From positions 29,070-93,069 of the forward strand of contig JAJZNL010000055.1 of the NCBI GenBank assembly GCA_021852345.1: a DNA stretch of 64,000 bases, given 5' to 3'. The notes below the pieces were generated by a model, which was not told where the DNA came from, ran no database searches, and saw nothing but the letters and a program-made list of their open reading frames with translations. Each line of letters opens with the position of its first letter. The first letter of the stretch is position 1. Of the stretch, positions 1 through 64,000 are shown piece after piece. The DNA comes from Actinomycetes bacterium. GTDB taxonomy: Bacteria; Actinomycetota; Acidimicrobiia; Acidimicrobiales; JABEUL01. Both the position numbers and the translations under genes were made by a program.

Positions 1-778
1 GCAGCCCAAACATCCTTGAGATCATCTTCACTTCCATTTCGCGATGCGGGAAAGGTCCCGGATCCTGTATTAATTTATCACGCTTAAGCGACTCGGTTAC
101 TTCAGCATCTTCTTCAAACGGTTTATCTGCGGACCCTTCAAAAAAGTTCGCCGACAGCGGTCGTCGAGGACGTTGACCGCCTGCTGCTGCCTCTTCGGCG
201 GGATAACCTAGAAGTTGAAGCCAAATAGGTATCCAACTGTCAGGTACGTGAAACATATCTTTTACCTTATCGGCTGCGGTAAATGCGTGAAGGCATGTAC
301 CCAACCCTTCATCTACAGCCGCCAGCAGGGCATTTGCGATCGCTTGACCTACTTCGATGGTTCCCATGAACATGGTAGCCATTTGATTATCTGCGATCGG
401 TTTTAATACCTGCGGCCATAAGAATTCGTCCACGTAAGCTTTCGACCATCCGTGTGAGGGCGTAAGCACATGATTCTCCACCAACTCTTTTAATCTATCT
501 GCTCCACCATTCGGATAATCCATGTCCAAATACCAAAAAATATAGACCGGAGCCAAATCCAAAGACGCAGTCGTAGTTGGATTTCGCAGCGCGTCAATTG
601 TCTCGGCCGGCAGTTCAGATCTCCTAACCACGATTGCTTTTGCATAATCTGCGTTCATCGATCTTGAACTCCGATTTGCGGCCTCAAAGATTTTTTGAAT
701 CTTCTCCCTTTCAACGGGTTGCCAGGGTCTGAAAAACCTAATGCTCCTCCTGGTTCCTGCGGCTTCTTTAAATTCCAT
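1..778 (-). CDS. Nitroreductase family protein; C-terminus runs off the window start
   Basis: Not in the ORF track because it has no stop in the window. Manual translation from ATG at 778-776, preceded by AAAGGAG, gives MEFKEAAGTRRSIRFFRPWQPVEREKIQKIFEAANRS... and stays open to position 1. The RRSIRxF N-terminal motif is typical of FMN nitroreductases. Confidence 0.7.
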   Translation of the reverse strand, partial: MEFKEAAGTRRSIRFFRPWQPVEREKIQKIFEAANRSSRSMNADYAKAIVVRRSELPAETIDALRNPTTTASLDLAPVYIFWYLDMDYPNGGADRLKELVENHVLTPSHGWSKAYVDEFLWPQVLKPIADNQMATMFMGTIEVGQAIANALLAAVDEGLGTCLHAFTAADKVKDMFHVPDSWIPIWLQLLGYPAEEAAAGGQRPRRPLSANFFEGSADKPFEEDAEVTESLKRDKLIQDPGPFPHREMEVKMISRMFGL

Positions 779-817
779 TGTTACTCCTTTAATTTAACTC
801 ATGCAAAACTTTAATGA

Positions 818-2092
818 CTATTTTGTCAAAATACTCACCACGGCTGCCGCAGCATCCGTACCCAAAAATCCCCCGCCATTTTCGGCCAAAGCAACTCTAG
901 CCTTGGGAACTTGCCTCTTGCCACAGTGTCCCCTCAGCTGTTCAGTAAGCTCAACAATTTGAGCACAGCCGGTAGCGCCTATTGGATGACCTTTAGAAAG
1001 AAGTCCCCCGCTCGTATTTACAGGTACTTTACCGCCTAGGAACGGAGCTCCGGAAGCCAAAAAAGCAGGACCTTCACCCTGTTTGGCCAACCCCAGTTCC
1101 TCGTAGAGCATCATTTCTGCAGGTGCGGCGGCATCGTGAACTTCTACCACATTTAAATCTTCGGGAGATACTCCGCTTAGCTCATAGGCTTTTTGAGCAC
1201 TATGCGTAGCTACGCTGTCTTCTCCTCCCATTCTGTCCCTTCCAGAAAGCACAACTGAAGCCCTAAGCTTTATCATTGGCACTCCGAGCTTTCTTGCAAC
1301 TTCTCTAGAAGTCAGTACAACCGCAGCCGCGCCGTCGCCGATAGGCGAACACATTAGCAAAGTCAACGGATTTGAAATCATTCTTGAATTAAGAACTTCC
1401 TCTACGGATACAACCTCTCTGTATTGCGCCTTCGGATTCAAAGCTCCGTTTGAATGATTTTTGGACGCGATCTTTGCGAAATCTTCTGCTGTGGCACCGC
1501 TTTGTTGCATATAAAGTTGAGCGGCAATCCCGTAAACGTCCATGAATGCAGACTTTTGCGATCCTCCATCACCCTCAGTCTGTTTCTTACTCTCTTTTGC
1601 CACCTGCCCTTGGACATTTTCACTCTTATTCTCCTTGGGATATCCAAGAAGAATCTTAGATATCGGTTCGCGAGCTACGCCGAAGTCCTCTAAGTCGACT
1701 GCCGTACCAATTGCCGTAAGCGATCTAATTTTTTCGGCATGAGTTAATTTTTCGGCTCCAATTGCGATTGCAATATCAACAGAACCCGAAGCTACCGCCA
1801 TTCTCGCCATAGATACTGCGCTACTTGAGGAAGCACAAGCATTTTCAACATTCACTATAGGGGCGCCCAAAAGTCCAGTATGGTGCAATGCAGACTGCCC
1901 TCTTATCATCTCCTGTCCGGTTATGACCCCTCCTACTGCATTGGCAAAAAATACCATTCCGACATCTTTTGGTTCAATCGAAGCATCTTTAAGCGCTTCT
2001 TGTAACGCCTCTTCGGCTAAATTCCGAATTGATTTATCGTAAAACTTTCCGAACGTCGTCATCCCGACTCCGGCCACGATTACGTCTCTCAT
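818..2092 (-). CDS. Thiolase-like acetyl-CoA acyltransferase (SCP-x / nonspecific lipid-transfer type)
   Basis: NVENACASSSSA (active-site Cys), and GHPIGATGC and ENGGGF near the C-terminus. A roughly 40 aa K/E/Q-rich segment (PKENKSENVQGQVAKESKKQTEGDGGSQKS) looks like an insertion. Confidence 0.85.
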   Translation of the reverse strand: MRDVIVAGVGMTTFGKFYDKSIRNLAEEALQEALKDASIEPKDVGMVFFANAVGGVITGQEMIRGQSALHHTGLLGAPIVNVENACASSSSAVSMARMAVASGSVDIAIAIGAEKLTHAEKIRSLTAIGTAVDLEDFGVAREPISKILLGYPKENKSENVQGQVAKESKKQTEGDGGSQKSAFMDVYGIAAQLYMQQSGATAEDFAKIASKNHSNGALNPKAQYREVVSVEEVLNSRMISNPLTLLMCSPIGDGAAAVVLTSREVARKLGVPMIKLRASVVLSGRDRMGGEDSVATHSAQKAYELSGVSPEDLNVVEVHDAAAPAEMMLYEELGLAKQGEGPAFLASGAPFLGGKVPVNTSGGLLSKGHPIGATGCAQIVELTEQLRGHCGKRQVPKARVALAENGGGFLGTDAAAAVVSILTK

Positions 2093-2113
2093 AACTATCT
2101 CCTAACTAAAATA

Positions 2114-3679
2114 TTAGACCTTATCAACAGCATTTTTAAAATCAAACGTTGTTGATTGAACTCCTCTTTCCTTCAAAACCTGATACTGAATTCGATGCGT
2201 GCCTGTCTTGGGTAATTCGTCCACAAATTCAATATACCTAGGAATTGCATGCTTTGCCATTTTATTGTTGCAGTATTCAATAACCTCTTTATATTCGAGG
2301 GTTGTATCTGGCTGCAGCACTATACAGACCATAACTTCGTCTTCTCCCAGTTCCGAAGGCACACCGAATGCCGCAGATTCCAATATCGAATCATGTTGAT
2401 TTAAAATTGTCTCTATCTCCCACGCAGATATGTTTTCGCCCAAACGCCTAATGGATTCCTTCTTGCGACCGTGATAATAAAAAAAACCTTCTTCATTCAT
2501 TTGGGCTAAATCTCCAGTGTGAAACCATCCGTTTCTGTTGGCCCATTCCGTTTCTTTCGGAAGATTATGATAACTGGTTTGAGGTCCGCTTGGACTCTTA
2601 AAGACCAGCTCTCCTACCGTATTGGGAGGGAGAATATTGTCAGAATCGTCAACCACATTAAATTCATATGATCCCAACGGTTTTCCCATAGAGCCAACCT
2701 TGCCCACATCATTTAGCAATAATCCGGGCGCGTCAATCATACCGTAAAACTCAACTATTTTCACGCCAAAGCGTTCTTCAAACTGCTGCCACCTATCCGA
2801 AGGACATCCTGCAGACAAGACTGTTCTGACATTGTGATCACGATCATTTTCTCTGGGCGGTTGCTTTAAAAGAATACTTATCATTCCCCCCAAAACATTG
2901 AACTCGACTGCATCATATTTTCGCAAGTCATCAAAAAACCTAGAAGCCGAGAATTTTTTTGCCAACGCCAATCGCGCACTCAAAACGATTGAACCCAATG
3001 CCGACACCAACAAAGCGTTGCCGTGGAACAGCGGAAGTGCCGTATACATTGTTTCTCCTGGTTTAACGCCCATGGCCATCAAAAGCGCAGCCGCTCCCGT
3101 ATTACTGTCAGAGGATTGGTTAACTACACCTTTTGGAGGACCGGTCGTTCCCGAAGTATACAAAAGTCCGCTGACGCTTCCCGGATCCGACGTGTCTATC
3201 TGAGGCTCTTGCGCCGGGAACTCCATAATTTTGTCAAATGAAACCCTGCCAGCGAAGGTATCGGTATCCTTGGTAATATCGGCTACGATTATGTGTTTGA
3301 GAAATTCAAGCTCTGACTTCATCCCAAGCAAATAAGGCAGGAAATCCGGCTCGGTGATAATTGCAACAGCTCTTGAGTCATTAAGGTAATGCTGTAACGT
3401 TACCGATCTCTGTGCGGTATTTATCGGAACCGACGTAACTCCTATAAAAGTACAAGCAAAATGACTCCACAAAAATTCGGGTCTGTTGGTCATCATGATG
3501 GCGACATGATCTTTAGGTTTAATCCCTAAATCAATTAAACCGTTTGCAACCTTAAAACAGTTATCTACGGTTACCTGCCAGCTAAACTGTTGATCTTCAA
3601 AAAGCAGCCAGATGTCATTCGGATTTTGCGAGGCATGTTGCCTCAAAAATATCTCGACTATTCCCTGCGGTCTGCTCAT
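2114..3679 (-). CDS. AMP-dependent acyl-CoA synthetase/ligase
   Basis: YTSGTTGPPKGV AMP-binding motif and GWFHTGD motif. 4 nt overlap with the upstream acyl-CoA dehydrogenase. Confidence 0.9.
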   Translation of the reverse strand: MSRPQGIVEIFLRQHASQNPNDIWLLFEDQQFSWQVTVDNCFKVANGLIDLGIKPKDHVAIMMTNRPEFLWSHFACTFIGVTSVPINTAQRSVTLQHYLNDSRAVAIITEPDFLPYLLGMKSELEFLKHIIVADITKDTDTFAGRVSFDKIMEFPAQEPQIDTSDPGSVSGLLYTSGTTGPPKGVVNQSSDSNTGAAALLMAMGVKPGETMYTALPLFHGNALLVSALGSIVLSARLALAKKFSASRFFDDLRKYDAVEFNVLGGMISILLKQPPRENDRDHNVRTVLSAGCPSDRWQQFEERFGVKIVEFYGMIDAPGLLLNDVGKVGSMGKPLGSYEFNVVDDSDNILPPNTVGELVFKSPSGPQTSYHNLPKETEWANRNGWFHTGDLAQMNEEGFFYYHGRKKESIRRLGENISAWEIETILNQHDSILESAAFGVPSELGEDEVMVCIVLQPDTTLEYKEVIEYCNNKMAKHAIPRYIEFVDELPKTGTHRIQYQVLKERGVQSTTFDFKNAVDKV

Positions 3680-4968
3680 ATTTTGTAACTTTCTATAATT
3701 TGCTTGGCTCCGACCAATCCTAAAAATTCATTGACCCCATCTTCAATTAAGGCTGCTCGTGCATCCCTAAACAACTTTTCTATTACGGTTTCTTTGGCAA
3801 GTCCCATTCCGCCGAATACTTGAATCGAATTGTGAGAAACTTCGTATGCAATTTGGGTGGATGTCACTTTAGAAGCTATGCAGTGCGCTAAAGCCGGAAG
3901 GTGCGCAGTTGGATCTGCCAAATTATTTAATATATCCGTTGCCGCATTAATTGCGTTGTTCAAGAATGCTTGTTTAGAATATATATTTGCCATTTGAACC
4001 ATCTTAAACATGTCAAACAATTTCCCTTGAATCATTTGATGATCCGCAATAGTCTTTCCCCCTTGAACTCTGTTCCTGGAATAGTCAAGAGCTTCTTCAA
4101 ACGCAGCTCTTGCCAAACCGCTAAAGATAACTCCCATTCCCGAGTTTGCCGAAGCCAATGTTGCTCTAAGTAGCACGGGATAAAGTTCCGGACCTCCAAG
4201 TAAAAATCCGGCTGGGACTCTGACGTCGTCAAAGTAAATCTCACCTTGATTTAGTGCACGCTGCCCAAGTTTATCTAAGGCATTACCTCGTTTGACATTC
4301 GAACCGTCCAAAGGAACAATAAATACCCCGCCTCCAGCCATCCCTAAGGTAGGTTCGATTGTACAAAACAGCAGAGCATGAGTGGCTATTGTACCGTTTG
4401 ACACCCAAGCCGATTTTTGACCGCTTATTATCCAATCCGATCCGTCTTGACGTGCGCGACAGTTACCCGCCGTTTCCGGTTTATAGAAGGGATCCGTACC
4501 GACCCCCAAAGTGTCAGAGCCGTGACCGGGCTCCGTAATGGCCCAGCATCCGATTATCTTACCTTCTCGGTCTTTATGGAACGGCTCGATAATTTCATCA
4601 AGTAGTTGCTGATTTCCCATGAGAGTTGCAATAGGAGTGGCCAATTCGAATGGAAAGCCTGCGACTCCAAGACTAATAGCCAAATCAGCAGCCCCCCACC
4701 CGAGTTCTTCAAATACTATGCAGTTCGCATAAAGGTTTGACGATGCCCCGATGTCCGCTGAAGCCACCTGAGTACTAACGTGATTTGCTTGTCCGTACCA
4801 TGTCCTAAAAACATCCCAGAGTACCGAGTCTTTGGCGATTACGGACTGGGGATCCAACTTATCAAGCTTTAAACTGGCTGGTCTTAAAACATCTTTTGCG
4901 AATCGATGAGTTTCCTGCCGTACCTGTTGTTCTTCTTCAGTTTCCGGACCCTCTAATTTAAAAGCCAT
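3676..4968 (-). CDS. Acyl-CoA dehydrogenase
   Basis: 430 aa. C-terminal QVFGGMGLAKETVIEKLFRDARAALIEDG matches the ACAD C-terminal domain pattern. First gene of the operon. Confidence 0.85.
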   Translation of the reverse strand: MAFKLEGPETEEEQQVRQETHRFAKDVLRPASLKLDKLDPQSVIAKDSVLWDVFRTWYGQANHVSTQVASADIGASSNLYANCIVFEELGWGAADLAISLGVAGFPFELATPIATLMGNQQLLDEIIEPFHKDREGKIIGCWAITEPGHGSDTLGVGTDPFYKPETAGNCRARQDGSDWIISGQKSAWVSNGTIATHALLFCTIEPTLGMAGGGVFIVPLDGSNVKRGNALDKLGQRALNQGEIYFDDVRVPAGFLLGGPELYPVLLRATLASANSGMGVIFSGLARAAFEEALDYSRNRVQGGKTIADHQMIQGKLFDMFKMVQMANIYSKQAFLNNAINAATDILNNLADPTAHLPALAHCIASKVTSTQIAYEVSHNSIQVFGGMGLAKETVIEKLFRDARAALIEDGVNEFLGLVGAKQIIESYKI

Positions 4969-5305
4969 ATTGCAACCTCACTTAGTTTATTTAAATTTTT
5001 ATTTAAATTTAAATAACATTAATCGAAACTAAATTTTTTTTAGACTTATGCCTGTCGATAAACCGCCACGGTTAATTCAAAGCATAAGGCATCATAAGTA
5101 CATGCTATTCAAATACGGGTTTAATTTATAGGGGATAAAGTCACTTATTAAAGAGCCGATTCTTATAGCAAATCTACAAAAACAGAAATTTACAAATTAA
5201 AGTTTAGATACCATGTGCCCAATATGACAATTTGTAAAACGTTCTTAACAGCTTCCTTGATCCCTTAATACTACACACATAATTAAAAATCGACCGACCA
5301 GACTA

Positions 5306-5674
5306 TTAACCAGTCGAATCATTATTTGTGACATTTATGGCATTTGTGGCGGATGCTTCAACGCTATTTATGGATAGTCTTTCTTTCAAAGAAGAAGACT
5401 GAGATTTCTTCTCCCACACAGGTTCGGGTTCTTGAATTTCAGGAGTTTTCAACCTAAATATCCAACGAATCACTAGTTTTATGATCTTAGGGTTAAAAGC
5501 CAGTTTTATCATAGAGCCCATGTCTTCTGAACGAATTCTTATTGTAGTTTCCCACGTGACTGGGGCATGAGTAACTCCGCTCAAGACAACTTCTTTTGAT
5601 TCGGTGGTGACTTTAAACTCACCCAAATTTAACTGAAGTTCGCGTTTTCCCAAGCCTCTGGATTTAATTCTCAT
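5306..5674 (-). CDS. Hypothetical protein (orphan, 122 aa)
   Basis: ORF only, with no recognisable motif. Sits in an AT-rich spacer. S/T/N-rich C-terminal tail. Confidence 0.4.
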   Translation of the reverse strand: MRIKSRGLGKRELQLNLGEFKVTTESKEVVLSGVTHAPVTWETTIRIRSEDMGSMIKLAFNPKIIKLVIRWIFRLKTPEIQEPEPVWEKKSQSSSLKERLSINSVEASATNAINVTNNDSTG

Positions 5675-5838
5675 AAGTTAGATTGCCTTTCATTAAATTA
5701 CGATTCGTATATACTTTTTAAACTCAAGTTAAAGTTATTTTTTTTCAGCCGTCAGACACTTTTAATGATTAAGTACTATCTTGCCCGACGCAAATCCCTT
5801 TACCCTATATCAAAGGTACTTATTTCGCCACTTTTAAG

Positions 5839-6234
5839 TCAAGTTGCAAATTTAAAGTGATCCAAATAATACTTACCAACTTGGCCGCCTTCGTCGCTTC
5901 CAAAAATACGTGTTAAGCAAGTATGAACTGACACGTATTCTTTAATCCATAGAATAGCGCTATTGTTGTTTTCGACTTTTCCATTGTTGGCTGCAATTCG
6001 ACGGCTACCAGTGGCATATTGACTTCTTTGAAACAGAGAATCAGCAATACGGGTCTTTAGCTCCTTAAGTTTGACTATCTTGGCTTTTTGAGTTTTTCTT
6101 AGAATCGAAATATTAAATAAATTATCTGTTTTCTCGCTATCGAATTGAGTTGAGAGTCGCAAATTTAACCAATTTTGACTTTGTAAAGCAACTAAATCCA
6201 TGCCCAATGCGACATTAGACTTCATAATATACAT
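5839..6234 (-). CDS. Hypothetical protein (orphan, 131 aa)
   Basis: ORF only, no recognisable family. Alternative start MKSNV at 6225. Palindrome GGGACTaaAGTCCC lies about 30 bp upstream. Confidence 0.4.
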   Translation of the reverse strand: MYIMKSNVALGMDLVALQSQNWLNLRLSTQFDSEKTDNLFNISILRKTQKAKIVKLKELKTRIADSLFQRSQYATGSRRIAANNGKVENNNSAILWIKEYVSVHTCLTRIFGSDEGGQVGKYYLDHFKFAT

Positions 6235-6261
6235 GGTTATTTTAATACCTAAAAATAAATA

Positions 6262-6275
6262 GGGACTAAAGTCCC
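6262..6275. promoter_or_regulatory. Palindrome GGGACT-aa-AGTCCC upstream of orphan ORF 5839-6234
   Basis: Perfect 6 bp arms with a 2 nt spacer read directly. The spacer is too short for an RNA hairpin, so a DNA-binding site is more plausible. Confidence 0.25.
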
Positions 6276-6578
6276 AACTCTCAGGAAAATTACTTTAGAG
6301 CAACAAAATCGGTTACGTATTTAAAACTTACTGGTCATGACTCTCGCAAATCGGCAGTGATATTTATCGTCGGCAAAACAAATAAATTTATACTTAAATT
6401 TAATAGATTTGAATCCATCTCTTTGATGCCCGCCAAAATTTAGACGAGCTGGAATTACCTTTAGGTTGCCTGCATTGAGGTCTATATCGTGTCATCAATT
6501 CTGTTTTACTAACTAAACTAAATACATTAGAGATACAAGTAAGTTTTAAGTCGAATTTGTAATTGCATTAGGTCAAAA

Positions 6579-7868
6579 GTGATTCAAATTCGATATTCGT
6601 CTTTCGCTTGTCAATATCAGCCTAACTCAATTCCAACAATAAATACAGTAGTGACCATCAACAAGCAAACTCAAAATGAACCTGAAACAATAAGCTCAAC
6701 TGGATTGAGCCCAGGAATTATATTTCTGCTGGCATTGGCAACTGGGGTCGCCGTGGCCAATACATACTACGTTCAGCCATTGTTACATGAACTGGTTAAA
6801 ACCTTTAATTCTGGTAACGCCATAACTTCCCTTGCCGTCACCGCAACTCAAATCGGTTATGCCTTTGGGCTGCTGCTTTTAGTTCCTCTGGGAGACATCA
6901 TATCCAGAAAAAAACTTTCAGGAATCATTACCGCCGTTACGGTGATTTCATTAATTTCAAGCGCACTGGCCAAATCAATATTTATGTTCGAGCTAAGTGC
7001 GATAGTTGTAGGGCTTACTTCGGTTATAACACATCTGTTAATACCGTTCGCCGCCGACATGGCCAACCCCGTTAACCGTGGAAAGGTTGTGGCCAGAGTA
7101 ATGTCCGGACTTTTAACCGGCATTCTCGTTTCACGGGGTTTTTCCGGAATTATTGCTCAATTTTTTGGATGGAGAACGGTGTATTTCTTGGCATCGATTT
7201 TTATGGCGATAGTTGGAATTCTTTTGGCTACATTCTTGCCACGCGAACATCGATCTCATAAGCCAAAATACACCGACCTTATCATTTCGACTTGGAAGCT
7301 TTTTTTCAATGAGCCACTACTTCAAAGGCGAGCCTTTATTGGAGCGACTACATTTGCAGGTTTTTCAATACTTTGGACATCAATCACGTTCTTGCTTACT
7401 TCCAAGCCCTACAACTATTCAGTCGGAATCGTCGGAATTTTCTCGCTGGTAGGTTTAGTAGGCATTGCCGCAGCAAATATTGCCGGAAGATTCGTTGACA
7501 AGGGCAAACAAAAAATGTCAACTTGGATCGCCGCTGTTGAACTGTTCGTTGCCTTTCTTATTTTATACTGGGGGACTACTTCGATAATAGCCGTTATAGC
7601 CGGAATAGTAATTTTAGATGCTTCAACGCAGACGATGCAGATTACCAATCAAGGAATTATCTTTTCAATCAGTGAACAATCACGCAGCAGAATTAACTCA
7701 TCGTACATGTTCTGCTATTTTATGGGAGCTTCCGTGGGATCTCTACTGTCAGGATTAACGTATCAAAGATTTGGCTGGCGGGGAATTTGCTCATTGGGTA
7801 TCGTATGTGCTTTACTTACCGCTTTAGGGTCAGCTAAACAGAAGTTACCTCAAGATACTATTCTTTAA
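6579..7868 (+). CDS. MFS transporter (12-TM type)
   Basis: Hydrophobic helices throughout. PLGDIISRKKL matches the MFS loop 2-3 motif. GTG start is uncertain; the true start may be downstream. Confidence 0.8.
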   Translation: MIQIRYSSFACQYQPNSIPTINTVVTINKQTQNEPETISSTGLSPGIIFLLALATGVAVANTYYVQPLLHELVKTFNSGNAITSLAVTATQIGYAFGLLLLVPLGDIISRKKLSGIITAVTVISLISSALAKSIFMFELSAIVVGLTSVITHLLIPFAADMANPVNRGKVVARVMSGLLTGILVSRGFSGIIAQFFGWRTVYFLASIFMAIVGILLATFLPREHRSHKPKYTDLIISTWKLFFNEPLLQRRAFIGATTFAGFSILWTSITFLLTSKPYNYSVGIVGIFSLVGLVGIAAANIAGRFVDKGKQKMSTWIAAVELFVAFLILYWGTTSIIAVIAGIVILDASTQTMQITNQGIIFSISEQSRSRINSSYMFCYFMGASVGSLLSGLTYQRFGWRGICSLGIVCALLTALGSAKQKLPQDTIL

Positions 7869-7885
7869 TACTGCATTTAGCCGAA

Positions 7886-9406
7886 TCAATAAGAGTCGTT
7901 GTCACTACTCAATTTCAATAATAACTCTTGAAGTGATTTTGGTTGACTGCTAAACCAAACGCCAAATCCGATAACTCCGTTTTCTTGTTTTATGTGCCTA
8001 ACCACGGTACCTTCAATGTCCAATACACCCGAATCGATGTCGATTTCAGCGTCAATCACATCACCGCATTCATACCAAAAACTGTCAATTTGTGATATTA
8101 ATGCGCCCGTCGTGGAAAGATCAACCAATTTACCTTTTTTATCATTAATTTTTATTGGCAAATCCACAAAGACTCTGTCGGCGGATCGCCTGTTAATAAT
8201 TTTTAATTTATTATATTTGGGCAATAGGAGCTCGATCTGTCCAGTCGATTCACGGTAGGTGCGATCAAGAATTTGAAATGCCCTGGTTGCGGCCGCATCC
8301 CAAGTAAGTTGTGAGGAATGCCTAAGGGCGCCAACTGATAATTGTTTGGACAACTCCCTATCTGTAGTTACCTGTACTAGACATTCAACAAACTGTTCTA
8401 GCGTGTCAAACAAAAACCCTGTCTCTCCGTCTACGACTGCATCCATGTGACCAGGTATTCTTGAAGCCACACTTAAAGTGCCGCAAGCGCCCGCCTCTGT
8501 TAGAGTCATACCCCAACCTTCTCTCATGGATGCTGAAACTACAGCCCACGCTCTTCTGTAGTAGCTTACAAGTTGGGAATCTGATATTTTACCAGCCAAC
8601 TTGCACCACGAAGAAGCATCGAGCTCATCAATAAGTTTATAAAGATCCGGTTTTGCGGCTCCCTCGCCAGCTATAACTAATTGCGCATTAGGTACTCGCT
8701 TACGCAGTTGATTAACCGCATTTATAACCCAATCATATCTTTTAACTTCAACAAGTCTTCCGACGGCAAAAATCAAAGGGTACTCAGACTTTTGACCCTG
8801 CGGGCGGAACCGTGAATTAACACCTGGGTGAACCACGTTGACATGATAATCCGGCCAACCCAGCAGATCAATGACTTCATCTGCCGAACTAGTTGACGGT
8901 GTGATTACCCTGGTATTTCTATAAAATTTGGGTGCAACTTTTTTCTCAAAATATGCCCCAACGTCGGCAAGCCCTATGGGTAGTACAGAACGCCAAAGTG
9001 CCTTTTCGTGTACATGGTGCAATATGACAACTCTCGGCCCCTTTGACCAGATCGGCGACAAGAATGGCATGCCGTTCCAAATCTCAACCAAAACATCGGC
9101 TTCAGGCATTCTTCCAATTAATCCGTCGATAACTGTTTGCCCAAAAACGCTGTATTTACTGGATTTACGAATAATCTTGTATCCGTCTCTCATCCCAACG
9201 GAATCATTATTGTCGGTGCTGGCGGTTCTCATAGTAACTTCCAGACCGGCCTCAGCCCACCTTTTTGCTATTTCATGTGCGTGAATTTCAGAGCCGCCGG
9301 CGGTAACATCTTCTAAGTCACGCCAAGCTACGATCGTAATTTTTCTTATACTCGACTGCTCTACCAGGTCTTTCAAAGACACCGGTTCAAACTTTTCCTT
9401 GGTCAA
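7886..9406 (-). CDS. GT4-family glycosyltransferase fused to a C-terminal PilZ (c-di-GMP-binding) domain
   Basis: GT-B/GT4 features: GGSEIHAHEIAKRW and the EX7E motif REGWGMTLTE (E296-E304). The last ~100 aa carry RRSADR (residues 406-411, nt 8174-8191) and DLSTTG (residues 429-434), i.e. canonical RxxxR and DxSxxG. TTG start. Confidence 0.8.
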   Translation of the reverse strand: MTKEKFEPVSLKDLVEQSSIRKITIVAWRDLEDVTAGGSEIHAHEIAKRWAEAGLEVTMRTASTDNNDSVGMRDGYKIIRKSSKYSVFGQTVIDGLIGRMPEADVLVEIWNGMPFLSPIWSKGPRVVILHHVHEKALWRSVLPIGLADVGAYFEKKVAPKFYRNTRVITPSTSSADEVIDLLGWPDYHVNVVHPGVNSRFRPQGQKSEYPLIFAVGRLVEVKRYDWVINAVNQLRKRVPNAQLVIAGEGAAKPDLYKLIDELDASSWCKLAGKISDSQLVSYYRRAWAVVSASMREGWGMTLTEAGACGTLSVASRIPGHMDAVVDGETGFLFDTLEQFVECLVQVTTDRELSKQLSVGALRHSSQLTWDAAATRAFQILDRTYRESTGQIELLLPKYNKLKIINRRSADRVFVDLPIKINDKKGKLVDLSTTGALISQIDSFWYECGDVIDAEIDIDSGVLDIEGTVVRHIKQENGVIGFGVWFSSQPKSLQELLLKLSSDNDSY

Positions 9407-9586
9407 CCTAACCTAACCTGAATTGGAAAACGAGACTAATTCCCTTAAAAATTGCTACACATTTAATCTCGCTTAGTAATTTAAAGTTACAGCAAACAAT
9501 CACTTCAAGCAATATCTTAGTTTAAAATAAATACTAAACTGCAACGCAAAATCAAGGTTTAATCTGCTTAATTATAATTTACATAA

Positions 9587-10552
9587 TCAAAAATCGATTT
9601 GTCGTAAAATTTTAAGCGCGAGGCCGTCCAAAATATCGCTTTCTAAAACATGACAACTTTTAATGCCAAACTTTTGCAACGCCACCAGAAGTATTAACGC
9701 CCCGGCAACTATTACTTCAGCCCTTCCCACTTCGAGTCCCGAAAGTTCACGGCGCTTACTAAGTGGCAATTCGGCTAAGTATTGGAGCGTGGCTTCGATT
9801 TGATCCAAGGTCAACTCCTTTAAATGGACACCTTGTTTACTGTACTCCTTTATGCCATTGGCAACCATATACAAACTGATAGCGGTACCAGCTACGGCAT
9901 AAACTCTTTCGATTTGTAAATTTTGATATCTAGAGCAAACTACGGTGAACAAATTTGATACGTATTTAAACGCTTTTTCTAAGTCGTTTCTATCGACAGG
10001 ATCAGACTTAAAAAATCTTTCGGTAAGTCTTACACATCCAATATCAATTGAGCCACCGAGTGCATTTGAAACAAATTTGCCGGCTTCATAATTCGAATTT
10101 AAATAGTCAAGTTGAAGACCACTTATAACCTCTGTCGAACCGCCACCGATATCTATAACAACAACTCGCTCTTTAGTTGATTCCAAACCCGACATTGCCC
10201 CTTTAAAACTTAATACCGCTTCTTTGTATCCGCTTAATAGCATCGGCGTTACTCCAAATAGATCGCGAACGGCTTTAATAAAGTATTGAGAATTCTTTGA
10301 ATCCCTAACCGCAGATGTTGCAATCAGCCCCCATTCAGTCACGTTAAAACTTTGACCTATTTCAAAATAATCCTTTAAAACCTTTAAGGTTCGGCTGACC
10401 GCATCTTCATCTAAATTTTTTTCTTTGTCTACGTTTTGGCCCAATCTGGTGACCCTGGAATCTCTATAAATTTGATTTTTGTCATCGTCAATTATAAGCA
10501 GTCGAGTCGAGTTTGTTCCACAATCGATGGCCCCGATAATCTTATTCATCAT
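9587..10552 (-). CDS. ppx: Exopolyphosphatase, Ppx/GppA family
   Basis: AIDCGTNSTRLLI and VIDIGGGSTEV ASKHA phosphate-binding motifs. 4 nt overlap with the DUF501 gene. Confidence 0.9.
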   Translation of the reverse strand: MMNKIIGAIDCGTNSTRLLIIDDDKNQIYRDSRVTRLGQNVDKEKNLDEDAVSRTLKVLKDYFEIGQSFNVTEWGLIATSAVRDSKNSQYFIKAVRDLFGVTPMLLSGYKEAVLSFKGAMSGLESTKERVVVIDIGGGSTEVISGLQLDYLNSNYEAGKFVSNALGGSIDIGCVRLTERFFKSDPVDRNDLEKAFKYVSNLFTVVCSRYQNLQIERVYAVAGTAISLYMVANGIKEYSKQGVHLKELTLDQIEATLQYLAELPLSKRRELSGLEVGRAEVIVAGALILLVALQKFGIKSCHVLESDILDGLALKILRQIDF

Positions 10553-11046
10553 AGTTCGCTTTCGTATTCATCGATATTTAACTTACACGTACCAGCCACC
10601 CAACTCCCCACAGCATCCTGTCTTGTTGCCAGAAAATTGGCTAAATGGGCATGTAGACATTTTAGTCCCCGCCCAGTTCCCCCAACACCGCCTTGAGGCA
10701 TTAATCCCGCATAATTTTTGGGAAGAAGTTCATGTCTCATTGCCGAATATCTTTTATGAATTTCATCGATTTCGGTTTCGTTAAACAGCCGTTCCACAAA
10801 CTTCAAACCAAATTCAGCTTCAATTCTGGACACTAACTTTGACTCTTTTTTACCCAACAACCAAAAAAGTGTCGGCATCGGAACCCCGCTATTTAAAATA
10901 GGGTAGTTTGCAATTACAACAATACCTTTTGTGGTTCTATTTCTAACTGTGACTTTAAAGGGTCCCGAAGGCGGGCGTTTCAAAAGTTTTTCTACTTCCA
11001 AAAAATCGGATTCGTCAAAACCGAAATCATCGATTGACTTAATCAA
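10549..11046 (-). CDS. DUF501 domain protein
   Basis: 165 aa with the GTGRGLKCLHAHLA motif. Sits directly upstream of ppx, as in actinobacterial eno-ftsB-DUF501-ppx loci. TTG start. Confidence 0.75.
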   Translation of the reverse strand: MIKSIDDFGFDESDFLEVEKLLKRPPSGPFKVTVRNRTTKGIVVIANYPILNSGVPMPTLFWLLGKKESKLVSRIEAEFGLKFVERLFNETEIDEIHKRYSAMRHELLPKNYAGLMPQGGVGGTGRGLKCLHAHLANFLATRQDAVGSWVAGTCKLNIDEYESEL

Positions 11047-11048
11047 TT

Positions 11049-13022
11049 TTAGGGACTCTTTGTCTTTAGTATCCGTCTAATGATCAGAAGTAGAATAACG
11101 CCAACTGAAGGTATAATTATTGGCTTAAGACGACTTTTTAATGGAGATGAGACCAAGTCCAATATATCAATTGGTTCATTCGGTTGACTTTCAATCTTTA
11201 GCTCATCGACACTTGATGCGCTATGAGTCTCTAAATCTCTACCATTCGCTTCTTCGCCGGTTTTAACGGATTCAGTCGAATTAACCGAAGTCTGTGGCAT
11301 TTCTATAATAGATGCCAAATTCTGTAAACCGCTCTCTCCGTTTTCCTCCTTAGAATCTTCGGTAGTTACGAAGGCTTCAGGCGAATTTAGCTGTTCGTTC
11401 GCATTTGATGATTTAAAAATCGGAATTACCTCCCCGTTGGATCCTTGGAGACTCCCGTCAGTTAGAAGATCGCCTTGAGGAATCTGCAATTCAACTATAT
11501 TTTCTTCGGGAACATTTTCTGGGTTTTCATCAATTGGCAAATCCGATTCGAAAAAATCAACTTTATCATCGGCTCTATCGCCGGAATCGACAGAAGACAT
11601 TCCGGGTTCAGAATCTTGAATATCTTCTTGATCATACAACGTTATGTCTTCATCATCGGCCAATAAGGCTTCTACCGCATTAATATCATCTAACTCTTCG
11701 ACTTCGGTGTCTATCTCTTCTGCAGTAAAGTTACCAATGGCAATTTCTCCCAAACTCCCTTCGCCTTCATCCAATTCTGTTTCGATGCTATTTGAAAGTT
11801 TTGACAACTTTTCGTCTGCAGGAGAGCCCTCAATGTCAACCCGATCCGCATTAGAGCCCTGAGTCCTTGAATTGACTTCGTCAATTTCATCGTCCAAATC
11901 TATTTCAGTGGCCAATTTGGAAAGCTTATCAGCAACAATAGGATTTACAATTCCCAAAGCCGATTCATCACTTGTTGCTTCAGAGTTTTGTTTGTATTCT
12001 TGATCTTCAGCCACATCTTCATCTGATTTTATTTCATCGTTCGATTCAGACGGAACCGACGATATCAAATTATTATCGTCATCGTCATTATCTGCTGTTA
12101 CTTTTCCGATTCTGCTTTGCTCCAGATTCGCATTTTGAGATGCCGCTTGACGGGCTTCGTCAATGTCTCTTCTAATGTCTTCAAGTCGTTCTTTTAATGA
12201 ATCAGTCAATTCTAGATTTTGGTCTGGATTATCATCAGAAGTACCCGTCGCCATCGGCAAATTATCATCAGCTAATTCAATCTCCTCAGACGAAAAATTA
12301 AGCCCCAACAATAAATCTCCAGAAGGGTCAGAATTATCCTCTACGACGATTCCATCTTGCCCCTCGATATTTTCAATAGGTAAGCCTTTTTCTTCTTCGT
12401 GGCTTAACTCCAGATTAGGTTCTTCGACTTTACCTTCAACGGCATCAGAATCAATATCAAAAATTTTGTTTTGAATATTTGCTTCCTGTTCGTTTGCTCC
12501 CTCGTTCAGATGATCAGATCCCAACTCAGCGGTTCCTTCAGACCCGTTCATTACGGATTCAATCGGTTGGCCATTCAAGAGATTAGATAAGTTAGAGGCA
12601 AAAATATCTAAAATCTTACCTGAAACATCATCCAAAAGACCACGTCCCAGTTGGGCAACCTTACCTGAAATGGAAAGGTTGGTCGTAACCGTCACCCTGG
12701 TAATGGAATTATCATCAACTATTATCGGTTTCAAGGTTGCATGCACAACAGCTGCAGCTGATCCGGTACCCTTAGATTCTTTGCCGTCAGCTTTTAATAT
12801 AGCAGTATATGTTTTATGGTTTCTGTCCACCCATGTCGCAACGCCCGCATAAGAGGTAACGATTGGACCTACCTTAACTTTAATCGTTCCTTCGTATTCT
12901 CCATTTTTAACACGATCCAACTCCGCTCCGGGAAGACACGGAGCAATGAGCTTCAAGTCGGTTAACACTTCCCATGCTTTTTCTATGGGAACTGGCACCT
13001 TAAATTCGTTAATTAGCTCCAT
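11049..13022 (-). CDS. coxG: CoxG-like SRPBCC protein with a long acidic disordered region and a C-terminal TM anchor
   Basis: Residues 1-150 (nt ~12573-13022) match CoxG/SRPBCC (MELINEFKVPVPIEKAWEVLTDL...ISGKVAQLGRGLLDDVSGKIL). Residues ~150-625 are D/E/S/N-rich low complexity. The C-terminus PIIIPSVGVILLLIIRRILKTKSP is a hydrophobic helix followed by a basic tail. Confidence 0.8.
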   Translation of the reverse strand: MELINEFKVPVPIEKAWEVLTDLKLIAPCLPGAELDRVKNGEYEGTIKVKVGPIVTSYAGVATWVDRNHKTYTAILKADGKESKGTGSAAAVVHATLKPIIVDDNSITRVTVTTNLSISGKVAQLGRGLLDDVSGKILDIFASNLSNLLNGQPIESVMNGSEGTAELGSDHLNEGANEQEANIQNKIFDIDSDAVEGKVEEPNLELSHEEEKGLPIENIEGQDGIVVEDNSDPSGDLLLGLNFSSEEIELADDNLPMATGTSDDNPDQNLELTDSLKERLEDIRRDIDEARQAASQNANLEQSRIGKVTADNDDDDNNLISSVPSESNDEIKSDEDVAEDQEYKQNSEATSDESALGIVNPIVADKLSKLATEIDLDDEIDEVNSRTQGSNADRVDIEGSPADEKLSKLSNSIETELDEGEGSLGEIAIGNFTAEEIDTEVEELDDINAVEALLADDEDITLYDQEDIQDSEPGMSSVDSGDRADDKVDFFESDLPIDENPENVPEENIVELQIPQGDLLTDGSLQGSNGEVIPIFKSSNANEQLNSPEAFVTTEDSKEENGESGLQNLASIIEMPQTSVNSTESVKTGEEANGRDLETHSASSVDELKIESQPNEPIDILDLVSSPLKSRLKPIIIPSVGVILLLIIRRILKTKSP

Positions 13023-13597
13023 TTACTTAAATCTTCTTTCGTATCAATATCCACCGGGCTTCCAGAACCCTTGACTAATGTAACCATATTCGGAAAATCT
13101 GCCATTAGCTGTTTTGCGCCGATATCGCCGGCAGTGGGCAGCTTAAAAAACATCTCCTTTTTAATTTTAATCGGATGACCCACCTTTTGTCCATAGGTAG
13201 TTGCAACGAGAGAAGTACTTTCTTCGTCCAGCACTGCGTTAAATGAATCAATTGTCAGAAAAGGCATATCTGCTAAAGCTACCACGACAGACGAATGGCC
13301 GCTGTTTAAGGCGTAGTGGATCCCTACGTTTAACGATGAAGCCAGTCCCAATTCAGCAGAGTGATTAATTAGAACCGTGAATTCATCGCCGATCAGAGGT
13401 GTCAAGGTATCGTCCTTTAGTATTACAATCCTTTCGTCGCATTGTGTTTCAGAGACCACGTCAAGTATCCATTTGATAAGAGGCTTCCCCTTAAAGTTGG
13501 CCTGAAGCTTATTGGTATTAGGTTTGCCGGCGGCAAAACGCTCAGATTTACCGGCTGCCAGAATTAAAATTGCATTTGACACAGTTAAATAATACAC
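13013..13597 (-). CDS. MobA/MocA-like nucleotidyltransferase (molybdenum cofactor cytidylyl/guanylyl-transferase)
   Basis: ILILAAGKSERF N-terminal NTP-transferase motif and ~190 aa length. GTG start. 10 nt overlap with the coxG-like gene. Confidence 0.75.
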   Translation of the reverse strand: MYYLTVSNAILILAAGKSERFAAGKPNTNKLQANFKGKPLIKWILDVVSETQCDERIVILKDDTLTPLIGDEFTVLINHSAELGLASSLNVGIHYALNSGHSSVVVALADMPFLTIDSFNAVLDEESTSLVATTYGQKVGHPIKIKKEMFFKLPTAGDIGAKQLMADFPNMVTLVKGSGSPVDIDTKEDLSKWS

Positions 13598-13939
13598 GGA
13601 ATTAAAGCACGCCCCTTACCCAAATTATATTAGTAACTTCCCAACAGTTAAATGCGCCTGTATGCCCTAGCTTTCAAACACTGGTTCGGATAGATACAAA
13701 CTCTAAATTATCGCCATATTACAGAGAGCGGCTCTATTGTCTTGTAGTTTTGAAGTTGCTAATTAATCCGCTCGTGAGTAGAAAATGATTTCGACCATTT
13801 TAAATTAAATCGGTCGGAAATTTTATACCAAATTACATCAACCCTACTTTCAGGTGCAAATAACCAATTTGAAACGAAATTCCAAACAATATTTCGGCTA
13901 TCGAAACCGGTATCGAATTATCGACAAGCAAGAAAACTA

Positions 13940-15169
13940 TTAGCGAGCTGTTATAGTTCCAAATGTCGCATTGAGCGGATTACCTGACCTGGAATTTTTT
14001 ACTGCAACGATCTGAGCGATAATCGCAAGAGCAATTTCATTTGAATTGGTAGCTCCTAGATCCAAACCGATCGGAGAAAAAATACGACTCAGCTTTTCTT
14101 GGTCAATACCAAGATCTTTTAACTTTTGGAATCTTTTCTCGGCTGTCACTCTGGATCCGATCGCCCCTACGTAGCCGAAAGGCAAGTCGACTGCAAGTTT
14201 TAATGCTGGTATATCAAATTTCTCATCGTGGCTTAACATGCACAATGAGTCTTTTTCGGAAACGGTATCACGAATTTCAGAGATATAGTCTTCTGGCCAT
14301 TTCAATTCCAGTTCTATCTCTTTGTTAAATCTAGATTCATTTAAAAACATAGGGCGCGGATCAACTACGACGACCCTATAACCCATTTTTAATCCGATCT
14401 CAGATAGAGCAACAGCATGATCTGAAACACCGGCGATAATTAATCTATGAGTTCCTATATAACGATAAAAAAACATGTTGTATTCATTTGCCACGGTTAG
14501 ATCAAAATAGCCGTCACTTTTATTGCCGCCTACTTCGGAATTCATATCATGCCTTAAGAATGTGATGTCATCACTGTCAGATGAGTCTACTGCGACATGG
14601 AAGAATCCCGAAGAAATATTATTGTCACGATAGCCTACAAGAACTGACTTGAACAAATCGTCAACTCCCCCAGCCTGATTTCTAATCCGACCATGGCAGA
14701 CGACAAATTTGGTTTCGCTGCCAATTTCAGATAGTCCATAGATAGAGCCCGTGCTTACATCAATTGCAATATAGGATCGTGAAGCTTTTAGACTATCTTT
14801 TAGAAGGGGCAAAAAATCGTTCCAGTCGGGCATGAAAGCCGTTATATTTGCCGAGCCTCCGCAAGTCAACCCAAAATTAAATGCCTCTTCGTCGGTATAG
14901 GGAAATGTCCCTATATAAGGAGTCCCACTGTTATTGTTCGAAACTTGATCTATTCTTCTTAAAACTTCACCTATAACAGCAGGTTCAACGCATCCACCCG
15001 AAACGGAGCCCAAACTTTCCGAATCTGAATTTACAACCATTATGGATCCAAGCGGCATCGGCGAAGATCCACTAGCCGACACCAATACAGCCATCCCCAC
15101 CTGTTTTGACTCTTGTATCCATTTTTCAACCGTCTGAATCAGTCTATTTGAAACGAAATCTGGATTCAT
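13940..15169 (-). CDS. XdhC/CoxI-family molybdoenzyme maturation protein
   Basis: N-terminal XdhC_CoxI pattern (SSPMPLGSIMVV...LGSVSGGCVE) and a C-terminal Rossmann-like segment (LIIAGVSDHAVALSEIGLKMGYRVVVVDPRP). Confidence 0.8.
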   Translation of the reverse strand: MNPDFVSNRLIQTVEKWIQESKQVGMAVLVSASGSSPMPLGSIMVVNSDSESLGSVSGGCVEPAVIGEVLRRIDQVSNNNSGTPYIGTFPYTDEEAFNFGLTCGGSANITAFMPDWNDFLPLLKDSLKASRSYIAIDVSTGSIYGLSEIGSETKFVVCHGRIRNQAGGVDDLFKSVLVGYRDNNISSGFFHVAVDSSDSDDITFLRHDMNSEVGGNKSDGYFDLTVANEYNMFFYRYIGTHRLIIAGVSDHAVALSEIGLKMGYRVVVVDPRPMFLNESRFNKEIELELKWPEDYISEIRDTVSEKDSLCMLSHDEKFDIPALKLAVDLPFGYVGAIGSRVTAEKRFQKLKDLGIDQEKLSRIFSPIGLDLGATNSNEIALAIIAQIVAVKNSRSGNPLNATFGTITAR

Positions 15170-15213
15170 ATTTAAAACTTCTGTCTAGTTTCTTATAAAT
15201 TTCATAACAGCCA

Positions 15214-16026
15214 TCAAAAGGAATATTTTTCGGCATATTGTTTCATGAAAACCTTCAACAGATGGAGTCTGTAGTTTTTTGTACCATATATGTCCTCCGT
15301 GGGTGAACATTTTGAAGCAACCGCTTGATAGACAGATTCAAAATCTGAATGAAGTTCTTGAATATCAATTCCAACGGACACGGTTGTGGCTGCCATACTG
15401 ATCAAACCCATGCTCAAAGTATCTACAAACCTAGCTACCGCCATTCCCGAGATTGCCCAGTCTTGAGCTCTTTTGGATATCTTAAAGAACTCGGTATCGC
15501 CAGCAGTCAAAGGGAATCTTATAGATGCTAATATTTCATCTTCACCCAAAGCAGTTTCCAAAAATCCATGATAAAATTCACTCGATGAAATTTCCCTAAT
15601 TCCATTTTTGCTTATAACAACGGCGGTGCCTCGTAAGGCCACAAAACACCCCGCTAGATCAGAAGCCGGATCCCCGTGAGATATTGCCCCTCCGATTGTA
15701 CCGCGATGTCGTATTTGAGGATCACCTATCTGATTTGCTACATTTGCCAAAAGTGGTACGTTAGTGACTATCTCATCATACTTACCCAAGTCACAGTGAC
15801 GAACCATCGAACCAATCTCTATAGAGTCATTGACAATTCTTACTACTTTAAATGCACGAATATCTGATATGTCGACCAATTGGTCGAAACTGGTCAAACC
15901 CATTTTCATTAAAGGTATCAATGACTGACCGCCAGCGATTATCTTTGTATCGAACTTCTGCGACATTGCCTCCGTCAAGTCCTCTACGGTTTTAGGTTTT
16001 ATGTATTTGTATTCGTTTAAAATCAT
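15214..16026 (-). CDS. coxM: FAD-binding medium subunit of a xanthine dehydrogenase/CO dehydrogenase-family enzyme
   Basis: IIAGGQSLIPLMK FAD-binding motif, 270 aa. Confidence 0.85.
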   Translation of the reverse strand: MILNEYKYIKPKTVEDLTEAMSQKFDTKIIAGGQSLIPLMKMGLTSFDQLVDISDIRAFKVVRIVNDSIEIGSMVRHCDLGKYDEIVTNVPLLANVANQIGDPQIRHRGTIGGAISHGDPASDLAGCFVALRGTAVVISKNGIREISSSEFYHGFLETALGEDEILASIRFPLTAGDTEFFKISKRAQDWAISGMAVARFVDTLSMGLISMAATTVSVGIDIQELHSDFESVYQAVASKCSPTEDIYGTKNYRLHLLKVFMKQYAEKYSF

Positions 16027-16044
16027 CTAACGGCGCTTGTAAAG

Positions 16045-16533
16045 TTAATCGTCTTTTTGAGCTATCATCATATCTTGGGCCAATTCAACTGCGGCAACAA
16101 TATTGTGATAACCGGTGCATCTGCACAGGTTCCCCTCTAGACCCTGTCGAATCTCATCTTCTGATAGCGTTCGACCCGTAGTATTGTTTGCCAACATCGA
16201 AACAGTCGCCATGATCATCCCAGAGGTACAAAATCCGCACTGCAATCCATGAGTTTGTCCAAATGCCTTTACGACTGGATGAAGTTGCCCTCCCACAGGG
16301 TTCAATCCTTCCATGGTCGTTACATCTTTTTGATCGGCCTGGACGGTCAATACCGTACAAGCCTTTACAGATTCACCGTCCAGCAATACGGTGCAGGCAC
16401 CGCAAGTGGTGGTGTCACAGCCAACGTTGGCAGCCTTTAAACCCGCTATATCCCTAATGAAATCCACCAGTAGCATGCTGGTATCGACTTCGGCATCATA
16501 TTTTTTTTGATTGACAATAATTGAAACTTTCAT
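16045..16533 (-). CDS. coxS: [2Fe-2S] small subunit of a xanthine dehydrogenase/CO dehydrogenase-family enzyme
   Basis: GCDTTTCGACTV and CGFCTSGM cysteine clusters. 4 nt overlap with the large subunit. Confidence 0.9.
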   Translation of the reverse strand: MKVSIIVNQKKYDAEVDTSMLLVDFIRDIAGLKAANVGCDTTTCGACTVLLDGESVKACTVLTVQADQKDVTTMEGLNPVGGQLHPVVKAFGQTHGLQCGFCTSGMIMATVSMLANNTTGRTLSEDEIRQGLEGNLCRCTGYHNIVAAVELAQDMMIAQKDD

Positions 16534-18845
16534 ATCGTATCAACTTCGAGCAAAAAAGGATTTTCGCCTTCATATAAAGCTTTATATATATTAACGGGAG
16601 TTATCGGAATGTTAACATTTAAATCGCCGAACTCTTCTAAGGCGTCGGCCACAGCATTTGCCACGGCTGGTATTATTCCTATCGTTCCAGACTCACCAAT
16701 TCCTTTGGCGCCCAATTCGTTTATTAAAGTGGGAGTTTCCATTAAATTAACGTCAAAATTTGGAAATTCAGTTGCCGAAGGAAAGCCGTAGTCATACAGA
16801 GTAGAAGTCATCAGATTACCGTCTTTATCATATACGACTTCTTCAAAAAGAGCCTCTGCGGCGCCCTGGGCAACTCCTCCGTGCAACTGCCCCATCGCCA
16901 AAACTGGATTTACAATTTTACCGGCATCATCTACGGTTACCACTTTTAATAGCTTAACTTGACAAGTCTTTAAATTAACGCTCACCATTGCCAAATGAGA
17001 TCCAAACGGAAAGGTCGGTCCGTTTGACTTATACTCCGATTCGGCTTTAAGAATTATTCCCGCTTGATCTGCCGACTTAGCAATATCTGCATAACCGTAT
17101 ATCCTGTCGTCGCATTTAAAATTTCCGTCCGATTTTATAAATTCAATTCGTTCAAAAGGAACATTGATATATTGACTTAAAAACTTTTTAATTATCTCCA
17201 CAAGTTGCAAACAAGCACCATTTATCGCAACTCCCGCACTCTGAATCGATCGCGACCCAAACGTACCCACACCAAAAGGAATTAATTTCGTATCACCTTG
17301 CACCATTTCAATTTGATCCAAATCAAATCCGGTTACCTCTTTGGCAATCTGGGAATATGCCGTTTGATGACCCTGTCCATGTGAAAATGTTCCGCACCCA
17401 ATCTCTAAAATCCCGTCTTTTCGCAACTCCGCAGAGCCGTATTCGGTAGCTGGAACTCCGTGAGTTATTTCCACGTAAGAGCTAATTCCGATTCCGATTC
17501 TCGAATCATCCGAAAGCTTGTTGACTTCGTCTTTTTTCACCTTGAGCATCTCTAAGTCACCGATCTGGCAAAGATTGACTAAAGCTTTTTGATAATCTCC
17601 AGAATCATAAACCGCACCGTATTTAGTTTGATATGGAAACTGTTCGGGTTTAATAAAGTTATTGCTCCTAAGTTGGACTTTATCTATGCTAACTTTTCTG
17701 GCATATTTGTCAACAATTCTCTCAATGGCATAGGCCGCCTCAGGTCGCCCCGCCCCTCGATAGGCGACAACGGGATTCGTATTGGTTACAACAGACTTGG
17801 ACTGATATACGACATTTTCTATATCGTAAGTTCCAGAGGTCATAAAGCGAGTGAATATCGGTAAAAAAGCTCCGGTAAGCGGATATGCTCCACAGTCTTG
17901 CAACACATCTAAAAAGTAGTGGGTAAATCTGCCGCTTTTATCTCCCCCAAGTTTTACGCGTTGAACTTGACCTCTGCCGTGCCCTAAGGACATCATGGAC
18001 TCTGATCTGGTTTCAACCCACTTAAGCGTAATGTTACATTTTTTAGCAAAATATGCAACCAAAATCTCCTCGGGGTAAAGCGATATTTTTGCCCCAAAGC
18101 CGCCCCCCACATCGCCTGCAATGACATGCACTTGCTCTTTGTCGACCTTAAGCGCCCGACTTATTGAGTCTTTAGCCCCGTGCGGCGCCTGGGTTGAAAC
18201 ATAAATTTCAAGTCCAGCGTCAATCGGTTTAACCAAAATTGCTCGCCCTTCAAGCGGGCAAGGGGCGACCTTAGGTATTAAGTAAGTTTCTTCTACGACT
18301 ACCTCACAGCCGTCAAAAAACTTCTCTTCGTTAAAATCTTCTTCGGTATTCTTAGAAGCGACATTGCTTTGTGAACCCTCAAAAAGCAAATAGTCGGTAT
18401 GCAAAGCTTCAATCGGGTCTACTACGGCTTTCAGTTTGTCAATTTCAACTTCGATAAATTCGGCAGCTTTTTCCGCTTCGGATTTTGACTTTGCCACGAT
18501 CATGGCCATCGGCTCGCCAACATAGCGGAGCCTACGGGATGGCAACAGTTCTCGAACCATTGCCTGGTCTACTATTTTTGCCGGAATTATTGGATCTAAA
18601 TCCACATCGGCTGAAGTGAATATTTCAATGACGCCGGTCATTTTTTTTGCAGTCGATACGTCGATGGATTTTATAATTCCGCTTGCAACGTATGATCTTA
18701 AAAAATGAACGTGGTATGTATCTTCGAATTCCAAATCGGCAACATAAGTACCGCCCTTTGTTAATAATCTTTTATCTTCCTGTCGGACAAATGAGCTAAA
18801 ATCCGCAGCTGGAATATCCAGCCTCGAAGATACTTCGACTGTCAT
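16530..18845 (-). CDS. coxL: Molybdopterin-binding large subunit, form-II CoxL-like (AYRGAGR)
   Basis: About 770 aa aldehyde oxidase/xanthine dehydrogenase fold. Active-site loop reads VVAYRGAGRPEAAY. The ATG at 18845-18843 overlaps the ftsB-like TGA as ATGA; the track start at 18851 is an in-frame TTG two codons upstream. Confidence 0.85.
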   Translation of the reverse strand: MTVEVSSRLDIPAADFSSFVRQEDKRLLTKGGTYVADLEFEDTYHVHFLRSYVASGIIKSIDVSTAKKMTGVIEIFTSADVDLDPIIPAKIVDQAMVRELLPSRRLRYVGEPMAMIVAKSKSEAEKAAEFIEVEIDKLKAVVDPIEALHTDYLLFEGSQSNVASKNTEEDFNEEKFFDGCEVVVEETYLIPKVAPCPLEGRAILVKPIDAGLEIYVSTQAPHGAKDSISRALKVDKEQVHVIAGDVGGGFGAKISLYPEEILVAYFAKKCNITLKWVETRSESMMSLGHGRGQVQRVKLGGDKSGRFTHYFLDVLQDCGAYPLTGAFLPIFTRFMTSGTYDIENVVYQSKSVVTNTNPVVAYRGAGRPEAAYAIERIVDKYARKVSIDKVQLRSNNFIKPEQFPYQTKYGAVYDSGDYQKALVNLCQIGDLEMLKVKKDEVNKLSDDSRIGIGISSYVEITHGVPATEYGSAELRKDGILEIGCGTFSHGQGHQTAYSQIAKEVTGFDLDQIEMVQGDTKLIPFGVGTFGSRSIQSAGVAINGACLQLVEIIKKFLSQYINVPFERIEFIKSDGNFKCDDRIYGYADIAKSADQAGIILKAESEYKSNGPTFPFGSHLAMVSVNLKTCQVKLLKVVTVDDAGKIVNPVLAMGQLHGGVAQGAAEALFEEVVYDKDGNLMTSTLYDYGFPSATEFPNFDVNLMETPTLINELGAKGIGESGTIGIIPAVANAVADALEEFGDLNVNIPITPVNIYKALYEGENPFLLEVDTI

Positions 18846-19315
18846 TTCCAAAATTCAAGTCTGGATAAAAGCCTTGAGAAGAAGTTTTGGTTGGCATTAG
18901 TTTTCGAAGAACTTGCAACAGATCCGTTGGGACCCAAATGCGTCGGAATAGGCGGAACGGGATTTTGATTGGCATTATTGGGCAAAACCACATAGGGCTG
19001 TTCCCCTTGCTTAACCAAACCATATCTCTGTCTGGCGAGTTTTTCAATGTAAGACGGTGTATTTAGCTGCTGGATTTGCTTATTCAACTGTTGGTTGGAA
19101 GCCTGCAACTGCAATTGGGTGGTCTGAAGCGCTGCCAATGACCTGTTTTCATTGTAGAGCCTGTTGAAAGGAAATTCAAGCCCAAAGAATACGACAATGC
19201 ATAAAAATATAAACAAAAAGACCGGTCGCCTTTTGGTGCGTAGCTTTTTTGTTCGCTTCTTCTTGTGCGATATTCTCTTGCTATTTGCGTTTGTTTTTGT
19301 CGATGCGGTAGTCAT
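18842..19315 (-). CDS. ftsB: Septum formation initiator, FtsB/DivIC family
   Basis: Basic N-terminus, a single TM (VFLFIFLCIVVFFGL), a coiled-coil Q/L-rich segment, then IEKLARQRYGLVKQGE. Directly downstream of eno. Confidence 0.8.
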   Translation of the reverse strand: MTTASTKTNANSKRISHKKKRTKKLRTKRRPVFLFIFLCIVVFFGLEFPFNRLYNENRSLAALQTTQLQLQASNQQLNKQIQQLNTPSYIEKLARQRYGLVKQGEQPYVVLPNNANQNPVPPIPTHLGPNGSVASSSKTNANQNFFSRLLSRLEFWK

Positions 19316-19323
19316 GGATAAAC

Positions 19324-20601
<1,278 letters not shown>

Positions 20602-20736
20602 TCATTCTTTCTAATCAGAAAAGGGCTTATATAAAAATTATCAAATTAATTGTCTCAAATAGTGGATATACAAGACTAAATTAACATTTGAGATAGTACG
20701 GAACAACAGACTATTGCATCCTACATCTATATATTA

Positions 20737-20749
20737 GGTCAATTTGACC
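20737..20749. promoter_or_regulatory. Palindrome GGTCAA-t-TTGACC in the eno upstream region
   Basis: Perfect 6-1-6 palindrome read directly. ATTGACCATT recurs 32 bp downstream at 20781-20790. Could equally be -35-like hexamers. Confidence 0.25.
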
Positions 20750-21082
20750 ATATGTTTTGATGCATTAAAAATTTTGATAGATTGACCATTTGAATATTGC
20801 TGGTCGCTTTGGACGAATGAGTATGGACGATATTGACTAATCTTATCTACAATTCATCTTAAATCATCTTTGAGCCTTTTAGAATTAAACCATATAGAAA
20901 AACTATTAGGCACTCATCCAAGAATAACTATGGGCTAATGGCAACACATGACACACTAAAAAAATGTGTATCGTTAAGGGTTCCATGCGAAGTCGCTATT
21001 GTCGTTATATTGAATACGGGTACCGTTATAGTGGATACGTACTCGTCGCCTAAAACTTTAATTTCACTAATCCGCTTTGACT

Positions 21083-22873
21083 CTAGTGCATTCCCATTGG
21101 CATAATGTTTTCAGGATCCGAATCTATCGGCGAATCGCCGGCAGTCGCTTTTTTGTCCGCGCTACCTGCGGCTACGTTGTGTCCGCCAATGCCAGAATAC
21201 TTTCTTAATTTAATCTCTTTAATAAACAGAGTTAAAACAAAAGTAATAATTGCAATAGGAATACCGACTACAAAGACTTTGTCCACAGAATGCGAAAAAG
21301 CTTGAATCAAGCCATGCCTAATAATAGGTGGCATGCCTTTTAATTGGTTCGGCGTAAAACTCAAAGTCTGAGAGGCATTAATTTTTGCCTTCTTTAAAAC
21401 GGCCGGTGGCAAATACTTAGGAAGCCAAACATTTAACTGACTAACCAAAACTGTTCCAAAGATAGCCGTACCGAAAGATCCTCCTAAGGATCTGAAGAAA
21501 CTCACAAGACCGGTCGAGGTTCCAATGTCTTTAATCTCAACTGCATTTTGAGTTGCCAATATCATATTCTGCATCATTAAACCAATTCCAAAACCAACAA
21601 GAATCATTCCGATGCTTAGTTCAAAATATGACGTCGAGTTTTTCAAAGTCGTAAAATACACCATGCCAGCAGTCAAAAATAGTCCGCCCACAATTGGAAA
21701 TATCTTATATTTTCCTCTTCTTGTTACTAGCTGGCCACTCCCAATTGACGCTATTAAAACTCCTACCATCAGCGGAATAAGTTCCAAACCTGATATGGTA
21801 GCAGAAGCTCCTTTAACGAGCTGAAGATAAAGGGGTAAAAATATTATGCTTCCAAACATAGCCATTGCCATCAAAAAGGTAATTGCCGACGAAAAGCTAA
21901 AGATTGAATTTTTGAACAATCTAAGTGGGACAAAAGGTTCAGAAACTTTAGTTTCGATATACAAAAATATCGCAAGTAACAGCAGACTTATAGCGATTGT
22001 TGTAATAATTTGAGACGATCCCCATGGATAGGTAATTCCTCCCCAAACCAAGGCCAGTAATAGAAGGACAACGCTTGCCGTTAAGACTGCCGCACCCATA
22101 TAATCTATCTTGTGATCTCTCCTGTGAAACGGTAGATCCAATACCGATGAGGTAACAATAAGGGCTACAATCCCAATTGGGACATTAACATAGAAAACCC
22201 ATCTCCATGAAAGATTATCTACGAAGAATCCTCCGATTAACGGACCGGCGACCGATGCAAAGCCAAAGACGGCTCCTGTATAACCCTGATATTTACCTCG
22301 TTCTCTTGGAGACACTATATCTGCTATTATGGTCATTGCCAAAGACATCAAACCGCCGCCGCCGAGACCTTGTAACCCCCTGAATGCGATAAGTTCATTC
22401 ATGTTTTGCGCAAGTCCCGACAACATGGAACCGACCAAAAAGATCACAATCGCTACCTGAAATATTAGTTTCCTACCGTACAAATCCGAAATTTTCCCAT
22501 ACAGTGGCGTCGAGACTGTCGAAGTTAACAGATAGGCGGTTACCACCCAACTGAGATGGTCAAGTCCTCCGAGGGAACCGACTATAGTCGGAAGTGCCGT
22601 TGATACAATAGTCTGATCCAAGGCCGCAAGTAGCATTCCCAACATCAAACCGCTGAACACTATTTGTATCTGCCTATGGCTCATATGTACTTTTGAAACA
22701 TCGTTAGGATCAATTTGAATCTGATCTTGTTCGTTGGAGACCACACGCCTGCCCGTTACCTCAGTGCTATCTGGTGCCTCAGTGCTATCTGGTACGAGTG
22801 TATCGTTTTGAATATCTGTCTCTGTAGACTTAGTGTCAGAGACATCGTCCCCTCGGACTTTTTTATTTGTCAT
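21083..22873 (-). CDS. MFS transporter, DHA2 (EmrB/QacA-like, 14-TM) drug:proton antiporter
   Basis: 596 aa. LDQTIVSTALPTI and GKISDLYGRK motifs. About 65 aa hydrophilic N-terminal extension. Adjacent marR. Confidence 0.85.
   Translation of the reverse strand: MTNKKVRGDDVSDTKSTETDIQNDTLVPDSTEAPDSTEVTGRRVVSNEQDQIQIDPNDVSKVHMSHRQIQIVFSGLMLGMLLAALDQTIVSTALPTIVGSLGGLDHLSWVVTAYLLTSTVSTPLYGKISDLYGRKLIFQVAIVIFLVGSMLSGLAQNMNELIAFRGLQGLGGGGLMSLAMTIIADIVSPRERGKYQGYTGAVFGFASVAGPLIGGFFVDNLSWRWVFYVNVPIGIVALIVTSSVLDLPFHRRDHKIDYMGAAVLTASVVLLLLALVWGGITYPWGSSQIITTIAISLLLLAIFLYIETKVSEPFVPLRLFKNSIFSFSSAITFLMAMAMFGSIIFLPLYLQLVKGASATISGLELIPLMVGVLIASIGSGQLVTRRGKYKIFPIVGGLFLTAGMVYFTTLKNSTSYFELSIGMILVGFGIGLMMQNMILATQNAVEIKDIGTSTGLVSFFRSLGGSFGTAIFGTVLVSQLNVWLPKYLPPAVLKKAKINASQTLSFTPNQLKGMPPIIRHGLIQAFSHSVDKVFVVGIPIAIITFVLTLFIKEIKLRKYSGIGGHNVAAGSADKKATAGDSPIDSDPENIMPMGMH
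22759..22794 (-). repeat. 18 bp x2 in-frame tandem duplication in the MFS N-terminal tail
   Basis: cctcagtgctatctggtg followed by cctcagtgctatctggta (17/18 identical), encoding PDSTEA-PDSTEV. Confidence 0.8.
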
Positions 22874-22883
22874 TCCAGTTCTG

Positions 22884-23378
22884 TTACCTTTCCAAATGGT
22901 TTCCGCAATTATTTGCTAAAACCGCGACTAACTTATCCATTAATTCAAGCAAAGTTTTCTTATCGACTTCGGGCCAATCTTTCATTGCATCCGCAATGGT
23001 GGCTTTTCGCATCTTAGAAATTTCGGCCTTATACTTTTGTCCCGCTTTGGTAGTAACCAAAAGCGAAGCTCTCTTATCGTTATCGTCTCCTGTCTTGGAC
23101 AAAAACTTTAAATCCAAAAGTGTTTTAACTTGCCTTGATACCGTCGACACATCGACACCTAATCTGCTTGCGAGATCCGAAAGCCGAATTGGTTCATTTT
23201 CACCCACAAACACCAATATCCAATATGCCGACCGATCGATTTGATGATTATTGACCGGTCTGTTCAGATTAGTAGTCATTTTCAGGCAAGATCTTCCAAG
23301 ACTACTTAGGACCTTTTCAATCGAATCCAAGAGCTCTCCAGAATCTTTATTGTCCATACCCGTATTTACCTGTGACAT
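22884..23378 (-). CDS. MarR-family transcriptional regulator
   Basis: Winged-HTH segment LSDLASRLGVDVSTVSRQVKTLLDLKFLSKTGDDNDKR. 10 bp upstream of the DHA2 pump. Confidence 0.85.
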   Translation of the reverse strand: MSQVNTGMDNKDSGELLDSIEKVLSSLGRSCLKMTTNLNRPVNNHQIDRSAYWILVFVGENEPIRLSDLASRLGVDVSTVSRQVKTLLDLKFLSKTGDDNDKRASLLVTTKAGQKYKAEISKMRKATIADAMKDWPEVDKKTLLELMDKLVAVLANNCGNHLER

Positions 23379-23467
23379 TTATCATCGGCATGATTTGAGA
23401 CGACCATTTTTGAAGCGACCATTGCTAAACACCAAATTTATTTGCTTTTAATAATCTATTATAGCAT

Positions 23468-23492
23468 ATAGTTGCTTGTATCATACAACTAT
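23468..23492. promoter_or_regulatory. Inverted repeat ATAGTTG-N11-CAACTAT, candidate MarR operator
   Basis: 7 bp perfect arms in the divergent marR / 23517 promoter region. The operator role is inference only. Confidence 0.25.
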
Positions 23493-23516
23493 TTTGTAGA
23501 TTAGAAATACTGCCTG

Positions 23517-24683
23517 TTGTCGACATCTAACTCAAAAATATATAGATACCTTTGGTTCGTCGGTCGTCATTTATACAAACCAAGATTTGTCTTTAATGCT
23601 GTGTATTGTGATACCCTTTATATTGTGAATCAAATCGGACTTTTAGGGGGAACCGGATATACCGGACGTTTGGTAGTAAAAGAACTTTTAGCTCAGAAGA
23701 TTCCTTTTGCCGTAGGAATTAGAAACGAATCAAAATTATATGAAGTTCTTGACGAATCGTCGCTAAATGAACTTAAGTCAAATCCGGATGAATACCAAGT
23801 AGTTAGCGTAGACGTTACCGATGAGGATTCTCTAAAAAGATTTTACGAAAAAATCGATACCGTAATTTCGACGGTGGGTCCGTTTTGCAAATTAGGCAAA
23901 TTGCCAGTCGTGGTAGCTAACGAAACCAAAACCAACTACATAGATTCAACCGGTGAGCCCGAATTTATGAAATGGATATATAACAATTTTAACCCTGAAC
24001 AAAATTTTATAGTTCCTGCATGCGGTTTTGATTATCTTCCCGGAGATCTGATCAGTAATAAATGCCTGTCAGATTTAGATGAAAACGAACATGCAAGCAT
24101 TGAGATAACTTATGTCATTTCTCATTGGATACCGACCAGAGGAACTGCAGAAAGTGCCATTATGGCCTTTGTCAATTCGGATGACCCAGGCAAAATTGAC
24201 GAAATCAGCTTTTTGGATAAGAATCTTTCACGGCTGAAGATCCCGTGGGGTGAAAAGACAACTGTAGGACTTCATCACCCAAATGCCGATGTTTCATGTT
24301 ATGTAAGCGTTAACAAAATGGTGGGAGAGGTCCTTAAATTCATGACTCCTTTGACAAGATTGGCTATTCCGCTGCTTGAAAAATCTACAAAGTTTTTACC
24401 TGAAGGACCTAATGCGGATCGCAGAAGAAAAGCAACATACGATATATACGTCAAAGCTACTGCAGGTTCAAATTCGTCCTACGGAATTTTTAACGGAATA
24501 GACATATATGGGACCACGGCAATTATGTTAATTTTGTCGGCTCAAAATGCAAGCGGAATCGGAACGATGGCTCCAAGTCAAGCATTTGACACACTGACTA
24601 TGCTCAAAGATATTTCAAATTTTGAAGTCAAATCAGATGACTTAAAAGGAGCCACCTGTAACTACAGCTTTGTTAAACCATAG
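23517..24683 (+). CDS. Saccharopine dehydrogenase-like NAD(P)-binding oxidoreductase
   Basis: IGLLGGTGYTGRLVVKELL Rossmann motif. Likely true start is GTG at 23625 (VNQIGLLGGTG), because the first 36 codons look non-native. Confidence 0.7.
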   Translation: MSTSNSKIYRYLWFVGRHLYKPRFVFNAVYCDTLYIVNQIGLLGGTGYTGRLVVKELLAQKIPFAVGIRNESKLYEVLDESSLNELKSNPDEYQVVSVDVTDEDSLKRFYEKIDTVISTVGPFCKLGKLPVVVANETKTNYIDSTGEPEFMKWIYNNFNPEQNFIVPACGFDYLPGDLISNKCLSDLDENEHASIEITYVISHWIPTRGTAESAIMAFVNSDDPGKIDEISFLDKNLSRLKIPWGEKTTVGLHHPNADVSCYVSVNKMVGEVLKFMTPLTRLAIPLLEKSTKFLPEGPNADRRRKATYDIYVKATAGSNSSYGIFNGIDIYGTTAIMLILSAQNASGIGTMAPSQAFDTLTMLKDISNFEVKSDDLKGATCNYSFVKP

Positions 24684-24798
24684 CAAAAGTGCGATTTTAA
24701 AATATCAAAACAACCGATTTCGATTTTAAAAAATAAACAACTTAAACTTTAATAGTTAAAGTTTGATTAACAGTCACGAAACTTAAATCAGTGCGACA

Positions 24799-25911
24799 TC
24801 AAACCTTCGTGGCTGTGAAGTTTGTTAAATAAAAATAATCCTGACTGCTGCCGTTTACAGTTTGTTTAACAGTTGATACTGTTGCACTGACAGAATAGAT
24901 TCCACCAGCTAAACCTAATTCAGCCTGCATATTCATGGAACTCACATTGCTTCCCGTGCCTGCAATCGTAACTATCATTGCCTTATAGTATCCCGAAACA
25001 GAGTCCCCGTTAAACTGCGAGGGATAGGCCACGTTTTTCGAAAAATCGGCAAACCAACTGGAATTTGAATACTTTAGAGAATCAATAATTCCAAACCAAA
25101 TTTCCAGGGCGCTAGCTTCATAATTCATTGGAGCATTTGTTTGCAAAAAAGTCGGATTTAAATTTCCGCTAGTTAGCATCTCGCCCATCGGTTGAGTATT
25201 GTTAGTCAAGCTCAAGCCCAAATTTGACAGAGCTGGCGGTATGTTCACGTTCGGAGCTGGCGGAAAGTTTGGGATTACCAACTGTTTTAAACTTGGTTGC
25301 GTTTTGACAACCTGAGTATCCACCAGCAGCCTTGTGTTAGTATAAGCCAGAGTATTAACTGGCCAACATGTTTCTAAGATTGTTCCGTTGTAAGGCAGGT
25401 CATAAACGGTCGTACTGGTAGTAACTACCTGTGAGGTAGTTACCTTTAGTACCGTTTCTGTTTGACAGGGCACGTAATAGTCAACTTCCGCTCCAGCCTT
25501 AAGTTGATTTAAATCCCAAAATTGCGCAACGTCGTGTGCACTCAATTCAGAAGTTCCAGGCTGATTAGGCCAAGCTGTAGATACATTGTGCCCTACCGCA
25601 ACGGCAATGACGCTATCGGAAACGCCGTCTGTAACCGGTGCAATCATCGACAATGAAGGAATTTCCAAAACTCCAACCAACGGTAAATTGCTGTTTGGAA
25701 TGGTGGGTGCGCTACAGCTAGGTGGTTTAGTTACAGTTGTAGTTACTTTAACAGCCACTTTTTTAATGGGTGCAGACCCACCGCCTCCTGTTATCATCGT
25801 TCCGATCAAAATACCGACAACCAACAACAGTACACCAAAAATAGCAAAATACAATATTGTCTTGTTGGTTATCTTATTCTTTGAACTTGTTTGATTTGGT
25901 GAATCGACCAT
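24799..25911 (-). CDS. Membrane-anchored sortase-like transpeptidase with a ~165 aa C-terminal extension
   Basis: N-terminal TM (ILYFAIFGVLLLVVGILIGTMI). Sortase pattern LEIPSLSMIAPVTDG...GHNVSTAWPNQPGTSELSAHD...LKAGAEV...ILETCWP...NTRLLV, giving His/Cys/Arg candidates. The C-terminal domain is of unknown family. Confidence 0.6.
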   Translation of the reverse strand: MVDSPNQTSSKNKITNKTILYFAIFGVLLLVVGILIGTMITGGGGSAPIKKVAVKVTTTVTKPPSCSAPTIPNSNLPLVGVLEIPSLSMIAPVTDGVSDSVIAVAVGHNVSTAWPNQPGTSELSAHDVAQFWDLNQLKAGAEVDYYVPCQTETVLKVTTSQVVTTSTTVYDLPYNGTILETCWPVNTLAYTNTRLLVDTQVVKTQPSLKQLVIPNFPPAPNVNIPPALSNLGLSLTNNTQPMGEMLTSGNLNPTFLQTNAPMNYEASALEIWFGIIDSLKYSNSSWFADFSKNVAYPSQFNGDSVSGYYKAMIVTIAGTGSNVSSMNMQAELGLAGGIYSVSATVSTVKQTVNGSSQDYFYLTNFTATKV

Positions 25912-26103
25912 TAATATAAATTTTAGTATGATCAGGGGAGCTAAATTAACTCACTTTGACAATGAAAATCGCCCGCTTAAAGTCTCATCTACGTTTTTAG
26001 CCGTTAGTTGGCTGCTTTAAAAGTTTACTTTTTATCTGCTAGATAGACAATACCTGATGGCTAATTCCGCTGCAAGTCAAATTCAAGTTTCGCTAAGCCA
26101 ACT

Positions 26104-26712
26104 TTAGGACCAACTAAGCGGCACGCAATTTTGCGGCTTGTGGCCTATGAGCTCAATCAATTCAAGTTCCGAAACTGGATAGCCTCCCCAAGCATCTACT
26201 CCAACGTTAATCATCTTATCCATTACTCTCCACTTCTCGTGAACATGGCCGTGCAAGAGCCATAATCCTGCATCTACAGGTCTACACTCAACGAAACGTT
26301 CTTCATCTCTGCTGTCTCCGCGATAGGGGAAATGATCTACAAGAACTTTGACCCCAGCTAAATCGAATTCAAAGGATCCTTCAATTATGTTTAAACCAAC
26401 ATCTTCGTATCTTTCCATCCAGTTCGTTGAAGTGTCACGATGTTTTTTCTTCAAGTTGCCCCTCCAACATCTGTCATGATTACCTGGCACTAAAACTTTT
26501 TTGCCGTGTAATTCGGTAACCAAATTGAGTGTTTGGTCAATTTTACCCATTGCAATGTCACCCAAAACGTAGACCTCATCCACTGGAGCTACCTTGTGGT
26601 TCCATCGCCGAATTAAATCTTCATTCATTTCATCCACATTTTCATATGGGCGACCTGCATATAAACATATATTTGTATGTCCGAAATGTAAATCCGCTGT
26701 AAACCACCTCAT
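26104..26712 (-). CDS. Metallophosphoesterase (calcineurin-like)
   Basis: DLHFGH, GDIAMG, GNHD and GHVH motifs. ATG at 26712 (MRWFTADLHFGH) preferred over the track TTG at 26766. Confidence 0.85.
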   Translation of the reverse strand: MRWFTADLHFGHTNICLYAGRPYENVDEMNEDLIRRWNHKVAPVDEVYVLGDIAMGKIDQTLNLVTELHGKKVLVPGNHDRCWRGNLKKKHRDTSTNWMERYEDVGLNIIEGSFEFDLAGVKVLVDHFPYRGDSRDEERFVECRPVDAGLWLLHGHVHEKWRVMDKMINVGVDAWGGYPVSELELIELIGHKPQNCVPLSWS

Positions 26713-27060
26713 AGCTGGCTCGCCAGAACCAAAACGAATATTCTGTGTCTCATTACCATTCCTCAATATTACAATTTAAAACGATCGCATTAAATGACAA
26801 CTACCACCTATTTTATGTAGATTTGTCATAAATGCTCGGTTGCTTTAAAGTCTACCTGCAAATAGATAACCCGAACTTTCAATCAACAACTGAATAGATC
26901 GGTACTGGTCAAATAGGACCTAATTGCTTGGAAGCGAAATTAATGTCGGAACCTTAATTTATTAACTGAACCTTCAGCCCAACGGATTAATTAGCTCGCT
27001 TAAATATTTAATTTAAGTTGTGAGCAAATTTAACACGTGACCGTTTGCTAAGGTAAAGCT

Positions 27061-28098
27061 ATGGTTACAAAACGAATTAACAATCAAAACTCCACACCAG
27101 TTTCAAAAACAACCACCGTCGCCCGTCCTTCAACTGGATTAGGCACAGGTCGACAGCAAAATAAAGCGGTTACAAAAACAACTCCAAAACGAGTTACCCA
27201 AACTACATCAAAAAGCACCGGGATACAAAAGACCGTCGCTAAAAATCAACTTACTAGAGCAAGTAAAGCCACGGTTAGTAAAACCACTACAAGTAAAGCT
27301 GTTGCACCGAGAAAAGCTGCGACAAAGAGTTTACCGAGCAAGACTCAACTGCCAAGTTCATTGGCAACACTCACCTTTGACATTGGAGGAACGGGCCTTA
27401 AGGCATCGTTGGTCTCCGATACCGGCAAACTCTTACACGAGAGACTCAGGGTACCTACACCATACCCGTGCTATCCTGAAACACTGGTGGAAAATCTCAT
27501 AAAGCTATCGACGCAACTCCCCAAAGCAGACAGGGTAGCCGTAGGGTTTCCCGGAATGGTACGAAATGGCATAGTGCTCACCGCACCAAATCTTTCGCTT
27601 CCCAAAGGCCCGGGCAAGTCAAAAAAACCATCTAAAAAAATAGCTGATATGTACAGCGGCTTTAATCTCAAACAACAATTGGAAAAAAGTCTCAGCCTTG
27701 AAGTCCACGTCGTAAACGATGCGGACTTAGCAGGCGCCGGCGCAATCAAAGGGCGCGGGCTAGAAATTGTGGCTACTCTCGGCACCGGTTTTGGAACGGG
27801 GATGTTCTTTAATGGTAAATTACTGCCTCACATGGAAATAGCCCATTTGAATTTTAAAAACAATAAGTCATTTGATGAAATAATTGGCGATGCGGCCCGC
27901 AAATCTATGAAAATTAACAAGTGGTCAAAATTAGTTTTGGAGGCATTGGATATTCTCTATAGCCTGACACACTACGACCATTTGTATTTAGGAGGAGGAA
28001 ATGCTTCAAGAATCAGCGTTAAACTTCCGTCAAACACAACGATTATCACAAATTTAGCAGCGATTAAAGGCGGGCCTAAGCTGTTTGAAGCAATATAA
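27061..28098 (+). CDS. ppgK: Polyphosphate glucokinase (ROK family) with a ~100 aa basic T/K/S-rich N-terminal extension
   Basis: LTFDIGGTGLKASLV and VVNDADLAGAG ROK/PPGK motifs. Residues 1-100 are low complexity (TKTT, SKAT, KAATK). Confidence 0.85.
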   Translation: MVTKRINNQNSTPVSKTTTVARPSTGLGTGRQQNKAVTKTTPKRVTQTTSKSTGIQKTVAKNQLTRASKATVSKTTTSKAVAPRKAATKSLPSKTQLPSSLATLTFDIGGTGLKASLVSDTGKLLHERLRVPTPYPCYPETLVENLIKLSTQLPKADRVAVGFPGMVRNGIVLTAPNLSLPKGPGKSKKPSKKIADMYSGFNLKQQLEKSLSLEVHVVNDADLAGAGAIKGRGLEIVATLGTGFGTGMFFNGKLLPHMEIAHLNFKNNKSFDEIIGDAARKSMKINKWSKLVLEALDILYSLTHYDHLYLGGGNASRISVKLPSNTTIITNLAAIKGGPKLFEAI

Positions 28099-28297
28099 AG
28101 CCGTAATTTAATTAGCGGAATCTTGAGCTCAATGACTGATTGCAAGAAGTCCGTAATAAACTATGATATTAACAAACTATTACGATCCCCGTTTTTAATT
28201 AACTTTAAAGTAAAGCGGTTTTAGGATATAAGCAATATATATAGGTTGATAAACATTTAAAATGTTGTCAGATTAATTTTTTTAGGTAGTTAACTTT

Positions 28298-28711
28298 ATG
28301 AAATCAGACTTATTGGAAGCACGAAACACGCTTAATCAAGTTTCGGTTGCAGACAAGTGCGCCTGTAAATTATTGGCAATTAAATCCATTAAAAAACAAT
28401 CCAGACAAGAGGAAGACAAAGCCCAAAGAATATTTTCAATATCAATCGTTATCTCGGGCCTGAGGTGTCTGCTCAGCTATATAATATTTCCCTTTATCCT
28501 TCCGTTCATCGGAATTGCTGGTAACTTTACTCCATACGTGGGACTAATTATCGGTATTGTTGCATTGGTGTTTGATGTAATAGGGATCAGACGATTCTTT
28601 ATCGCTCAACACAGATTGAGATGGATGATCTCGGTAATTTATGTAGGCGTAATGACTTTGGTATGTATTCTTATTGGAATAGACCTGTCCAATATCTTGT
28701 CCAAATTATAA
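28298..28711 (+). CDS. Small integral membrane protein, unknown function
   Basis: 137 aa with three predicted hydrophobic helices after a hydrophilic N-terminus. No family recognised. Confidence 0.55.
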   Translation: MKSDLLEARNTLNQVSVADKCACKLLAIKSIKKQSRQEEDKAQRIFSISIVISGLRCLLSYIIFPFILPFIGIAGNFTPYVGLIIGIVALVFDVIGIRRFFIAQHRLRWMISVIYVGVMTLVCILIGIDLSNILSKL

Positions 28712-28845
28712 CTTTACATTAGTTATGCTGTAATTACCGTTACATCAACTGAGCATTTCACCGTATTCAGGTTTATCTCAAATTGGATTACCTGGCAAAT
28801 ATAGATAGCGAACGACCAAATCCACAGTTGACTAAAATATCTTAG

Positions 28846-29487
28846 ATGAATGACGAATCTCCAAAAGTAATCGATTTCTTCTTTGACCCGGTATGCCCAT
28901 GGGCCTGGATAACTTCAAGATGGGCAGTGAATCTGACTGACCTTATCGACCTAAGCATAAACTGGAAATATGTATCTCTAAAATTACTCAACGAAGTCAG
29001 AACCGATGAGGATTACACCGACGATTACAAAAGGATACACAAACTTGGGCTGGAACTTCATAGAATAATTGAAGCATATTCACAAAAAGAGGGACCAGAA
29101 ATGCGCGGTACGCTTTATTCCGTTTTCGGCTTTAAAATTCATAACATGTCGCAAAGAACCGAACTTTTTTCTATTGACAATATTAAATCCTTGCTTAAAG
29201 ACAACAAACTTGACCCCAATTTTGCCGAATTCGCTAATGACACGACCCTGGATGAAACAATTATTAAAGAAACTAACCTAGCGATTCAAAGGGCAGGACA
29301 AAATTTGGGGACTCCGATAATATCGTTTAACCCGCCAAACGGATATTCATTTTTCGGACCCGTGATAAGCAACATTCCCAAAGGACAAGACGCCGTAAAT
29401 CTTTTTAACGCTGTGTATACCATAGCTACAATAACTGGATTCTCCGAACTCAAACGAGAGATAAGAGAAGAGCGAAATTTTGATTAA
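28846..29487 (+). CDS. DsbA-like thioredoxin-fold protein, Rv2466c (mycoredoxin-2) family, monothiol CPWA variant
   Basis: DFFFDPVCPWAWITSRW aligns with the Rv2466c-type CPWC active-site segment as I recall it. LGTPIISF...FFGPVISNIPKG and the C-terminal ELKRE motifs are also family-like. Confidence 0.75.
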   Translation: MNDESPKVIDFFFDPVCPWAWITSRWAVNLTDLIDLSINWKYVSLKLLNEVRTDEDYTDDYKRIHKLGLELHRIIEAYSQKEGPEMRGTLYSVFGFKIHNMSQRTELFSIDNIKSLLKDNKLDPNFAEFANDTTLDETIIKETNLAIQRAGQNLGTPIISFNPPNGYSFFGPVISNIPKGQDAVNLFNAVYTIATITGFSELKREIREERNFD

Positions 29488-29623
29488 CGAAAGAGCTTAA
29501 TTGCCAATTGCCAATAGGCGATAAGCCAAATAATTTATTCAACAATCCCTAGATTCTCCTTTGTAATTCAATAAATTAAAAACCATTTATGGCAAGTTCC
29601 AGTTAATCGACCTGAGATATCTA

Positions 29624-29637
29624 TGATAAATTTATCA
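29624..29637. promoter_or_regulatory. 14 bp perfect palindrome TGATAAATTTATCA next to a TATAAT hexamer
   Basis: Palindrome read directly. TATAAT at 29641-29646 lies immediately 3' on the plus strand. Half-sites resemble Fur-type GATAAT repeats, but that is resemblance only. Confidence 0.3.
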
Positions 29638-29778
29638 TCATATAATCAATCGTGTCATAATGTTAGTTATTCCTAGTTACAATAAATAACATTAAACACG
29701 TAGATATTACGCCACCTGCACTTGAAGCTATATGAATAAAGTCAACTAGAGCAGATTAAACGTTGGTACTCCAAACAT

Positions 29779-30016
29779 AAATGTGGGTAAACGTTAGGGA
29801 TAACGGATCATATTTAATGCATTTGATACAGGCGTTGTCTGATGGGCGTTACCTCAATGGGCACGATGCCTGCCCTTTTGATTGCTTAAAACAAGATGCG
29901 GCAAGAGGAATGCAAATTGCAAACTTGACCGATTAGCGTTAGAACCCTTGTCCCACAAGGGAATAGCTGCATCTGGGCAATGGCTTCCATTTACTTGTAC
30001 GCAAGTACCCACATTT
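29779..30016. ncRNA. Candidate structured RNA of unknown family; strand undetermined
   Basis: 11 bp perfect long-range complement: AAATGTGGGTA (29779-29789) with TACCCACATTT (30006-30016). It encloses local hairpins at 29859-29875, 29945-29961, 29979-29991 and 29992-30007 (UACG loop). The segment looks GC-richer than the flanking AT-rich spacer, lies in a 596 bp convergent gap, and has no credible ORF. Confidence 0.35.
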
Positions 30017-30083
30017 ATCCCTGAAGATCCTCATTTATCTAACCGACGTAAGTATACCTCTTCGTACACAACAGCTAAGTCCG

Positions 30084-32426
30084 TTAATTTTTAATGAATT
30101 CGATTGTTAAATCATTGCTTCCTAAAATCTCGCCCTCAGAGTACAGAAGTTTTCTCGGATTTTTATCGATATAGAGTTGAATTTGATCGCTATGGTTAAC
30201 AGAGTTTATGTTTTCATCTTGACCATATGTCAATAATCCGAAAGCCTGAGGACCATCGTCGGTGAAACTCAAGGCATAGAAAAATGAAGTTCCCTGACAT
30301 ATTGCATACCCGCTTTTTCTAATACCGGTTTTATTCGTTCTTTGTGCTATAGGATCACCGATTGCCACCAAATCTTCTCTAGGCTCATTTGATGAGAAAG
30401 GTAGCTCACATACGGGGGTTACAATATTGGTTAGCCCGTCTGTTTCGTGACCTCCGTGCAGATAATATTTACCACCAGACAGATTTGCGTACTGCAATTT
30501 TTCCAATGAACTATCCAAACCGATGTCTGCCTCTTTAAGCGTCTTAATAGCTGCACAGACGACATCCTTAATTGTATCTGCTTGTTCATTTGCAACCACA
30601 ATTCGCGGCGTCCTAAACGGGTCATTTGGGTCGTAACTATCTTGAAAAAGCCGGCCTTGATCCTTAAGATCCTTTAGTTCAAATCCTGCCACGATTTCTC
30701 TAAACAGTACTGCCCCTTTTGAATTTAGATCAAAACAGCCATCCCAATTTTTTAAGATATTAGCAACTGAGTTAAGGTCATCTACGCAAACATCGTCCGT
30801 TTCCTTTAAGTTTTGAGCAAAGTACAGACATCTATCTCCAAGCTGATCTTTGATCAATTCGGCCAAAAGTGACTTGTTTGAAAGCGCATAACTAATCATG
30901 TCTTCTGTCGACATCTTTCTTTTGCCATTTGGTTCATATGACATCAAAAATCTCAGACATGCTTTCGTTCTAACCGTCGGAGGCTCCTCCAAACCCTGCA
31001 AATATGTAGATAATTTAATTGGCTTATTCGGATTTGTCAACCAGGCCGAGTCATTTGCATTAAAGACAAAATCAGTTCTGGATATCTGAGGATAATCCGA
31101 ATATGGAATTAGTCCCAAAGCAGGAGCTTCACTGTGAAAGGCGCAGTCGCAATCTGGATCCGAACCGTCCAACAGTGTAATTTTATTATCGTAAAGCATT
31201 TTAGTTAATGGGTCAGTTTCCAATTTTTCTTTTAAGATTGATTTACCGCGGTCGGAAAGATTAACCGTTCTGGACGAATCTATATACCATGTATCGCCAT
31301 TTTTATCGGCGGCAATAGTGTTTGCCCACGGCATTCCATTTTCTGTTCTATGCGCTTCTTTAAACTCCTCAAGAGACTTGCTGGCATCCATCTTCATAAA
31401 CAGCGGTATAAAAGATGAGTTGTCTTCATTTGCGTCTTTAACGGTTAAGGCATAATCATTTGTCCACCCCAAAATCGGCAAATTAAGCATAGGTCCATAA
31501 TGACTTGAGTACATCTGTTTTTCGACTGTTGAGATACCGTCTTGACCTAATACATCCACTCTAACGGTGGTTATATCCATTTTCCTAATTTCGTCGCCAT
31601 AGTAATAATGATCAGGTTTATCTTTAACTAAATTTAATTTATAAATAAGAAACCGTTTGCCTATTGAAAAGGTGTGAGTCCAAGCCACATTTTCATTAAA
31701 TCCAATTAGTATGCCTGGGGCGCCGATTAAAGTAACCCCGTAGCAATCAGCCAATCCTTCTATAGTTAAATGACACTCCCAGAACCTATTTTCGCCCACC
31801 CACGGAAAATGCGGGTTCCCCAGAACCATCCCTTTGCCGTTATAGCTAAGATCCTTTCCGATAGCCCAACCGTTACTGGCAAGTCCGCCGGACGGCAACG
31901 TCGACACAGGCGGAGTCGGCCGCGGGCCATTTTCATCAGGCGGTGAAGCAATTGACATAAAAGGAATTAGATTTCTCGAACCAGCGGCCAAGGCTATATC
32001 GGTGCAAAAAGCGACAAGATCAAACTCGGAAATTGGTTTGATCCATTCAGCGCCTTGCACCCAGGCCGGAAAATCCTCCACTCGGGCATTTTCCAAAAAG
32101 CAATTGACCCCTGCGGCATAGCCTAAAAGAAATTTACGGGAATCTTCCGGTAGGGTATCAAAATACTTTTCAGCTTTCGTTCGCAATCCCAAAAGTAGAT
32201 ATCCCGCATCTGAAATAATGTTTTTATCATCTTCGCCGGCACCAAAATACTTAGCTCTCTCTCCTCTGACTTTAACTATCTGATCCATCAAAGTGGCTAT
32301 ATGCTGCTTTGAGCAGGCAAATCCTTGACCGAAACCGGCATTTGCATAATTCGTAGCTTTTATATGCGGAATTGCTTTATCCGTCCACCTAATTTCACAT
32401 TCGTATTTATCGTCTTGAACTTCCAC
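30084..32426 (-). CDS. Penicillin/AHL acylase-family Ntn hydrolase (peptidase S45), no N-terminal signal peptide
   Basis: Alpha-chain pattern IRWTDKAIPHIKA...GFGQGFA. Spacer, then the nucleophile segment GGLASNGWAIGKD...GNPHFPW...GFNENVAWTHT. GTG start; the track ORF starts at GTG 32426 and lists no in-frame upstream extension. Confidence 0.85.
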   Translation of the reverse strand: MEVQDDKYECEIRWTDKAIPHIKATNYANAGFGQGFACSKQHIATLMDQIVKVRGERAKYFGAGEDDKNIISDAGYLLLGLRTKAEKYFDTLPEDSRKFLLGYAAGVNCFLENARVEDFPAWVQGAEWIKPISEFDLVAFCTDIALAAGSRNLIPFMSIASPPDENGPRPTPPVSTLPSGGLASNGWAIGKDLSYNGKGMVLGNPHFPWVGENRFWECHLTIEGLADCYGVTLIGAPGILIGFNENVAWTHTFSIGKRFLIYKLNLVKDKPDHYYYGDEIRKMDITTVRVDVLGQDGISTVEKQMYSSHYGPMLNLPILGWTNDYALTVKDANEDNSSFIPLFMKMDASKSLEEFKEAHRTENGMPWANTIAADKNGDTWYIDSSRTVNLSDRGKSILKEKLETDPLTKMLYDNKITLLDGSDPDCDCAFHSEAPALGLIPYSDYPQISRTDFVFNANDSAWLTNPNKPIKLSTYLQGLEEPPTVRTKACLRFLMSYEPNGKRKMSTEDMISYALSNKSLLAELIKDQLGDRCLYFAQNLKETDDVCVDDLNSVANILKNWDGCFDLNSKGAVLFREIVAGFELKDLKDQGRLFQDSYDPNDPFRTPRIVVANEQADTIKDVVCAAIKTLKEADIGLDSSLEKLQYANLSGGKYYLHGGHETDGLTNIVTPVCELPFSSNEPREDLVAIGDPIAQRTNKTGIRKSGYAICQGTSFFYALSFTDDGPQAFGLLTYGQDENINSVNHSDQIQLYIDKNPRKLLYSEGEILGSNDLTIEFIKN

Positions 32427-32526
32427 CTATAACTCCAATCTCAAGCAACCTTTTTTATTCGATTCGTCGACTTGGTTTCATCTGTCGACCGGTCAACTGC
32501 CCCGCAAAACCGTTTATTCCAATATA

Positions 32527-32561
32527 TTGACCATTAAATCAACCAAGGATTTAATGGTCAA
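32527..32561. repeat. Perfect 14 bp inverted repeat TTGACCATTAAATC-N7-GATTTAATGGTCAA
   Basis: Read directly. Lies between the nuoN stop and the acylase start. Confidence 0.7.
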
Positions 32562-32824
32562 ATAGATAATCGATTTTTTTTACCGACAGATGATATTTAA
32601 ATATTGTAGCCTCGGAGGATAAATATTTCCACTTTAAAATTCGCCCATTCAAATCGTAGCGATGTGGCTTAAAATATCGACAACAATTCACACGGTTCTT
32701 AAAGTCAAATGCAATATACCGAATCGATGAAAACAGTTTTCGAAACAGAAAACGATCCTAGTAACAAATCTTGTATGAAAAGATTTAACACGATTTTCAG
32801 CTTTTAACCTATAGGGGCAGGCTA

Positions 32825-34456
32825 TTAAAAGATAAATGTAGCGTGATTTGCTAAATCGATTATAAGGTTGGGGAAGATTCCGAGCACTACGACTATACCA
32901 GAAGTCAAGATAACGGCAATCGAACTACCGATTCCAACCCTAAAGTCTTGAGTATCTACGTCTTCGGTTTTAAGATTTTCAACTTTATCTTCTACAAGTA
33001 AAGTTACCCCTTCGTGTTCTTGTCCAATGTCGCCGTCGGCTTTTTGAATCGGCGAGATAGGTGAAAGCGACGAGCTGAAAAGTCGATCTGGTATTATCAT
33101 TTCCTCATCTGGCTTTGAATAGCAAGCGATTACAACGCGTAAATAGTAGACTGCGCTGATAACTGAACTGACGATTGCGACAACCACCAAACTGTAGGCC
33201 CCAGGTCCGCCGCTTCTAGCTAAAGCTTCAAATACCGAAAGCTTAGCGATGAATCCGACGGTTCCAGGAATGCCGGCCTGTCCAAACAACAAAACAGCAA
33301 AACCCAAGATTAGATACGGATGCTTTTTGGCCAAACCTCTGTAGTTTCTAATATCGTGATTTTGATCACCTTTGCTACCCAAAATGGTGACGACGGAAAA
33401 TACACCCGTTGCAATAAAACTGTACGCAATCAGATATACAAAACTTGCACTGACTCCGACTTGAGTCGCAGCTACCAAACCAAGCAATATGAATCCACTG
33501 TGATTAATCGCCGAATATGCCAGCATTCTTTTCACATTGGACTGGACCAATCCGCCAAATGCTCCCACCAAAAGCGATGCCACAGCAAGAATATAGATTA
33601 TCGGTTGCCAATCAGCTTTGTAGCTCACCAAAGCGGTCATCAAAATTCTTAAAAGCGCTGCGAATCCTCCAATTTTAGCAATCGACGACATTAGCGTAAC
33701 CGACGGACTTGGTGCGCCCTGGTACACATCGGGCGACCATACATGAAACGGTACCGCCGCCACCTTAAATCCGAGACCGGCAATTACCAAAACCATTCCG
33801 ATTATCAACAATCCGTTGTGCGTATAGTAAGAGGTGGCAAAAAATGAAGCGATCTGACCTAAGTTCGTAGTTCCCGTCGATCCGTACACAAACGCACTAC
33901 CGTAGATGAATATCGCAGATGCAAATCCTCCCAATACCAAGTACTTTAAAGCGGCTTCGCCACTTTGAATACGCTTGGTATCTAAAGCCGCCAAGACATA
34001 CAGTGAAATAGACATGATTTCAAGACCCAGAAATATCATTATAAGGTCATTTGCGGCAGCCATAAATTGAGCACCGGATCCGGCCAACAACATAAGCGCA
34101 AAAATCTCAGGACCAGACCAATTCTCCCGGTCGACAAAATTTTGAGTAAGAAACGCTGCTATGATCACACAAGCAGAAACCAAAATAGCCGCCAAAACAG
34201 AAAATCCGTCAATGGCCAAGACTTTATCGATAACCAAATGAGCCCCAGATCTTAAAACGTCATGGTAGTTTTTAATCGAAAATCCGATAGAAGCAATACC
34301 GGCCAATACGGTTATCCCCGTATACACTTTAGACGTAATCCTATTTCTAGTAACCGAAGTCATTGCCAACATGACTAAAGCTCCTACAATCAAACATATC
34401 TCCGGCAATATGGAAAAGTAGGAAATCTTAGGAAGTAAAAGCTGTGTGGCGATCAT
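32825..34456 (-). CDS. nuoN: NADH-quinone oxidoreductase subunit N
   Basis: 543 aa polytopic antiporter-like subunit, last gene of the nuo operon. About 55 aa acidic insertion before the final helix. Confidence 0.9.
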   Translation of the reverse strand: MIATQLLLPKISYFSILPEICLIVGALVMLAMTSVTRNRITSKVYTGITVLAGIASIGFSIKNYHDVLRSGAHLVIDKVLAIDGFSVLAAILVSACVIIAAFLTQNFVDRENWSGPEIFALMLLAGSGAQFMAAANDLIMIFLGLEIMSISLYVLAALDTKRIQSGEAALKYLVLGGFASAIFIYGSAFVYGSTGTTNLGQIASFFATSYYTHNGLLIIGMVLVIAGLGFKVAAVPFHVWSPDVYQGAPSPSVTLMSSIAKIGGFAALLRILMTALVSYKADWQPIIYILAVASLLVGAFGGLVQSNVKRMLAYSAINHSGFILLGLVAATQVGVSASFVYLIAYSFIATGVFSVVTILGSKGDQNHDIRNYRGLAKKHPYLILGFAVLLFGQAGIPGTVGFIAKLSVFEALARSGGPGAYSLVVVAIVSSVISAVYYLRVVIACYSKPDEEMIIPDRLFSSSLSPISPIQKADGDIGQEHEGVTLLVEDKVENLKTEDVDTQDFRVGIGSSIAVILTSGIVVVLGIFPNLIIDLANHATFIF

Positions 34457-36120
34457 TTAACGCTCCCCGTTTTCATTTGTAGATTAGTTTCATTAGAGGT
34501 ACTCTTTGCGGCGTATAACCATCTTGAAGTCGGTGCGCCAGGACGGTAAAGTTCAGTCGCATTCAAATTTGAATGTTTGTTTTTTGAAGCCGCAGAACCG
34601 CTCTTATAGGACGCCGCATAGGCAGGTTGTTTAACAATATGATTGGCCTGTTGAACATGATGCACCAACAAATTGACCGACGGAGAAATCTTGTTTAGCA
34701 TGGTGGAAGGAAAAATACCGATAAAAAATATCAGAATAATTAACGGCGCGATATAAAGCTTCTCTTTCATCGTCATATCTTTTATAACTGAGTGACTCTC
34801 TTCAGCCTTGCGGTGAAACGCTCGTTGGTATGCCCACAACAAGTAAACCGCCGACAGAATTACGCCCCCTAAGGCAACTACGGCCCACCATCTGTGTCCG
34901 ATAAACGTACCAGAAAGTATTAGAAATTCACCGATAAAACCATTGGTTCCAGGCAGTCCCAAAGATGCCAGTATGACAACTATCATCGCGCCCGACAGTA
35001 CCGGAGCAGCCTTTTGAAGACCGGAAAGTTTTGAAATATCTATTGTCTTGGTTCGTTCCAAAATCATACCGATTATCAAAAACATTGCAGCTGTCAAAAT
35101 ACCGTGATTAAACATCTGTAAGATGGCACCGTTCATGGCAATTGTCGAAAAGGCAAAAATCCCGATTGCCACAAAGCCCAAATGTGACAAAGATGAAAAT
35201 GCGACTAATCTCTTAAAGTCTCTTTGAACAGCAGCCACTATGGCTCCGTAGATAATTCCAATAACACCCAACGTTAACAATATTGGCGCCAACCGATAAC
35301 TGGCTTGCGGGAAAAAATTAAGATCAAATCTCAATAAACCGTAAGTGCCCAATTTGGCCATAATGGATGCCAATGAAATCGAACCAGATGTCGGGGCCTC
35401 CGAATAAGCTTTAGGAGACCAGGTATGAAACGGAAAGATCGGAGTCTTGATTACAAAGGCTGCCGAAAATCCTAAAAATAGCAAAACTTGACTGGCGTAG
35501 CTAAGTTTTGTATGTGCCAACTTTGTAATATCGAATGTGAAAACGCCTGTCTGACTATGATGAATCACAACAAGAATAACCATAGCAGCGAATAAAAATG
35601 CCGAACCAAACAGCGTATATAAAAAGAATTTTAATGCCGCCTTACTGCGCTCTTTGCCGCCCCATCCAATGATTAGAAAATAAGCAGGAATCAACGTAAG
35701 TTCAAAGAACAAAAAGAAACCGAACAGATCCATTGATAGAAATGAACCGAAACAAGCTCCTTCCAGAATCAACAACCAAGCCGAGTAAGTATTGTTCTTT
35801 GTCTTGTCCCCAGTAGCTATTAATATAATCGGGAAGATTAAGGCAACCATTTCCATTAGAAACAAGGAAATTCCGTCCACTCCGAAGTGCCATCCAATCC
35901 CCAAAGAAGATACCCAGCTGTGATTTGTCACAAACTGATAACCCGCATCTCCGGTTTTAAAGAGCAACATGACAATCAATGCCAATACCCCTGAAACTAC
36001 TGACACACCGAGCGCCAGGTATTTGGCTAATTTGTCAACAGGCACAAATGCCAACAAGACTCCGCCGATTATCGGCAGCAACACGATAACCGTAAGAAAC
36101 GGAAAACTAGTTTGAGTCAC
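34453..36120 (-). CDS. nuoM: NADH-quinone oxidoreductase subunit M
   Basis: 555 aa antiporter-like subunit. Operon position L-M-N. Hydrophilic C-terminal extension of about 70 aa. Confidence 0.9.
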   Translation of the reverse strand: MTQTSFPFLTVIVLLPIIGGVLLAFVPVDKLAKYLALGVSVVSGVLALIVMLLFKTGDAGYQFVTNHSWVSSLGIGWHFGVDGISLFLMEMVALIFPIILIATGDKTKNNTYSAWLLILEGACFGSFLSMDLFGFFLFFELTLIPAYFLIIGWGGKERSKAALKFFLYTLFGSAFLFAAMVILVVIHHSQTGVFTFDITKLAHTKLSYASQVLLFLGFSAAFVIKTPIFPFHTWSPKAYSEAPTSGSISLASIMAKLGTYGLLRFDLNFFPQASYRLAPILLTLGVIGIIYGAIVAAVQRDFKRLVAFSSLSHLGFVAIGIFAFSTIAMNGAILQMFNHGILTAAMFLIIGMILERTKTIDISKLSGLQKAAPVLSGAMIVVILASLGLPGTNGFIGEFLILSGTFIGHRWWAVVALGGVILSAVYLLWAYQRAFHRKAEESHSVIKDMTMKEKLYIAPLIILIFFIGIFPSTMLNKISPSVNLLVHHVQQANHIVKQPAYAASYKSGSAASKNKHSNLNATELYRPGAPTSRWLYAAKSTSNETNLQMKTGSVK

Positions 36121-38042
36121 TACAGACCACCTCTTAATCCACCAATAATAATTAGTATGACCAGTCCGCCAGCAATGACTAGAGCTTCACGTCTTACAAA
36201 CCCCGAAGCCAGCTTTCTGATCAAGATCCCTACGGCCAAAACCAACTTGGTAACTCCCACGACTGCGCCGTCAATTACTTTAGGCTCAATGACACCGTCG
36301 GTCACTTCGGCAAGTTTTGTCGAAGATCTGGCAATCGCTACATCACCCGTCTTGTCTATATACCAAGCATTCTTAAATAGAGTGAATTCCAAAGCCGGTC
36401 TTTCGAAGGTCTTGGACCATATAAAATAAGCTATAAGTCCACCGCCTATGGCAAAAATCGCATCCAAACTGCCGAGCACAATCTGAGTCAATGCGCTGGA
36501 ATGAAGGTATGAGGGGCTGGCAGCTATTGCTGGCTTCAAGAAATTATCCAAAAATTTCAAAGACGAAGCAAAAGGCAGGTTCAGCAATCCTCCCAAAAGA
36601 GCCAACACCGCCAAGGTAACGACCGGAATCATCATTTTGTAAGACGGTTCGTGCGGATCGATATGCGGCGAATGGCTGACTGCTTTGGCGCTTTTTTTCT
36701 TTCCCTTCACGGTGGCGGGCATCCAGCGGGCCTTGCCCAAGAATGCCAGACAATACTCTCGACCCATATAGTACGAGGTAACACCAGCCGTTGCCAATCC
36801 GATAATCCAAACTAACCATGATTCGCCGAAAGCTCCCAGTAGCACGTCACCTTTCGACCAAAATCCTGCAAAAGGCGGAACTCCAGCTATTGCCATCCAT
36901 CCTGTAAAAAATGCCACCGCAGTAATAGGCATGACAATTCTTAATGCACCCATCTTCTTGAGATTTTGTTCGTCATGCATACCGTGAATAACCGAACCGG
37001 AACTCAAGAATAACAGTGCCTTATAGAATGCGTGAGTCACCATCAAAAATATCGCTGCCGCATAGGCTCCGGTTCCAACCCCTACGAACATGTAACCTAA
37101 CTGCGAAACAGTTGAGTATGCAAGAACCTTCTTAATGTCATCTTGTGCGGTTGCCGCCATGGCTGCCATAAAGGCAGTAAGAATTCCGATAATTGTGATG
37201 ACATGTGCAATATCTGGGGAAAGAGCCAGCACTGGAGAGAGTCTAACCATCAGATACACTCCGGCGGTAACCATAGTTGCGGCATGTATTAATGCGCTAA
37301 CAGGTGTAGGACCTTCCATTGCATCGGCCAGCCATCCGTAAAGAGGAACTTGGGCTGACTTACCCATAGCCCCCACGAAAGCAAGCATAACTATCGCAGC
37401 GACCACCGATTTTGACAGATGCGGAGCCGCAGCAAATATCGCCGAGTAGTTAAGGGAATGCACATAATGGATCACCAAAAACATCGACAACAAAAATCCG
37501 ACATCCGCTATCCTGTTAACGATCATGGCTTTTTTGCCAGCAGATGCCGCAGACGGTCTTTCGTGCCAAAAAGAAATTAAGAAGTAAGAGCAAACCCCAA
37601 CGCCCTCCCATCCTACAAATGTGAGTAGCATGTTGTTACCCAACACCAAAATAATCATAGAGGTAACGAATAAGTTAAGGTACAAAAAGAACTTTGGAAA
37701 ATCAATGTCTTTATGCATGTATTCAACTGAGTAGAAATGAATCAGAGTCGATACACCCGTCACAAACAGTACCATCGTCAAAGACAGCGGATCCACTCTC
37801 AAGCCGGCGTCAACTTTGAAACTCCCAGTGTTTATCCAAACAAAAAGATGTTCAACAAATACGCTCGAGTGGTACCCCAAAAATGCCAACCAGACAACCA
37901 CTGAAAAAACAAAAGACATTCCAACCGCAAGCGTGGCAATGTAACCCGCCAGCGGCTCTTTTAATTTTCTACCAAAAAATATCAGCGACAACGCACCCAA
38001 AAGAGGAAATGCCGGTATTAAAAATACTAATTTCATATTCAA
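36120..38042 (-). CDS. nuoL: NADH-quinone oxidoreductase subunit L
   Basis: 640 aa. WEGVGVCSYFLISFW motif. Operon position. Confidence 0.92.
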   Translation of the reverse strand: MNMKLVFLIPAFPLLGALSLIFFGRKLKEPLAGYIATLAVGMSFVFSVVVWLAFLGYHSSVFVEHLFVWINTGSFKVDAGLRVDPLSLTMVLFVTGVSTLIHFYSVEYMHKDIDFPKFFLYLNLFVTSMIILVLGNNMLLTFVGWEGVGVCSYFLISFWHERPSAASAGKKAMIVNRIADVGFLLSMFLVIHYVHSLNYSAIFAAAPHLSKSVVAAIVMLAFVGAMGKSAQVPLYGWLADAMEGPTPVSALIHAATMVTAGVYLMVRLSPVLALSPDIAHVITIIGILTAFMAAMAATAQDDIKKVLAYSTVSQLGYMFVGVGTGAYAAAIFLMVTHAFYKALLFLSSGSVIHGMHDEQNLKKMGALRIVMPITAVAFFTGWMAIAGVPPFAGFWSKGDVLLGAFGESWLVWIIGLATAGVTSYYMGREYCLAFLGKARWMPATVKGKKKSAKAVSHSPHIDPHEPSYKMMIPVVTLAVLALLGGLLNLPFASSLKFLDNFLKPAIAASPSYLHSSALTQIVLGSLDAIFAIGGGLIAYFIWSKTFERPALEFTLFKNAWYIDKTGDVAIARSSTKLAEVTDGVIEPKVIDGAVVGVTKLVLAVGILIRKLASGFVRREALVIAGGLVILIIIGGLRGGL

Positions 38043-38348
38043 CTAACCCTTTAGCGAAGACAGATCATCGGCTGTTGCACCCAACCGCTTCCTATATATC
38101 GAAACAATGATTGCAAGTCCGACTACAACCTCAGCTGCGGCAACTACCAATACAAAGAATACGTCCGCCTGTCCTCCAACATCTTTAAGCTTCGAGGCAA
38201 AGGCAACAAAAGTCAGGTTTGACGCATTTAGCATCAATTCGACACACATAAGCATAACCAAAACATTACGTCTGATTAAAAGACCGACGAGGCCTATAGT
38301 AAATAGAACTGCAGCCAATATTAGATAATAATTTAAACCTACTGACAT
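38043..38348 (-). CDS. nuoK: NADH-quinone oxidoreductase subunit K
   Basis: 101 aa, three TM helices, operon position. Confidence 0.9.
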
Positions 38349-39062
38349 TTAAACCGTTTGCTCCTCGCCTACCTGTGTATCTTGTGACCCTGATTCGGTA
38401 ATGGAATCTTCGTCCTGCTCGATATCATCTTGCTCGTTCGATTCGTCTTCGTCGTCAACACTAACAGCCTTAGGGTCTCCGTCAACGGGTTCGACTTGAT
38501 CGTTTGAAATAATTTGACCATCCTGATCCTCATGGCCGGATCTGGCAATAAGCACGACAGCACCAATTATTGCAATCACTAATAGAACTGAAGTAACTTC
38601 AAAGGGAAGCAGATAATAGGAAAATGTCGCTTTGGCAAGTTCTATAATTCCTCTGTCCCCGCCTTTTGCAACTCCTATAACGCTATATGAGCCATGGGAA
38701 TTAAAATTACCCCAGCCATATCCAATTATCATTCCCAAAAATGCCAACCCGACTACAATCGCTATTGTCCTCTGCAAAGCAAGCGGTTCGGATCCCAGTT
38801 TCTCGCGTTTGTCGATGCCGAGCAACATAATAACGAAAAGAAACAGCACCACTATAGCACCCGCATAAATTATTATTTGAACTACAGCCAAAAAATCCGC
38901 ACTGAGTTCGACAAATAATACCGCCACTCCAAACAAAGTCATTACAAGATTTAGAGCCGCTCTAACGGGGTTTCTCGAGAGCACAACTCCCAAAGCACCA
39001 GCAACTATAACGACGGCGCATAAAGCAAAGGTGATCGAATCAGGGTAAGCCGTTGCTATCAT
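38349..39062 (-). CDS. nuoJ: NADH-quinone oxidoreductase subunit J with an acidic C-terminal tail
   Basis: Five-helix core followed by a ~60 aa D/E-rich tail (DDEDESNEQDDIEQDEDS). Confidence 0.88.
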   Translation of the reverse strand: MIATAYPDSITFALCAVVIVAGALGVVLSRNPVRAALNLVMTLFGVAVLFVELSADFLAVVQIIIYAGAIVVLFLFVIMLLGIDKREKLGSEPLALQRTIAIVVGLAFLGMIIGYGWGNFNSHGSYSVIGVAKGGDRGIIELAKATFSYYLLPFEVTSVLLVIAIIGAVVLIARSGHEDQDGQIISNDQVEPVDGDPKAVSVDDEDESNEQDDIEQDEDSITESGSQDTQVGEEQTV

Positions 39063-39739
39063 TTTACCTTACCTCCAAACTCCACGGGGATATGACCTTT
39101 TTTGATGTCGGTTAATTGGATATTTCCCGTAAGTTCATCGTCACGATTATCGCTCTGCCCGCCTTCGGGATGCCTAGATCCGTAACCCAACTCGTGTGAC
39201 CAAGCTACGACTCCTTCAAATTCAGCGTTACCCGCAGGCGACGTTGCGCGCATCCAAGCCGATGTATGCTCGTCTTCTCCTTCTCGCCAATCCTCCCAGG
39301 GCATCTGCTTCGGCTTGCCTTCGTCATCGACTACCAGTTCTTTTTTGGTATACACGGCATCTGCGCGAGAAACGAACGAAAACTCAAAGAGCTTTGACTC
39401 GGTTATGGCTTCAGTCGGACAGGCCTCAACACACATGTCACAATGGATACACCTTAAATAGTTAATTTCATAGACATATCCATATCGTTCTCCTGGAGAC
39501 ACCGGGTGGTCCACAGGATTATCAAGACCCCTCACATAGATACAGTCCGCAGGGCAAACTCCGGCGCACAGTTCACAACCGATACACTTTTCCATCCCGT
39601 CTTCATAGCGGTTCAGGACATGTCGACCGTGAGCCCTTGGCGGCTTTGGTTTCTTTTCTTTGGGGTATTCAGTTGTAACCCTGGGCTCGACAATTTGTTT
39701 AAAACTTACCTTAAAGCCACCGAAAAAATTCCGACTCAT
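39059..39739 (-). CDS. nuoI: NADH-quinone oxidoreductase subunit I
   Basis: Two 4Fe-4S motifs, CIGCELCAGVCP and CIHCDMCVEACP. Confidence 0.95.
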   Translation of the reverse strand: MSRNFFGGFKVSFKQIVEPRVTTEYPKEKKPKPPRAHGRHVLNRYEDGMEKCIGCELCAGVCPADCIYVRGLDNPVDHPVSPGERYGYVYEINYLRCIHCDMCVEACPTEAITESKLFEFSFVSRADAVYTKKELVVDDEGKPKQMPWEDWREGEDEHTSAWMRATSPAGNAEFEGVVAWSHELGYGSRHPEGGQSDNRDDELTGNIQLTDIKKGHIPVEFGGKVK

Positions 39740-41124
39740 TCGTCATCACCTGCACCTTCGGACTCATTTGAATCAGGATCTAAATGAGTCGAAGAGACTA
39801 CAAAAGATTCCGAATTATCTTCATCGTTTCCGTAATCTGATTCATCTTCGTCAATACCTGGCAATTGGATAATTCTACCTCCCACTACATCCTCAAGGCT
39901 GACATTAAGCCGACCTTCGTTGGAAGTCGCAAGCTTGAGACTCTCTTTGGACAGTGTTCTTTGGTTCCCTACCTGTACTGTACGCTTCAAGAATAAACCG
40001 GAAAATATGCACAAAACGACGATGACTCCAAAAGCTATCAATATCTGAGTGTCTGTAGTCGGCAACCTCAATGCTACGACTATCAAAAGCCATCCAAGTG
40101 AAATGGGAATTAAAAACTTCCATCCCAAATCCATTAACTGATCGTACCGCAACCGAGGAAGAGCGGCTCTGACCCAAACATAACAAAACAAAAATATCAA
40201 AGTCTTACCGACAAACCAAAGTATCGGCCACAGCCAGGTCAAAAAATGGAATCCAGGTCCGTCTGGACCCCCTAAAAACAATGTAACAGCGATAGCGGAC
40301 ATCGTGATAGTGTTCATAAACTCCGCCAAGTAAAACAGGGCAAACCTAATGGACGAATATTCGGTGTTAAATCCACCAACAAGCTCCTGCTCTGCTTCCA
40401 CAAAGTCAAACGGAGGCCTGTTGGTTTCGGCGGTGATTGCAATCATAAATATCACAAACGGTATTATTCCGACTTCAAACAAATTCCAATGAAGAAATGA
40501 AGTAGCTTGAGCATTTACGATTGACCTTGTCGACAAGAAGTTGACGTTTGGATTTGTAAGTGCGCTCACCAAAACGGCAGTAGCGACGGAGAGACTAATT
40601 GCGGCTTCATATGAAATCATTTGAGCCGACGCCCTTACCGAACCAATCAGCGGATATTTGGAACCTGACGACCATCCAGCCAGCATTACGCCGTATACTG
40701 CAATTGAAGAAAGTGCAAGTACCAATAAAATTCCAATTGGAGGGTCGGCAACCTGAAGTTCAAACGTATGTTTTAATATGGTTATATTTCCGCCCACTGG
40801 GATAACGGCGAAAGTAAGAAATGCTGGAACGGTAGCCAAATAAGGTGCGAGTTTGAATACAAATCTATCCGAACGTTCAGGAACCAAATCTTCCTTAAAA
40901 AACAACTTAATTCCATCAGCCAATGACTGCAAAAGGCCGTAGGGTCCTGCTCGGTTGGGTCCGATTCTGTTTTGCATGTCCGAAATGACCTTACGTTCAA
41001 ACCAAATCATTAACATTACAGAAACAAGTAAAGCAATGAAGGCAACCAACACCCTAACTATGGCAATTATGACCACGCCAATGGTTATATGTCCCAAAAA
41101 TAGCGGATCTGTTCCAAAAATCAT
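39736..41124 (-). CDS. nuoH: NADH-quinone oxidoreductase subunit H with an acidic C-terminal tail
   Basis: ERKVISDMQNRIGPNR signature. The last ~70 aa are hydrophilic and acidic (DEDESDYGNDEDNSE...SEGAGDDE). Confidence 0.93.
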   Translation of the reverse strand: MIFGTDPLFLGHITIGVVIIAIVRVLVAFIALLVSVMLMIWFERKVISDMQNRIGPNRAGPYGLLQSLADGIKLFFKEDLVPERSDRFVFKLAPYLATVPAFLTFAVIPVGGNITILKHTFELQVADPPIGILLVLALSSIAVYGVMLAGWSSGSKYPLIGSVRASAQMISYEAAISLSVATAVLVSALTNPNVNFLSTRSIVNAQATSFLHWNLFEVGIIPFVIFMIAITAETNRPPFDFVEAEQELVGGFNTEYSSIRFALFYLAEFMNTITMSAIAVTLFLGGPDGPGFHFLTWLWPILWFVGKTLIFLFCYVWVRAALPRLRYDQLMDLGWKFLIPISLGWLLIVVALRLPTTDTQILIAFGVIVVLCIFSGLFLKRTVQVGNQRTLSKESLKLATSNEGRLNVSLEDVVGGRIIQLPGIDEDESDYGNDEDNSESFVVSSTHLDPDSNESEGAGDDE

Positions 41125-43835
41125 TTTTTAACCTCTACCAGTAAACCGTTAGAACCGTAAAGCACTTTAGATGCATCGAGTTTCTTAACAATTACCGTAT
41201 TTTCGGCAACTCCCGAATCTACGACTACATCAAATTCTGCTTCGGCTGACCCCAGCTTCAACTTGATCGAATCTCCGGCGTGACATCCCACGCTATTTGC
41301 CAGTGAAGGCGATATCTTGGCTACGTTATCAGTTTTAATTTCAGACAAAGTAGCGGCACTCTTTATTAACGTACCGTCGTCCATCAAAGATTCGACTACT
41401 ACCATTTCACAAATATTTCGATCTTGATCGGCTGGCCTAGATTTGCTATTCTTGTCGTCGCCACTTGTACCGCTCGATACCGCAGATTTTGACTCCAAAG
41501 TAATCTCTTTAAATTCGTCGACCAACCTAAAATAGGACATCGAAACCGATCCAACTTTGAAGGTGTTCTCATCGGAATATTCAGAAGGTATTACCGCACC
41601 CGCATAAAGAGGTGTACCTTGATGGTTGGTTGATGCTATGCCGGGAACCTCAATTGGATCGTGAGGCCGTCTTTCAATTGACACTGGTTTTGAACCCATA
41701 GGTACAACCACTCCAGATTCACCCAACACATTTAGACCCTTTGAAAATCCGAAGTAAGCCGGGGCAACCTGAGATATCTCGGCTTGAATCTCTTCAAGGG
41801 ACTCAAAACCCATATCTTCTCCCATGGAATCGGCAATTTGAACAGCAATTGCCCAATCGTCAACTGCCAGTGAGGGACCCGTAACCTTACTTGCAATCTT
41901 TGAAACCCTACCCTCCATATTTGTAAAAGTTCCACTCCGTTCTGCATCATACAAAGCTGGCAATACGCAGGTCGCCTTTGCATTTGTGGAATTGATATGG
42001 GTATCTATACAGATTAAATTTTTAACGTTGGCAACAGCTTTTTCTGCAAGTTCAAGATCATAAAAATCTGTCAGTATATCGGTTCCGATTAAAACCAAAG
42101 TGTCTAGTTTAGAAGCCGCAGCCATTTCAAGTAAATTCGTTGCGTCCACACCGACTTTTGTTGGTAATTTTTCCCATCCAACTTCTTTGAGCAATTTGGC
42201 AGAACTCAAAACTGACCGTCCGGGAAGTAGATTGGGATACATGCCCATATCTAATACTCCCATAGCATTCGGCTTGGACAAGACCGGTAAGAACCGAACC
42301 GTAACTGGCGAGAAGAAGGTGGCTAATTTACTTAATGCAGCTTCTAGATTATCCAGAGGCCTATTGGCGTCAATACTTGAATACACGATTGCAACTGAGA
42401 CATTTGCATCAGCTGTCTGCGCAACTGACTTTAAAAGTTCGGCGGCTAAAGTTATTTGCTTATCGTCACTCCCATTCCCGCCGTTTAACAGGCTGGAAAT
42501 TACCTCGCTAAAATTAGAAAAGTTAATGTTAACATGAGTTGCGTATTCGCTAAGTGGGGTTGAATAGGGTCCCACTTCGACCAATTTTGAATCTCTTTTT
42601 AGAATTGCATCCCTTATCCTTAAGAACAAAATAGGAGCTGTCTCTTTCAAATTAGAGCCGATCGTAATGATTAAGTCGGATTCGGCAACTTCGTTTATAG
42701 TCGCAGTTTTAAGACCGTAAAGGGAATTAACCGATCCCAAGTTAAACGGAGCTGCATCCACGTTGTCGGTTCCGATCAACCCCTTAAACAGTTTGGTATA
42801 AGCATAGGCTGATTCATTTGTCAACCTGCTACCGCCTATGATTCCGATCTTATCGGCACCCTTCAATTGGTGTTCGGCAAATACTTCGGCGACTTTTTCA
42901 ATGGCCTGAGGCCATGAAACATCTTGTAGATTCCCGGAAATTGGCATCATGGGGGCCTGAAGCCTGTTGGCTGAATATATAGACTCAAATCCAAATCTGC
43001 CTCGATCGCACAACCATGATTGATTTATTTCGTCCACGTCGATACCTAGATATCGTACAACTTGATTGGCCGATGATTGGGCGGCGACTCTGCATCCTAC
43101 TGAGCAGGAGGTACAAGTACTTTCTACCTGCTCTAAATCCCACGGGCGCGATTTAAATCTGTACGGCTTAGCCGTCAGTGCGCCAACTGGGCAGATCTGT
43201 ACTGTGTTGCCTGAAAAATAGGAGTCAAATGGCTGGCTTGGGAAAATAGCCACTTCGGTTCTGTCACCTCGGCCCAAAAAGTCTATCTCTGCCTCACCGG
43301 CAATCTCTTCGGAGAACCTAGTACAGCGCGAACACTGTATGCAGCGCTCCCGATCCAATTCAACTAACTGCGATATGGCAATCGGTTTGGCAAAATGTCT
43401 CTTTTCCTCTATGAAGCGTGATTCTCCAGGACCATATGCCACGGTTTGATCTTGGAGGGGACATTCACCACCTTTGTCGCAGACGGGACAATCTAAAGGG
43501 TGGTTTATCAGAAGATATTCCAAAACACCGTTTTGGGCCTTCTTTACCGCTTCGCTTTGAGTATTCACTACCATTCCGTTGTCGGCGGGTACATAACATG
43601 AAGGCTGCAGTGTCGGCCCCCTAGGAGAATCAACTTCCACAAGGCACATCCTACAAACACCCACTGGTTCCATTCTTGGATGGTAACAGAACCGGGGAAC
43701 AAACTTACCAGCTTTAGCTGCCGCTTCTATAAGCAACTCGCCTTTGTTGACGACAACTTCAATGCCATCTATTGTAAGTTTGACCTTGGACGGATCCAGC
43801 TCAACTTTATCTTCGGTCTGATCACTACTTGTCAA
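41121..43835 (-). CDS. nuoG: NADH-quinone oxidoreductase subunit G
   Basis: N-terminal 2Fe-2S/4Fe-4S motifs (CYHPRMEPVGVCRMCLVEV, CPVCDKGGEC, CIQCSRCTRF). 904 aa. TTG start. Confidence 0.93.
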   Translation of the reverse strand: MTSSDQTEDKVELDPSKVKLTIDGIEVVVNKGELLIEAAAKAGKFVPRFCYHPRMEPVGVCRMCLVEVDSPRGPTLQPSCYVPADNGMVVNTQSEAVKKAQNGVLEYLLINHPLDCPVCDKGGECPLQDQTVAYGPGESRFIEEKRHFAKPIAISQLVELDRERCIQCSRCTRFSEEIAGEAEIDFLGRGDRTEVAIFPSQPFDSYFSGNTVQICPVGALTAKPYRFKSRPWDLEQVESTCTSCSVGCRVAAQSSANQVVRYLGIDVDEINQSWLCDRGRFGFESIYSANRLQAPMMPISGNLQDVSWPQAIEKVAEVFAEHQLKGADKIGIIGGSRLTNESAYAYTKLFKGLIGTDNVDAAPFNLGSVNSLYGLKTATINEVAESDLIITIGSNLKETAPILFLRIRDAILKRDSKLVEVGPYSTPLSEYATHVNINFSNFSEVISSLLNGGNGSDDKQITLAAELLKSVAQTADANVSVAIVYSSIDANRPLDNLEAALSKLATFFSPVTVRFLPVLSKPNAMGVLDMGMYPNLLPGRSVLSSAKLLKEVGWEKLPTKVGVDATNLLEMAAASKLDTLVLIGTDILTDFYDLELAEKAVANVKNLICIDTHINSTNAKATCVLPALYDAERSGTFTNMEGRVSKIASKVTGPSLAVDDWAIAVQIADSMGEDMGFESLEEIQAEISQVAPAYFGFSKGLNVLGESGVVVPMGSKPVSIERRPHDPIEVPGIASTNHQGTPLYAGAVIPSEYSDENTFKVGSVSMSYFRLVDEFKEITLESKSAVSSGTSGDDKNSKSRPADQDRNICEMVVVESLMDDGTLIKSAATLSEIKTDNVAKISPSLANSVGCHAGDSIKLKLGSAEAEFDVVVDSGVAENTVIVKKLDASKVLYGSNGLLVEVKK

Positions 43836-45141
43836 AGGTACACTTTCCTTTTTCTATATGGTCAATAAAATCTTGTTTAAACATGTTAACGGCCGAAACG
43901 ATCGAAGATGGTATTGACGGACCCAAAACACAGATCGTAGTTTGTTTGGGAGGCCAACTCAGACCTGGAGCGATGTTGTCGCAAACATCCATAACCAAAT
44001 CAATATCTTCCATACGCCCATTTCCGGTTTCAATTCTATGCATTATCTTTTCGATCCACCCTGAACCTTCCCTGCAGGGTGTGCACTGACCGCAGGACTC
44101 TCTGTAAAAAAACTTTGAAATTCTCCAAGCTGCTTTCACAGGACAGGTACTTTCATTAAATACCACTACCGATCCCGATCCCAACATAGATCCTTTATTG
44201 GCAATGGCCTCTTGAGTCAACGGAAGGTCGAGATGCTCCGGACCGAACCAAGGAGCCGAAACTCCGCCGGGTATAAAAGCTTTTAAGGCAAGGTCATCTA
44301 AAATACCGCCACCATAGGACTCGTCGAAAATTAAATTCCTAAACGTGACTTTTCCCATTTCAACTTCATAGTTACCAGGTCTTTTAACTTGACCCGACAA
44401 AGCGAAAATTCTAGATCCCGCCGATGAATCCTGCCCCATCGCCGCGAATGCATCGCCTCCGTTTAATACAATCCACGGAAGGTTTGAGACAGTTTCGATA
44501 TTATTGACAACTGTAGGTTGATTGTACAATCCCATTACGGCGGGAAAATACGGAGGCTTTATTCTCGGATAACCTCTTTTACCTTCAAGACTTTGAAGCA
44601 GAGAGGTCTCTTCTCCACAAATATAAGCACCCGCTCCCGGATGAACTACTATATCAACTGAAAACCCCGAACCGAATATATCAGCCCCAACAGCTCCGTA
44701 ATCGTATGCTTCGTTTAAAGCCGCCTGCAATCTCTCAAGACCTAATGCGAATTCCCCCCGACAAAATATAAAAGCTTGATTAACGCCCAATGCGTAGGAT
44801 GCGACTACTACACCTTCTATTATTTGATGAGGATCTCTTTCAATTAAATCGTGATCTTTAAAAGTTGCTGGTTCACTCTCGTCTCCGTTAATGACAAGAT
44901 ACTTAACCCGTGCAGGTTTTAACATCGACCACTTACGTCCAGCTGGAAACCCTGCTCCTCCTCTGCCTAATAATGAAGCTTTCATGACTTCATCTGCTAC
45001 GTCTTCTGGGTTCATTTGAAGCGCTTTTTTTAGCCCCTCATAACCACCAGTAGACAAATAAGTCTCAAGCTTGTAAGCCTCTTCTATACCTAGCCTCTTA
45101 GAAACTATAGGCAGATTTTTGTTTACGATTATATCACTCAT
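43825..45141 (-). CDS. nuoF: NADH-quinone oxidoreductase subunit F
   Basis: GRGGAGFPAGRKW and ESCGQCTPCREG motifs. Confidence 0.96.
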   Translation of the reverse strand: MSDIIVNKNLPIVSKRLGIEEAYKLETYLSTGGYEGLKKALQMNPEDVADEVMKASLLGRGGAGFPAGRKWSMLKPARVKYLVINGDESEPATFKDHDLIERDPHQIIEGVVVASYALGVNQAFIFCRGEFALGLERLQAALNEAYDYGAVGADIFGSGFSVDIVVHPGAGAYICGEETSLLQSLEGKRGYPRIKPPYFPAVMGLYNQPTVVNNIETVSNLPWIVLNGGDAFAAMGQDSSAGSRIFALSGQVKRPGNYEVEMGKVTFRNLIFDESYGGGILDDLALKAFIPGGVSAPWFGPEHLDLPLTQEAIANKGSMLGSGSVVVFNESTCPVKAAWRISKFFYRESCGQCTPCREGSGWIEKIMHRIETGNGRMEDIDLVMDVCDNIAPGLSWPPKQTTICVLGPSIPSSIVSAVNMFKQDFIDHIEKGKCTFDK

Positions 45142-45168
45142 AATTTAATAACGGAATTTAAAAACGAA

Positions 45169-45795
45169 TCAATTCGATTCGGATTTCTTGGCTAGCCTTT
45201 CCTTTTTGGCGCTTTCCATAACGTCTCTTTCTGCTTGTACCTGATCGGGAGTCGCCTTTAAGCCGTAGTTTCTATCCACGCGATTCAATACTCCGTGCTC
45301 AGGTACCTCGTCTTTAAGTTTGCCCGATCTTAAGTCTTTAATTAAACGATCAAAACCCTCGTTGTCCAACGGCCCAAAGAATCGGTGATTAACCTGAACA
45401 CACGGTGCATTATTACATCCCGCTAGGCACTCTGCTTCTTCTAAAGTAAACTGTCCATCTTGCGTTGTACCACCAATGCCTACGTCCAAAGATTCTTGAG
45501 CGTGCTCAAGCAGCTCGTCTGCCCCTCGTAACATGCAGGCTATATTGGTACACATTGCTACCACATGTTTGCCAACGGGTTCAAGATGAAACATGTCATA
45601 AAAACTTGCGGTGCCCCGGACCTCTGCAGGGGTAACACCAACCAAATCCGCTATTTCCACAATGGCCTCGGGTGTCAAATACCCGTCTTGCCCCTGGGCC
45701 AAATGACACAAAGGAATAAGAGCGGACCTCTTGTTTGGATATATCTCCAACAAGATATTGGCTTTGTTAATGATCTCTTCCGATAAATGTCCCAC
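45169..45795 (-). CDS. nuoE: NADH-quinone oxidoreductase subunit E
   Basis: 2Fe-2S cysteines in AMCTNIACMLRG and CLAGCNNAPC. GTG start sharing one base with the nuoD stop. Confidence 0.92.
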   Translation of the reverse strand: MGHLSEEIINKANILLEIYPNKRSALIPLCHLAQGQDGYLTPEAIVEIADLVGVTPAEVRGTASFYDMFHLEPVGKHVVAMCTNIACMLRGADELLEHAQESLDVGIGGTTQDGQFTLEEAECLAGCNNAPCVQVNHRFFGPLDNEGFDRLIKDLRSGKLKDEVPEHGVLNRVDRNYGLKATPDQVQAERDVMESAKKERLAKKSESN

Positions 45796-47072
45796 TATCT
45801 GTCTACCTCTCCCATAACCGGGTCAACCGAAGAAATTGACGCGACTGCATCTGCCACTAAAGAACCTCTCAACAACGGCGGTAATGCCTGTAAATTAACA
45901 AACGACGGAGCCCGTACGTGCATCCTTAAAGGCCGACCAGTTCCGTCTGAGGCCAAGTAGCATCCCAACTCACCTCTAGGTGATTCAACTGCAACGTATG
46001 TTTCTCCTTCAGGAACCAAAATACCCTCGGTAAATAATTTAAAATGATGAATCAGTGCCTCCATGGACTGATCTATTCTGGCTCTGGGAGGCGGCGTTAC
46101 CTTAGAATCCTGAGCTCGGTAGTCTCCCTTGGGCATCTTGTCCAATATTTGCCTAACTATATTTGCTGATTCCCGAATTTCATTCAATCTAACTGCATAT
46201 CTGTCGAAATTATCACCGACGGTACCAACTATTACGTCAAAGTCGACCTCATCGTATGCCAAATACGGCATAGTTTTCCTAAGATCCCACGGCACACCGC
46301 TTGCCCTAAGTAAAGGACCCGTAATCGAAAGCTCAATTGCAGTTTCTGCCGACAAAGTTCCGACTCCTTCGACCCGCTCTCTGAAAATCGGCTGGCCCGT
46401 AAAAAATTCGTCATATTCGTCCAACCTAAACAAAACTGTCTTGTAAATCGATTCTACGTCCTCTTCCCAACCGTCGGGAAGGTCTGCTGCGACTCCACCA
46501 GGCCTTATGTAGTTGTGATTCATTCTCAACCCAGTAGTTTTTTCAAAAAAGGATAGGATTAGTTCACGCTCCCTAAAACCAAATATCATCATAGTGGTGG
46601 CACCGAGATCCATACCATTAGTTGCAAGCCACATTAGATGCGAAGACATTCTGTTGAGCTCGCACATTAACATTCTTATCCAGGTAGCCCTTGGTGGCAT
46701 TTCTACGGCCAACAGATCCTCGACGGCCAAACTAAATACCAACTCATTTGCTAACGGCGAAAGGTAATCCATACGAGTCACGTTAGTTGCGCCTTGCGCA
46801 TAGGTTAACTCTTCGGCGGTTTTCTCCATTCCAGTATGCAAATACCCGATAATGGGCTTGCAGCGCAAAACCGTTTCCCCCTCAAGTTCCATCATCACCC
46901 TCAACACACCGTGTGTAGAAGGATGCTGGGGTCCCATATTAACGATCATTTTCTCGCCGGAACCAAATTCAATTTCACCTAAATCATCGGCATCTAACCC
47001 GGAGGACTCAGGCAAACGCAATACCGCAGAATTGCCTATTTCTGGCTGTGCTGTTTCTCTGTCTGTCGTCAT
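45795..47072 (-). CDS. nuoD: NADH-quinone oxidoreductase subunit D
   Basis: MGPQHPSTHGVLR and GYLHTGMEK motifs of the 49 kDa subunit. Confidence 0.96.
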   Translation of the reverse strand: MTTDRETAQPEIGNSAVLRLPESSGLDADDLGEIEFGSGEKMIVNMGPQHPSTHGVLRVMMELEGETVLRCKPIIGYLHTGMEKTAEELTYAQGATNVTRMDYLSPLANELVFSLAVEDLLAVEMPPRATWIRMLMCELNRMSSHLMWLATNGMDLGATTMMIFGFRERELILSFFEKTTGLRMNHNYIRPGGVAADLPDGWEEDVESIYKTVLFRLDEYDEFFTGQPIFRERVEGVGTLSAETAIELSITGPLLRASGVPWDLRKTMPYLAYDEVDFDVIVGTVGDNFDRYAVRLNEIRESANIVRQILDKMPKGDYRAQDSKVTPPPRARIDQSMEALIHHFKLFTEGILVPEGETYVAVESPRGELGCYLASDGTGRPLRMHVRAPSFVNLQALPPLLRGSLVADAVASISSVDPVMGEVDR

Positions 47073-47581
47073 CTTGGACCTAACGTTTCTTTAAATTGAA
47101 CCGGGACGCGACCTGTAGAATAGTCTTTTCGGAGAGGATGTCCTTCCCAACCTTCGGGTAACAATATTCGCGTAAGATCTGGGTGTCCTTTAAATATAAT
47201 TCCCAACATATCAAACGCTTCGCGTTCCATATTCTCTACGCCGGGATAGACATCGACGATTGTGGGTATCGTAGGATTTGATTCAGGTATCATCGCCCTA
47301 ACCCTTATACGCTCTTTTCTACCGTGAGACAATAAGTTTAAAACGACTTCAAATCTTTCTGGAGAGATTGCATCAGGTAGCTTGCGATTAATATTAGTAA
47401 GATAGTCCACCGCACACAGATCGGAAGCAAAATTAAATCCGTCATTAAACAGGTGCTCGACCAATTTGTGATAGTTGCTTACATCCGAAAATACCACCTT
47501 TTGACCCGAAGGAGTCTTTTGAACGGGCAATCCCATAATCGTCTGGTCCGTTGCAGTTTCGTTTGGCTTTGATTCGGTCAC
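47069..47581 (-). CDS. nuoC: NADH-quinone oxidoreductase subunit C
   Basis: [23 protein letters not shown] motif of the 30 kDa subunit. Confidence 0.93.
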
Positions 47582-48156
47582 TTCGGCCTTCCCACATAAG
47601 TTGGTTTGATGGCAACGTCGGTTCTTACAAAAGACTTGTTAGCTTCATCCAAGTGAATCTGTGCGCCTACTCCACTTTCCCTGCGCCTCTTGGTAATTTC
47701 ACCTTCTTTTATTTTTTGGTGAAGGGTCAAAATTGCATGTAAGAGTGTCTGTGGACCAGGCGGACAACCAGGAGCGTATACATCCACGGGTACAATTTGA
47801 TCAACTCCCTGCAAAATTGCATAGTTATTGAACATTCCGCCGCTGCTTGCACAAACCCCCATAGAAATTACCCATTTGGGTTCCATCATTTGATCGTACA
47901 CCTGCCTTAAAACTGGTGCCATTTTTTGAGAAACCCGACCTGCCACTATCATTAAGTCGGCCTGTCTTGGAGATGCTCTGAAAACTTCCATACCAAATCG
48001 CGAAATGTCAAAATCCGCTGCACCAGCAGCCATCATTTCAATTGCACAACAAGCCAAACCGAATGTTGCGGGCCAAACGCTTTGCTTTCTTGCCCACTTG
48101 ACCAATTCTTCAATTTGACCGGTCAAAAAATTATACTGAAGTGATTCAAGACCCAT
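47578..48156 (-). CDS. nuoB: NADH-quinone oxidoreductase subunit B
   Basis: [10 protein letters not shown] and GCPPGP motifs. Start set to ATG at 48156 (MGLESLQ), 7 nt after the nuoA stop. The track ORF extension to 48339 overlaps nuoA and is rejected. Confidence 0.93.
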
Positions 48157-48163
48157 TCTTATC

Positions 48164-48664
48164 CTATGCCGCGCTTCCGTTGTTAATCTCTTCGGATTCC
48201 CTTGATATCTGTCTTCCTTCACTATCAAAGGTAATCTTTTGAACTGTCGATTGTGTAGTTCTTTGTGAATTGGAAGTCTGGGGTACCATCTTCTTAACCG
48301 GACCCCAATCAAGAGCACCGTGAGAAAGCAAGTAACCAAATGGTATGACTATCGCAAGCGCAAAAACTGAAATCTCCACCACTCCGAACAGGGCGAGTTG
48401 TCTGGCTACCAATGCGAATGGGAATAGGAAAATAACTTCGATGTCAAATACTATGAATATCATCGCCACCAAATAAAATCTAACCGGGAATCTTTCGGCC
48501 GGCTCATGCGTAGGTAGGATTCCGCATTCATACGGTGCTAATTTTGCCTCTGTTTTTCTTTTGGGAGCCAACAAGCCCGAAGCGATAAAAGATAAAGCGG
48601 CAAATAGCAACGCAAGGATTGCATAAATTAAAATTGGCAAATAATTAATCATAATTCCTAACAA
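48164..48664 (-). CDS. nuoA: NADH-quinone oxidoreductase subunit A
   Basis: APYECGI motif and three TM helices. About 40 aa hydrophilic C-terminal extension. The start may be ATG at 48652 rather than TTG at 48664. Confidence 0.9.
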
Positions 48665-48873
48665 ATATCCTCAATAAGATTTTAGGGTAATTTTTCAATC
48701 ACATTTAAAGATAATGCGATTAATGCAAAATCACTTTACAAGTTAAACAAAAATATGCCAAAAATGGGTAGGAGGGCAAATAAGTCGTTATTATAGAAAT
48801 TGATTCTACATTTACTTAAATTCTAAACGAATTGAAACACCTAATTCAACTCATTAATGAAAAATTACAAATT

Positions 48874-48896
48874 TTGCATTTATTTTATAAATGCAA
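48874..48896 (+). promoter_or_regulatory. AT-rich hairpin TTGCATTTAT-ttt-ATAAATGCAA followed by a T8 run, in the nuoA/hemB divergent spacer
   Basis: 10 bp perfect arms. The T8 run starts 5 nt after the stem. Terminator or attenuator-like in shape, but function is unknown. Confidence 0.25.
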
Positions 48897-48983
48897 GTAA
48901 CTTTTTTTTGAGCAAATTGTCGCAATTGAAGTTGGGTAATCAAAAAGTACTGTTCCTTAAAATATTTGAACTAAAGTAAAAAT

Positions 48984-49982
48984 ATGAATTCGAAAGCAGA
49001 ATCTAATCTGGATTCCGTAAGGCCAAGGAGGCTCAGAAGAACCCCTGCAATTAGGTCATTGCTAAGCAAAACGTACATCCACTCGAATAATCTTATACTT
49101 CCTATCTTTATAAAAGAAGGTTTAAAGAACAAGACCCCAATACCGTCAATGCCAGGAGTCTTTCAACACAACACTAAATCCGCAGAAAAATTGATTGAAG
49201 ATGCCCTTGAAGTCGGCATTTTTAGTTTCGCTCTTTTCGGCATACCCGACAAAAAAGACCTTGAGGGCAAAAACGCAATTGACCCAAATGGAGTTCTTCA
49301 AAGTTCAGTATCGTCAATTAAAGACAAATTTCAGGATGCAGTTACGGTTATCCCAGACCTCTGTTTGGATGAATTCTTAATTCACGGTCATTGCGGTGTC
49401 TTAAATTCTAAAAATCAGGTAGACAACGATGCGACGGTAGCAATATATGCAGAGATGGCAGTATCATTAGCCGAAGCTGGGGCCGACATGGTCGCCCCTT
49501 CGGGAATGATGGACGGACAGGTCAAAGCAATCAGACAAGCGTTAGACGAAAACGGACATTCGGACTGCTCCATATTATCGTATTCAGTTAAGTTTGCTTC
49601 AAGTGCTTACGGTCCTTTCCGCGATGCCGTTGAGGTGAATCTAACAGGAGACAGAAAGACATATCAACAGGACATACAACGATCCTATCAAGATGCGTTG
49701 TGGGAAGCTCAGCTCGACGAAGCAGAAGGCGCCGATATTTTAATGGTTAAGCCCGCAATTTTTAATTTAGACATAATTAACAAACTCGAGGCAGCCTTCA
49801 ATCTACCAATATTTGCATATCAGGTTAGCGGTGAGTATTCGATGATAAAAACTTGTGCGGATGCTGGATATATTAACTATACGGACACAATGTACGAGAC
49901 GTTGAATTCAATTTTTCGAGCCGGTGCGACAGCCGTATTAACATACGGAGCACTGGACATAGCCAGACACCTTAACGCTTAG
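48984..49982 (+). CDS. hemB: Porphobilinogen synthase (delta-aminolevulinate dehydratase)
   Basis: RPRRLRR N-terminus, DLCLDEFLIHGHCG metal-site segment, and MVKPA Schiff-base lysine motif. Confidence 0.95.
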   Translation: MNSKAESNLDSVRPRRLRRTPAIRSLLSKTYIHSNNLILPIFIKEGLKNKTPIPSMPGVFQHNTKSAEKLIEDALEVGIFSFALFGIPDKKDLEGKNAIDPNGVLQSSVSSIKDKFQDAVTVIPDLCLDEFLIHGHCGVLNSKNQVDNDATVAIYAEMAVSLAEAGADMVAPSGMMDGQVKAIRQALDENGHSDCSILSYSVKFASSAYGPFRDAVEVNLTGDRKTYQQDIQRSYQDALWEAQLDEAEGADILMVKPAIFNLDIINKLEAAFNLPIFAYQVSGEYSMIKTCADAGYINYTDTMYETLNSIFRAGATAVLTYGALDIARHLNA

Positions 49983-50141
49983 GCCCGCCCCATAAATGCG
50001 GTATCGGTAAAATGATTACATGAGCCGGTGGCAACGGTAGCTTAGCATCGGCTCTACTTAAGGTCCTGACCTTGTTAGCGACTAAACCGCTCGATTTCAA
50101 ATATTACAATCGCCATCGACTTCTCTAATAAGCTTTATACA

Positions 50142-51434
50142 ATGACAGATTCGAACTTTTCAAACAATGCCTGGTACGAAAGGGCAAAAAAATCATTAGT
50201 GGGCGGAGTGTCTTCGCCAGTCAGATCCTTCAACGCAGTCGGCGGGACACCGTTAACAATAACCGAAGGTAACGGGGCACACATTAAAGATGTGGAAGGG
50301 CGCACCTATTTGGATTACGTCCAATCCTATGGAGCTTCAATTCTGGGGCATGCACACCCCAAGGTGGTTGAAGCTATTCAACAAGCTGCCAGCAAGGGAA
50401 CAACTTTCGGGGCGACAACTCCAGGAGAAATAGAATTAGCCGAAAGAATTAAAGACCGCGTAAAAGGGTTAGAGCTGATTCGATTCGTAAGTTCGGGGAC
50501 CGAAGCGACAATGTCGGCGATCAGAACCGCGCGCGGGGCAACCGGAAAATCAAAGATTATTATTTTTTCAGGGTGTTATCACGGTCATTCGGACTTTTTG
50601 CTGGCCAGCGGCGGATCGGGAATTGCCTCTTTGGCCATACCGTCGACTAAGGGCGTGCCAGCATCTTATACTCAGCACACCGTAATTGCCAACTACAACG
50701 AGATCCCCATAATCGATAACGACACCGCTGCGGTTATCGTGGAACCTGTAGCAGCGAACATGGGTCTAGTTGAGCCACAACCGGGATTTTTGTTGGAACT
50801 CAGAAAGGTCTGCGATAACGTCGGTGCCCTGCTTATCTTTGACGAAGTAATTACGGGGTTCAGAGTAAACAAAGGCGGCGCGAGCACCTTATACGGAGTT
50901 CGACCCGATTTATGGTGCTTCGGAAAAATAATCGGAGGTGGACTTCCCCTGGCGGCATTTGGAGGAAGAGCTGACGTTATGGAGGAATTAGCGCCGGTAG
51001 GCAAAGTATATCAAGCAGGCACTCTTTCAGGCAACCCCGTGGCAACCGCCGCCGGAAGCGCCGTCCTAGATTTATTGAACGACGAAAGTTACGAGAGTTT
51101 AAAATCCAAAGCTACCAAATTGTCATCGGGGTTGAGACAAGTCATTGGACAAAGAGGAATTGCGGCAAGTATTACCCAAGTCGAAACACTTTTAGGTATA
51201 CACTTCAGTGGCAATCCCGTTAAAAATTTTGAAGAGGCTCAAAAAGCGGCCAACAACGGTAAATATAAGCAATTTTTCCATGAAATGCTTAAAGACTTCA
51301 TATCGTTTGCTCCAGGACCATACGAGTCTATTTTTATTTCACTTGCTCACAGTGACTCAGACCTAAATAAAACAGTCGAAGCCGCAGATGCCACCGCATT
51401 TAAGATGTCAAAGACCGAATTTTTAACTTATTAG
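50142..51434 (+). CDS. hemL: Glutamate-1-semialdehyde 2,1-aminomutase
   Basis: GGVSSPVRSF and FGKIIGGGLP (PLP lysine) motifs. Confidence 0.95.
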   Translation: MTDSNFSNNAWYERAKKSLVGGVSSPVRSFNAVGGTPLTITEGNGAHIKDVEGRTYLDYVQSYGASILGHAHPKVVEAIQQAASKGTTFGATTPGEIELAERIKDRVKGLELIRFVSSGTEATMSAIRTARGATGKSKIIIFSGCYHGHSDFLLASGGSGIASLAIPSTKGVPASYTQHTVIANYNEIPIIDNDTAAVIVEPVAANMGLVEPQPGFLLELRKVCDNVGALLIFDEVITGFRVNKGGASTLYGVRPDLWCFGKIIGGGLPLAAFGGRADVMEELAPVGKVYQAGTLSGNPVATAAGSAVLDLLNDESYESLKSKATKLSSGLRQVIGQRGIAASITQVETLLGIHFSGNPVKNFEEAQKAANNGKYKQFFHEMLKDFISFAPGPYESIFISLAHSDSDLNKTVEAADATAFKMSKTEFLTY

Positions 51435-52749
51435 AAGAATCCGTAAGTGTACTTGGCAAGCCGGGTTTAAAAATTCTAGCGGCATGTTCGGCCGAAGACA
51501 AAATATACTCTGCGATCCCCTTGTCTTCTTCGCGAACCAAGTTGGCCATAATCCTCAGCACCCATTCCATAATTGTTTTAGAGCGCATCCCGTTGGATAT
51601 CAAAAATTTTAAAAGCTTAGGATGGGATATGGCTTCTACAAATATGGAAGCAACGCGATAATAATCCCGATAATTTGATTCCAAAATTTGATCATATTTT
51701 TTGAGTATAGAAATAAGTTGAGATTCGCTAACCTCATCATAGAGCCTCAAGGCTTCATCGACCACTCCCGAAGCCAGCCTCCCGGTTTCATAGCCGTATG
51801 CAATCCCTTCACCGTTGAAGGGATTGATGGATCCGCTTGCGTCTCCCACTGCAATCCAACCGTTACCAACTCTCGGTCCGAGTGAAAATCCCATTGGCAA
51901 TTTACCACCTGTGGGAGCTGCAATAGAAGCGTCCGTGGACAACTCCCAAGACGGACCGATTTGCGATACAAAAGCATCCATCAACTTATTTGTGTTATAC
52001 CCCTTCCATCGGTTTGAAGTATTTAACAATCCAGCTCCTACGTTCACACGGCCGTCACCCAAGGGAAATATCCAACCATAGCCCGGCATTACCGATCCGT
52101 CCAAATCCCTTATATCCAAATGAGATTCAATGAACGAGTCATTGTGCCTTGGAGAATAAAAATAACCTCTGATTGCCAGTCCAAGCGGATAGTTTTTGTC
52201 TCGTTCAATTCCAATGGATCTTCCGATTCTAGAATTAGCACCGTCGGCGACTATTATTAATTTCGAATATATCTCCTGCTTGTTGCCATATGCGTCAACT
52301 GCGACAACACCGATTGCTTTGTCGGTATCTTCATCAAAAATTATCGTCTCAGCTGTTACTTTCTGTCTAAGTTCGGCGCCGTGTTTCACGGCTTGATTTG
52401 CAACCAGCTGGTCAAGATCATAGCGAGTAACGCAATATCCGACCGTACCCAATCCATCTCCCTTAGGCCACCTAAGTTCCAGCTGCTTACCGAAGGCAAC
52501 TGCACGCAACCCTTCATAGCTATGATGCTCTCTTAGAGAGTTCGTCAGACCCATATCTTCAAGTTGTTTGACCGATCTCGGAGTAAGTCCGTCCCCGCAA
52601 GTTTTTTCCCTAGGGAATTGTTTTTTTTCTAAAACGACAACATCCCAACCCGATTTTGCCAACCAAAATGCACAAGAGCTCCCGGAAGGACCCGCACCAA
52701 TAATTATTACGTCACGACCGGAATTGTTAAGATCTGAAATATTTGACAT
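51400..52749 (-). CDS. Geranylgeranyl reductase-family FAD-dependent oxidoreductase
   Basis: DVIIIGAGPSGSSCAFWLAKSG dinucleotide-binding motif, LIIVADGANSRIG, and AVGDASGSINPFNGEGI. The 3' end overlaps hemL by 35 nt. Confidence 0.85.
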   Translation of the reverse strand: MSNISDLNNSGRDVIIIGAGPSGSSCAFWLAKSGWDVVVLEKKQFPREKTCGDGLTPRSVKQLEDMGLTNSLREHHSYEGLRAVAFGKQLELRWPKGDGLGTVGYCVTRYDLDQLVANQAVKHGAELRQKVTAETIIFDEDTDKAIGVVAVDAYGNKQEIYSKLIIVADGANSRIGRSIGIERDKNYPLGLAIRGYFYSPRHNDSFIESHLDIRDLDGSVMPGYGWIFPLGDGRVNVGAGLLNTSNRWKGYNTNKLMDAFVSQIGPSWELSTDASIAAPTGGKLPMGFSLGPRVGNGWIAVGDASGSINPFNGEGIAYGYETGRLASGVVDEALRLYDEVSESQLISILKKYDQILESNYRDYYRVASIFVEAISHPKLLKFLISNGMRSKTIMEWVLRIMANLVREEDKGIAEYILSSAEHAARIFKPGLPSTLTDSSNKLKIRSLTS

Positions 52750-53089
52750 TATTAAATTTGTTTCGTTTTTAAAGAGTTTACAGATTTAAGTTTAGTCTGA
52801 GACAACTTGATGTCCATTTACTTTAAACCCAAATATTAATTTAAAATCCACGCATTACGAATAAATCAGCTGTATTTAATCCATGAAGCCTGACTTTTTC
52901 GGGACCAACAAAACTCTAAACCGAGCCAATATAGGTTATGGGGTCTCAACGCAGACGATAAGCACACAAACATCATAATTTGCAAAAGCACAAAAGTATT
53001 TGGCAAATAAATCAAAACCTTTTACTAATGAGCTCAACGTGGGGGACCTCATTCACCCCAAAGACAAAGCCAATTTTGTGCACAGTAGA

Positions 53090-53126
53090 GTTATAGTAAA
53101 GAGGGTTATAGTAAAGTTATAGAAAC
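53090..53126. repeat. Direct repeats GTTATAGTAAAG x2 plus a partial third copy (15 bp period)
   Basis: Read directly at 53090-53101, 53105-53116 and 53116-53126. ATTTACTG also occurs twice, at 53142 and 53162. Confidence 0.6.
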
Positions 53127-53236
53127 TTTGTAGGCTCAGGAATTTACTGATACTGACTGCGATTTACTGCCACCTATTAAAAATAATTTAAATTTGTTTT
53201 TTCTTGGTCAATTATTCTTTGATCGACTATTCCTTA

Positions 53237-53277
53237 TTGAAGTATTCACTGTGAATTATCCACAGTGAATACTTCAA
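53237..53277 (-). terminator. 17 bp perfect stem / 7 nt loop hairpin directly downstream of hemD
   Basis: TTGAAGTATTCACTGTG-aattatc-CACAGTGAATACTTCAA, 17 nt after the hemD stop codon. No U-tract on the minus strand, so it would be an I-shaped terminator if functional. Confidence 0.45.
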
Positions 53278-53293
53278 ATGTCATTTATAATGT

Positions 53294-54040
53294 TTACACG
53301 TCAAGCAATTCGGTCACCCTATCTGCGAAAGAATCGGGCGATATCGTCTCGGTCATATTGGGCTTCTTAAATTTGTGAAATTGCAACTGTTCGTATGTAG
53401 TGGGACCTATGGCAAGGGCATCTTTATCCAATATGGTTTGGCCGAGCTGTTCCACAGCCGAGACCACAGCCGAAGGTGAAAAGAAACAGACCAAACGAGC
53501 CTCGGCGACTTCCATTAACTCTTCGGGTAATACTGTTCTATTGACCGGCTCGTAAATATTAAATCTCACAACGTGACAGTTGTGTTTGCTGAGCCCTAGC
53601 GACAAATTATCATCTGACAATTTCGAACAGGGCAACAAAACATTTTTACCGTTTAAATCACAGAAGTTGCTCAGTTCGATCATTAAAGATGCGCCAGAGT
53701 TTCCCTTAGACTCATAGAAGACACTGGAATTATATTTTCTTACAACTTCACTTGTCGCTGGGCCGATTGTGACTATTTTAGGTGAGACTGAAAACAACTC
53801 CTCTTTGCAATTACCCAAGGTAATGTCTGCTGCATTCTTGGAGGTGAAAATAACAAAGTCAATTTTTGACTCCGTACCCGATAGCGTCGCTTCAAGGTAC
53901 TCAGTCATAGAACCAATTGCACCGTCGTTCGAACTAATTTTAATAAAAGGTATATTTTTTACCGAATAACCGTGATTTAATATGATTTCAGCATATTCAC
54001 TGTGTTCATATTTGGGTCTGGTTAAAATAACGTCTGTCAT
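53294..54040 (-). CDS. hemD: Uroporphyrinogen-III synthase
   Basis: VILTRP and VIFTSKNAA motifs typical of HemD, 248 aa, haem-cluster context. This family is poorly conserved, so the call is partly contextual. Confidence 0.7.
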   Translation of the reverse strand: MTDVILTRPKYEHSEYAEIILNHGYSVKNIPFIKISSNDGAIGSMTEYLEATLSGTESKIDFVIFTSKNAADITLGNCKEELFSVSPKIVTIGPATSEVVRKYNSSVFYESKGNSGASLMIELSNFCDLNGKNVLLPCSKLSDDNLSLGLSKHNCHVVRFNIYEPVNRTVLPEELMEVAEARLVCFFSPSAVVSAVEQLGQTILDKDALAIGPTTYEQLQFHKFKKPNMTETISPDSFADRVTELLDV

Positions 54041-54166
54041 ATGTTTCTAAACCACGATTTATTATGTCTAAGTAGCATCATCTCTTCAAGCAAAACGGTA
54101 TATCTTATCTGCCAACAACATGTCAATTTACCTATGTAGCTTACTTAAGCTCAACCATCAAAATGT

Positions 54167-54886
54167 TTAGAACAAAAGTTCAAAGTCGGCAACCTGCCCT
54201 ATAACTATTATCGCTGGCGGCTTTAATTCGACTGTGCCCAATTGCGAAAGCTTGATCCTGTTCACTTCCTGTTTATCGTAACTTGCCCACCTAATTAAAG
54301 CAACCGGAGTATCTTCACTCAATCCATTTTGCATCAACTTTTCGGCAATGTCGCTTTTATTCATAACTCCCATCAGTACGACTATCGTAGATTTAAGCTC
54401 AGCCAATGCCTTGTAGTTCAAAACCTCTGTTTCGGCCGTAAAGCCTGTTACCACTACAAATGCGGCAGAAGTCCCCCTGTGTGTAAGAGGTATTCCAGCC
54501 AACAGAGGACCCGAAGTTGCCGAAGTAATTCCGGGCACAACTTCGAATCTAATCCCGTGTTTAATTAATTCAAGTGCTTCTTCTCCACCACGACCGAATA
54601 TGAACGGATCTCCGCCTTTGAGCCTAACCACCTTTTTGTGTCTAGCCGCTAAGTCAACCAATATGCTGTTTATCTGTTCTTGATCGATATCGCCGCCAGG
54701 AGATTTGCCTACATCAATTAATTCACAATCTTTTTTGCTTAAATCCAAAAGCGTTTTATCCACCAAACGATCGTAAACAATGGCATCAGCTAAAGAAATG
54801 AGTTTTTGCCCTTTAACTGAAATGAGTTCGGGGTCACCCGGGCCTGCTCCAACTAAGTAAACAGTAGCGTCTGTTGATACGGTCAA
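54167..54886 (-). CDS. cobA: Uroporphyrinogen-III C-methyltransferase (SUMT)
   Basis: VYLVGAGPGDPELISVKG and VVRLKGGDPFIFGRGGEE motifs. TTG start. Confidence 0.9.
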   Translation of the reverse strand: MTVSTDATVYLVGAGPGDPELISVKGQKLISLADAIVYDRLVDKTLLDLSKKDCELIDVGKSPGGDIDQEQINSILVDLAARHKKVVRLKGGDPFIFGRGGEEALELIKHGIRFEVVPGITSATSGPLLAGIPLTHRGTSAAFVVVTGFTAETEVLNYKALAELKSTIVVLMGVMNKSDIAEKLMQNGLSEDTPVALIRWASYDKQEVNRIKLSQLGTVELKPPAIIVIGQVADFELLF

Positions 54887-55067
54887 TTTATCTTCACCCT
54901 TTTATACTTCATGGAGCCCTTCACACTACAATTATTTAATTAATAAGCAACACGAATTAAAACTATCACTATGGTTATAATTCAATATTTTAATTTTAGT
55001 GTCGGCAATAAAGTTTTATTTTAATCAATACCGCAACAAACACGAAAAAACTAGCATTGTTCTTTCA

Positions 55068-55109
55068 CTGGAACTATTCCACTGGAGCTATTTCACAGGA
55101 GCTATTTCA
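55068..55109. repeat. 14 bp x3 tandem repeat (CTGGAGCTATTTCA-like) spanning the dedA stop codon
   Basis: ctggaactattcca, ctggagctatttca and caggagctatttca read directly. Confidence 0.7.
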
Positions 55110-55758
55110 AAAGTTCGATTGGACCCGGATACATCTCTTCGGCTTTTCGAATTAATCTTTTTTCATTTTTTTTCAATAAAATGAATCCAACTACTATGAC
55201 TATTAATGCTACCGGTATGGCAACATAGGTGACGATACTGGAATAGTGCTTAATAGTATTCCCCAGGGAATAAGATCCGAAACCATAAAACGATGACCAT
55301 GCAATTGCCCCTATCAAATCTGCAATTAAGAACTTCCACCTGGGCATTCTTGTTATTCCAGCCAATAATCCAAGCAAAGATCTGAAAACAGTCACAAACC
55401 TGCCCAGTAAAACTATCCATAAGCCCATCTTGGCAAAGGCATAGTGCCCAACCTTAATTCTTTCATAGGTTAAACCTATTTTTTTGCCCTTATTAATAAT
55501 CAAGGTAAACCCACCAAAGTATCCTATTAAGTATCCCGTAAAGGATCCTAAAAATCCGCCCAATACCGCTGCAATTACTAAAACAACAGGGGATGCGGAA
55601 TGATTTTGGGCTGCATAGATTCCCGCAGATATTAAGGTAATTTCTCCGGGAATAGGCAATGCCATAGATTCCAAAAACACTAACCCGAATACTCCGATAT
55701 AACTACCCTGAGCCAAAAATCCGCTGGCTAAAAACACGGATGAAAGCGTACTAAGCAT
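55102..55758 (-). CDS. DedA-family membrane protein
   Basis: VFLESMALPIPGE motif and 218 aa polytopic profile. Confidence 0.85.
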   Translation of the reverse strand: MLSTLSSVFLASGFLAQGSYIGVFGLVFLESMALPIPGEITLISAGIYAAQNHSASPVVLVIAAVLGGFLGSFTGYLIGYFGGFTLIINKGKKIGLTYERIKVGHYAFAKMGLWIVLLGRFVTVFRSLLGLLAGITRMPRWKFLIADLIGAIAWSSFYGFGSYSLGNTIKHYSSIVTYVAIPVALIVIVVGFILLKKNEKRLIRKAEEMYPGPIELLK

Positions 55759-55838
55759 GCAAATATCTTAACAACAATAACTACGGAGGTAACTTCTAGT
55801 ACTAAAGCCAATATTAAGGTGTTTGATTTGCCAAAATT

Positions 55839-56783
55839 TTAATCAGGAATCGTCCCGAGAAGGCCTTTACGATAGTCTTGAAATGCCTGTTGAATCTGGG
55901 CTTTATTGTTCATAACAAAGGGGCCATAGGCGACAACGGGTTCTTTTATAGGCAAACCTCCCAAGATCAAAATATCGAAATTAGTGTTTGATTCGGAATT
56001 AAAAATCTCAAAATAGTCACCCCTATCCCACACCGCCAGTTGATGTGCCGACAGCAGATCTTTTTCAGAGCCCAATAGGCCGGAGCCGGATAATGCGTAG
56101 ACCAACAAATTATATTCTTTTTTCCAAGCCAACTTTACGTGAGCTCCCGGCAACAAGGTGGCATGGACCATTGAGATTGGACTGTACGTTGTACCAGGTC
56201 CCTTAATTTCGCCCAAATCACCTGCAATTATTCTAAATAACGCATCCTTATCTTTATTAGATGCCAATCCTACGTTATCCGCACGCAAGTCTTGATACTT
56301 TGATTGCACCATTTTTTTTGAGCTTTCAAGGTTAACCCAAAGTTGTATTCCGTGAAACAGGCCTCCCTTAATGACAAGAGATTCTGGAGGCCTCTCTATA
56401 TGCAGTATCCCGCTACCTGCAGTCATCCATTGAGTATCTCCGTTTGAAATTACCCCTCCTCCGCCATTTGAATCATTATGAACAAAGACCCCGTCAATCA
56501 TATATGTAACAGTCTCAAATCCACGATGTGGATGCCATGGAGTGCCCTTGGGTTCATACGGGGCGTAATTTACCTCTCCCATCTGGTCCATGTGTACAAA
56601 CGGATCCAGATCCGCCAAATCTACTTGAGCAAATGCACGATAGACAGGGAACCCTTCTCCCTCCAACCCCTTGGGGGCGGTTGTGATCTTTTTAACCTTT
56701 CTGGCTATTTTATCCGTTGACAAATTCAGACTTAAATCTGCCAACGGTAATTCTACATAACTTTCTAAATCTAATGCGGGCAT
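55839..56783 (-). CDS. Pirin-family cupin protein
   Basis: HPHRGFETVTY motif. ATG at 56783 is preceded by GGAGGGA; the track TTG at 56798 overlaps that RBS. Confidence 0.9.
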   Translation of the reverse strand: MPALDLESYVELPLADLSLNLSTDKIARKVKKITTAPKGLEGEGFPVYRAFAQVDLADLDPFVHMDQMGEVNYAPYEPKGTPWHPHRGFETVTYMIDGVFVHNDSNGGGGVISNGDTQWMTAGSGILHIERPPESLVIKGGLFHGIQLWVNLESSKKMVQSKYQDLRADNVGLASNKDKDALFRIIAGDLGEIKGPGTTYSPISMVHATLLPGAHVKLAWKKEYNLLVYALSGSGLLGSEKDLLSAHQLAVWDRGDYFEIFNSESNTNFDILILGGLPIKEPVVAYGPFVMNNKAQIQQAFQDYRKGLLGTIPD

Positions 56784-56972
56784 CGAACTTCCCTCCAATT
56801 CCGTTGCAATTTCCTAACAACCATATTCAACATCACCAAAACTTAATTATTCCCAGAATCCTGATCTACAATTTCAAATACAGTGACCTGTTATAATCGG
56901 CAAGTCAGAGCGACTTTAATTGGGCTAGATGTGCCACATAGATTTAGAACTTAGCTCTGCAAATCACCAATA

Positions 56973-57872
56973 TTAAAGAATGCTAAAACTTTTTGCTTGT
57001 TGAATTAGTTCTTTGGCGCAATCGGCACCAAAGACGGTTAAATTTTTCGATCCGGATATTTCAAATACCTTTTTTATAAATTTTTTGGTTTGCGCATTAC
57101 CCAGCATTACTTCAAAACTTAAACTGTCTTGGCCCTGATTATATTTCACCAACCCACCTACAGGCCATGTGCAATCAGAGCCGATTGCATTCAAAAAAGC
57201 CCGTTCGACCTCCATTGCCTCAGATACTTCTACGTTATTAATTTGAGAAACAACCTCTATAATTTCACTGTTGTCGGAACTTACTTCAACAGCAATAGCC
57301 CCCTGCCCAATCTGCGGCAACATTATATCTGTCGACAAAATTTCGCAATTTTCTAAATTAATCCCGAGCCTATCAAGTGCAGCTTTGGCAACAACTATTG
57401 AACCGTTGTTTGGAATTTTATTTAATCTCGTTTGTATATTCCCGCGCAGTTCTTCAAAACACAAGCCGTCTTTCAGATGAGACAATTGCAACACCCGTCT
57501 AGCCGAACCTGTCCTTACAACATCGCCATTTTCGAGGTCTGAAATAGATTTGCCAACCAACACGTCACGAACATCTGCCCTAATTGGATAAGCTGCGATT
57601 ACTAATTGTTCTACGTTGCCAGAGGGAATATCTTTGGCACTGTGAACAGCAATATCCACTCTTTTGTCGACTACGGCTTCTCTGATAGCCGTAACAAATA
57701 TTCCCTGCCCGCCAATTTTAAAGAGGGAACTTGACTGATCTATGTCCCCCGTAGAATCAATTCCCACCAATTCGCACCTTATTGAAGAATCAAGATTTTC
57801 CAAAAGATCGGCCACAAATTGTGCCTGATACAGTGCCAACGGACTTTTTCTAGTGCCTATTTTTATATTCAT
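56973..57872 (-). CDS. hemC: Hydroxymethylbilane synthase (porphobilinogen deaminase)
   Basis: KIGTRKSPLALYQA and RGNIQTRL motifs. Confidence 0.93.
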   Translation of the reverse strand: MNIKIGTRKSPLALYQAQFVADLLENLDSSIRCELVGIDSTGDIDQSSSLFKIGGQGIFVTAIREAVVDKRVDIAVHSAKDIPSGNVEQLVIAAYPIRADVRDVLVGKSISDLENGDVVRTGSARRVLQLSHLKDGLCFEELRGNIQTRLNKIPNNGSIVVAKAALDRLGINLENCEILSTDIMLPQIGQGAIAVEVSSDNSEIIEVVSQINNVEVSEAMEVERAFLNAIGSDCTWPVGGLVKYNQGQDSLSFEVMLGNAQTKKFIKKVFEISGSKNLTVFGADCAKELIQQAKSFSIL

Positions 57873-57902
57873 AAATACGTGGGATATATGACTGTAGGAC
57901 TT

Positions 57903-59165
57903 TTAATATTCTTCCAGGTTAAATAGATACCTGACCGCTTCAAAAAATCGTTGATCTTTTGATTCACGCAAATTTTCTTTTATTCTGGAAACAGGTAAGT
58001 GGATAACTGAAGCTGTAAGTTGATTCAACAGAACTTCAACCTCATCTTTGCTGAAAGTTGCTTTATCTTTTAGTCGCTTTTTCATAAACTCGCTTTTTAT
58101 AATGTTGAACTGTTCAACTATATCAGAGACCAATGAATCCACCCCTTTAAATTTTAATGCTTCCTTATGCTCTAAAAGCTTTTCATTTATTATCTCTTGA
58201 GCCTGATGCACCGCAAACTGCTTCGCCTCTTTAGTCTTTTCGACAAATCGGGTTATGTCATTAATATCAAATAACGTGACTCCTTTGACGTAAGCTACTT
58301 CAGTTGCAACGTTTCTTGGAACCGATAAATCACTGACGACCATCGGAGTAACTTTAGTTTCCATAGCTTTAGTCATCACAGCTTCACCCAATATAATTTC
58401 GGGGGCAGAAGTTGCTACAAAAAGTACGTCCGAATTAGAAATTACTTTACCTAGGTTTTCGAACTCTTCAAACTTAACTGAAAATTCATCCGCAAGCATC
58501 TTGGCTTTGTCCAAAGTCCTGTTTATCAAAGTAATATCTTTAATCTGATATCGCTGCATAAGAGCTTTAATGACTGTCTTACCCATCTGCCCCGCTCCCA
58601 ATACGGCTACGACTTTAGAAGAAAAGTCCTCGCCGACATGCGAAGACGCGATAGCTACCGATGCATGAGCCATTGAAGTTATCCCCGATGAAAGCTGAGT
58701 GTCTTGACGAACTTGCTTTCCAACCTCGAAAGCCTGTCTAAACAGAAGATTTAGTTGAGGCCCGACACACTTTAATCCTTGAGCAATTGCATAAGCATAT
58801 TTAGCTTGCCCAAGAATCTCTCCTTCACCGACGACAATTGAGTCCAAACCCGAAGTAACTTTAAACAGGTGGAGCACCGCTTGATCCTCCAGGAATACTG
58901 TTCCGCTTCGAGCCAACATCTCTTCGTCGATCTGAGTATGCTTCGACAATACCCTATAGATATTCTCGATTCCGACGTGAAATCTATCCAGCTCGGCATA
59001 AACTTCAGTTCTTAGGCACGTCGACAGGACAACTGCCTCAAAGATCTCAGTTGAAGACAGTAGATCCTCTAAAACAGATCTAACTTTAGTCTCATCTAAA
59101 ATTATTCGTTCCGCTTCAATCTCATTAAGATTTTGCATGCGGTAGCTTATGCACATAACAGACAT
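57903..59165 (-). CDS. hemA: Glutamyl-tRNA reductase
   Basis: STCLRTEVY active-site Cys segment and VLGAGQMGK NADPH motif. Confidence 0.92.
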   Translation of the reverse strand: MSVMCISYRMQNLNEIEAERIILDETKVRSVLEDLLSSTEIFEAVVLSTCLRTEVYAELDRFHVGIENIYRVLSKHTQIDEEMLARSGTVFLEDQAVLHLFKVTSGLDSIVVGEGEILGQAKYAYAIAQGLKCVGPQLNLLFRQAFEVGKQVRQDTQLSSGITSMAHASVAIASSHVGEDFSSKVVAVLGAGQMGKTVIKALMQRYQIKDITLINRTLDKAKMLADEFSVKFEEFENLGKVISNSDVLFVATSAPEIILGEAVMTKAMETKVTPMVVSDLSVPRNVATEVAYVKGVTLFDINDITRFVEKTKEAKQFAVHQAQEIINEKLLEHKEALKFKGVDSLVSDIVEQFNIIKSEFMKKRLKDKATFSKDEVEVLLNQLTASVIHLPVSRIKENLRESKDQRFFEAVRYLFNLEEY

Positions 59166-59522
59166 CTGAGGTTAACTCCAAAAATTTAGTTAACTTAATC
59201 TTAGTTTGCCGATTTGCCAATAATCCATCGCAACAATTTATATGCGAACCTAATTGTCCTTTAGAATGGGACTTGTGCCTTGTCAGCTCGATCGGGGTTA
59301 AAGGTTGTCAAGCCAACTCAACCAACCGTTCGGATTGTGAAAAATAGGTGGACGGCTTAGCTTTAGGCCCAGATTACTCACTCTAAAATGACAGTGGATC
59401 TTGAAACCACTCAGAACTTTGGCATTACAGCTACATATCTTGACCTATACCCTAGTCTAATGTTGTGACCGACCTTTAATTTTAATCAACGTAGATCAAA
59501 TAATCACATTACTAAATATCAA

Positions 59523-59559
59523 TTAAATTGTTAAATTGTTAAATTGTTAAATTGAATTG
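59523..59559. repeat. 8 bp tandem repeat TTAAATTG x4 plus a partial copy
   Basis: Read directly in the 528 bp divergent hemA/desaturase spacer. Confidence 0.8.
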
Positions 59560-59693
59560 TCTACTAAATTTACAGTATTCATGCCGTTTGTATGAACGAC
59601 ATGCAAAATATTAAAATAAAGGATTTGGCGGATTAGTTTAATAAAGTACAAGTCGCACAGCTTCAAACCATTTTGTCTGTTAAAATTTAAGAC

Positions 59694-60641
59694 ATGGCCA
59701 CACTCACTTCTAAAACTGACGAACAACTTCTGGAGGAATTAATTCCAGAAGCCGAAAGATTAATCAATCGACACTTTGGTGTTCAAAAGGAATGGTTCCC
59801 TCACGAATTTATACCGTGGGAGGAAGCCGCAAATCTGGACGAAAACGGTAACTGCCCAGAATCTGACGTTATTGACGAGGGAACTAAATCTGCATTATAT
59901 GTAAATTTACTGACGGAAGACAACCTCCCCTATTACTATAACGACGTCAACAGAATGTTCGGCACAAATGATACTTGGCGATACTGGACCAGACGTTGGA
60001 CTGCAGAAGAAGGCAGACATTCAATAGTAATCAGAGACTACATTACCGTAAAGGGATTAATTGATCCCAAGGAACTCGAAAGAGCCAGAATGTTCCAGGT
60101 TGAAGGCGGTGAAACGCCGCATCCCCAGGGGATCCGTGACGGATTTGCCTATCTGGCGATGCAGGAATTGGCAACCAGAATCAGCCATCACAATACCGGC
60201 AAAAAACTTCCAGATAAAAATGGGCAGGCTCTTATGAGACGTGTGGCCATCGACGAAAACCTCCATTACCTGTTCTATAGAGACATGGCGACTGCAACCT
60301 TAGAGGAAAATCCCTCCGCCACTGTCGAAGCAATTAACAGGCAAATCACAAACTTTAAAATGCCGGGAACAGGCATAAAAGACTTTGTCAAACATTCCAG
60401 AAAGATTGCAAAAGCAGGAATTTATAATTTTGCAATCCACAGCGAAAATATAGTAAAACCGCTGGTTTATGGCCATTGGAAGATTGACAAGCTTTCGAAT
60501 TTAACCGATGCCGCAAAAGCAGCTCAGGAAAACATTATTAAATTTACGGAAAAGATTTCAAAGATTGCACAAAAACTAATTTCAGCCGAAGGCACATCAA
60601 TATCTGACAGCTCTGATTCGGAGTCACAAGAAAATCCTTAA
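59694..60641 (+). CDS. Acyl-ACP desaturase (soluble di-iron, DesA-like)
   Basis: TAEEGRHS and IDENLHY di-iron ligand motifs, 315 aa. Confidence 0.88.
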   Translation: MATLTSKTDEQLLEELIPEAERLINRHFGVQKEWFPHEFIPWEEAANLDENGNCPESDVIDEGTKSALYVNLLTEDNLPYYYNDVNRMFGTNDTWRYWTRRWTAEEGRHSIVIRDYITVKGLIDPKELERARMFQVEGGETPHPQGIRDGFAYLAMQELATRISHHNTGKKLPDKNGQALMRRVAIDENLHYLFYRDMATATLEENPSATVEAINRQITNFKMPGTGIKDFVKHSRKIAKAGIYNFAIHSENIVKPLVYGHWKIDKLSNLTDAAKAAQENIIKFTEKISKIAQKLISAEGTSISDSSDSESQENP

Positions 60642-60722
60642 AATTTCGATAATGACTTTAATTAAATGAGTTCTAAACGGATAAGGTTAATTTGAGACTG
60701 TAAATCATCGTCGTTTTATTTC

Positions 60723-62789
60723 ATGAAACCCCCTAAAGCCGAACGCATAAAAAAAGAACTGACCGCATTTTCCGACACTCGAATTGACGATTATTATTGG
60801 TTGGCAAACCGGCAAGACGAAAGAGTATTAAAGTTACTCAATTCCGAAAATGCATACTATGCGGAAAATATTGAATCCTACAAACCTTTAATAGAAACAA
60901 TCTATAGCGAGATTGTTTCTACGATCGTAGAAGATGTCAGGACCGTACCCGTCAAAATCAAAGATTGGGTTTACCTAGTTCGGTACGAAAAAAACCTTCA
61001 GTACCCTATCTATACCAGAAAACCCTTTATTGGCGATATTTCCATGCGAATTCCCACTCCCGGCGAAGGTATGGACGTTGATGAAATTGAGTTGTTGGAT
61101 GTAAACAAGATTTCAAAAGATTACGAGTTCTTCAACTTGGGTGATCTTCAAATAAGTATAGATTCAAATACCATGGCGTACTCTTATGATACGGACGGAT
61201 CGGAAACTTATAACGCAAAGATAATCGATTTAAAAAATGACAATGAAATTGATCAACTATTAAATATCTATTCAACTCTCGTGTGGCATAAAGATAATAA
61301 GCATATTTATTATCTGAAACTGGATGATGAGATGCGACCTTTTCAAGTATGGTGCCATACGATAGGACAAGATCAGCAAAATGATTTACTTATATATGAA
61401 GAGCAAGATGATGCATATTTCGTAGATGTCTCCGCCACTAAAGATGACAGATATATCATAATAAGTTCTAACTCTAAAATTACCTCCGATGTTCACCTTA
61501 TAAATTCAGACGTCGGTTTCGCTGAGATTCGTCGCTTTACGGCTAAAGTTAACGGTCACGAATATCACGTTGAACACCTAGGCAATCGTTTTTATATTGT
61601 TACAAATTTAAATGCCATAAATTTCAAAGTTATGTCCTGTGGGGAGGATTCAACCAGAATGAATTCTTGGATAGAACTTACCGAACATCAAGAAAATGTC
61701 AGAGTAGAATCTTTGGAGACCTTCAAAGATCATCTTGTTATCTCGAAAAGATCTAACGCTGATACATATTTTGAGATAATTGATTTATCCACCCAACAAA
61801 GACATGAATTTAAGGGATCTAAAGAGTTTTCAACGGTATATTTAAACGTTAATCCCGATATAGATGCCGTTACCTTAAGATACTCCGAACAATCCTTAAA
61901 ATATCCCGAAGCGATCTACGAACTAAATCTTAACGATAAATCCACGAGGTTATTGTGGCAGCGACCGTTTAACAACTTTAATCCTGAAGACTATGCTACA
62001 AACAGGTATTTTGCCGTTTCCAAAGACGGAACAGAAATTCCCTATACAATAATCTACAAGACAGCAGGCGACATCACCGATAGACCTTGCCTGCTTTACG
62101 CATACGGTGCATATGAGATTTCTTTGGATCCATGGTTTTCTCCGTCAAGGCTTTCACTCCTAAACAGAGGATATATATTTGCCGTCGCTCATGCAAGAGG
62201 CGGTGGAGAGAACGGAAGACTATGGTATGAAAACGGTAAGAGAAACAACAAGATGAATACCTTTTATGACGTCATTGCCGTTGCTACAGACCTAATTGAC
62301 AAAGACCTCACGTCGGCAACCAAGTTAGCTCTGCGAGGAGGTTCGGCCGGCGGTTTAACAGTAGGTGCGGTAATCAACATGGCCGGCGAACTTTTTAAAG
62401 CGGCAATTGCCGAAGTACCTTTTGTGGATACCCTAACTACGATGTCAGACCCAGATCTGCCCTTAACTGTGACGGAGTGGGATGAATGGGGGAATCCGTT
62501 GGAAAACAGTGAGGACTATTTCTACATAAAAAACTACTCACCTTATGACAACATCAAAACTGATATGGACTATCCCAAGATTCTCGCCACCGCTGGATTA
62601 AACGATCCAAGAGTTGGGTATTTTGAACCCGCGAAATGGGTTCAAAAACTCAGATATTTGAATCCAAGAAGTCAAGTTTTATTAAAGGTTGAGTTGGGAG
62701 CCGGCCACCAAGGTCCGTCTGGTCGCTATAACGAGTACGAGGAAGAAGCCGAAGTGCTGGCTTTTTTGCTTACCACCTTATCTGAATGA
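60723..62789 (+). CDS. ptrB: Oligopeptidase B / prolyl oligopeptidase family S9A
   Basis: Beta-propeller N-terminal region. RGGSAGGL nucleophile motif, D and H near the C-terminus (GLNDPRV, GAGHQG). Confidence 0.88.
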   Translation: MKPPKAERIKKELTAFSDTRIDDYYWLANRQDERVLKLLNSENAYYAENIESYKPLIETIYSEIVSTIVEDVRTVPVKIKDWVYLVRYEKNLQYPIYTRKPFIGDISMRIPTPGEGMDVDEIELLDVNKISKDYEFFNLGDLQISIDSNTMAYSYDTDGSETYNAKIIDLKNDNEIDQLLNIYSTLVWHKDNKHIYYLKLDDEMRPFQVWCHTIGQDQQNDLLIYEEQDDAYFVDVSATKDDRYIIISSNSKITSDVHLINSDVGFAEIRRFTAKVNGHEYHVEHLGNRFYIVTNLNAINFKVMSCGEDSTRMNSWIELTEHQENVRVESLETFKDHLVISKRSNADTYFEIIDLSTQQRHEFKGSKEFSTVYLNVNPDIDAVTLRYSEQSLKYPEAIYELNLNDKSTRLLWQRPFNNFNPEDYATNRYFAVSKDGTEIPYTIIYKTAGDITDRPCLLYAYGAYEISLDPWFSPSRLSLLNRGYIFAVAHARGGGENGRLWYENGKRNNKMNTFYDVIAVATDLIDKDLTSATKLALRGGSAGGLTVGAVINMAGELFKAAIAEVPFVDTLTTMSDPDLPLTVTEWDEWGNPLENSEDYFYIKNYSPYDNIKTDMDYPKILATAGLNDPRVGYFEPAKWVQKLRYLNPRSQVLLKVELGAGHQGPSGRYNEYEEEAEVLAFLLTTLSE

Positions 62790-62981
62790 AAAGACCTAAG
62801 GTAATATAAATCGACTAGAAGGGTAACAATTCTTACCTGCCGACATTGTATATATCGATGTATATCTCTATACAGGTTACTTTTAATAAAAATCCCGTTA
62901 GAGTGGGCTAACTCAAATATTGAACGATAGGTTTATGCGGACTAAAGGCGCATTCAACCAATTGCGATTCATAAATCGGAT

Positions 62982-63788
62982 TTAACGAAACTCAAAAGTG
63001 CCGTAAGAGCTTCCCTGTGGGAAAGACATGGGAACCCCATTTACCGTTACGCTGGCACCAGTATTACCCAAAATTAGATTTATCGGGCCTGTAACAGTAA
63101 CACTTTGACTGGAGCCTGCGGCCATTGTTTGTCCAACCACATTGGTTGACTTAGAGCTGTTCGGATTCTCAGTAACTTCAACCCAACTGGCTTTAGTCAC
63201 GGTTATATTTAATTTATATTTACCTTGAGGCGCACTGTAAACCACCGCAGATGACGAAACCGAAGAGGGTTGAACTGAAGCAAGTGTTGTGGTCGTAGGT
63301 GGAGTAGACGTGGTTGTCTTGGATTTAGGGACTGTCGTAGAAGGTACTAGTGAATTTGTGCTTTTAGAGCCTGAAGAAGGTGACACAAGTAATATAAAAG
63401 CAGCCACCAAAGCCACTATGATAATTACTGCAGCAAGACCTGTTGCCACAGTAATAATCGGAGGAAGACCAAAAGAATTGTAATATCCTGCAGGAGGCGA
63501 ATCTTCCAGTTTCACTGCTTTTTGAACATACGTGTTTGGTCCGCCGTAATAGTTATCGTCATATTCTTGATCGTCATCGGCGAACCCACGATCCTTTTCG
63601 GATGATCCGGTCTGTTTGATCTTATTTTGAACTAGACCCGTGCGGGTTCCATCGGTAACCCTTTTAATACCTTCGATACGCTTGGAATGAGACTTGATAT
63701 GACCCGACGTAGAATCCGATCCGAAGGCAAATCTCCAGATTACAATCACTACTGCAATCATGAGCAAAATTATTGCTACCAAAAGCAT
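62982..63788 (-). CDS. Membrane protein with a C-terminal DUF4115 (RodZ C-terminal-like) domain
   Basis: Two hydrophobic helices, an S/T/P-rich linker, then YKLNITVTKASWVEVTE...INLILGNTGASVTVNGVPM, which matches the DUF4115 pattern. No HTH visible. Confidence 0.6.
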   Translation of the reverse strand: MLLVAIILLMIAVVIVIWRFAFGSDSTSGHIKSHSKRIEGIKRVTDGTRTGLVQNKIKQTGSSEKDRGFADDDQEYDDNYYGGPNTYVQKAVKLEDSPPAGYYNSFGLPPIITVATGLAAVIIIVALVAAFILLVSPSSGSKSTNSLVPSTTVPKSKTTTSTPPTTTTLASVQPSSVSSSAVVYSAPQGKYKLNITVTKASWVEVTENPNSSKSTNVVGQTMAAGSSQSVTVTGPINLILGNTGASVTVNGVPMSFPQGSSYGTFEFR

Positions 63789-63830
63789 CCAAATACATCC
63801 TTTTTTGTTAAATAGATTGTTTCACCTATC

Positions 63831-64000
63831 TTACGTCCTCATCGGGAAATGCGGTACCAAATGACTAGGAATATCCTTATAATGCGGATTATTCATATCC
63901 CGATTTGAAACAATCGGATCTTGTATTCCCCAATCTATATTAAGTTCTGGGTCATTAAATGCAACTCCATTTTCATCATTTTGGTTATAGTAACCGTCGA
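63831..64000 (-). CDS. rmlC: dTDP-4-dehydrorhamnose 3,5-epimerase, C-terminal fragment (5' end beyond the window)
   Basis: Manual translation gives ...DGYYNQNDENGVAFNDPELNIDWGIQDPIVSNRDMNNPHYKDI...*, with TAA at 63833-63831. It matches the RmlC C-terminal pattern (NDPxLxIxW...S.KD). Confidence 0.65.
   Translation of the reverse strand, partial: DGYYNQNDENGVAFNDPELNIDWGIQDPIVSNRDMNNPHYKDIPSHLVPHFPMRT

What the first reader, a model, noticed from the sequence alone, without database searches (positions are those of the whole stretch)
7886..9406. GT4 glycosyltransferase fused to a canonical PilZ domain in an actinobacterial-type genome
- **Catalytic part:** the first ~390 aa are a GT-B/GT4 retaining glycosyltransferase with an intact EX7E motif (REGWGMTLTE).
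- **PilZ part:** the last ~100 aa (nt ~7913-8209) carry both c-di-GMP-contacting PilZ motifs in the correct order and spacing, RRSADR (nt 8174-8191) and DLSTTG 17 residues later.
- **Why unusual:** the known PilZ-gated sugar polymerases are GT2 enzymes (BcsA) or separate PilZ subunits (Alg44). I know of no characterised GT4-PilZ fusion, and PilZ receptors are, as far as I know, considered rare or absent in well-studied Actinomycetota.
- **Context:** the gene is monocistronic, convergent with an MFS transporter, and next to an AT-rich islet.
- **Implication:** it could be a c-di-GMP-gated glycolipid or exopolysaccharide glycosylation switch.
Basis: partly seen in the sequence, partly recalled or inferred. 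Interest (0 to 1): 0.75.

Follow-up and report, generated by a model that had tools for sequence, protein, structure and literature searches.

The report
Sugar-transferring enzyme with built-in c-di-GMP sensor
This gene from an uncultured Acidimicrobiales bacterium fuses an ordinary cell-envelope glycosyltransferase (family GT4) to a PilZ domain, the classic sensor of the bacterial signal c-di-GMP; the combination is real, rare, anciently conserved and apparently unstudied, but whether the sensor actually switches the enzyme is still untested.

Summary
ORF 7886-9406 (-) encodes 506 aa. It has a GT-B/GT4 domain with an intact EX7E motif (E296...E304) and a C-terminal PilZ domain (Pfam 31.6 bits against a 22.5 cut-off; 95 bits against an independent broad PilZ profile). 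RRSADR and DLSTTG lie at the stated nucleotides. The predicted fold is a GT-B followed by a beta-barrel whose top 43 PDB matches are all PilZ proteins.

The genome is an Acidimicrobiales MAG. The GT4 part belongs to a large orthogroup (more than 560 genomes) that normally lacks PilZ and sits beside an AftD-like GT-C and a Wzx-like protein, which marks it as envelope-glycan assembly. The fusion occurs in about 22 sequences (eight distinct proteins compared here) that form one clade (200/200 bootstraps). Its PilZ part has diverged to 24% identity, yet R407, R411, S431 and G434 remain invariant. The clade moved to a new locus and keeps a convergent MFS gene in five of six lineages.

The most likely function is c-di-GMP-dependent control of a cytoplasmic glycosylation step. 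This is inferred, not shown. No GGDEF, EAL or HD-GYP gene lies in 83 kb of the contig, and a genome-wide census was not possible. "Monocistronic" is unsupported. It is a new variant of a known kind and moderately interesting.

The parts
7886..9406 (-). Complete GT4-PilZ fusion gene (506 aa)
   Evidence: ORF. The identical protein P0001 is found on 15 public contigs. Full-length AF2 model: pLDDT 83, pTM 0.72.
8243..9347 (-). GT-B / GT4 catalytic region (about residues 21-388), including the EX7E motif E296-E304 (nt 8495-8521)
   Evidence: Pfam Glyco_transf_4 and Glycos_transf_1. Foldseek matches to MshA, BshA, GlgM, PimA and PimB'. 107 of 369 columns are invariant across nine fusion sequences from eight distinct proteins. 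The GGSE loop, HHxH, GRLVxxKR and EX7E are invariant across fused and unfused homologues.
8174..8242 (-). Interdomain linker (about residues 389-411) ending in the RxxxR motif (R407...R411; RRSADR = nt 8174-8191)
   Evidence: Low pLDDT for residues 397-409, as expected for the flexible ligand-wrapping arm of an apo PilZ. R407 and R411 are invariant in all nine fusion sequences.
7904..8173 (-). PilZ beta-barrel plus C-terminal helix (residues 412-501), with [D/N]hSxxG = DLSTTG at nt 8105-8122
   Evidence: Six strands (412-485) plus helix 490-501. The top 43 PDB matches of the PilZ-only model are all PilZ proteins, many solved with c-di-GMP (MotI, Alg44, BcsA, PA0012, YcgR, MapZ; TMq up to 0.72). 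S431 and G434 are invariant and D/N429 is conserved.
6579..7868 (+). Convergent MFS transporter gene; its orthologue accompanies GT4-PilZ in five of six fusion lineages
   Evidence: Pfam MFS_1, 130.8 bits. Orthologues at 44-55% identity sit next to the fusion gene in L082/L083, L085, L099 and L171, and none is found in over 100 unfused loci. The functional link is inferred from synteny only.
9587..11046 (-). Upstream same-strand genes DUF501 (10549-11046) and Ppx/GppA (9587-10552); conserved upstream neighbours and possibly co-transcribed
   Evidence: DUF501-Ppx lies directly before the fusion gene in the window/L081, L085, L086 and L099; other genes lie between in L082/L083 (one peptidase gene) and L171 (two large genes). 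No functional link has been shown.

Best explanation
The gene encodes a cytoplasmic, retaining GT4 glycosyltransferase of an actinobacterial envelope-glycan pathway that acquired a canonical c-di-GMP-binding PilZ domain at its C-terminus, once, in an ancestor of a small clade of low-GC Acidimicrobiales.

Proposed mechanism (inferred): c-di-GMP is clamped between the RxxxR arm of the interdomain linker (R407/R411) and the DLSTTG face of the beta-barrel. The linker leaves the last helix of the GT-B fold, which by general GT-B topology packs back onto the N-terminal Rossmann domain next to the hinge. Ligand-induced ordering of the linker would therefore reposition the barrel against the catalytic cleft or hinge and change the enzyme's ability to close on donor and acceptor. 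This is allosteric gating, analogous in logic to BcsA.

The product is probably a lipid-linked sugar intermediate (a glycolipid or polyprenyl-linked glycan) that is then moved across the membrane; the conserved convergent MFS protein is a candidate for that step.

Shown here: the architecture, the fold, the motif conservation, the single origin and the conserved contexts. Inferred: ligand binding, the direction of regulation (activation or inhibition), the substrate and the role of the MFS protein.
For: The architecture and motifs pass curated thresholds and an independent PilZ profile (95 bits). The fold matches GT4 enzymes and PilZ proteins, many solved with c-di-GMP; the RxxxR linker is disordered in the model.

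The fusion is monophyletic on the GT4 domain alone (200/200 bootstraps), so it is old. The PilZ part has diverged to 24-28% identity, yet R407, R411, S431 and G434 are four of only nine invariant columns out of 101 (P about 3e-5). Galperin and Chou note that PilZ domains in fusion proteins retain c-di-GMP binding, whereas stand-alone ones can lose the motifs (10.1101/814665).

The catalytic signatures are intact. Unfused orthologues lie beside an AftD-type GT-C (243.7 bits; 77 of 110 loci) and a Wzx-like Polysacc_synt protein (54 of 110), with PMT_2 and GT87 GT-Cs in some loci. That places the orthogroup in envelope-glycan assembly.

In nine unfused loci an orthologous GGDEF-EAL gene lies downstream on the same strand, five of them within about 300-800 nt. 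This is an independent hint that the pathway is tied to c-di-GMP in the order.

The MFS orthologue is convergent in five of six fusion lineages. A block of GT2, a ~157-aa protein, a ~370-406-aa protein and MFS is shared by L082 and L171, which sit on the two main branches of the clade.
Against: There is no experimental evidence of any kind. No GGDEF, EAL or HD-GYP gene is present in the window or in 83 kb of the parent contig, nor in about 93 kb of loci from other fusion lineages. GGDEF counts in Actinobacteria can be zero (PMC10746217).

The Pfam PilZ score is modest (31.6 bits). The relative orientation of the two domains could not be examined, because no coordinates or PAE were available. 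The GT4 has no close characterised relative: the best NCBIfam equivalog scores 97 bits against a cut-off of 462, and identity to solved structures is 16-20%. Donor and acceptor are therefore unknown.

The GGDEF-EAL neighbour occurs in only about 12% of unfused loci with enough downstream sequence, and this may reflect inherited gene order within one subclade. MFS synteny may likewise be inherited rather than functional, and the GT2 block is absent from this window.
Confidence: 0.55

Rival explanations
1. The PilZ domain binds c-di-GMP but works as a recruitment or assembly module rather than an allosteric gate. Ligand binding would drive dimerisation, or docking of the soluble GT4 onto a membrane partner (the MFS protein or other envelope-glycan machinery), much as PelF must be recruited to PelDEG.
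For: GT4 enzymes of this type are peripheral or soluble, and some need membrane recruitment: PelF is inactive in isolation (PMC8461298). The PilZ C-terminal helix, present here at residues 490-501, is a known protein-protein interface in MapZ, Alg44 and BcsA (10.1101/814665). A membrane protein gene (MFS) is conserved next to the fusion gene in five of six lineages.
Against: No interaction data exist. Covalent fusion directly after the GT-B crossover helix is more simply explained by control within the molecule. The MFS gene is missing from one lineage's locus (L086).
Confidence: 0.2
2. The PilZ domain no longer signals with c-di-GMP. The lineage may lack diguanylate cyclases, and the barrel would persist as a structural or interaction domain, or would bind a different ligand.
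For: No c-di-GMP turnover gene was found in any fusion-clade DNA examined, about 175 kb in total. Some actinobacterial genomes have no GGDEF protein (PMC10746217). The organism has low GC (42%) and the region looks like compact housekeeping DNA, which would be compatible with a reduced signalling repertoire. Non-binding PilZ-like domains are known, including the eponymous PilZ protein (10.1101/814665).
Against: Non-binding PilZ domains characteristically lose RxxxR and [D/N]hSxxG. Here both are retained across sequences only 24-28% identical in this domain. About 175 kb is too small a sample to conclude absence. GGDEF-EAL genes are present in related Acidimicrobiales, even beside the unfused orthologue.
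Confidence: 0.15
3. The fusion is an artefact: a frameshift, misassembly or gene-calling error has joined a GT4 gene to a separate small PilZ gene.
For: The source is a metagenome-assembled genome, and most members of the orthogroup lack the domain.
Against: The same continuous ORF is found in eight distinct proteins at 41-78% identity from independent assemblies (NCBI, ENA, JGI, Logan), with linkers of similar length and no stop codon or frame change. The identical protein is seen on 15 contigs.
Confidence: 0.01

Closest known systems
BcsA-type cellulose synthases (GT2 with a C-terminal PilZ; PDB 4P00)
   Same: A glycosyltransferase covalently fused to a C-terminal canonical PilZ domain, with RxxxR in the preceding linker. 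The BcsA PilZ is among the top structural matches of this domain. The regulatory logic, a second messenger acting post-translationally on sugar transfer, is probably the same.
   Different: BcsA is a GT-A-fold, inverting, processive, integral-membrane GT2 synthase-translocase, and its PilZ controls a gating loop over the active site (PMC8461298). The protein here is a GT-B-fold, retaining, apparently soluble or peripheral GT4 with no detected transmembrane region and no gating-loop equivalent. Any coupling must use a different structural route. The PilZ sequences are not specifically related: after the fusion clade itself the profile score drops from 107 to 68 bits.
Pel system (PelF GT4 enzyme controlled through the c-di-GMP receptor PelD)
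   Same: This is the one well-studied case in which a GT4 enzyme's output depends post-translationally on c-di-GMP (PMC8461298).
   Different: In Pel the receptor is a separate membrane protein that binds c-di-GMP at a degenerate GGDEF I-site, and no Pel protein has a PilZ domain. Here the receptor is fused to the enzyme and is a PilZ. No PelD, PelE or PelG-like genes are nearby.
Alg44 (PilZ-containing co-polymerase of the alginate synthase Alg8)
   Same: A canonical PilZ domain controls polysaccharide synthesis, and its fold is a top match (4RT0).
   Different: Alg44 is a separate subunit (PilZ, a transmembrane helix and an HlyD-like domain) acting on a GT2 enzyme. It is not fused to a catalytic domain.
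Unfused GT4 orthologues of Acidimicrobiales, Aquihabitans and Frankia (uncharacterised 'glycosyltransferase family 4 protein')
   Same: About 50% identity over the whole catalytic region, with the same invariant motifs. This is the family the catalytic part belongs to.
   Different: They lack PilZ (390-450 aa). They lie in a different locus, beside an AftD-like GT-C and a Wzx-like protein, and in some genomes a GGDEF-EAL gene. None has been characterised experimentally as far as I could find.
Structurally characterised GT4 enzymes: MshA, BshA, PimA/PimB', GlgM
   Same: GT-B fold, EX7E motif and retaining GT4 signatures.
   Different: Only 16-20% identity, and every NCBIfam equivalog falls far below its cut-off (for example MshA, 97 bits against 462.5). 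Substrate specificity cannot be transferred, and none of these enzymes carries a PilZ domain.

Membership tests
PilZ domain (Pfam PF07238), canonical c-di-GMP-binding type | Significant match to the family HMM above the curated threshold | tested here: met
   31.6 bits against a gathering score of 22.5, E=2.2e-7, profile positions 1-97 of 102. 95.4 bits against a profile built from 244 unrelated PilZ domains.
PilZ domain (Pfam PF07238), canonical c-di-GMP-binding type | RxxxR motif in the N-terminal arm and [D/N]hSxxG on the barrel, in that order, about 20-30 residues apart | tested here: met
   R407-SAD-R411 and D429-L-S431-TT-G434, with 17 residues between the motifs. Conserved in all nine fusion sequences (eight distinct proteins).
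PilZ domain (Pfam PF07238), canonical c-di-GMP-binding type | Six-stranded beta-barrel followed by a C-terminal alpha-helix | tested here: met
   AF2 models show six strands plus helix 490-501, with barrel pLDDT of about 80-90. The top 43 Foldseek PDB hits are all PilZ proteins, and the 15 best have E<=1e-3. This is a prediction, not an experimental structure.
PilZ domain (Pfam PF07238), canonical c-di-GMP-binding type | Binds c-di-GMP | not testable with these tools
   Needs DRaCALA, ITC or MST on purified protein with an R407A/R411A control.
Glycosyltransferase family 4 (GT-B fold, retaining) | Matches to the Glyco_transf_4 (N-terminal) and Glycos_transf_1 (C-terminal) HMMs above threshold | tested here: met
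   41.1 bits (cut-off 28.5) and 117.4 bits (cut-off 26.4).
Glycosyltransferase family 4 (GT-B fold, retaining) | Two Rossmann-like domains (GT-B) and the EX7E motif in the C-terminal domain | tested here: met
   The AF2 model matches MshA, BshA, GlgM and PimA with TM (target-normalised) 0.73-0.77. E296 and E304 are invariant.
Glycosyltransferase family 4 (GT-B fold, retaining) | Catalytic activity with a defined donor and acceptor | not testable with these tools
   No equivalog-level match. Requires enzymology.
c-di-GMP-regulated exopolysaccharide synthases of the BcsA type | GT2 (GT-A fold) processive synthase with transmembrane helices forming a translocation channel | tested here: not met
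   No GT2 or Cellulose_synt Pfam hit in this protein. The fold is GT-B. It works on the same principle but is not a member.
Pel system (PelF) | GT4 enzyme encoded with PelD, PelE and PelG (and PelA, PelB, PelC) partners | tested here: not met
   None of these partners is among the annotated neighbours across 83 kb. PelF-specific sequence similarity was not tested directly.
A functional c-di-GMP signalling module in this organism | At least one GGDEF diguanylate cyclase in the genome | tested here: inconclusive
   None in the 64-kb window (motif scan; tblastn with an Acidimicrobiales GGDEF-EAL protein) or in the Pfam labels for 83 kb of contig DAHZJI010000039.1. The rest of the MAG could not be reached.

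The most novel reading that the evidence does not exclude
This would be the first example of a PilZ domain allosterically controlling a GT-B-fold (GT4) glycosyltransferase. That would be a structurally new coupling mechanism, in which c-di-GMP regulates hinge closure of a two-Rossmann enzyme. It would operate in Acidimicrobiia, a class with no studied c-di-GMP effector, and would gate the committed cytoplasmic step of an envelope glycolipid or lipoglycan whose export uses the co-conserved MFS protein. The recurrent GGDEF-EAL gene beside the unfused orthologue would then mean that the whole orthogroup's pathway is under c-di-GMP control across the order, with the fusion clade having hard-wired the receptor into the enzyme.
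Probability: 0.3. Interest if true: 0.7.

Novelty: new variant of a known kind. Interest (0 to 1): 0.5.

Why it matters
Direct post-translational control of sugar polymer synthesis by c-di-GMP is a central theme of biofilm biology. The structurally understood case is BcsA, a GT2 enzyme. How c-di-GMP acts on a GT4 enzyme (PelF, through PelD) is still unresolved.

A natural single-chain GT4-PilZ protein would offer a small, probably soluble system for seeing how a PilZ domain can regulate a GT-B enzyme. It would also extend c-di-GMP effector biology to Acidimicrobiia, where nothing is known, and it links an uncharacterised but very widespread actinobacterial GT4/AftD-like envelope-glycan locus to second-messenger signalling.

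The practical reach is limited. The fusion is confined to about 22 sequences from uncultured organisms, and PilZ is already known to fuse promiscuously to many output domains. The finding extends a known principle rather than overturning one.

Tried and rejected
1. A word-index homologue search with the PilZ region alone returned nothing, not even the parent protein. This was a limitation of the tool with a short query and cost one search. The exhaustive HMMER profile search replaced it.
2. The AFDB Foldseek search for the same two-domain architecture was unavailable. I therefore could not check UniProt/AFDB for independent GT4-PilZ fusions.
3. Ten PilZ hits whose length and C-terminal PilZ position suggested possible GT fusions turned out to be REC-, MCP-, kinase-, DUF4388- or GT2-PilZ proteins, or PilZ-only. 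None was GT4.
4. Assignment to a specific GT4 enzyme (MshA, EpsE, monoglucosyl-DAG synthase, PimA/B, GlgM) was rejected. All scores are far below the equivalog cut-offs, and identity to solved structures is 16-20%.
5. A defence-system reading, prompted by the weak PF20706 'GT4-conflict' hit (25.1 bits, below the cut-off of 26), was rejected. The hit reflects general similarity among GT4 families, and the neighbours are housekeeping genes.
7. The promoter and terminator scan around the gene was uninformative.
8. NCBIfam gave no specific names for the MFS protein, the two-domain GT2 or the small conserved unknowns.
10. Model coordinates are not exposed, so interdomain contacts could not be measured.
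Full report

Yes. The ORF at 7886..9406 (-) encodes 506 aa, and exactly this protein is called on 15 public contigs. Pfam finds three domains above their curated cut-offs:
- Glyco_transf_4, residues 37-197, 41 bits.
- Glycos_transf_1, residues 201-357, 117 bits.
- PilZ, residues 405-497, 31.6 bits against a gathering score of 22.5, E=2.2e-7.

The EX7E pair (E296, E304 in REGWGMTLTE) is invariant in fused and unfused homologues.

A full-length AlphaFold2 model (pLDDT 83, pTM 0.72) shows:
- a GT-B fold;
- a last long helix (369-388);
- a disordered linker (397-409) that carries RxxxR;
- a six-stranded barrel (412-485);
- a C-terminal helix (490-501).

The full model matches retaining GT4 enzymes (MshA, BshA, GlgM, PimA, PimB'). 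A separate model of the last 115 residues returns only PilZ proteins as its top 43 PDB hits, many solved with c-di-GMP (MotI, Alg44, BcsA, PA0012, YcgR, MapZ; TMq up to 0.72). A PilZ profile that I built from 244 domains of unrelated PilZ proteins scores the gene at 95 bits and finds no other PilZ in the six-frame window.

**2. What organism and what family?**

Near-identical contigs are labelled Acidimicrobiales bacterium (MAGs). The window averages 42% GC.

The catalytic part belongs to a large orthogroup. More than 560 genome loci and hundreds of metagenome loci encode proteins about 50% identical over residues 10-380, in Acidimicrobiales, Aquihabitans and Frankia/Parafrankia. Nearly all are 390-450 aa and lack PilZ. 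No NCBIfam equivalog comes near its cut-off (the best is MshA, 97 bits against 462.5), and identity to solved structures is 16-20%. Donor and acceptor are therefore unknown.

Gene context helps. I analysed 110 loci. Conserved neighbours of the unfused orthologue:
- a ~1270-aa AftD-type GT-C (PF11847, 243.7 bits) in 77 loci;
- a ~530-aa Wzx-like Polysacc_synt protein in 54 loci;
- in smaller numbers, PMT_2 and GT87 GT-Cs, an FAD oxidoreductase and a methyltransferase.

This is the signature of an envelope glycan or lipoglycan pathway, in which a cytoplasmic GT-B enzyme builds a lipid-linked intermediate that is flipped across the membrane and extended outside by GT-C enzymes. That reading rests on established knowledge of such pathways.

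**3. How rare and how old is the fusion?**

Only seven of the 120 best database hits carry PilZ. One further locus came from metagenomes (L099) and one from cluster members (P0278/L171). Together the seven 90%-identity clusters hold about 22 sequences, all labelled simply 'glycosyltransferase'.

An exhaustive HMMER search of 1.84 billion representatives with the family's PilZ profile found only the three 50%-identity clusters of this family above 100 bits. Those three were part of the query profile. Scores then drop to 68 bits for generic PilZ proteins. Ten hits with plausible lengths were checked and none is a GT4 fusion.

On the GT4 domain alone the eight fusion proteins form one clade in 200 of 200 neighbour-joining bootstraps. 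This indicates a single fusion event that has been kept while the proteins diverged to 41-47% identity.

Within the clade the PilZ part evolves faster than the GT4 part (24-71% against 46-81% identity to the window protein). Even so, R407, R411, S431 and G434 are four of only nine invariant columns out of 101, and position 429 is always D or N. Given nine invariant columns, the chance that those four named positions are all among them is about 3e-5. This figure is rough, because the sequences are related and the motifs help to anchor the alignment. Retention of both ligand-contacting motifs is what distinguishes binding from non-binding PilZ domains (10.1101/814665).

**4. Context of the fusion clade**

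The fused gene has left the AftD/Wzx locus. In every lineage it lies downstream of the conserved actinobacterial block eno-divIC-...-DUF501-ppx. Other genes are inserted between ppx and the fusion gene in two of the lineages.

An orthologous MFS gene (44-55% identity) converges on it in five of six lineages and is never found in the unfused loci. In L082 and L171, which sit on the two main branches of the clade, that MFS gene is the last gene of a block: a two-domain GT2, a ~157-aa protein, a ~370-406-aa protein, then MFS. The GT2 and the 157-aa protein are 44% and about 37% identical between the two loci. In L085, L099 and L171 a lipoprotein-like ~245-aa gene follows the fusion gene.

In the present window the GT2 block and the lipoprotein are absent. 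An AT-rich stretch with two orphan ORFs occupies the position upstream of the MFS gene.

The claim of a monocistronic gene is not supported either way. The gene is on the same strand as DUF501-ppx with a 180-nt gap, and the consensus scan is uninformative.

**5. Is c-di-GMP available?**

This is the weak point. I found no GGDEF, EAL or HD-GYP gene in any of the following:
- the window, by motif scan and by tblastn with an Acidimicrobiales GGDEF-EAL protein;
- the Pfam labels of 83 kb of the 97.5-kb parent contig;
- about 93 kb from other fusion lineages.

That sample is far too small to decide the matter, and the rest of the MAG could not be reached. GGDEF counts in Actinobacteria range from 0 to 80 per genome (PMC10746217).

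One piece of independent evidence supports a link. In nine unfused loci (Aquihabitans, Microthrixaceae and other Acidimicrobiales) an orthologous GGDEF-EAL gene (GGDEF 138-162 bits, EAL 231-255 bits) lies downstream of the GT4 gene on the same strand. Five of these are within about 300-800 nt and four are about 4.5 kb away. This is a minority, 9 of 76 loci with enough downstream sequence, and it may partly reflect inherited gene order. It spans GGDEF-EAL proteins only 53% identical, however. No separate PilZ gene occurs in those loci.

**6. Most likely mechanism**

I favour c-di-GMP-dependent allosteric control of a cytoplasmic GT4 step in envelope-glycan synthesis (confidence about 0.55). The RxxxR arm starts about 18 residues after the last GT-B helix. 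In the general GT-B topology that helix packs back against the N-terminal domain near the hinge. Clamping c-di-GMP between the arm and the barrel should order the linker and reposition the barrel relative to the cleft or hinge. This would affect the open-to-closed transition that GT-B enzymes need for catalysis.

Whether the ligand activates or inhibits cannot be said. By analogy with BcsA, Alg44 and Pel, activation is the default expectation (PMC8461298).

Rivals:
- ligand-dependent recruitment or oligomerisation rather than gating (0.2);
- an orphan PilZ in a lineage without c-di-GMP, or one that binds another ligand (0.15);
- an assembly artefact (about 0.01, excluded by eight independent lineages).

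**7. Comparison with known systems**

- The protein works on the same principle as BcsA but is not a member of that family. BcsA is a GT-A-fold, membrane-embedded GT2 with a gating loop; this protein is a GT-B GT4 with no GT2 signature.
- Pel is the closest biological precedent for c-di-GMP control of a GT4 enzyme. There the receptor (PelD) is a separate GAF/degenerate-GGDEF protein and no PilZ is involved (PMC8461298), and no Pel partners are encoded here.
- Alg44 is a separate PilZ subunit.

In the searchable literature I found no description of a GT4-PilZ or GT-B-PilZ protein. Surveys of PilZ architectures mention glycosyltransferase fusions only as BcsA-like (10.1101/2020.02.11.943704).

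Two caveats apply. I could not query InterPro or AFDB architectures, so independent GT4-PilZ fusions elsewhere are not excluded.

**8. Verdict**

The gene is a new variant of a known kind: a PilZ-regulated glycosyltransferase on a different catalytic fold, in an unstudied class, with a single ancient origin and strong conservation of the ligand-binding residues.

Interest is moderate (0.5). It would be an attractive minimal system for asking how PilZ can regulate a GT-B enzyme. Against that, PilZ fusions are notoriously diverse, the clade is tiny and uncultured, and the key prerequisite, a diguanylate cyclase in these genomes, remains unverified.

Noticed in passing
L010:11459-13444(+), L016:11513-13585(+), L079:11497-14067(+), L095:7417-9313(+), L159:10619-12334(+); also L004, L065, L089, L090: An orthologous GGDEF-EAL gene lies downstream of the unfused GT4 orthologue on the same strand in nine Acidimicrobiales loci, including two Aquihabitans genomes. 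Five are within about 300-800 nt. This suggests the GT4/AftD-like glycan locus may be tied to c-di-GMP even where no PilZ is fused, and no receptor is evident in those loci.
   Followed up: partly
L002-L166 (for example L030:11906-15715(-) and L146:8150-9742(+)): The unfused GT4 orthologue has a strongly conserved neighbourhood: an AftD-type GT-C with carbohydrate-binding modules (77 of 110 loci), a Wzx-like Polysacc_synt protein (54 of 110), and sometimes PMT_2 and GT87 GT-Cs, an FAD oxidoreductase and a methyltransferase, with coaE and uvrB further on. As far as I could find, this is an uncharacterised envelope-glycan locus, widespread in Acidimicrobiales and Frankia.
   Followed up: partly
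window 5001-6500 (ORFs 5306-5674(-) and 5839-6234(-)): An AT-rich stretch (33-37% GC against 42%) holds two small ORFs with no Pfam hit. It occupies the position, upstream of the MFS gene, where the L082 and L171 lineages carry the block of GT2, a ~157-aa protein and a ~370-406-aa protein. This suggests that the block was replaced or lost in this lineage.
   Followed up: partly
window 11049-13022(-): The COXG/SRPBCC protein of the Mo-hydroxylase cluster is 657 aa here but 229-260 aa in relatives (L082, L086). The extra ~480 residues are an extremely acidic, D/E/S/N-rich low-complexity region that ends in a hydrophobic C-terminal segment.
   Followed up: no
L085:5881-6627(+), L099:11530-12267(+), L171:11601-12326(+): A ~245-aa protein with a signal peptide and a lipobox-like Cys (for example LASCSAS, VAGCSSK) and no Pfam or NCBIfam match follows GT4-PilZ in three fusion lineages at 26-28% identity. 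It is absent from the window.
   Followed up: partly
L171:3854-9825(-): Two very large secreted-looking proteins (987 and 1002 aa) are inserted between ppx and GT4-PilZ in the P0006 lineage. The 1002-aa protein is built of Ser/Cys-rich repeats. No confident Pfam match.
   Followed up: no
window 13013-20598(-): A CoxL/S/M-like molybdenum hydroxylase cluster, with XdhC, a MobA-like NTP_transf_3 and COXG, is inserted between divIC and DUF501. This splits the eno-divIC-DUF501-ppx block that is otherwise contiguous in Actinobacteria. The insertion is present in the P0001, P0004 and P0005 lineages but not in L085, L099 or L171.
   Followed up: no
L170:9407-9958(+), just beyond window position 64000: A dTDP-4-dehydrorhamnose 3,5-epimerase (RmlC-like, PF00908) gene sits next to a RodZ_C protein about 55 kb from the fusion gene. 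It is the only other sugar-nucleotide gene seen on the contig.
   Followed up: no

Follow-up and report, generated by a model that had tools for sequence, protein, structure and literature searches.

A CoxG-family protein with an exceptionally long polyanionic linker in an uncultured Acidimicrobiales clade

In the window, i.e., the whole 64,000-nucleotide stretch of DNA that was analysed, Pfam matches and the ORF listing give an operon with the gene order CoxL–CoxS–CoxM–XdhC–MocA–CoxG, which is followed by a DUF501 gene. Its components are the following.

16530..18851, minus strand: CoxL-like molybdopterin subunit with an AYRGAGR (form II-like) loop; Pfam MoCoBD_1/2
16045..16533, minus strand: CoxS-like [2Fe-2S] subunit; Pfam Fer2_2
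15214..16026, minus strand: CoxM-like FAD subunit, by analogy the expected docking partner of CoxG; Pfam FAD_binding_5
13940..15169, minus strand: XdhC-family maturation factor; Pfam XdhC_CoxI and XdhC_C
13013..13597, minus strand: MocA-like molybdenum cofactor cytidylyltransferase, translationally coupled to coxG; Pfam NTP_transf_3, with TIGR03310 below its cut-off
11049..13022, minus strand: complete coxG coding sequence, 657 aa plus stop, with an ATG start; ORF listing
10549-11046: DUF501 gene, downstream of coxG after a gap of 2 nt

A first-pass annotation, made from the sequence letters, described coxG as a frame of 657 open codons tightly coupled to its neighbours, and both points are confirmed: the frame stands in the ORF listing, overlaps the upstream MocA-like gene by 10 nt and ends 2 nt from the DUF501 gene. 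The overlap with the MocA-like gene recurs across orthologous loci, and dozens of Acidimicrobiales loci, as well as all loci encoding the long-linker form considered below, retain the arrangement MocA–CoxG–DUF501–Ppx preceded by CoxL/S/M/XdhC. Promoters and terminators inside the operon are as numerous as expected by chance, no credible ORF lies in the 342-nt XdhC–MocA gap, the conservation of which is weak, and no Rfam or tRNA matches were found in the window.

The view that CoxG is encoded beside a molybdoenzyme holds good, as CoxLSM-type genes lie in the same operon; an identity of this enzyme as CO dehydrogenase is not supported. The partner does not qualify as a genuine CO dehydrogenase: the loop of CoxL at aa 363 reads VVAYRGAGRPE, and the subunit reaches none of the NCBIfam cut-offs (for TIGR02416, 418 bits where 991 are required). 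The AY.CSFR loop of Mo-Cu CO dehydrogenase is absent from CoxL, and no coxD, coxE or coxF was found in the operon, where only XdhC and the MocA-like gene lie between CoxM and CoxG; on all these grounds, a form I Mo-Cu CO dehydrogenase was rejected. This separates the operon from that of M. smegmatis, where CoxG serves a Mo-Cu CO dehydrogenase, as well as from that of Oligotropha (Afipia) carboxidovorans, where the partner is a true Mo-Cu CO dehydrogenase encoded in a cluster with coxD/E/F. No Tat or Sec signals were found on CoxL/S/M and no signal peptide on CoxG, from which both CoxG and CoxLSM are predicted to be cytoplasmic. The same window contains a complex I operon and a gene for a geranylgeranyl-reductase-like flavoprotein, which represent its respiratory context.

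CoxG itself is composed of a domain, a linker with conserved islands and a C-terminal module.

12573..13022, minus strand: CoxG/SRPBCC ligand-binding domain, aa 1-150; Pfam PF06240, PDB 8UDS_D, AF2, Foldseek
11205..12572, minus strand: variable polyanionic linker, aa 151-606; charge, AF2, dN/dS, GC
12114..12209, minus strand: amphipathic helix island, aa 272-303 (LTDSLKERLEDIRRDIDEAR...), conserved in all three long lineages
11910..11936, minus strand: island VADKLSKLA, aa 363-371, KLSKL copy 1; alignment A1, predicted helix (AF2)
11790..11810, minus strand: island KLSKLSN, aa 405-411, KLSKL copy 2; alignment A1, helix in the shallow 4-sequence AF2 run
11478..11504, minus strand: island ENIVELQIP, aa 507-515; alignment A1
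11412..11438, minus strand: island NGEVIPIFK, aa 529-537; alignment A1
11301..11318, minus strand: island LASIIE, aa 569-574; alignment A1
11124..11204, minus strand: juxtamembrane module, aa 607-633 (KIESQPNEPIDILDLVSSPLKSRLK), family-wide, pLDDT 67-85
11079..11123, minus strand: predicted hydrophobic anchor helix PIIIPSVGVILLLII, aa 634-648; hydropathy maximum, AF2 helix 620-654
11052..11078, minus strand: basic C-terminal tail RRILKTKSP, aa 649-657; sequence

The SRPBCC domain, proposed at the outset for residues 1-150, is found there by profile, by crystal-structure sequence and by model superposition alike. Pfam COXG (PF06240) covers residues 6-148 with an E-value of 7.9e-16, and M. smegmatis CoxG (PDB 8UDS_D) matches with an E-value of 1.2e-33 and 44.6% identity, residue 1 aligning with residue 1 of the crystallised domain. 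In the AF2 model, which was run on 70 sequences (an earlier run on 4 sequences was too shallow, with a mean pLDDT of 39 and a poor domain as well), the domain has a pLDDT of 87-98, and Foldseek superposes it on 8uds with a TM-score of 0.96 and an rmsd of 1.1 A. The lysine clusters KVKVGP and GKE.KG are conserved relative to M. smegmatis CoxG: K48, K50, K81 and K121 are aligned with its lysines, and K77 stands in for K79. The protein is a genuine member of the CoxG family.

The single hydrophobic helix with a basic tail that had been noted at the C-terminus is borne out as well. By far the highest hydropathy of the protein falls on aa 634-652 (Kyte-Doolittle 2.19 over 19 aa), AF2 predicts a helix at 620-654 (pLDDT 72-89), and the last 51 aa (607-657) constitute a conserved module common to long and short orthologues, which occurs in 53/53 of the complete positional orthologues. 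Within this module, aa 607-633 align with [RK]IES..EP[VI]DLL..AG.PV.KR of the short orthologues, which have mostly 2-11 K/R at the position of the tail, and the anchor helix is homologous to theirs and analogous to the helix of M. smegmatis CoxG. We infer that aa 634-648 are a membrane anchor with a short core of 15 residues including two prolines; its insertion into the membrane is energetically borderline by an approximate calculation (~0.2 kcal/mol for 15 residues, +4 for 19), and its topology is not fixed by the flanking basic residues (+3 and +4 around the helix).

A motif followed by a hydrophobic stretch and a polybasic tail has a superficial likeness to a cell-wall sorting signal, a sortase-domain gene is present in the window (24799-25911), and the positive-inside rule favours a cytoplasmic basic tail, which together could be read as an exported surface protein carrying a sortase-type signal at its C-terminus. 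However, no LPXTG/LAXTG-like motif was found in CoxG, its first residue is that of a cytoplasmic domain rather than of a signal peptide, the partner subunits have no export signals either, and the cytoplasm is where the homologue from M. smegmatis functions (PMC12202499). The sorting signal was therefore rejected, and we regard such an exported protein as extremely improbable.

The same three-part plan, i.e., an SRPBCC domain at the N-terminus joined by a flexible linker to a membrane helix at the C-terminus, is known from M. smegmatis CoxG (PMC12202499) and from Rv0369c of M. tuberculosis (PMC13525633), and as in these the protein studied here is encoded together with CoxL/M/S-type genes. Since the anchor is already present in both of them and throughout the orthologues, the tail anchor does not make this a special “hard-wired” CoxG, as was suggested initially. 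Previously, Pelzmann et al. (2014, PMC4240915) reported that CoxG of O. carboxidovorans is needed for the membrane association of CoxLMS, and the corresponding claim of a recruiter to the membrane is kept in part: recruitment stands, but it is no longer the sole role, as M. smegmatis CoxG has been proposed as a menaquinone shuttle to the FAD site of the enzyme (Kropp 2025, PMC12202499). In that system, CoxG is proposed to dock at the CoxM/CoxL interface near FAD, as also reported for eight homologues, and its lysine-rich face, in which five lysines are critical and which has to bind anionic lipid and the acidic enzyme surface, is required for function (PMC12202499). The CoxG principle reaches beyond CO dehydrogenases, since the CoxG-like proteins Saci_1119 and Saci_2031 of Sulfolobus acidocaldarius recruit a soluble flavoenzyme, which reduces quinones, to the membrane (PMC11962113). 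These are, however, small archaeal proteins without a long linker, and their partner is a glycerol-3-phosphate dehydrogenase; Oligotropha CoxG (~200 aa) is likewise set apart, by its description, in having no long acidic linker. A close likeness is seen in the short CoxG proteins of high-GC Acidimicrobiales, Parafrankia and Conexibacter, which share the MocA–CoxG–DUF501–Ppx position, a domain 45-57% identical, the juxtamembrane motif, the anchor helix and the basic tail.

Unusual in this CoxG are only the length and the polyanionic character of its linker. Residues 151-630 contain 14.8% E, 12.3% D, 10.8% S and 7.7% N, with 130 D/E against 26 K/R, while the variable part proper (aa 151-606, 456 aa) has 27% D/E, 5.4% K/R, an NCPR of -0.22 and a net charge of ~-104, so that the proposal of a very long acidic leash joining the domain to the C-terminal anchor proved correct. 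It is this linker (456-480 aa, with conserved islands) that differs from the one in M. smegmatis CoxG. Both the charge-hydropathy plot, where all 60-aa linker blocks fall on the disordered side of the boundary, and the AF2 model, which is mostly coil with a pLDDT of 31-56 for most of the linker and below 50 over most of aa 160-600, assign most of it to disorder. No Pfam or PDB sequence matches were found in the linker at E<=1, and there are no Foldseek matches beyond the first ~150 residues, which represent the SRPBCC domain. Obvious internal repeats are missing, as was stated in the first-pass annotation: TRF detected one trivial 15-nt doublet, BLASTP self-comparison gave nothing, and a short KLSKL duplication is the sole repeat visible in the alignment. 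The description of ~480 aa of D/E/S/N-rich low-complexity sequence is valid for the composition, but not for a featureless character, given the seven islands, the KLSKL pair and a helix at aa 274-304.

A D/E content of 37% over 100 aa is unique to CoxG among the 51 window ORFs of at least 150 aa, the others having no more than 26%. A “salt-in” acidic proteome was rejected as the cause because the D/E content of the other 50 ORFs is ordinary, and a foreign insertion was rejected as the source because the GC (0.41) and GC3 (0.33) of the linker match those of the neighbouring genes.

In the 53 short orthologues (215-312 aa in total), the linkers comprise 40-141 aa with a median of 72, are ~48% Pro/Ala/Gly and have a median net charge of -5; in other Actinobacteria, linkers reach ~230 aa. 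In contrast, the long clade has linkers of 456-650 aa with 25-28% D/E, a net charge of -104 to -123 and new islands, i.e., a length 6-9 fold greater than in the short orthologues (~7-fold for this CoxG relative to their median), and the initial reading of the linker as atypical in length and composition is upheld by this comparison. An exhaustive profile search, which covered 1.84 billion cluster representatives, gave 3 end-to-end matches among its best 150, the other 147 being proteins of 149-399 aa. A word-indexed full-length search returned 4 proteins, its candidates being swamped by acidic low-complexity words, which led to the domain-only and profile searches. From this distribution, the tether appears to have expanded in place in one small low-GC uncultured Acidimicrobiales clade. 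Overall, it is a known CoxG design with an unusual linker and not a new system.

The long-form orthologues have lengths of 657, 678 and 824 aa and belong to three lineages (2 + 2 + 7 sequences). Across these 11 independent sequences, no stops or frameshifts occur after the SRPBCC domain or elsewhere, and the length is invariant inside each lineage (7/7 at 824 aa, 2/2 at 678 aa, 2/2 at 657 aa); a protein identical to this CoxG is present on 16 public contigs. With a 91%-identical orthologue as the reference, the linker has a dN/dS of 0.31 (65 non-synonymous and 52 synonymous differences), while dN is 0 in the CoxG domain and dN/dS is ~0.1 in the genes adjoining coxG. Within the linker, the lowest value, 0.09, is found at aa 361-420, and near-neutral values at aa 181-240 (0.68) and aa 541-600 (0.96). 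The coxG gene is a real coding gene, its linker included, and the initial judgement that the long frame is no artefact is confirmed. The opposite suggestion, that an error of sequencing or assembly merged two or more genes, or a pseudogene, into one frame and only the 150-aa domain is made, can be considered effectively refuted already, its probability being negligible. Such errors do occur in the coxG neighbourhood, because apparent frameshifts or read-through into DUF501 are seen in long-read MAG loci of short orthologues (L035, L067); however, the domain and the anchor module are homologous to both ends of one short-orthologue protein and therefore must be joined in frame, the independent assemblies have the same uninterrupted frames under a dN/dS below 1, and the ORF listing contains no alternative ORF of more than 103 aa overlapping coxG.

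Alignment A1 of the three long lineages reveals seven conserved islands within a linker whose identity between lineages is only 28-33%, with 88-210 gapped columns, and whose bulk charge is nonetheless kept (NCPR -0.19 to -0.22). One of them is the amphipathic helix at aa 272-303, with a Leu/Ile stripe spaced 3-4 and the top helical hydrophobic moment of the linker (0.55); AF2 models it at aa 274-304 with a pLDDT of 84-92, while the pLDDT of the other islands is low.

These data bear on a possibility which we consider unlikely but worth weighing, namely that any disordered non-basic spacer would suffice irrespective of its length, so that slippage and indels in a low-GC genome inflated the linker, its composition being set by AT-rich codons (GAT, GAA, AAT, TCT) and its function being the same as in short-linker CoxG. 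The plasticity of linker length among close orthologues, other Actinobacteria and the long clade, the many indels and low identity between the long lineages, the approach of dN/dS to 1 in two 60-codon blocks and the mildly acidic charge that the short linkers already have agree with such drift. Against it are the overall linker dN/dS and its minimum at aa 361-420, the retention of the islands and of a high-confidence helix against so divergent a background, and the exact length held within lineages. Moreover, AT bias would raise Lys (AAA/AAG) in the same way as Glu and Asn, whereas K+R stays at 5.4-5.8% and D+E doubles to 25-28%, and ~1.4 kb has been kept despite otherwise tightly packed operons.

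The reading that we favour, with fairly good confidence, is that of a tail-anchored CoxG, a carrier of hydrophobic ligands and most likely of menaquinone, which serves the soluble upstream CoxLSM-type molybdoflavoenzyme and in which the long tether would be mainly a spacer. Its quinone-shuttling part is extrapolated from M. smegmatis CoxG and from the models of non-CODH homologues in PMC12202499. The C-terminal helix would hold CoxG in the cytoplasmic membrane, as proposed for M. smegmatis, and the N-terminal domain would swing on its flexible tether from the membrane to the FAD site, where CoxM meets CoxL, and back, the quinone being loaded or unloaded at the membrane and reduced at the FAD site. 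Most likely, the long acidic tether acts as a non-sticky spacer that both the membrane and nucleic acids repel. The estimated rms reach may increase from ~5-7 nm to ~12-30 nm, and with this longer reach the carrier, together with any bound enzyme, would fill a thick sub-membrane shell instead of staying at the membrane surface. By a scaling estimate, a ~3-fold reach corresponds to a ~30-fold dilution of the carrier near the membrane; therefore, shuttling would on its face be less efficient, and the shuttle model offers no evident advantage for a tether of this length. Binding or self-association is a probable further function, contributed by the seven islands and above all by the helix at aa 272-303.

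A similar layout exists in eukaryotes, where the tail-anchored Lam/Aster proteins are START-like carriers with a disordered tether and a C-terminal TM anchor, the ligand being ferried over tens of nanometres. The Lam/Aster proteins bridge two membranes and carry a sterol, while CoxG would work between a membrane and a soluble enzyme, and we know of no evolutionary kinship between them beyond the fold superfamily.

A more active role of the linker, which we rate as rather doubtful, may take two forms. Perhaps the linker folds onto the putative lysine-rich portal as an electrostatic lid or escort, speeding release from the membrane and the enzyme; or it may scaffold CoxLSM, maturation factors or CoxG chains via the helix at aa 272-303 and thereby gather the enzyme into a layer under the membrane that resembles a brush. 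An active role is in agreement with the portal of CoxG being lysine-rich and having two surfaces to bind, anionic lipid on the one hand and the enzyme with its acidic surface on the other (PMC12202499). In addition, the domain has a net charge of 0 to +1 in the long-linker clade against a median of -4 (usually -10 to -1) in 62 short-linker orthologues, and, one +10 outlier aside, no other orthologue that was recovered has a less acidic domain; however, this shift is small and confounded by a GC-driven exchange of Arg for Lys. Hydrophobic motifs in acidic surroundings (ENIVELQIP, NGEVIPIFK, LASIIE) and the amphipathic helix could represent binding sites, but the islands besides this helix are of low pLDDT, and the short-linker orthologues do without them.

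For the spacer reading as for its competitors, the tether is the point of interest; in all other respects, this coxG is unremarkable within a system that is already known, in a bacterium not yet cultured. In 2025, the extraction of quinones by CoxG was presented as a new means of wiring soluble dehydrogenases into the respiratory chain (PMC12202499), in a study which left the role of the tether unexamined. There is also a warning for annotation, since a marine survey filtered its COG3427 reference sequences to 150-450 aa (PMC13240472), and a length filter of this kind would drop a CoxG of 657 aa. In the long clade, the tether is stretched ~7-9 fold and carries a charge of ~-100, with strict constraint maintained on domain and anchor; therefore, this clade represents a natural extreme for testing how the length and charge of a tether relate to reach, concentration and turnover. 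We suggest only tentatively that the tether is a functional device, in which charge and islands mask and unmask the quinone portal or gather molybdoenzymes in a 20-30 nm sub-membrane brush. If this is true, what looks like a simple leash would be a tunable electron-collecting antenna, and the natural linkers of 40-650 aa would provide a ready-made series for relating tether physics to quinone shuttling.

The gene for the long CoxG (657 codons with an ATG start) overlaps the gene upstream by 10 nt and lies 2 nt from the gene downstream, as described in the first-pass annotation. It comes from an Acidimicrobiales metagenome-assembled genome and has the following neighbours, listed from upstream to downstream.

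Genes around the long CoxG
19324-20598, minus strand, enolase
18842-19315, minus strand, DivIC/FtsB
16530-18851, minus strand, CoxL-like subunit
16045-16533, minus strand, CoxS
15214-16026, minus strand, CoxM
13940-15169, minus strand, XdhC
13013-13597, minus strand, MocA-like cytidylyltransferase
11049-13022, minus strand, CoxG
10549-11046, minus strand, DUF501
9587-10552, minus strand, Ppx/GppA

The CoxL-like subunit has the loop AYRGAGR, not the AYxCSFR of Mo-Cu CO dehydrogenases, a difference that separates form II from form I. It falls under every NCBIfam cut-off (the top match, glyceraldehyde dehydrogenase alpha, gives 555 bits where 790 are required), and the operon contains none of the coxD/E/F genes. 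These features argue against a Mo-Cu CO dehydrogenase, and because of them we assign the putative partner to the xanthine-oxidase-family molybdoflavoenzymes.

The cluster eno-ftsB-DUF501-ppx is conserved in Actinobacteria, and in the window the entire CoxLSM-XdhC-MocA-CoxG operon lies between divIC/ftsB and DUF501 (10549-20598). The operon-DUF501-Ppx arrangement recurs in high-GC and low-GC Acidimicrobiales; for the upstream eno and divIC, the check covered L001/L002 and L070, where the linker is long. The sole sizeable gap in this tightly packed operon comprises 342 non-coding nt between XdhC and the MocA-like gene (13598-13939), in which there is no credible ORF and no Rfam match, and conservation is weak relative to L070 and another CoxG locus, L005. 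A promoter-like site within it (13651-13624, minus strand) could give MocA-CoxG-DUF501-Ppx an additional transcript of its own.

Sequence comparisons show that the long ORF is real. The identical 657-aa protein is present on 16 contigs in the database, which also holds a 91%-identical form of 657 aa, a 678-aa form (2 occurrences) and an 824-aa form, the latter represented by 7 slightly different sequences, each of exactly 824 aa with zero gaps and with all substitutions in the linker. Against the 91%-identical orthologue, the window protein shows zero indels, and dN/dS is 0 in the CoxG domain (0 non-synonymous and 20 synonymous changes), 0.31 in the linker (65 and 52) and 0.04 in the tail, as compared with about 0.1 in two neighbouring genes (MocA-like 0.11, Ppx 0.09); inside the linker the lowest value is 0.09 (aa 361-420) and the highest 0.96 (aa 541-600). 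Relatives have shorter, single proteins whose two ends are homologous to the N-terminal domain and to the final 51 residues, and therefore the intervening sequence must be read in frame. A stop or frameshift after the domain, which the first-pass annotation had proposed to look for in relatives, was not found there. At five short CoxG loci from long-read MAGs (L035, L067, L033, L006 and L064) the coxG frame continues into Arg-rich nonsense or joins that of DUF501, which probably reflects homopolymer frameshifts introduced in high-GC assemblies and not true fusions.

The assignment of the N-terminal part to CoxG is borne out by Pfam (PF06240 at residues 6-148, E 7.9e-16) and by the M. smegmatis CoxG crystal structure 8UDS (E 1.2e-33, 44.6% identity), on which the AlphaFold2 model of the domain (residues 1-150, pLDDT 87-98, 70-sequence alignment) superimposes with TM 0.96 and rmsd 1.1 A. 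At the other end, the predicted hydrophobic helix and basic tail are found as PIIIPSVGVILLLII, by far the most hydrophobic segment of the protein (Kyte-Doolittle 2.19 over 19 residues), followed by RRILKTKSP.

A pattern scan over 185,579 species genomes returned 67 CoxG loci, mainly from high-GC Acidimicrobiales together with Parafrankia, Conexibacter and Solirubrobacterales. In all of them MocA-CoxG-DUF501-Ppx follow one another downstream of CoxL/S/M/XdhC, which makes these loci positional orthologues. The complete short orthologues (n=53, 215-312 aa) have linkers of 40-141 aa (median 72, about 48% Pro/Ala/Gly, median net charge -5, against -104 to -123 in the window clade), and all 53 carry the module [RK]IES..EP[VI]DLL..AG.PV.KR..P followed by 15-17 hydrophobic residues and usually 2-11 Arg/Lys. 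Kropp et al. (Nat Chem Biol 2025, PMC12202499) describe M. smegmatis CoxG as an SRPBCC domain joined by a flexible linker to a C-terminal helix, a 2026 review (PMC13525633) describes M. tuberculosis Rv0369c as a CoxG homologue with a C-terminal transmembrane domain, and in Sulfolobus CoxG-like proteins anchor glycerol-3-phosphate dehydrogenase (PMC11962113). The tail anchor, which had been regarded as a special "hard-wired" feature, is therefore normal in actinobacterial CoxG and no novelty. Kropp et al. also report CoxG genes accompanying non-CODH members of the family. The long CoxG is a tethered carrier of a known kind; the original observation holds, and its interpretation is supported in part.

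What distinguishes it is the linker. When 1.84 billion cluster representatives were searched exhaustively with a HMMER profile, 4,813 family members were obtained at E<=0.001. Only three representatives (657, 678 and 824 aa) match end to end, and all others among the best 150 are of at most 399 aa. In more distant actinobacteria CoxG extends to 399 aa, the Pro/Ala/Ser-rich linker being about 230 aa long. The genomes that encode the long forms have 38-43% GC, and the operon order is complete in them. In both length and charge the linker of these forms is an outlier, confined to three lineages of uncultured low-GC Acidimicrobiales that are closely related.

Another kind of linker occurs in some tail-anchored CoxG proteins (365-377 aa) of high-GC actinobacteria and contains a helix-hairpin-helix domain like the C-terminal domain of RNA polymerase alpha. 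PF03118 was detected in the three proteins scanned, P0210, P0232 and P0168 (E 2e-17 to 3e-11), with which P0172 and P0234 are grouped; such a domain inside a membrane-tethered quinone carrier is an unexpected insertion.

In residues 151-630 of the long CoxG, Asp/Glu number 130 and Lys/Arg 26 (E 14.8%, D 12.3%, S 10.8%, N 7.7%; net charge per residue -0.22). Among the 51 window ORFs of at least 150 aa, this protein alone reaches 37% D/E over 100 residues and the rest do not exceed 26%, so the acidity belongs to this protein and not to the genome at large. A foreign insertion is ruled out, since linker GC (0.41) and GC3 (0.33) equal those of the neighbours, and the sequence is therefore native. 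The three long lineages are 82-90% identical in the domain and only 28-33% in alignable linker columns, with many indels, while the bulk values are kept (D+E 24.5-28.4%, K+R 5.4-5.8%, net charge -104 to -123). Their alignment contains seven conserved islands.

Conserved islands of the linker
Residues 272-291, island 1, LTDSLKERLEDIRRDIDEAR
Residues 363-371, island 2, VADKLSKLA
Residues 405-411, island 3, KLSKLSN, second copy of the island 2 motif
Residues 507-515, island 4, ENIVELQIP
Residues 529-537, island 5, NGEVIPIFK
Residues 569-574, island 6, LASIIE
From about residue 607, island 7, the family-wide juxtamembrane module

In the AlphaFold2 model, aa 274-304 form a predicted helix (pLDDT 84-92) that has the top hydrophobic moment of the linker (0.55) and, spaced 3-4 residues apart, a stripe of Leu/Ile; the rest of the linker is modelled as coil (pLDDT 31-56). 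By charge and hydropathy, each 60-residue block of residues 151-630 classes as disordered. The earlier description of disordered low complexity is too simple in view of the islands and this helix; the absence of an obvious internal repeat proved essentially right in a repeat search.

The juxtamembrane motif, [RK]IES..EP[VI]D[LI]L..AG.P[VL].KR..P, is conserved directly ahead of the anchor helix in lineages from Acidimicrobiales to Conexibacter. In the long CoxG it occupies aa 607-633 (11124-11204, minus strand), matches the C-termini of the CoxG loci L007-L068 and is modelled at pLDDT 67-85 with short beta bridges; the accessible portions of the CoxG papers describe no function for it. The hydrophobic core of the anchor is 15 residues long, two of them prolines, with an insertion energy of about 0.2 kcal/mol (15-mer) or +4 (19-mer with arginines) on an approximate scale. 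Basic residues lie on both sides of the helix (+3 before, +4 after), and thus the positive-inside rule does not settle its topology. A subgroup of CoxG homologues (P0008, P0011, P0019, P0020 and P0025) stops right after the helix (...IIILILVL), so the poly-Arg/Lys tail is not obligatory for the family. The C-terminus of the long CoxG resembles a sortase sorting signal only superficially, and the protein lacks both a signal peptide and any LPXTG-like motif; the sortase-domain gene at 24799-25911 (minus strand; 370 aa, N-terminal hydrophobic segment) is relevant solely for this likeness.

Elsewhere in the window, a GT4-family glycosyltransferase with a C-terminal PilZ domain (E 2e-7; 7886-9406, minus strand) suggests polysaccharide synthesis under c-di-GMP control, and such a fusion likewise lies downstream of the operon in L070. 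An ORF run at 32825-48664 is consistent in size and order with a complex I (nuo) operon, NuoJ alone (38349-39062; C-terminal part unusually acidic, 26% D/E over 100 aa) being confirmed by Pfam. It is followed within 48984-59165 by the tetrapyrrole genes ALAD, HemD and tetrapyrrole methylase (all Pfam), with a geranylgeranyl-reductase-like flavoprotein at 51400-52749. This gene content is consistent with an aerobic, quinone-respiring organism.

While the identity, architecture, orthology and constraint of the long CoxG are observed, its working can be proposed from M. smegmatis. There, according to PMC12202499, CoxG uses a lysine-rich face that has to touch the membrane as well as an acidic patch where CoxM and CoxL meet, and a quinone shuttle between membrane and FAD is proposed. 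By analogy, the C-terminal helix would hold the long CoxG in the cytoplasmic membrane and the domain would shuttle menaquinone between the bilayer and the neighbouring enzyme's FAD site. By a generic polymer-scaling estimate, a linker of 72 residues has an rms reach of about 5-7 nm (contour length 26 nm) and one of 480 residues a reach of about 12-30 nm (173 nm). Given the greater estimated reach, the carrier and any bound enzyme would occupy a thick sub-membrane shell rather than the membrane surface, and the negative charge of the tether would prevent sticking to anionic lipid or nucleic acid. The same scaling dilutes the carrier near the membrane roughly 30-fold, and therefore the expansion brings no obvious advantage if the protein is purely a shuttle.

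The domain of the long clade has a net charge of 0 to +1, the median for 62 orthologues with short linkers being -4, and is, one +10 outlier aside, the least acidic among those recovered. This is compatible with an electrostatic interaction of the linker with the lysine-rich face, although the signal is small and confounded by a GC-driven Arg-to-Lys shift. The conserved islands and the low domain acidity hint that the linker is more than a passive leash; we consider it rather unlikely that the polyanionic tether acts as a functional module by itself.
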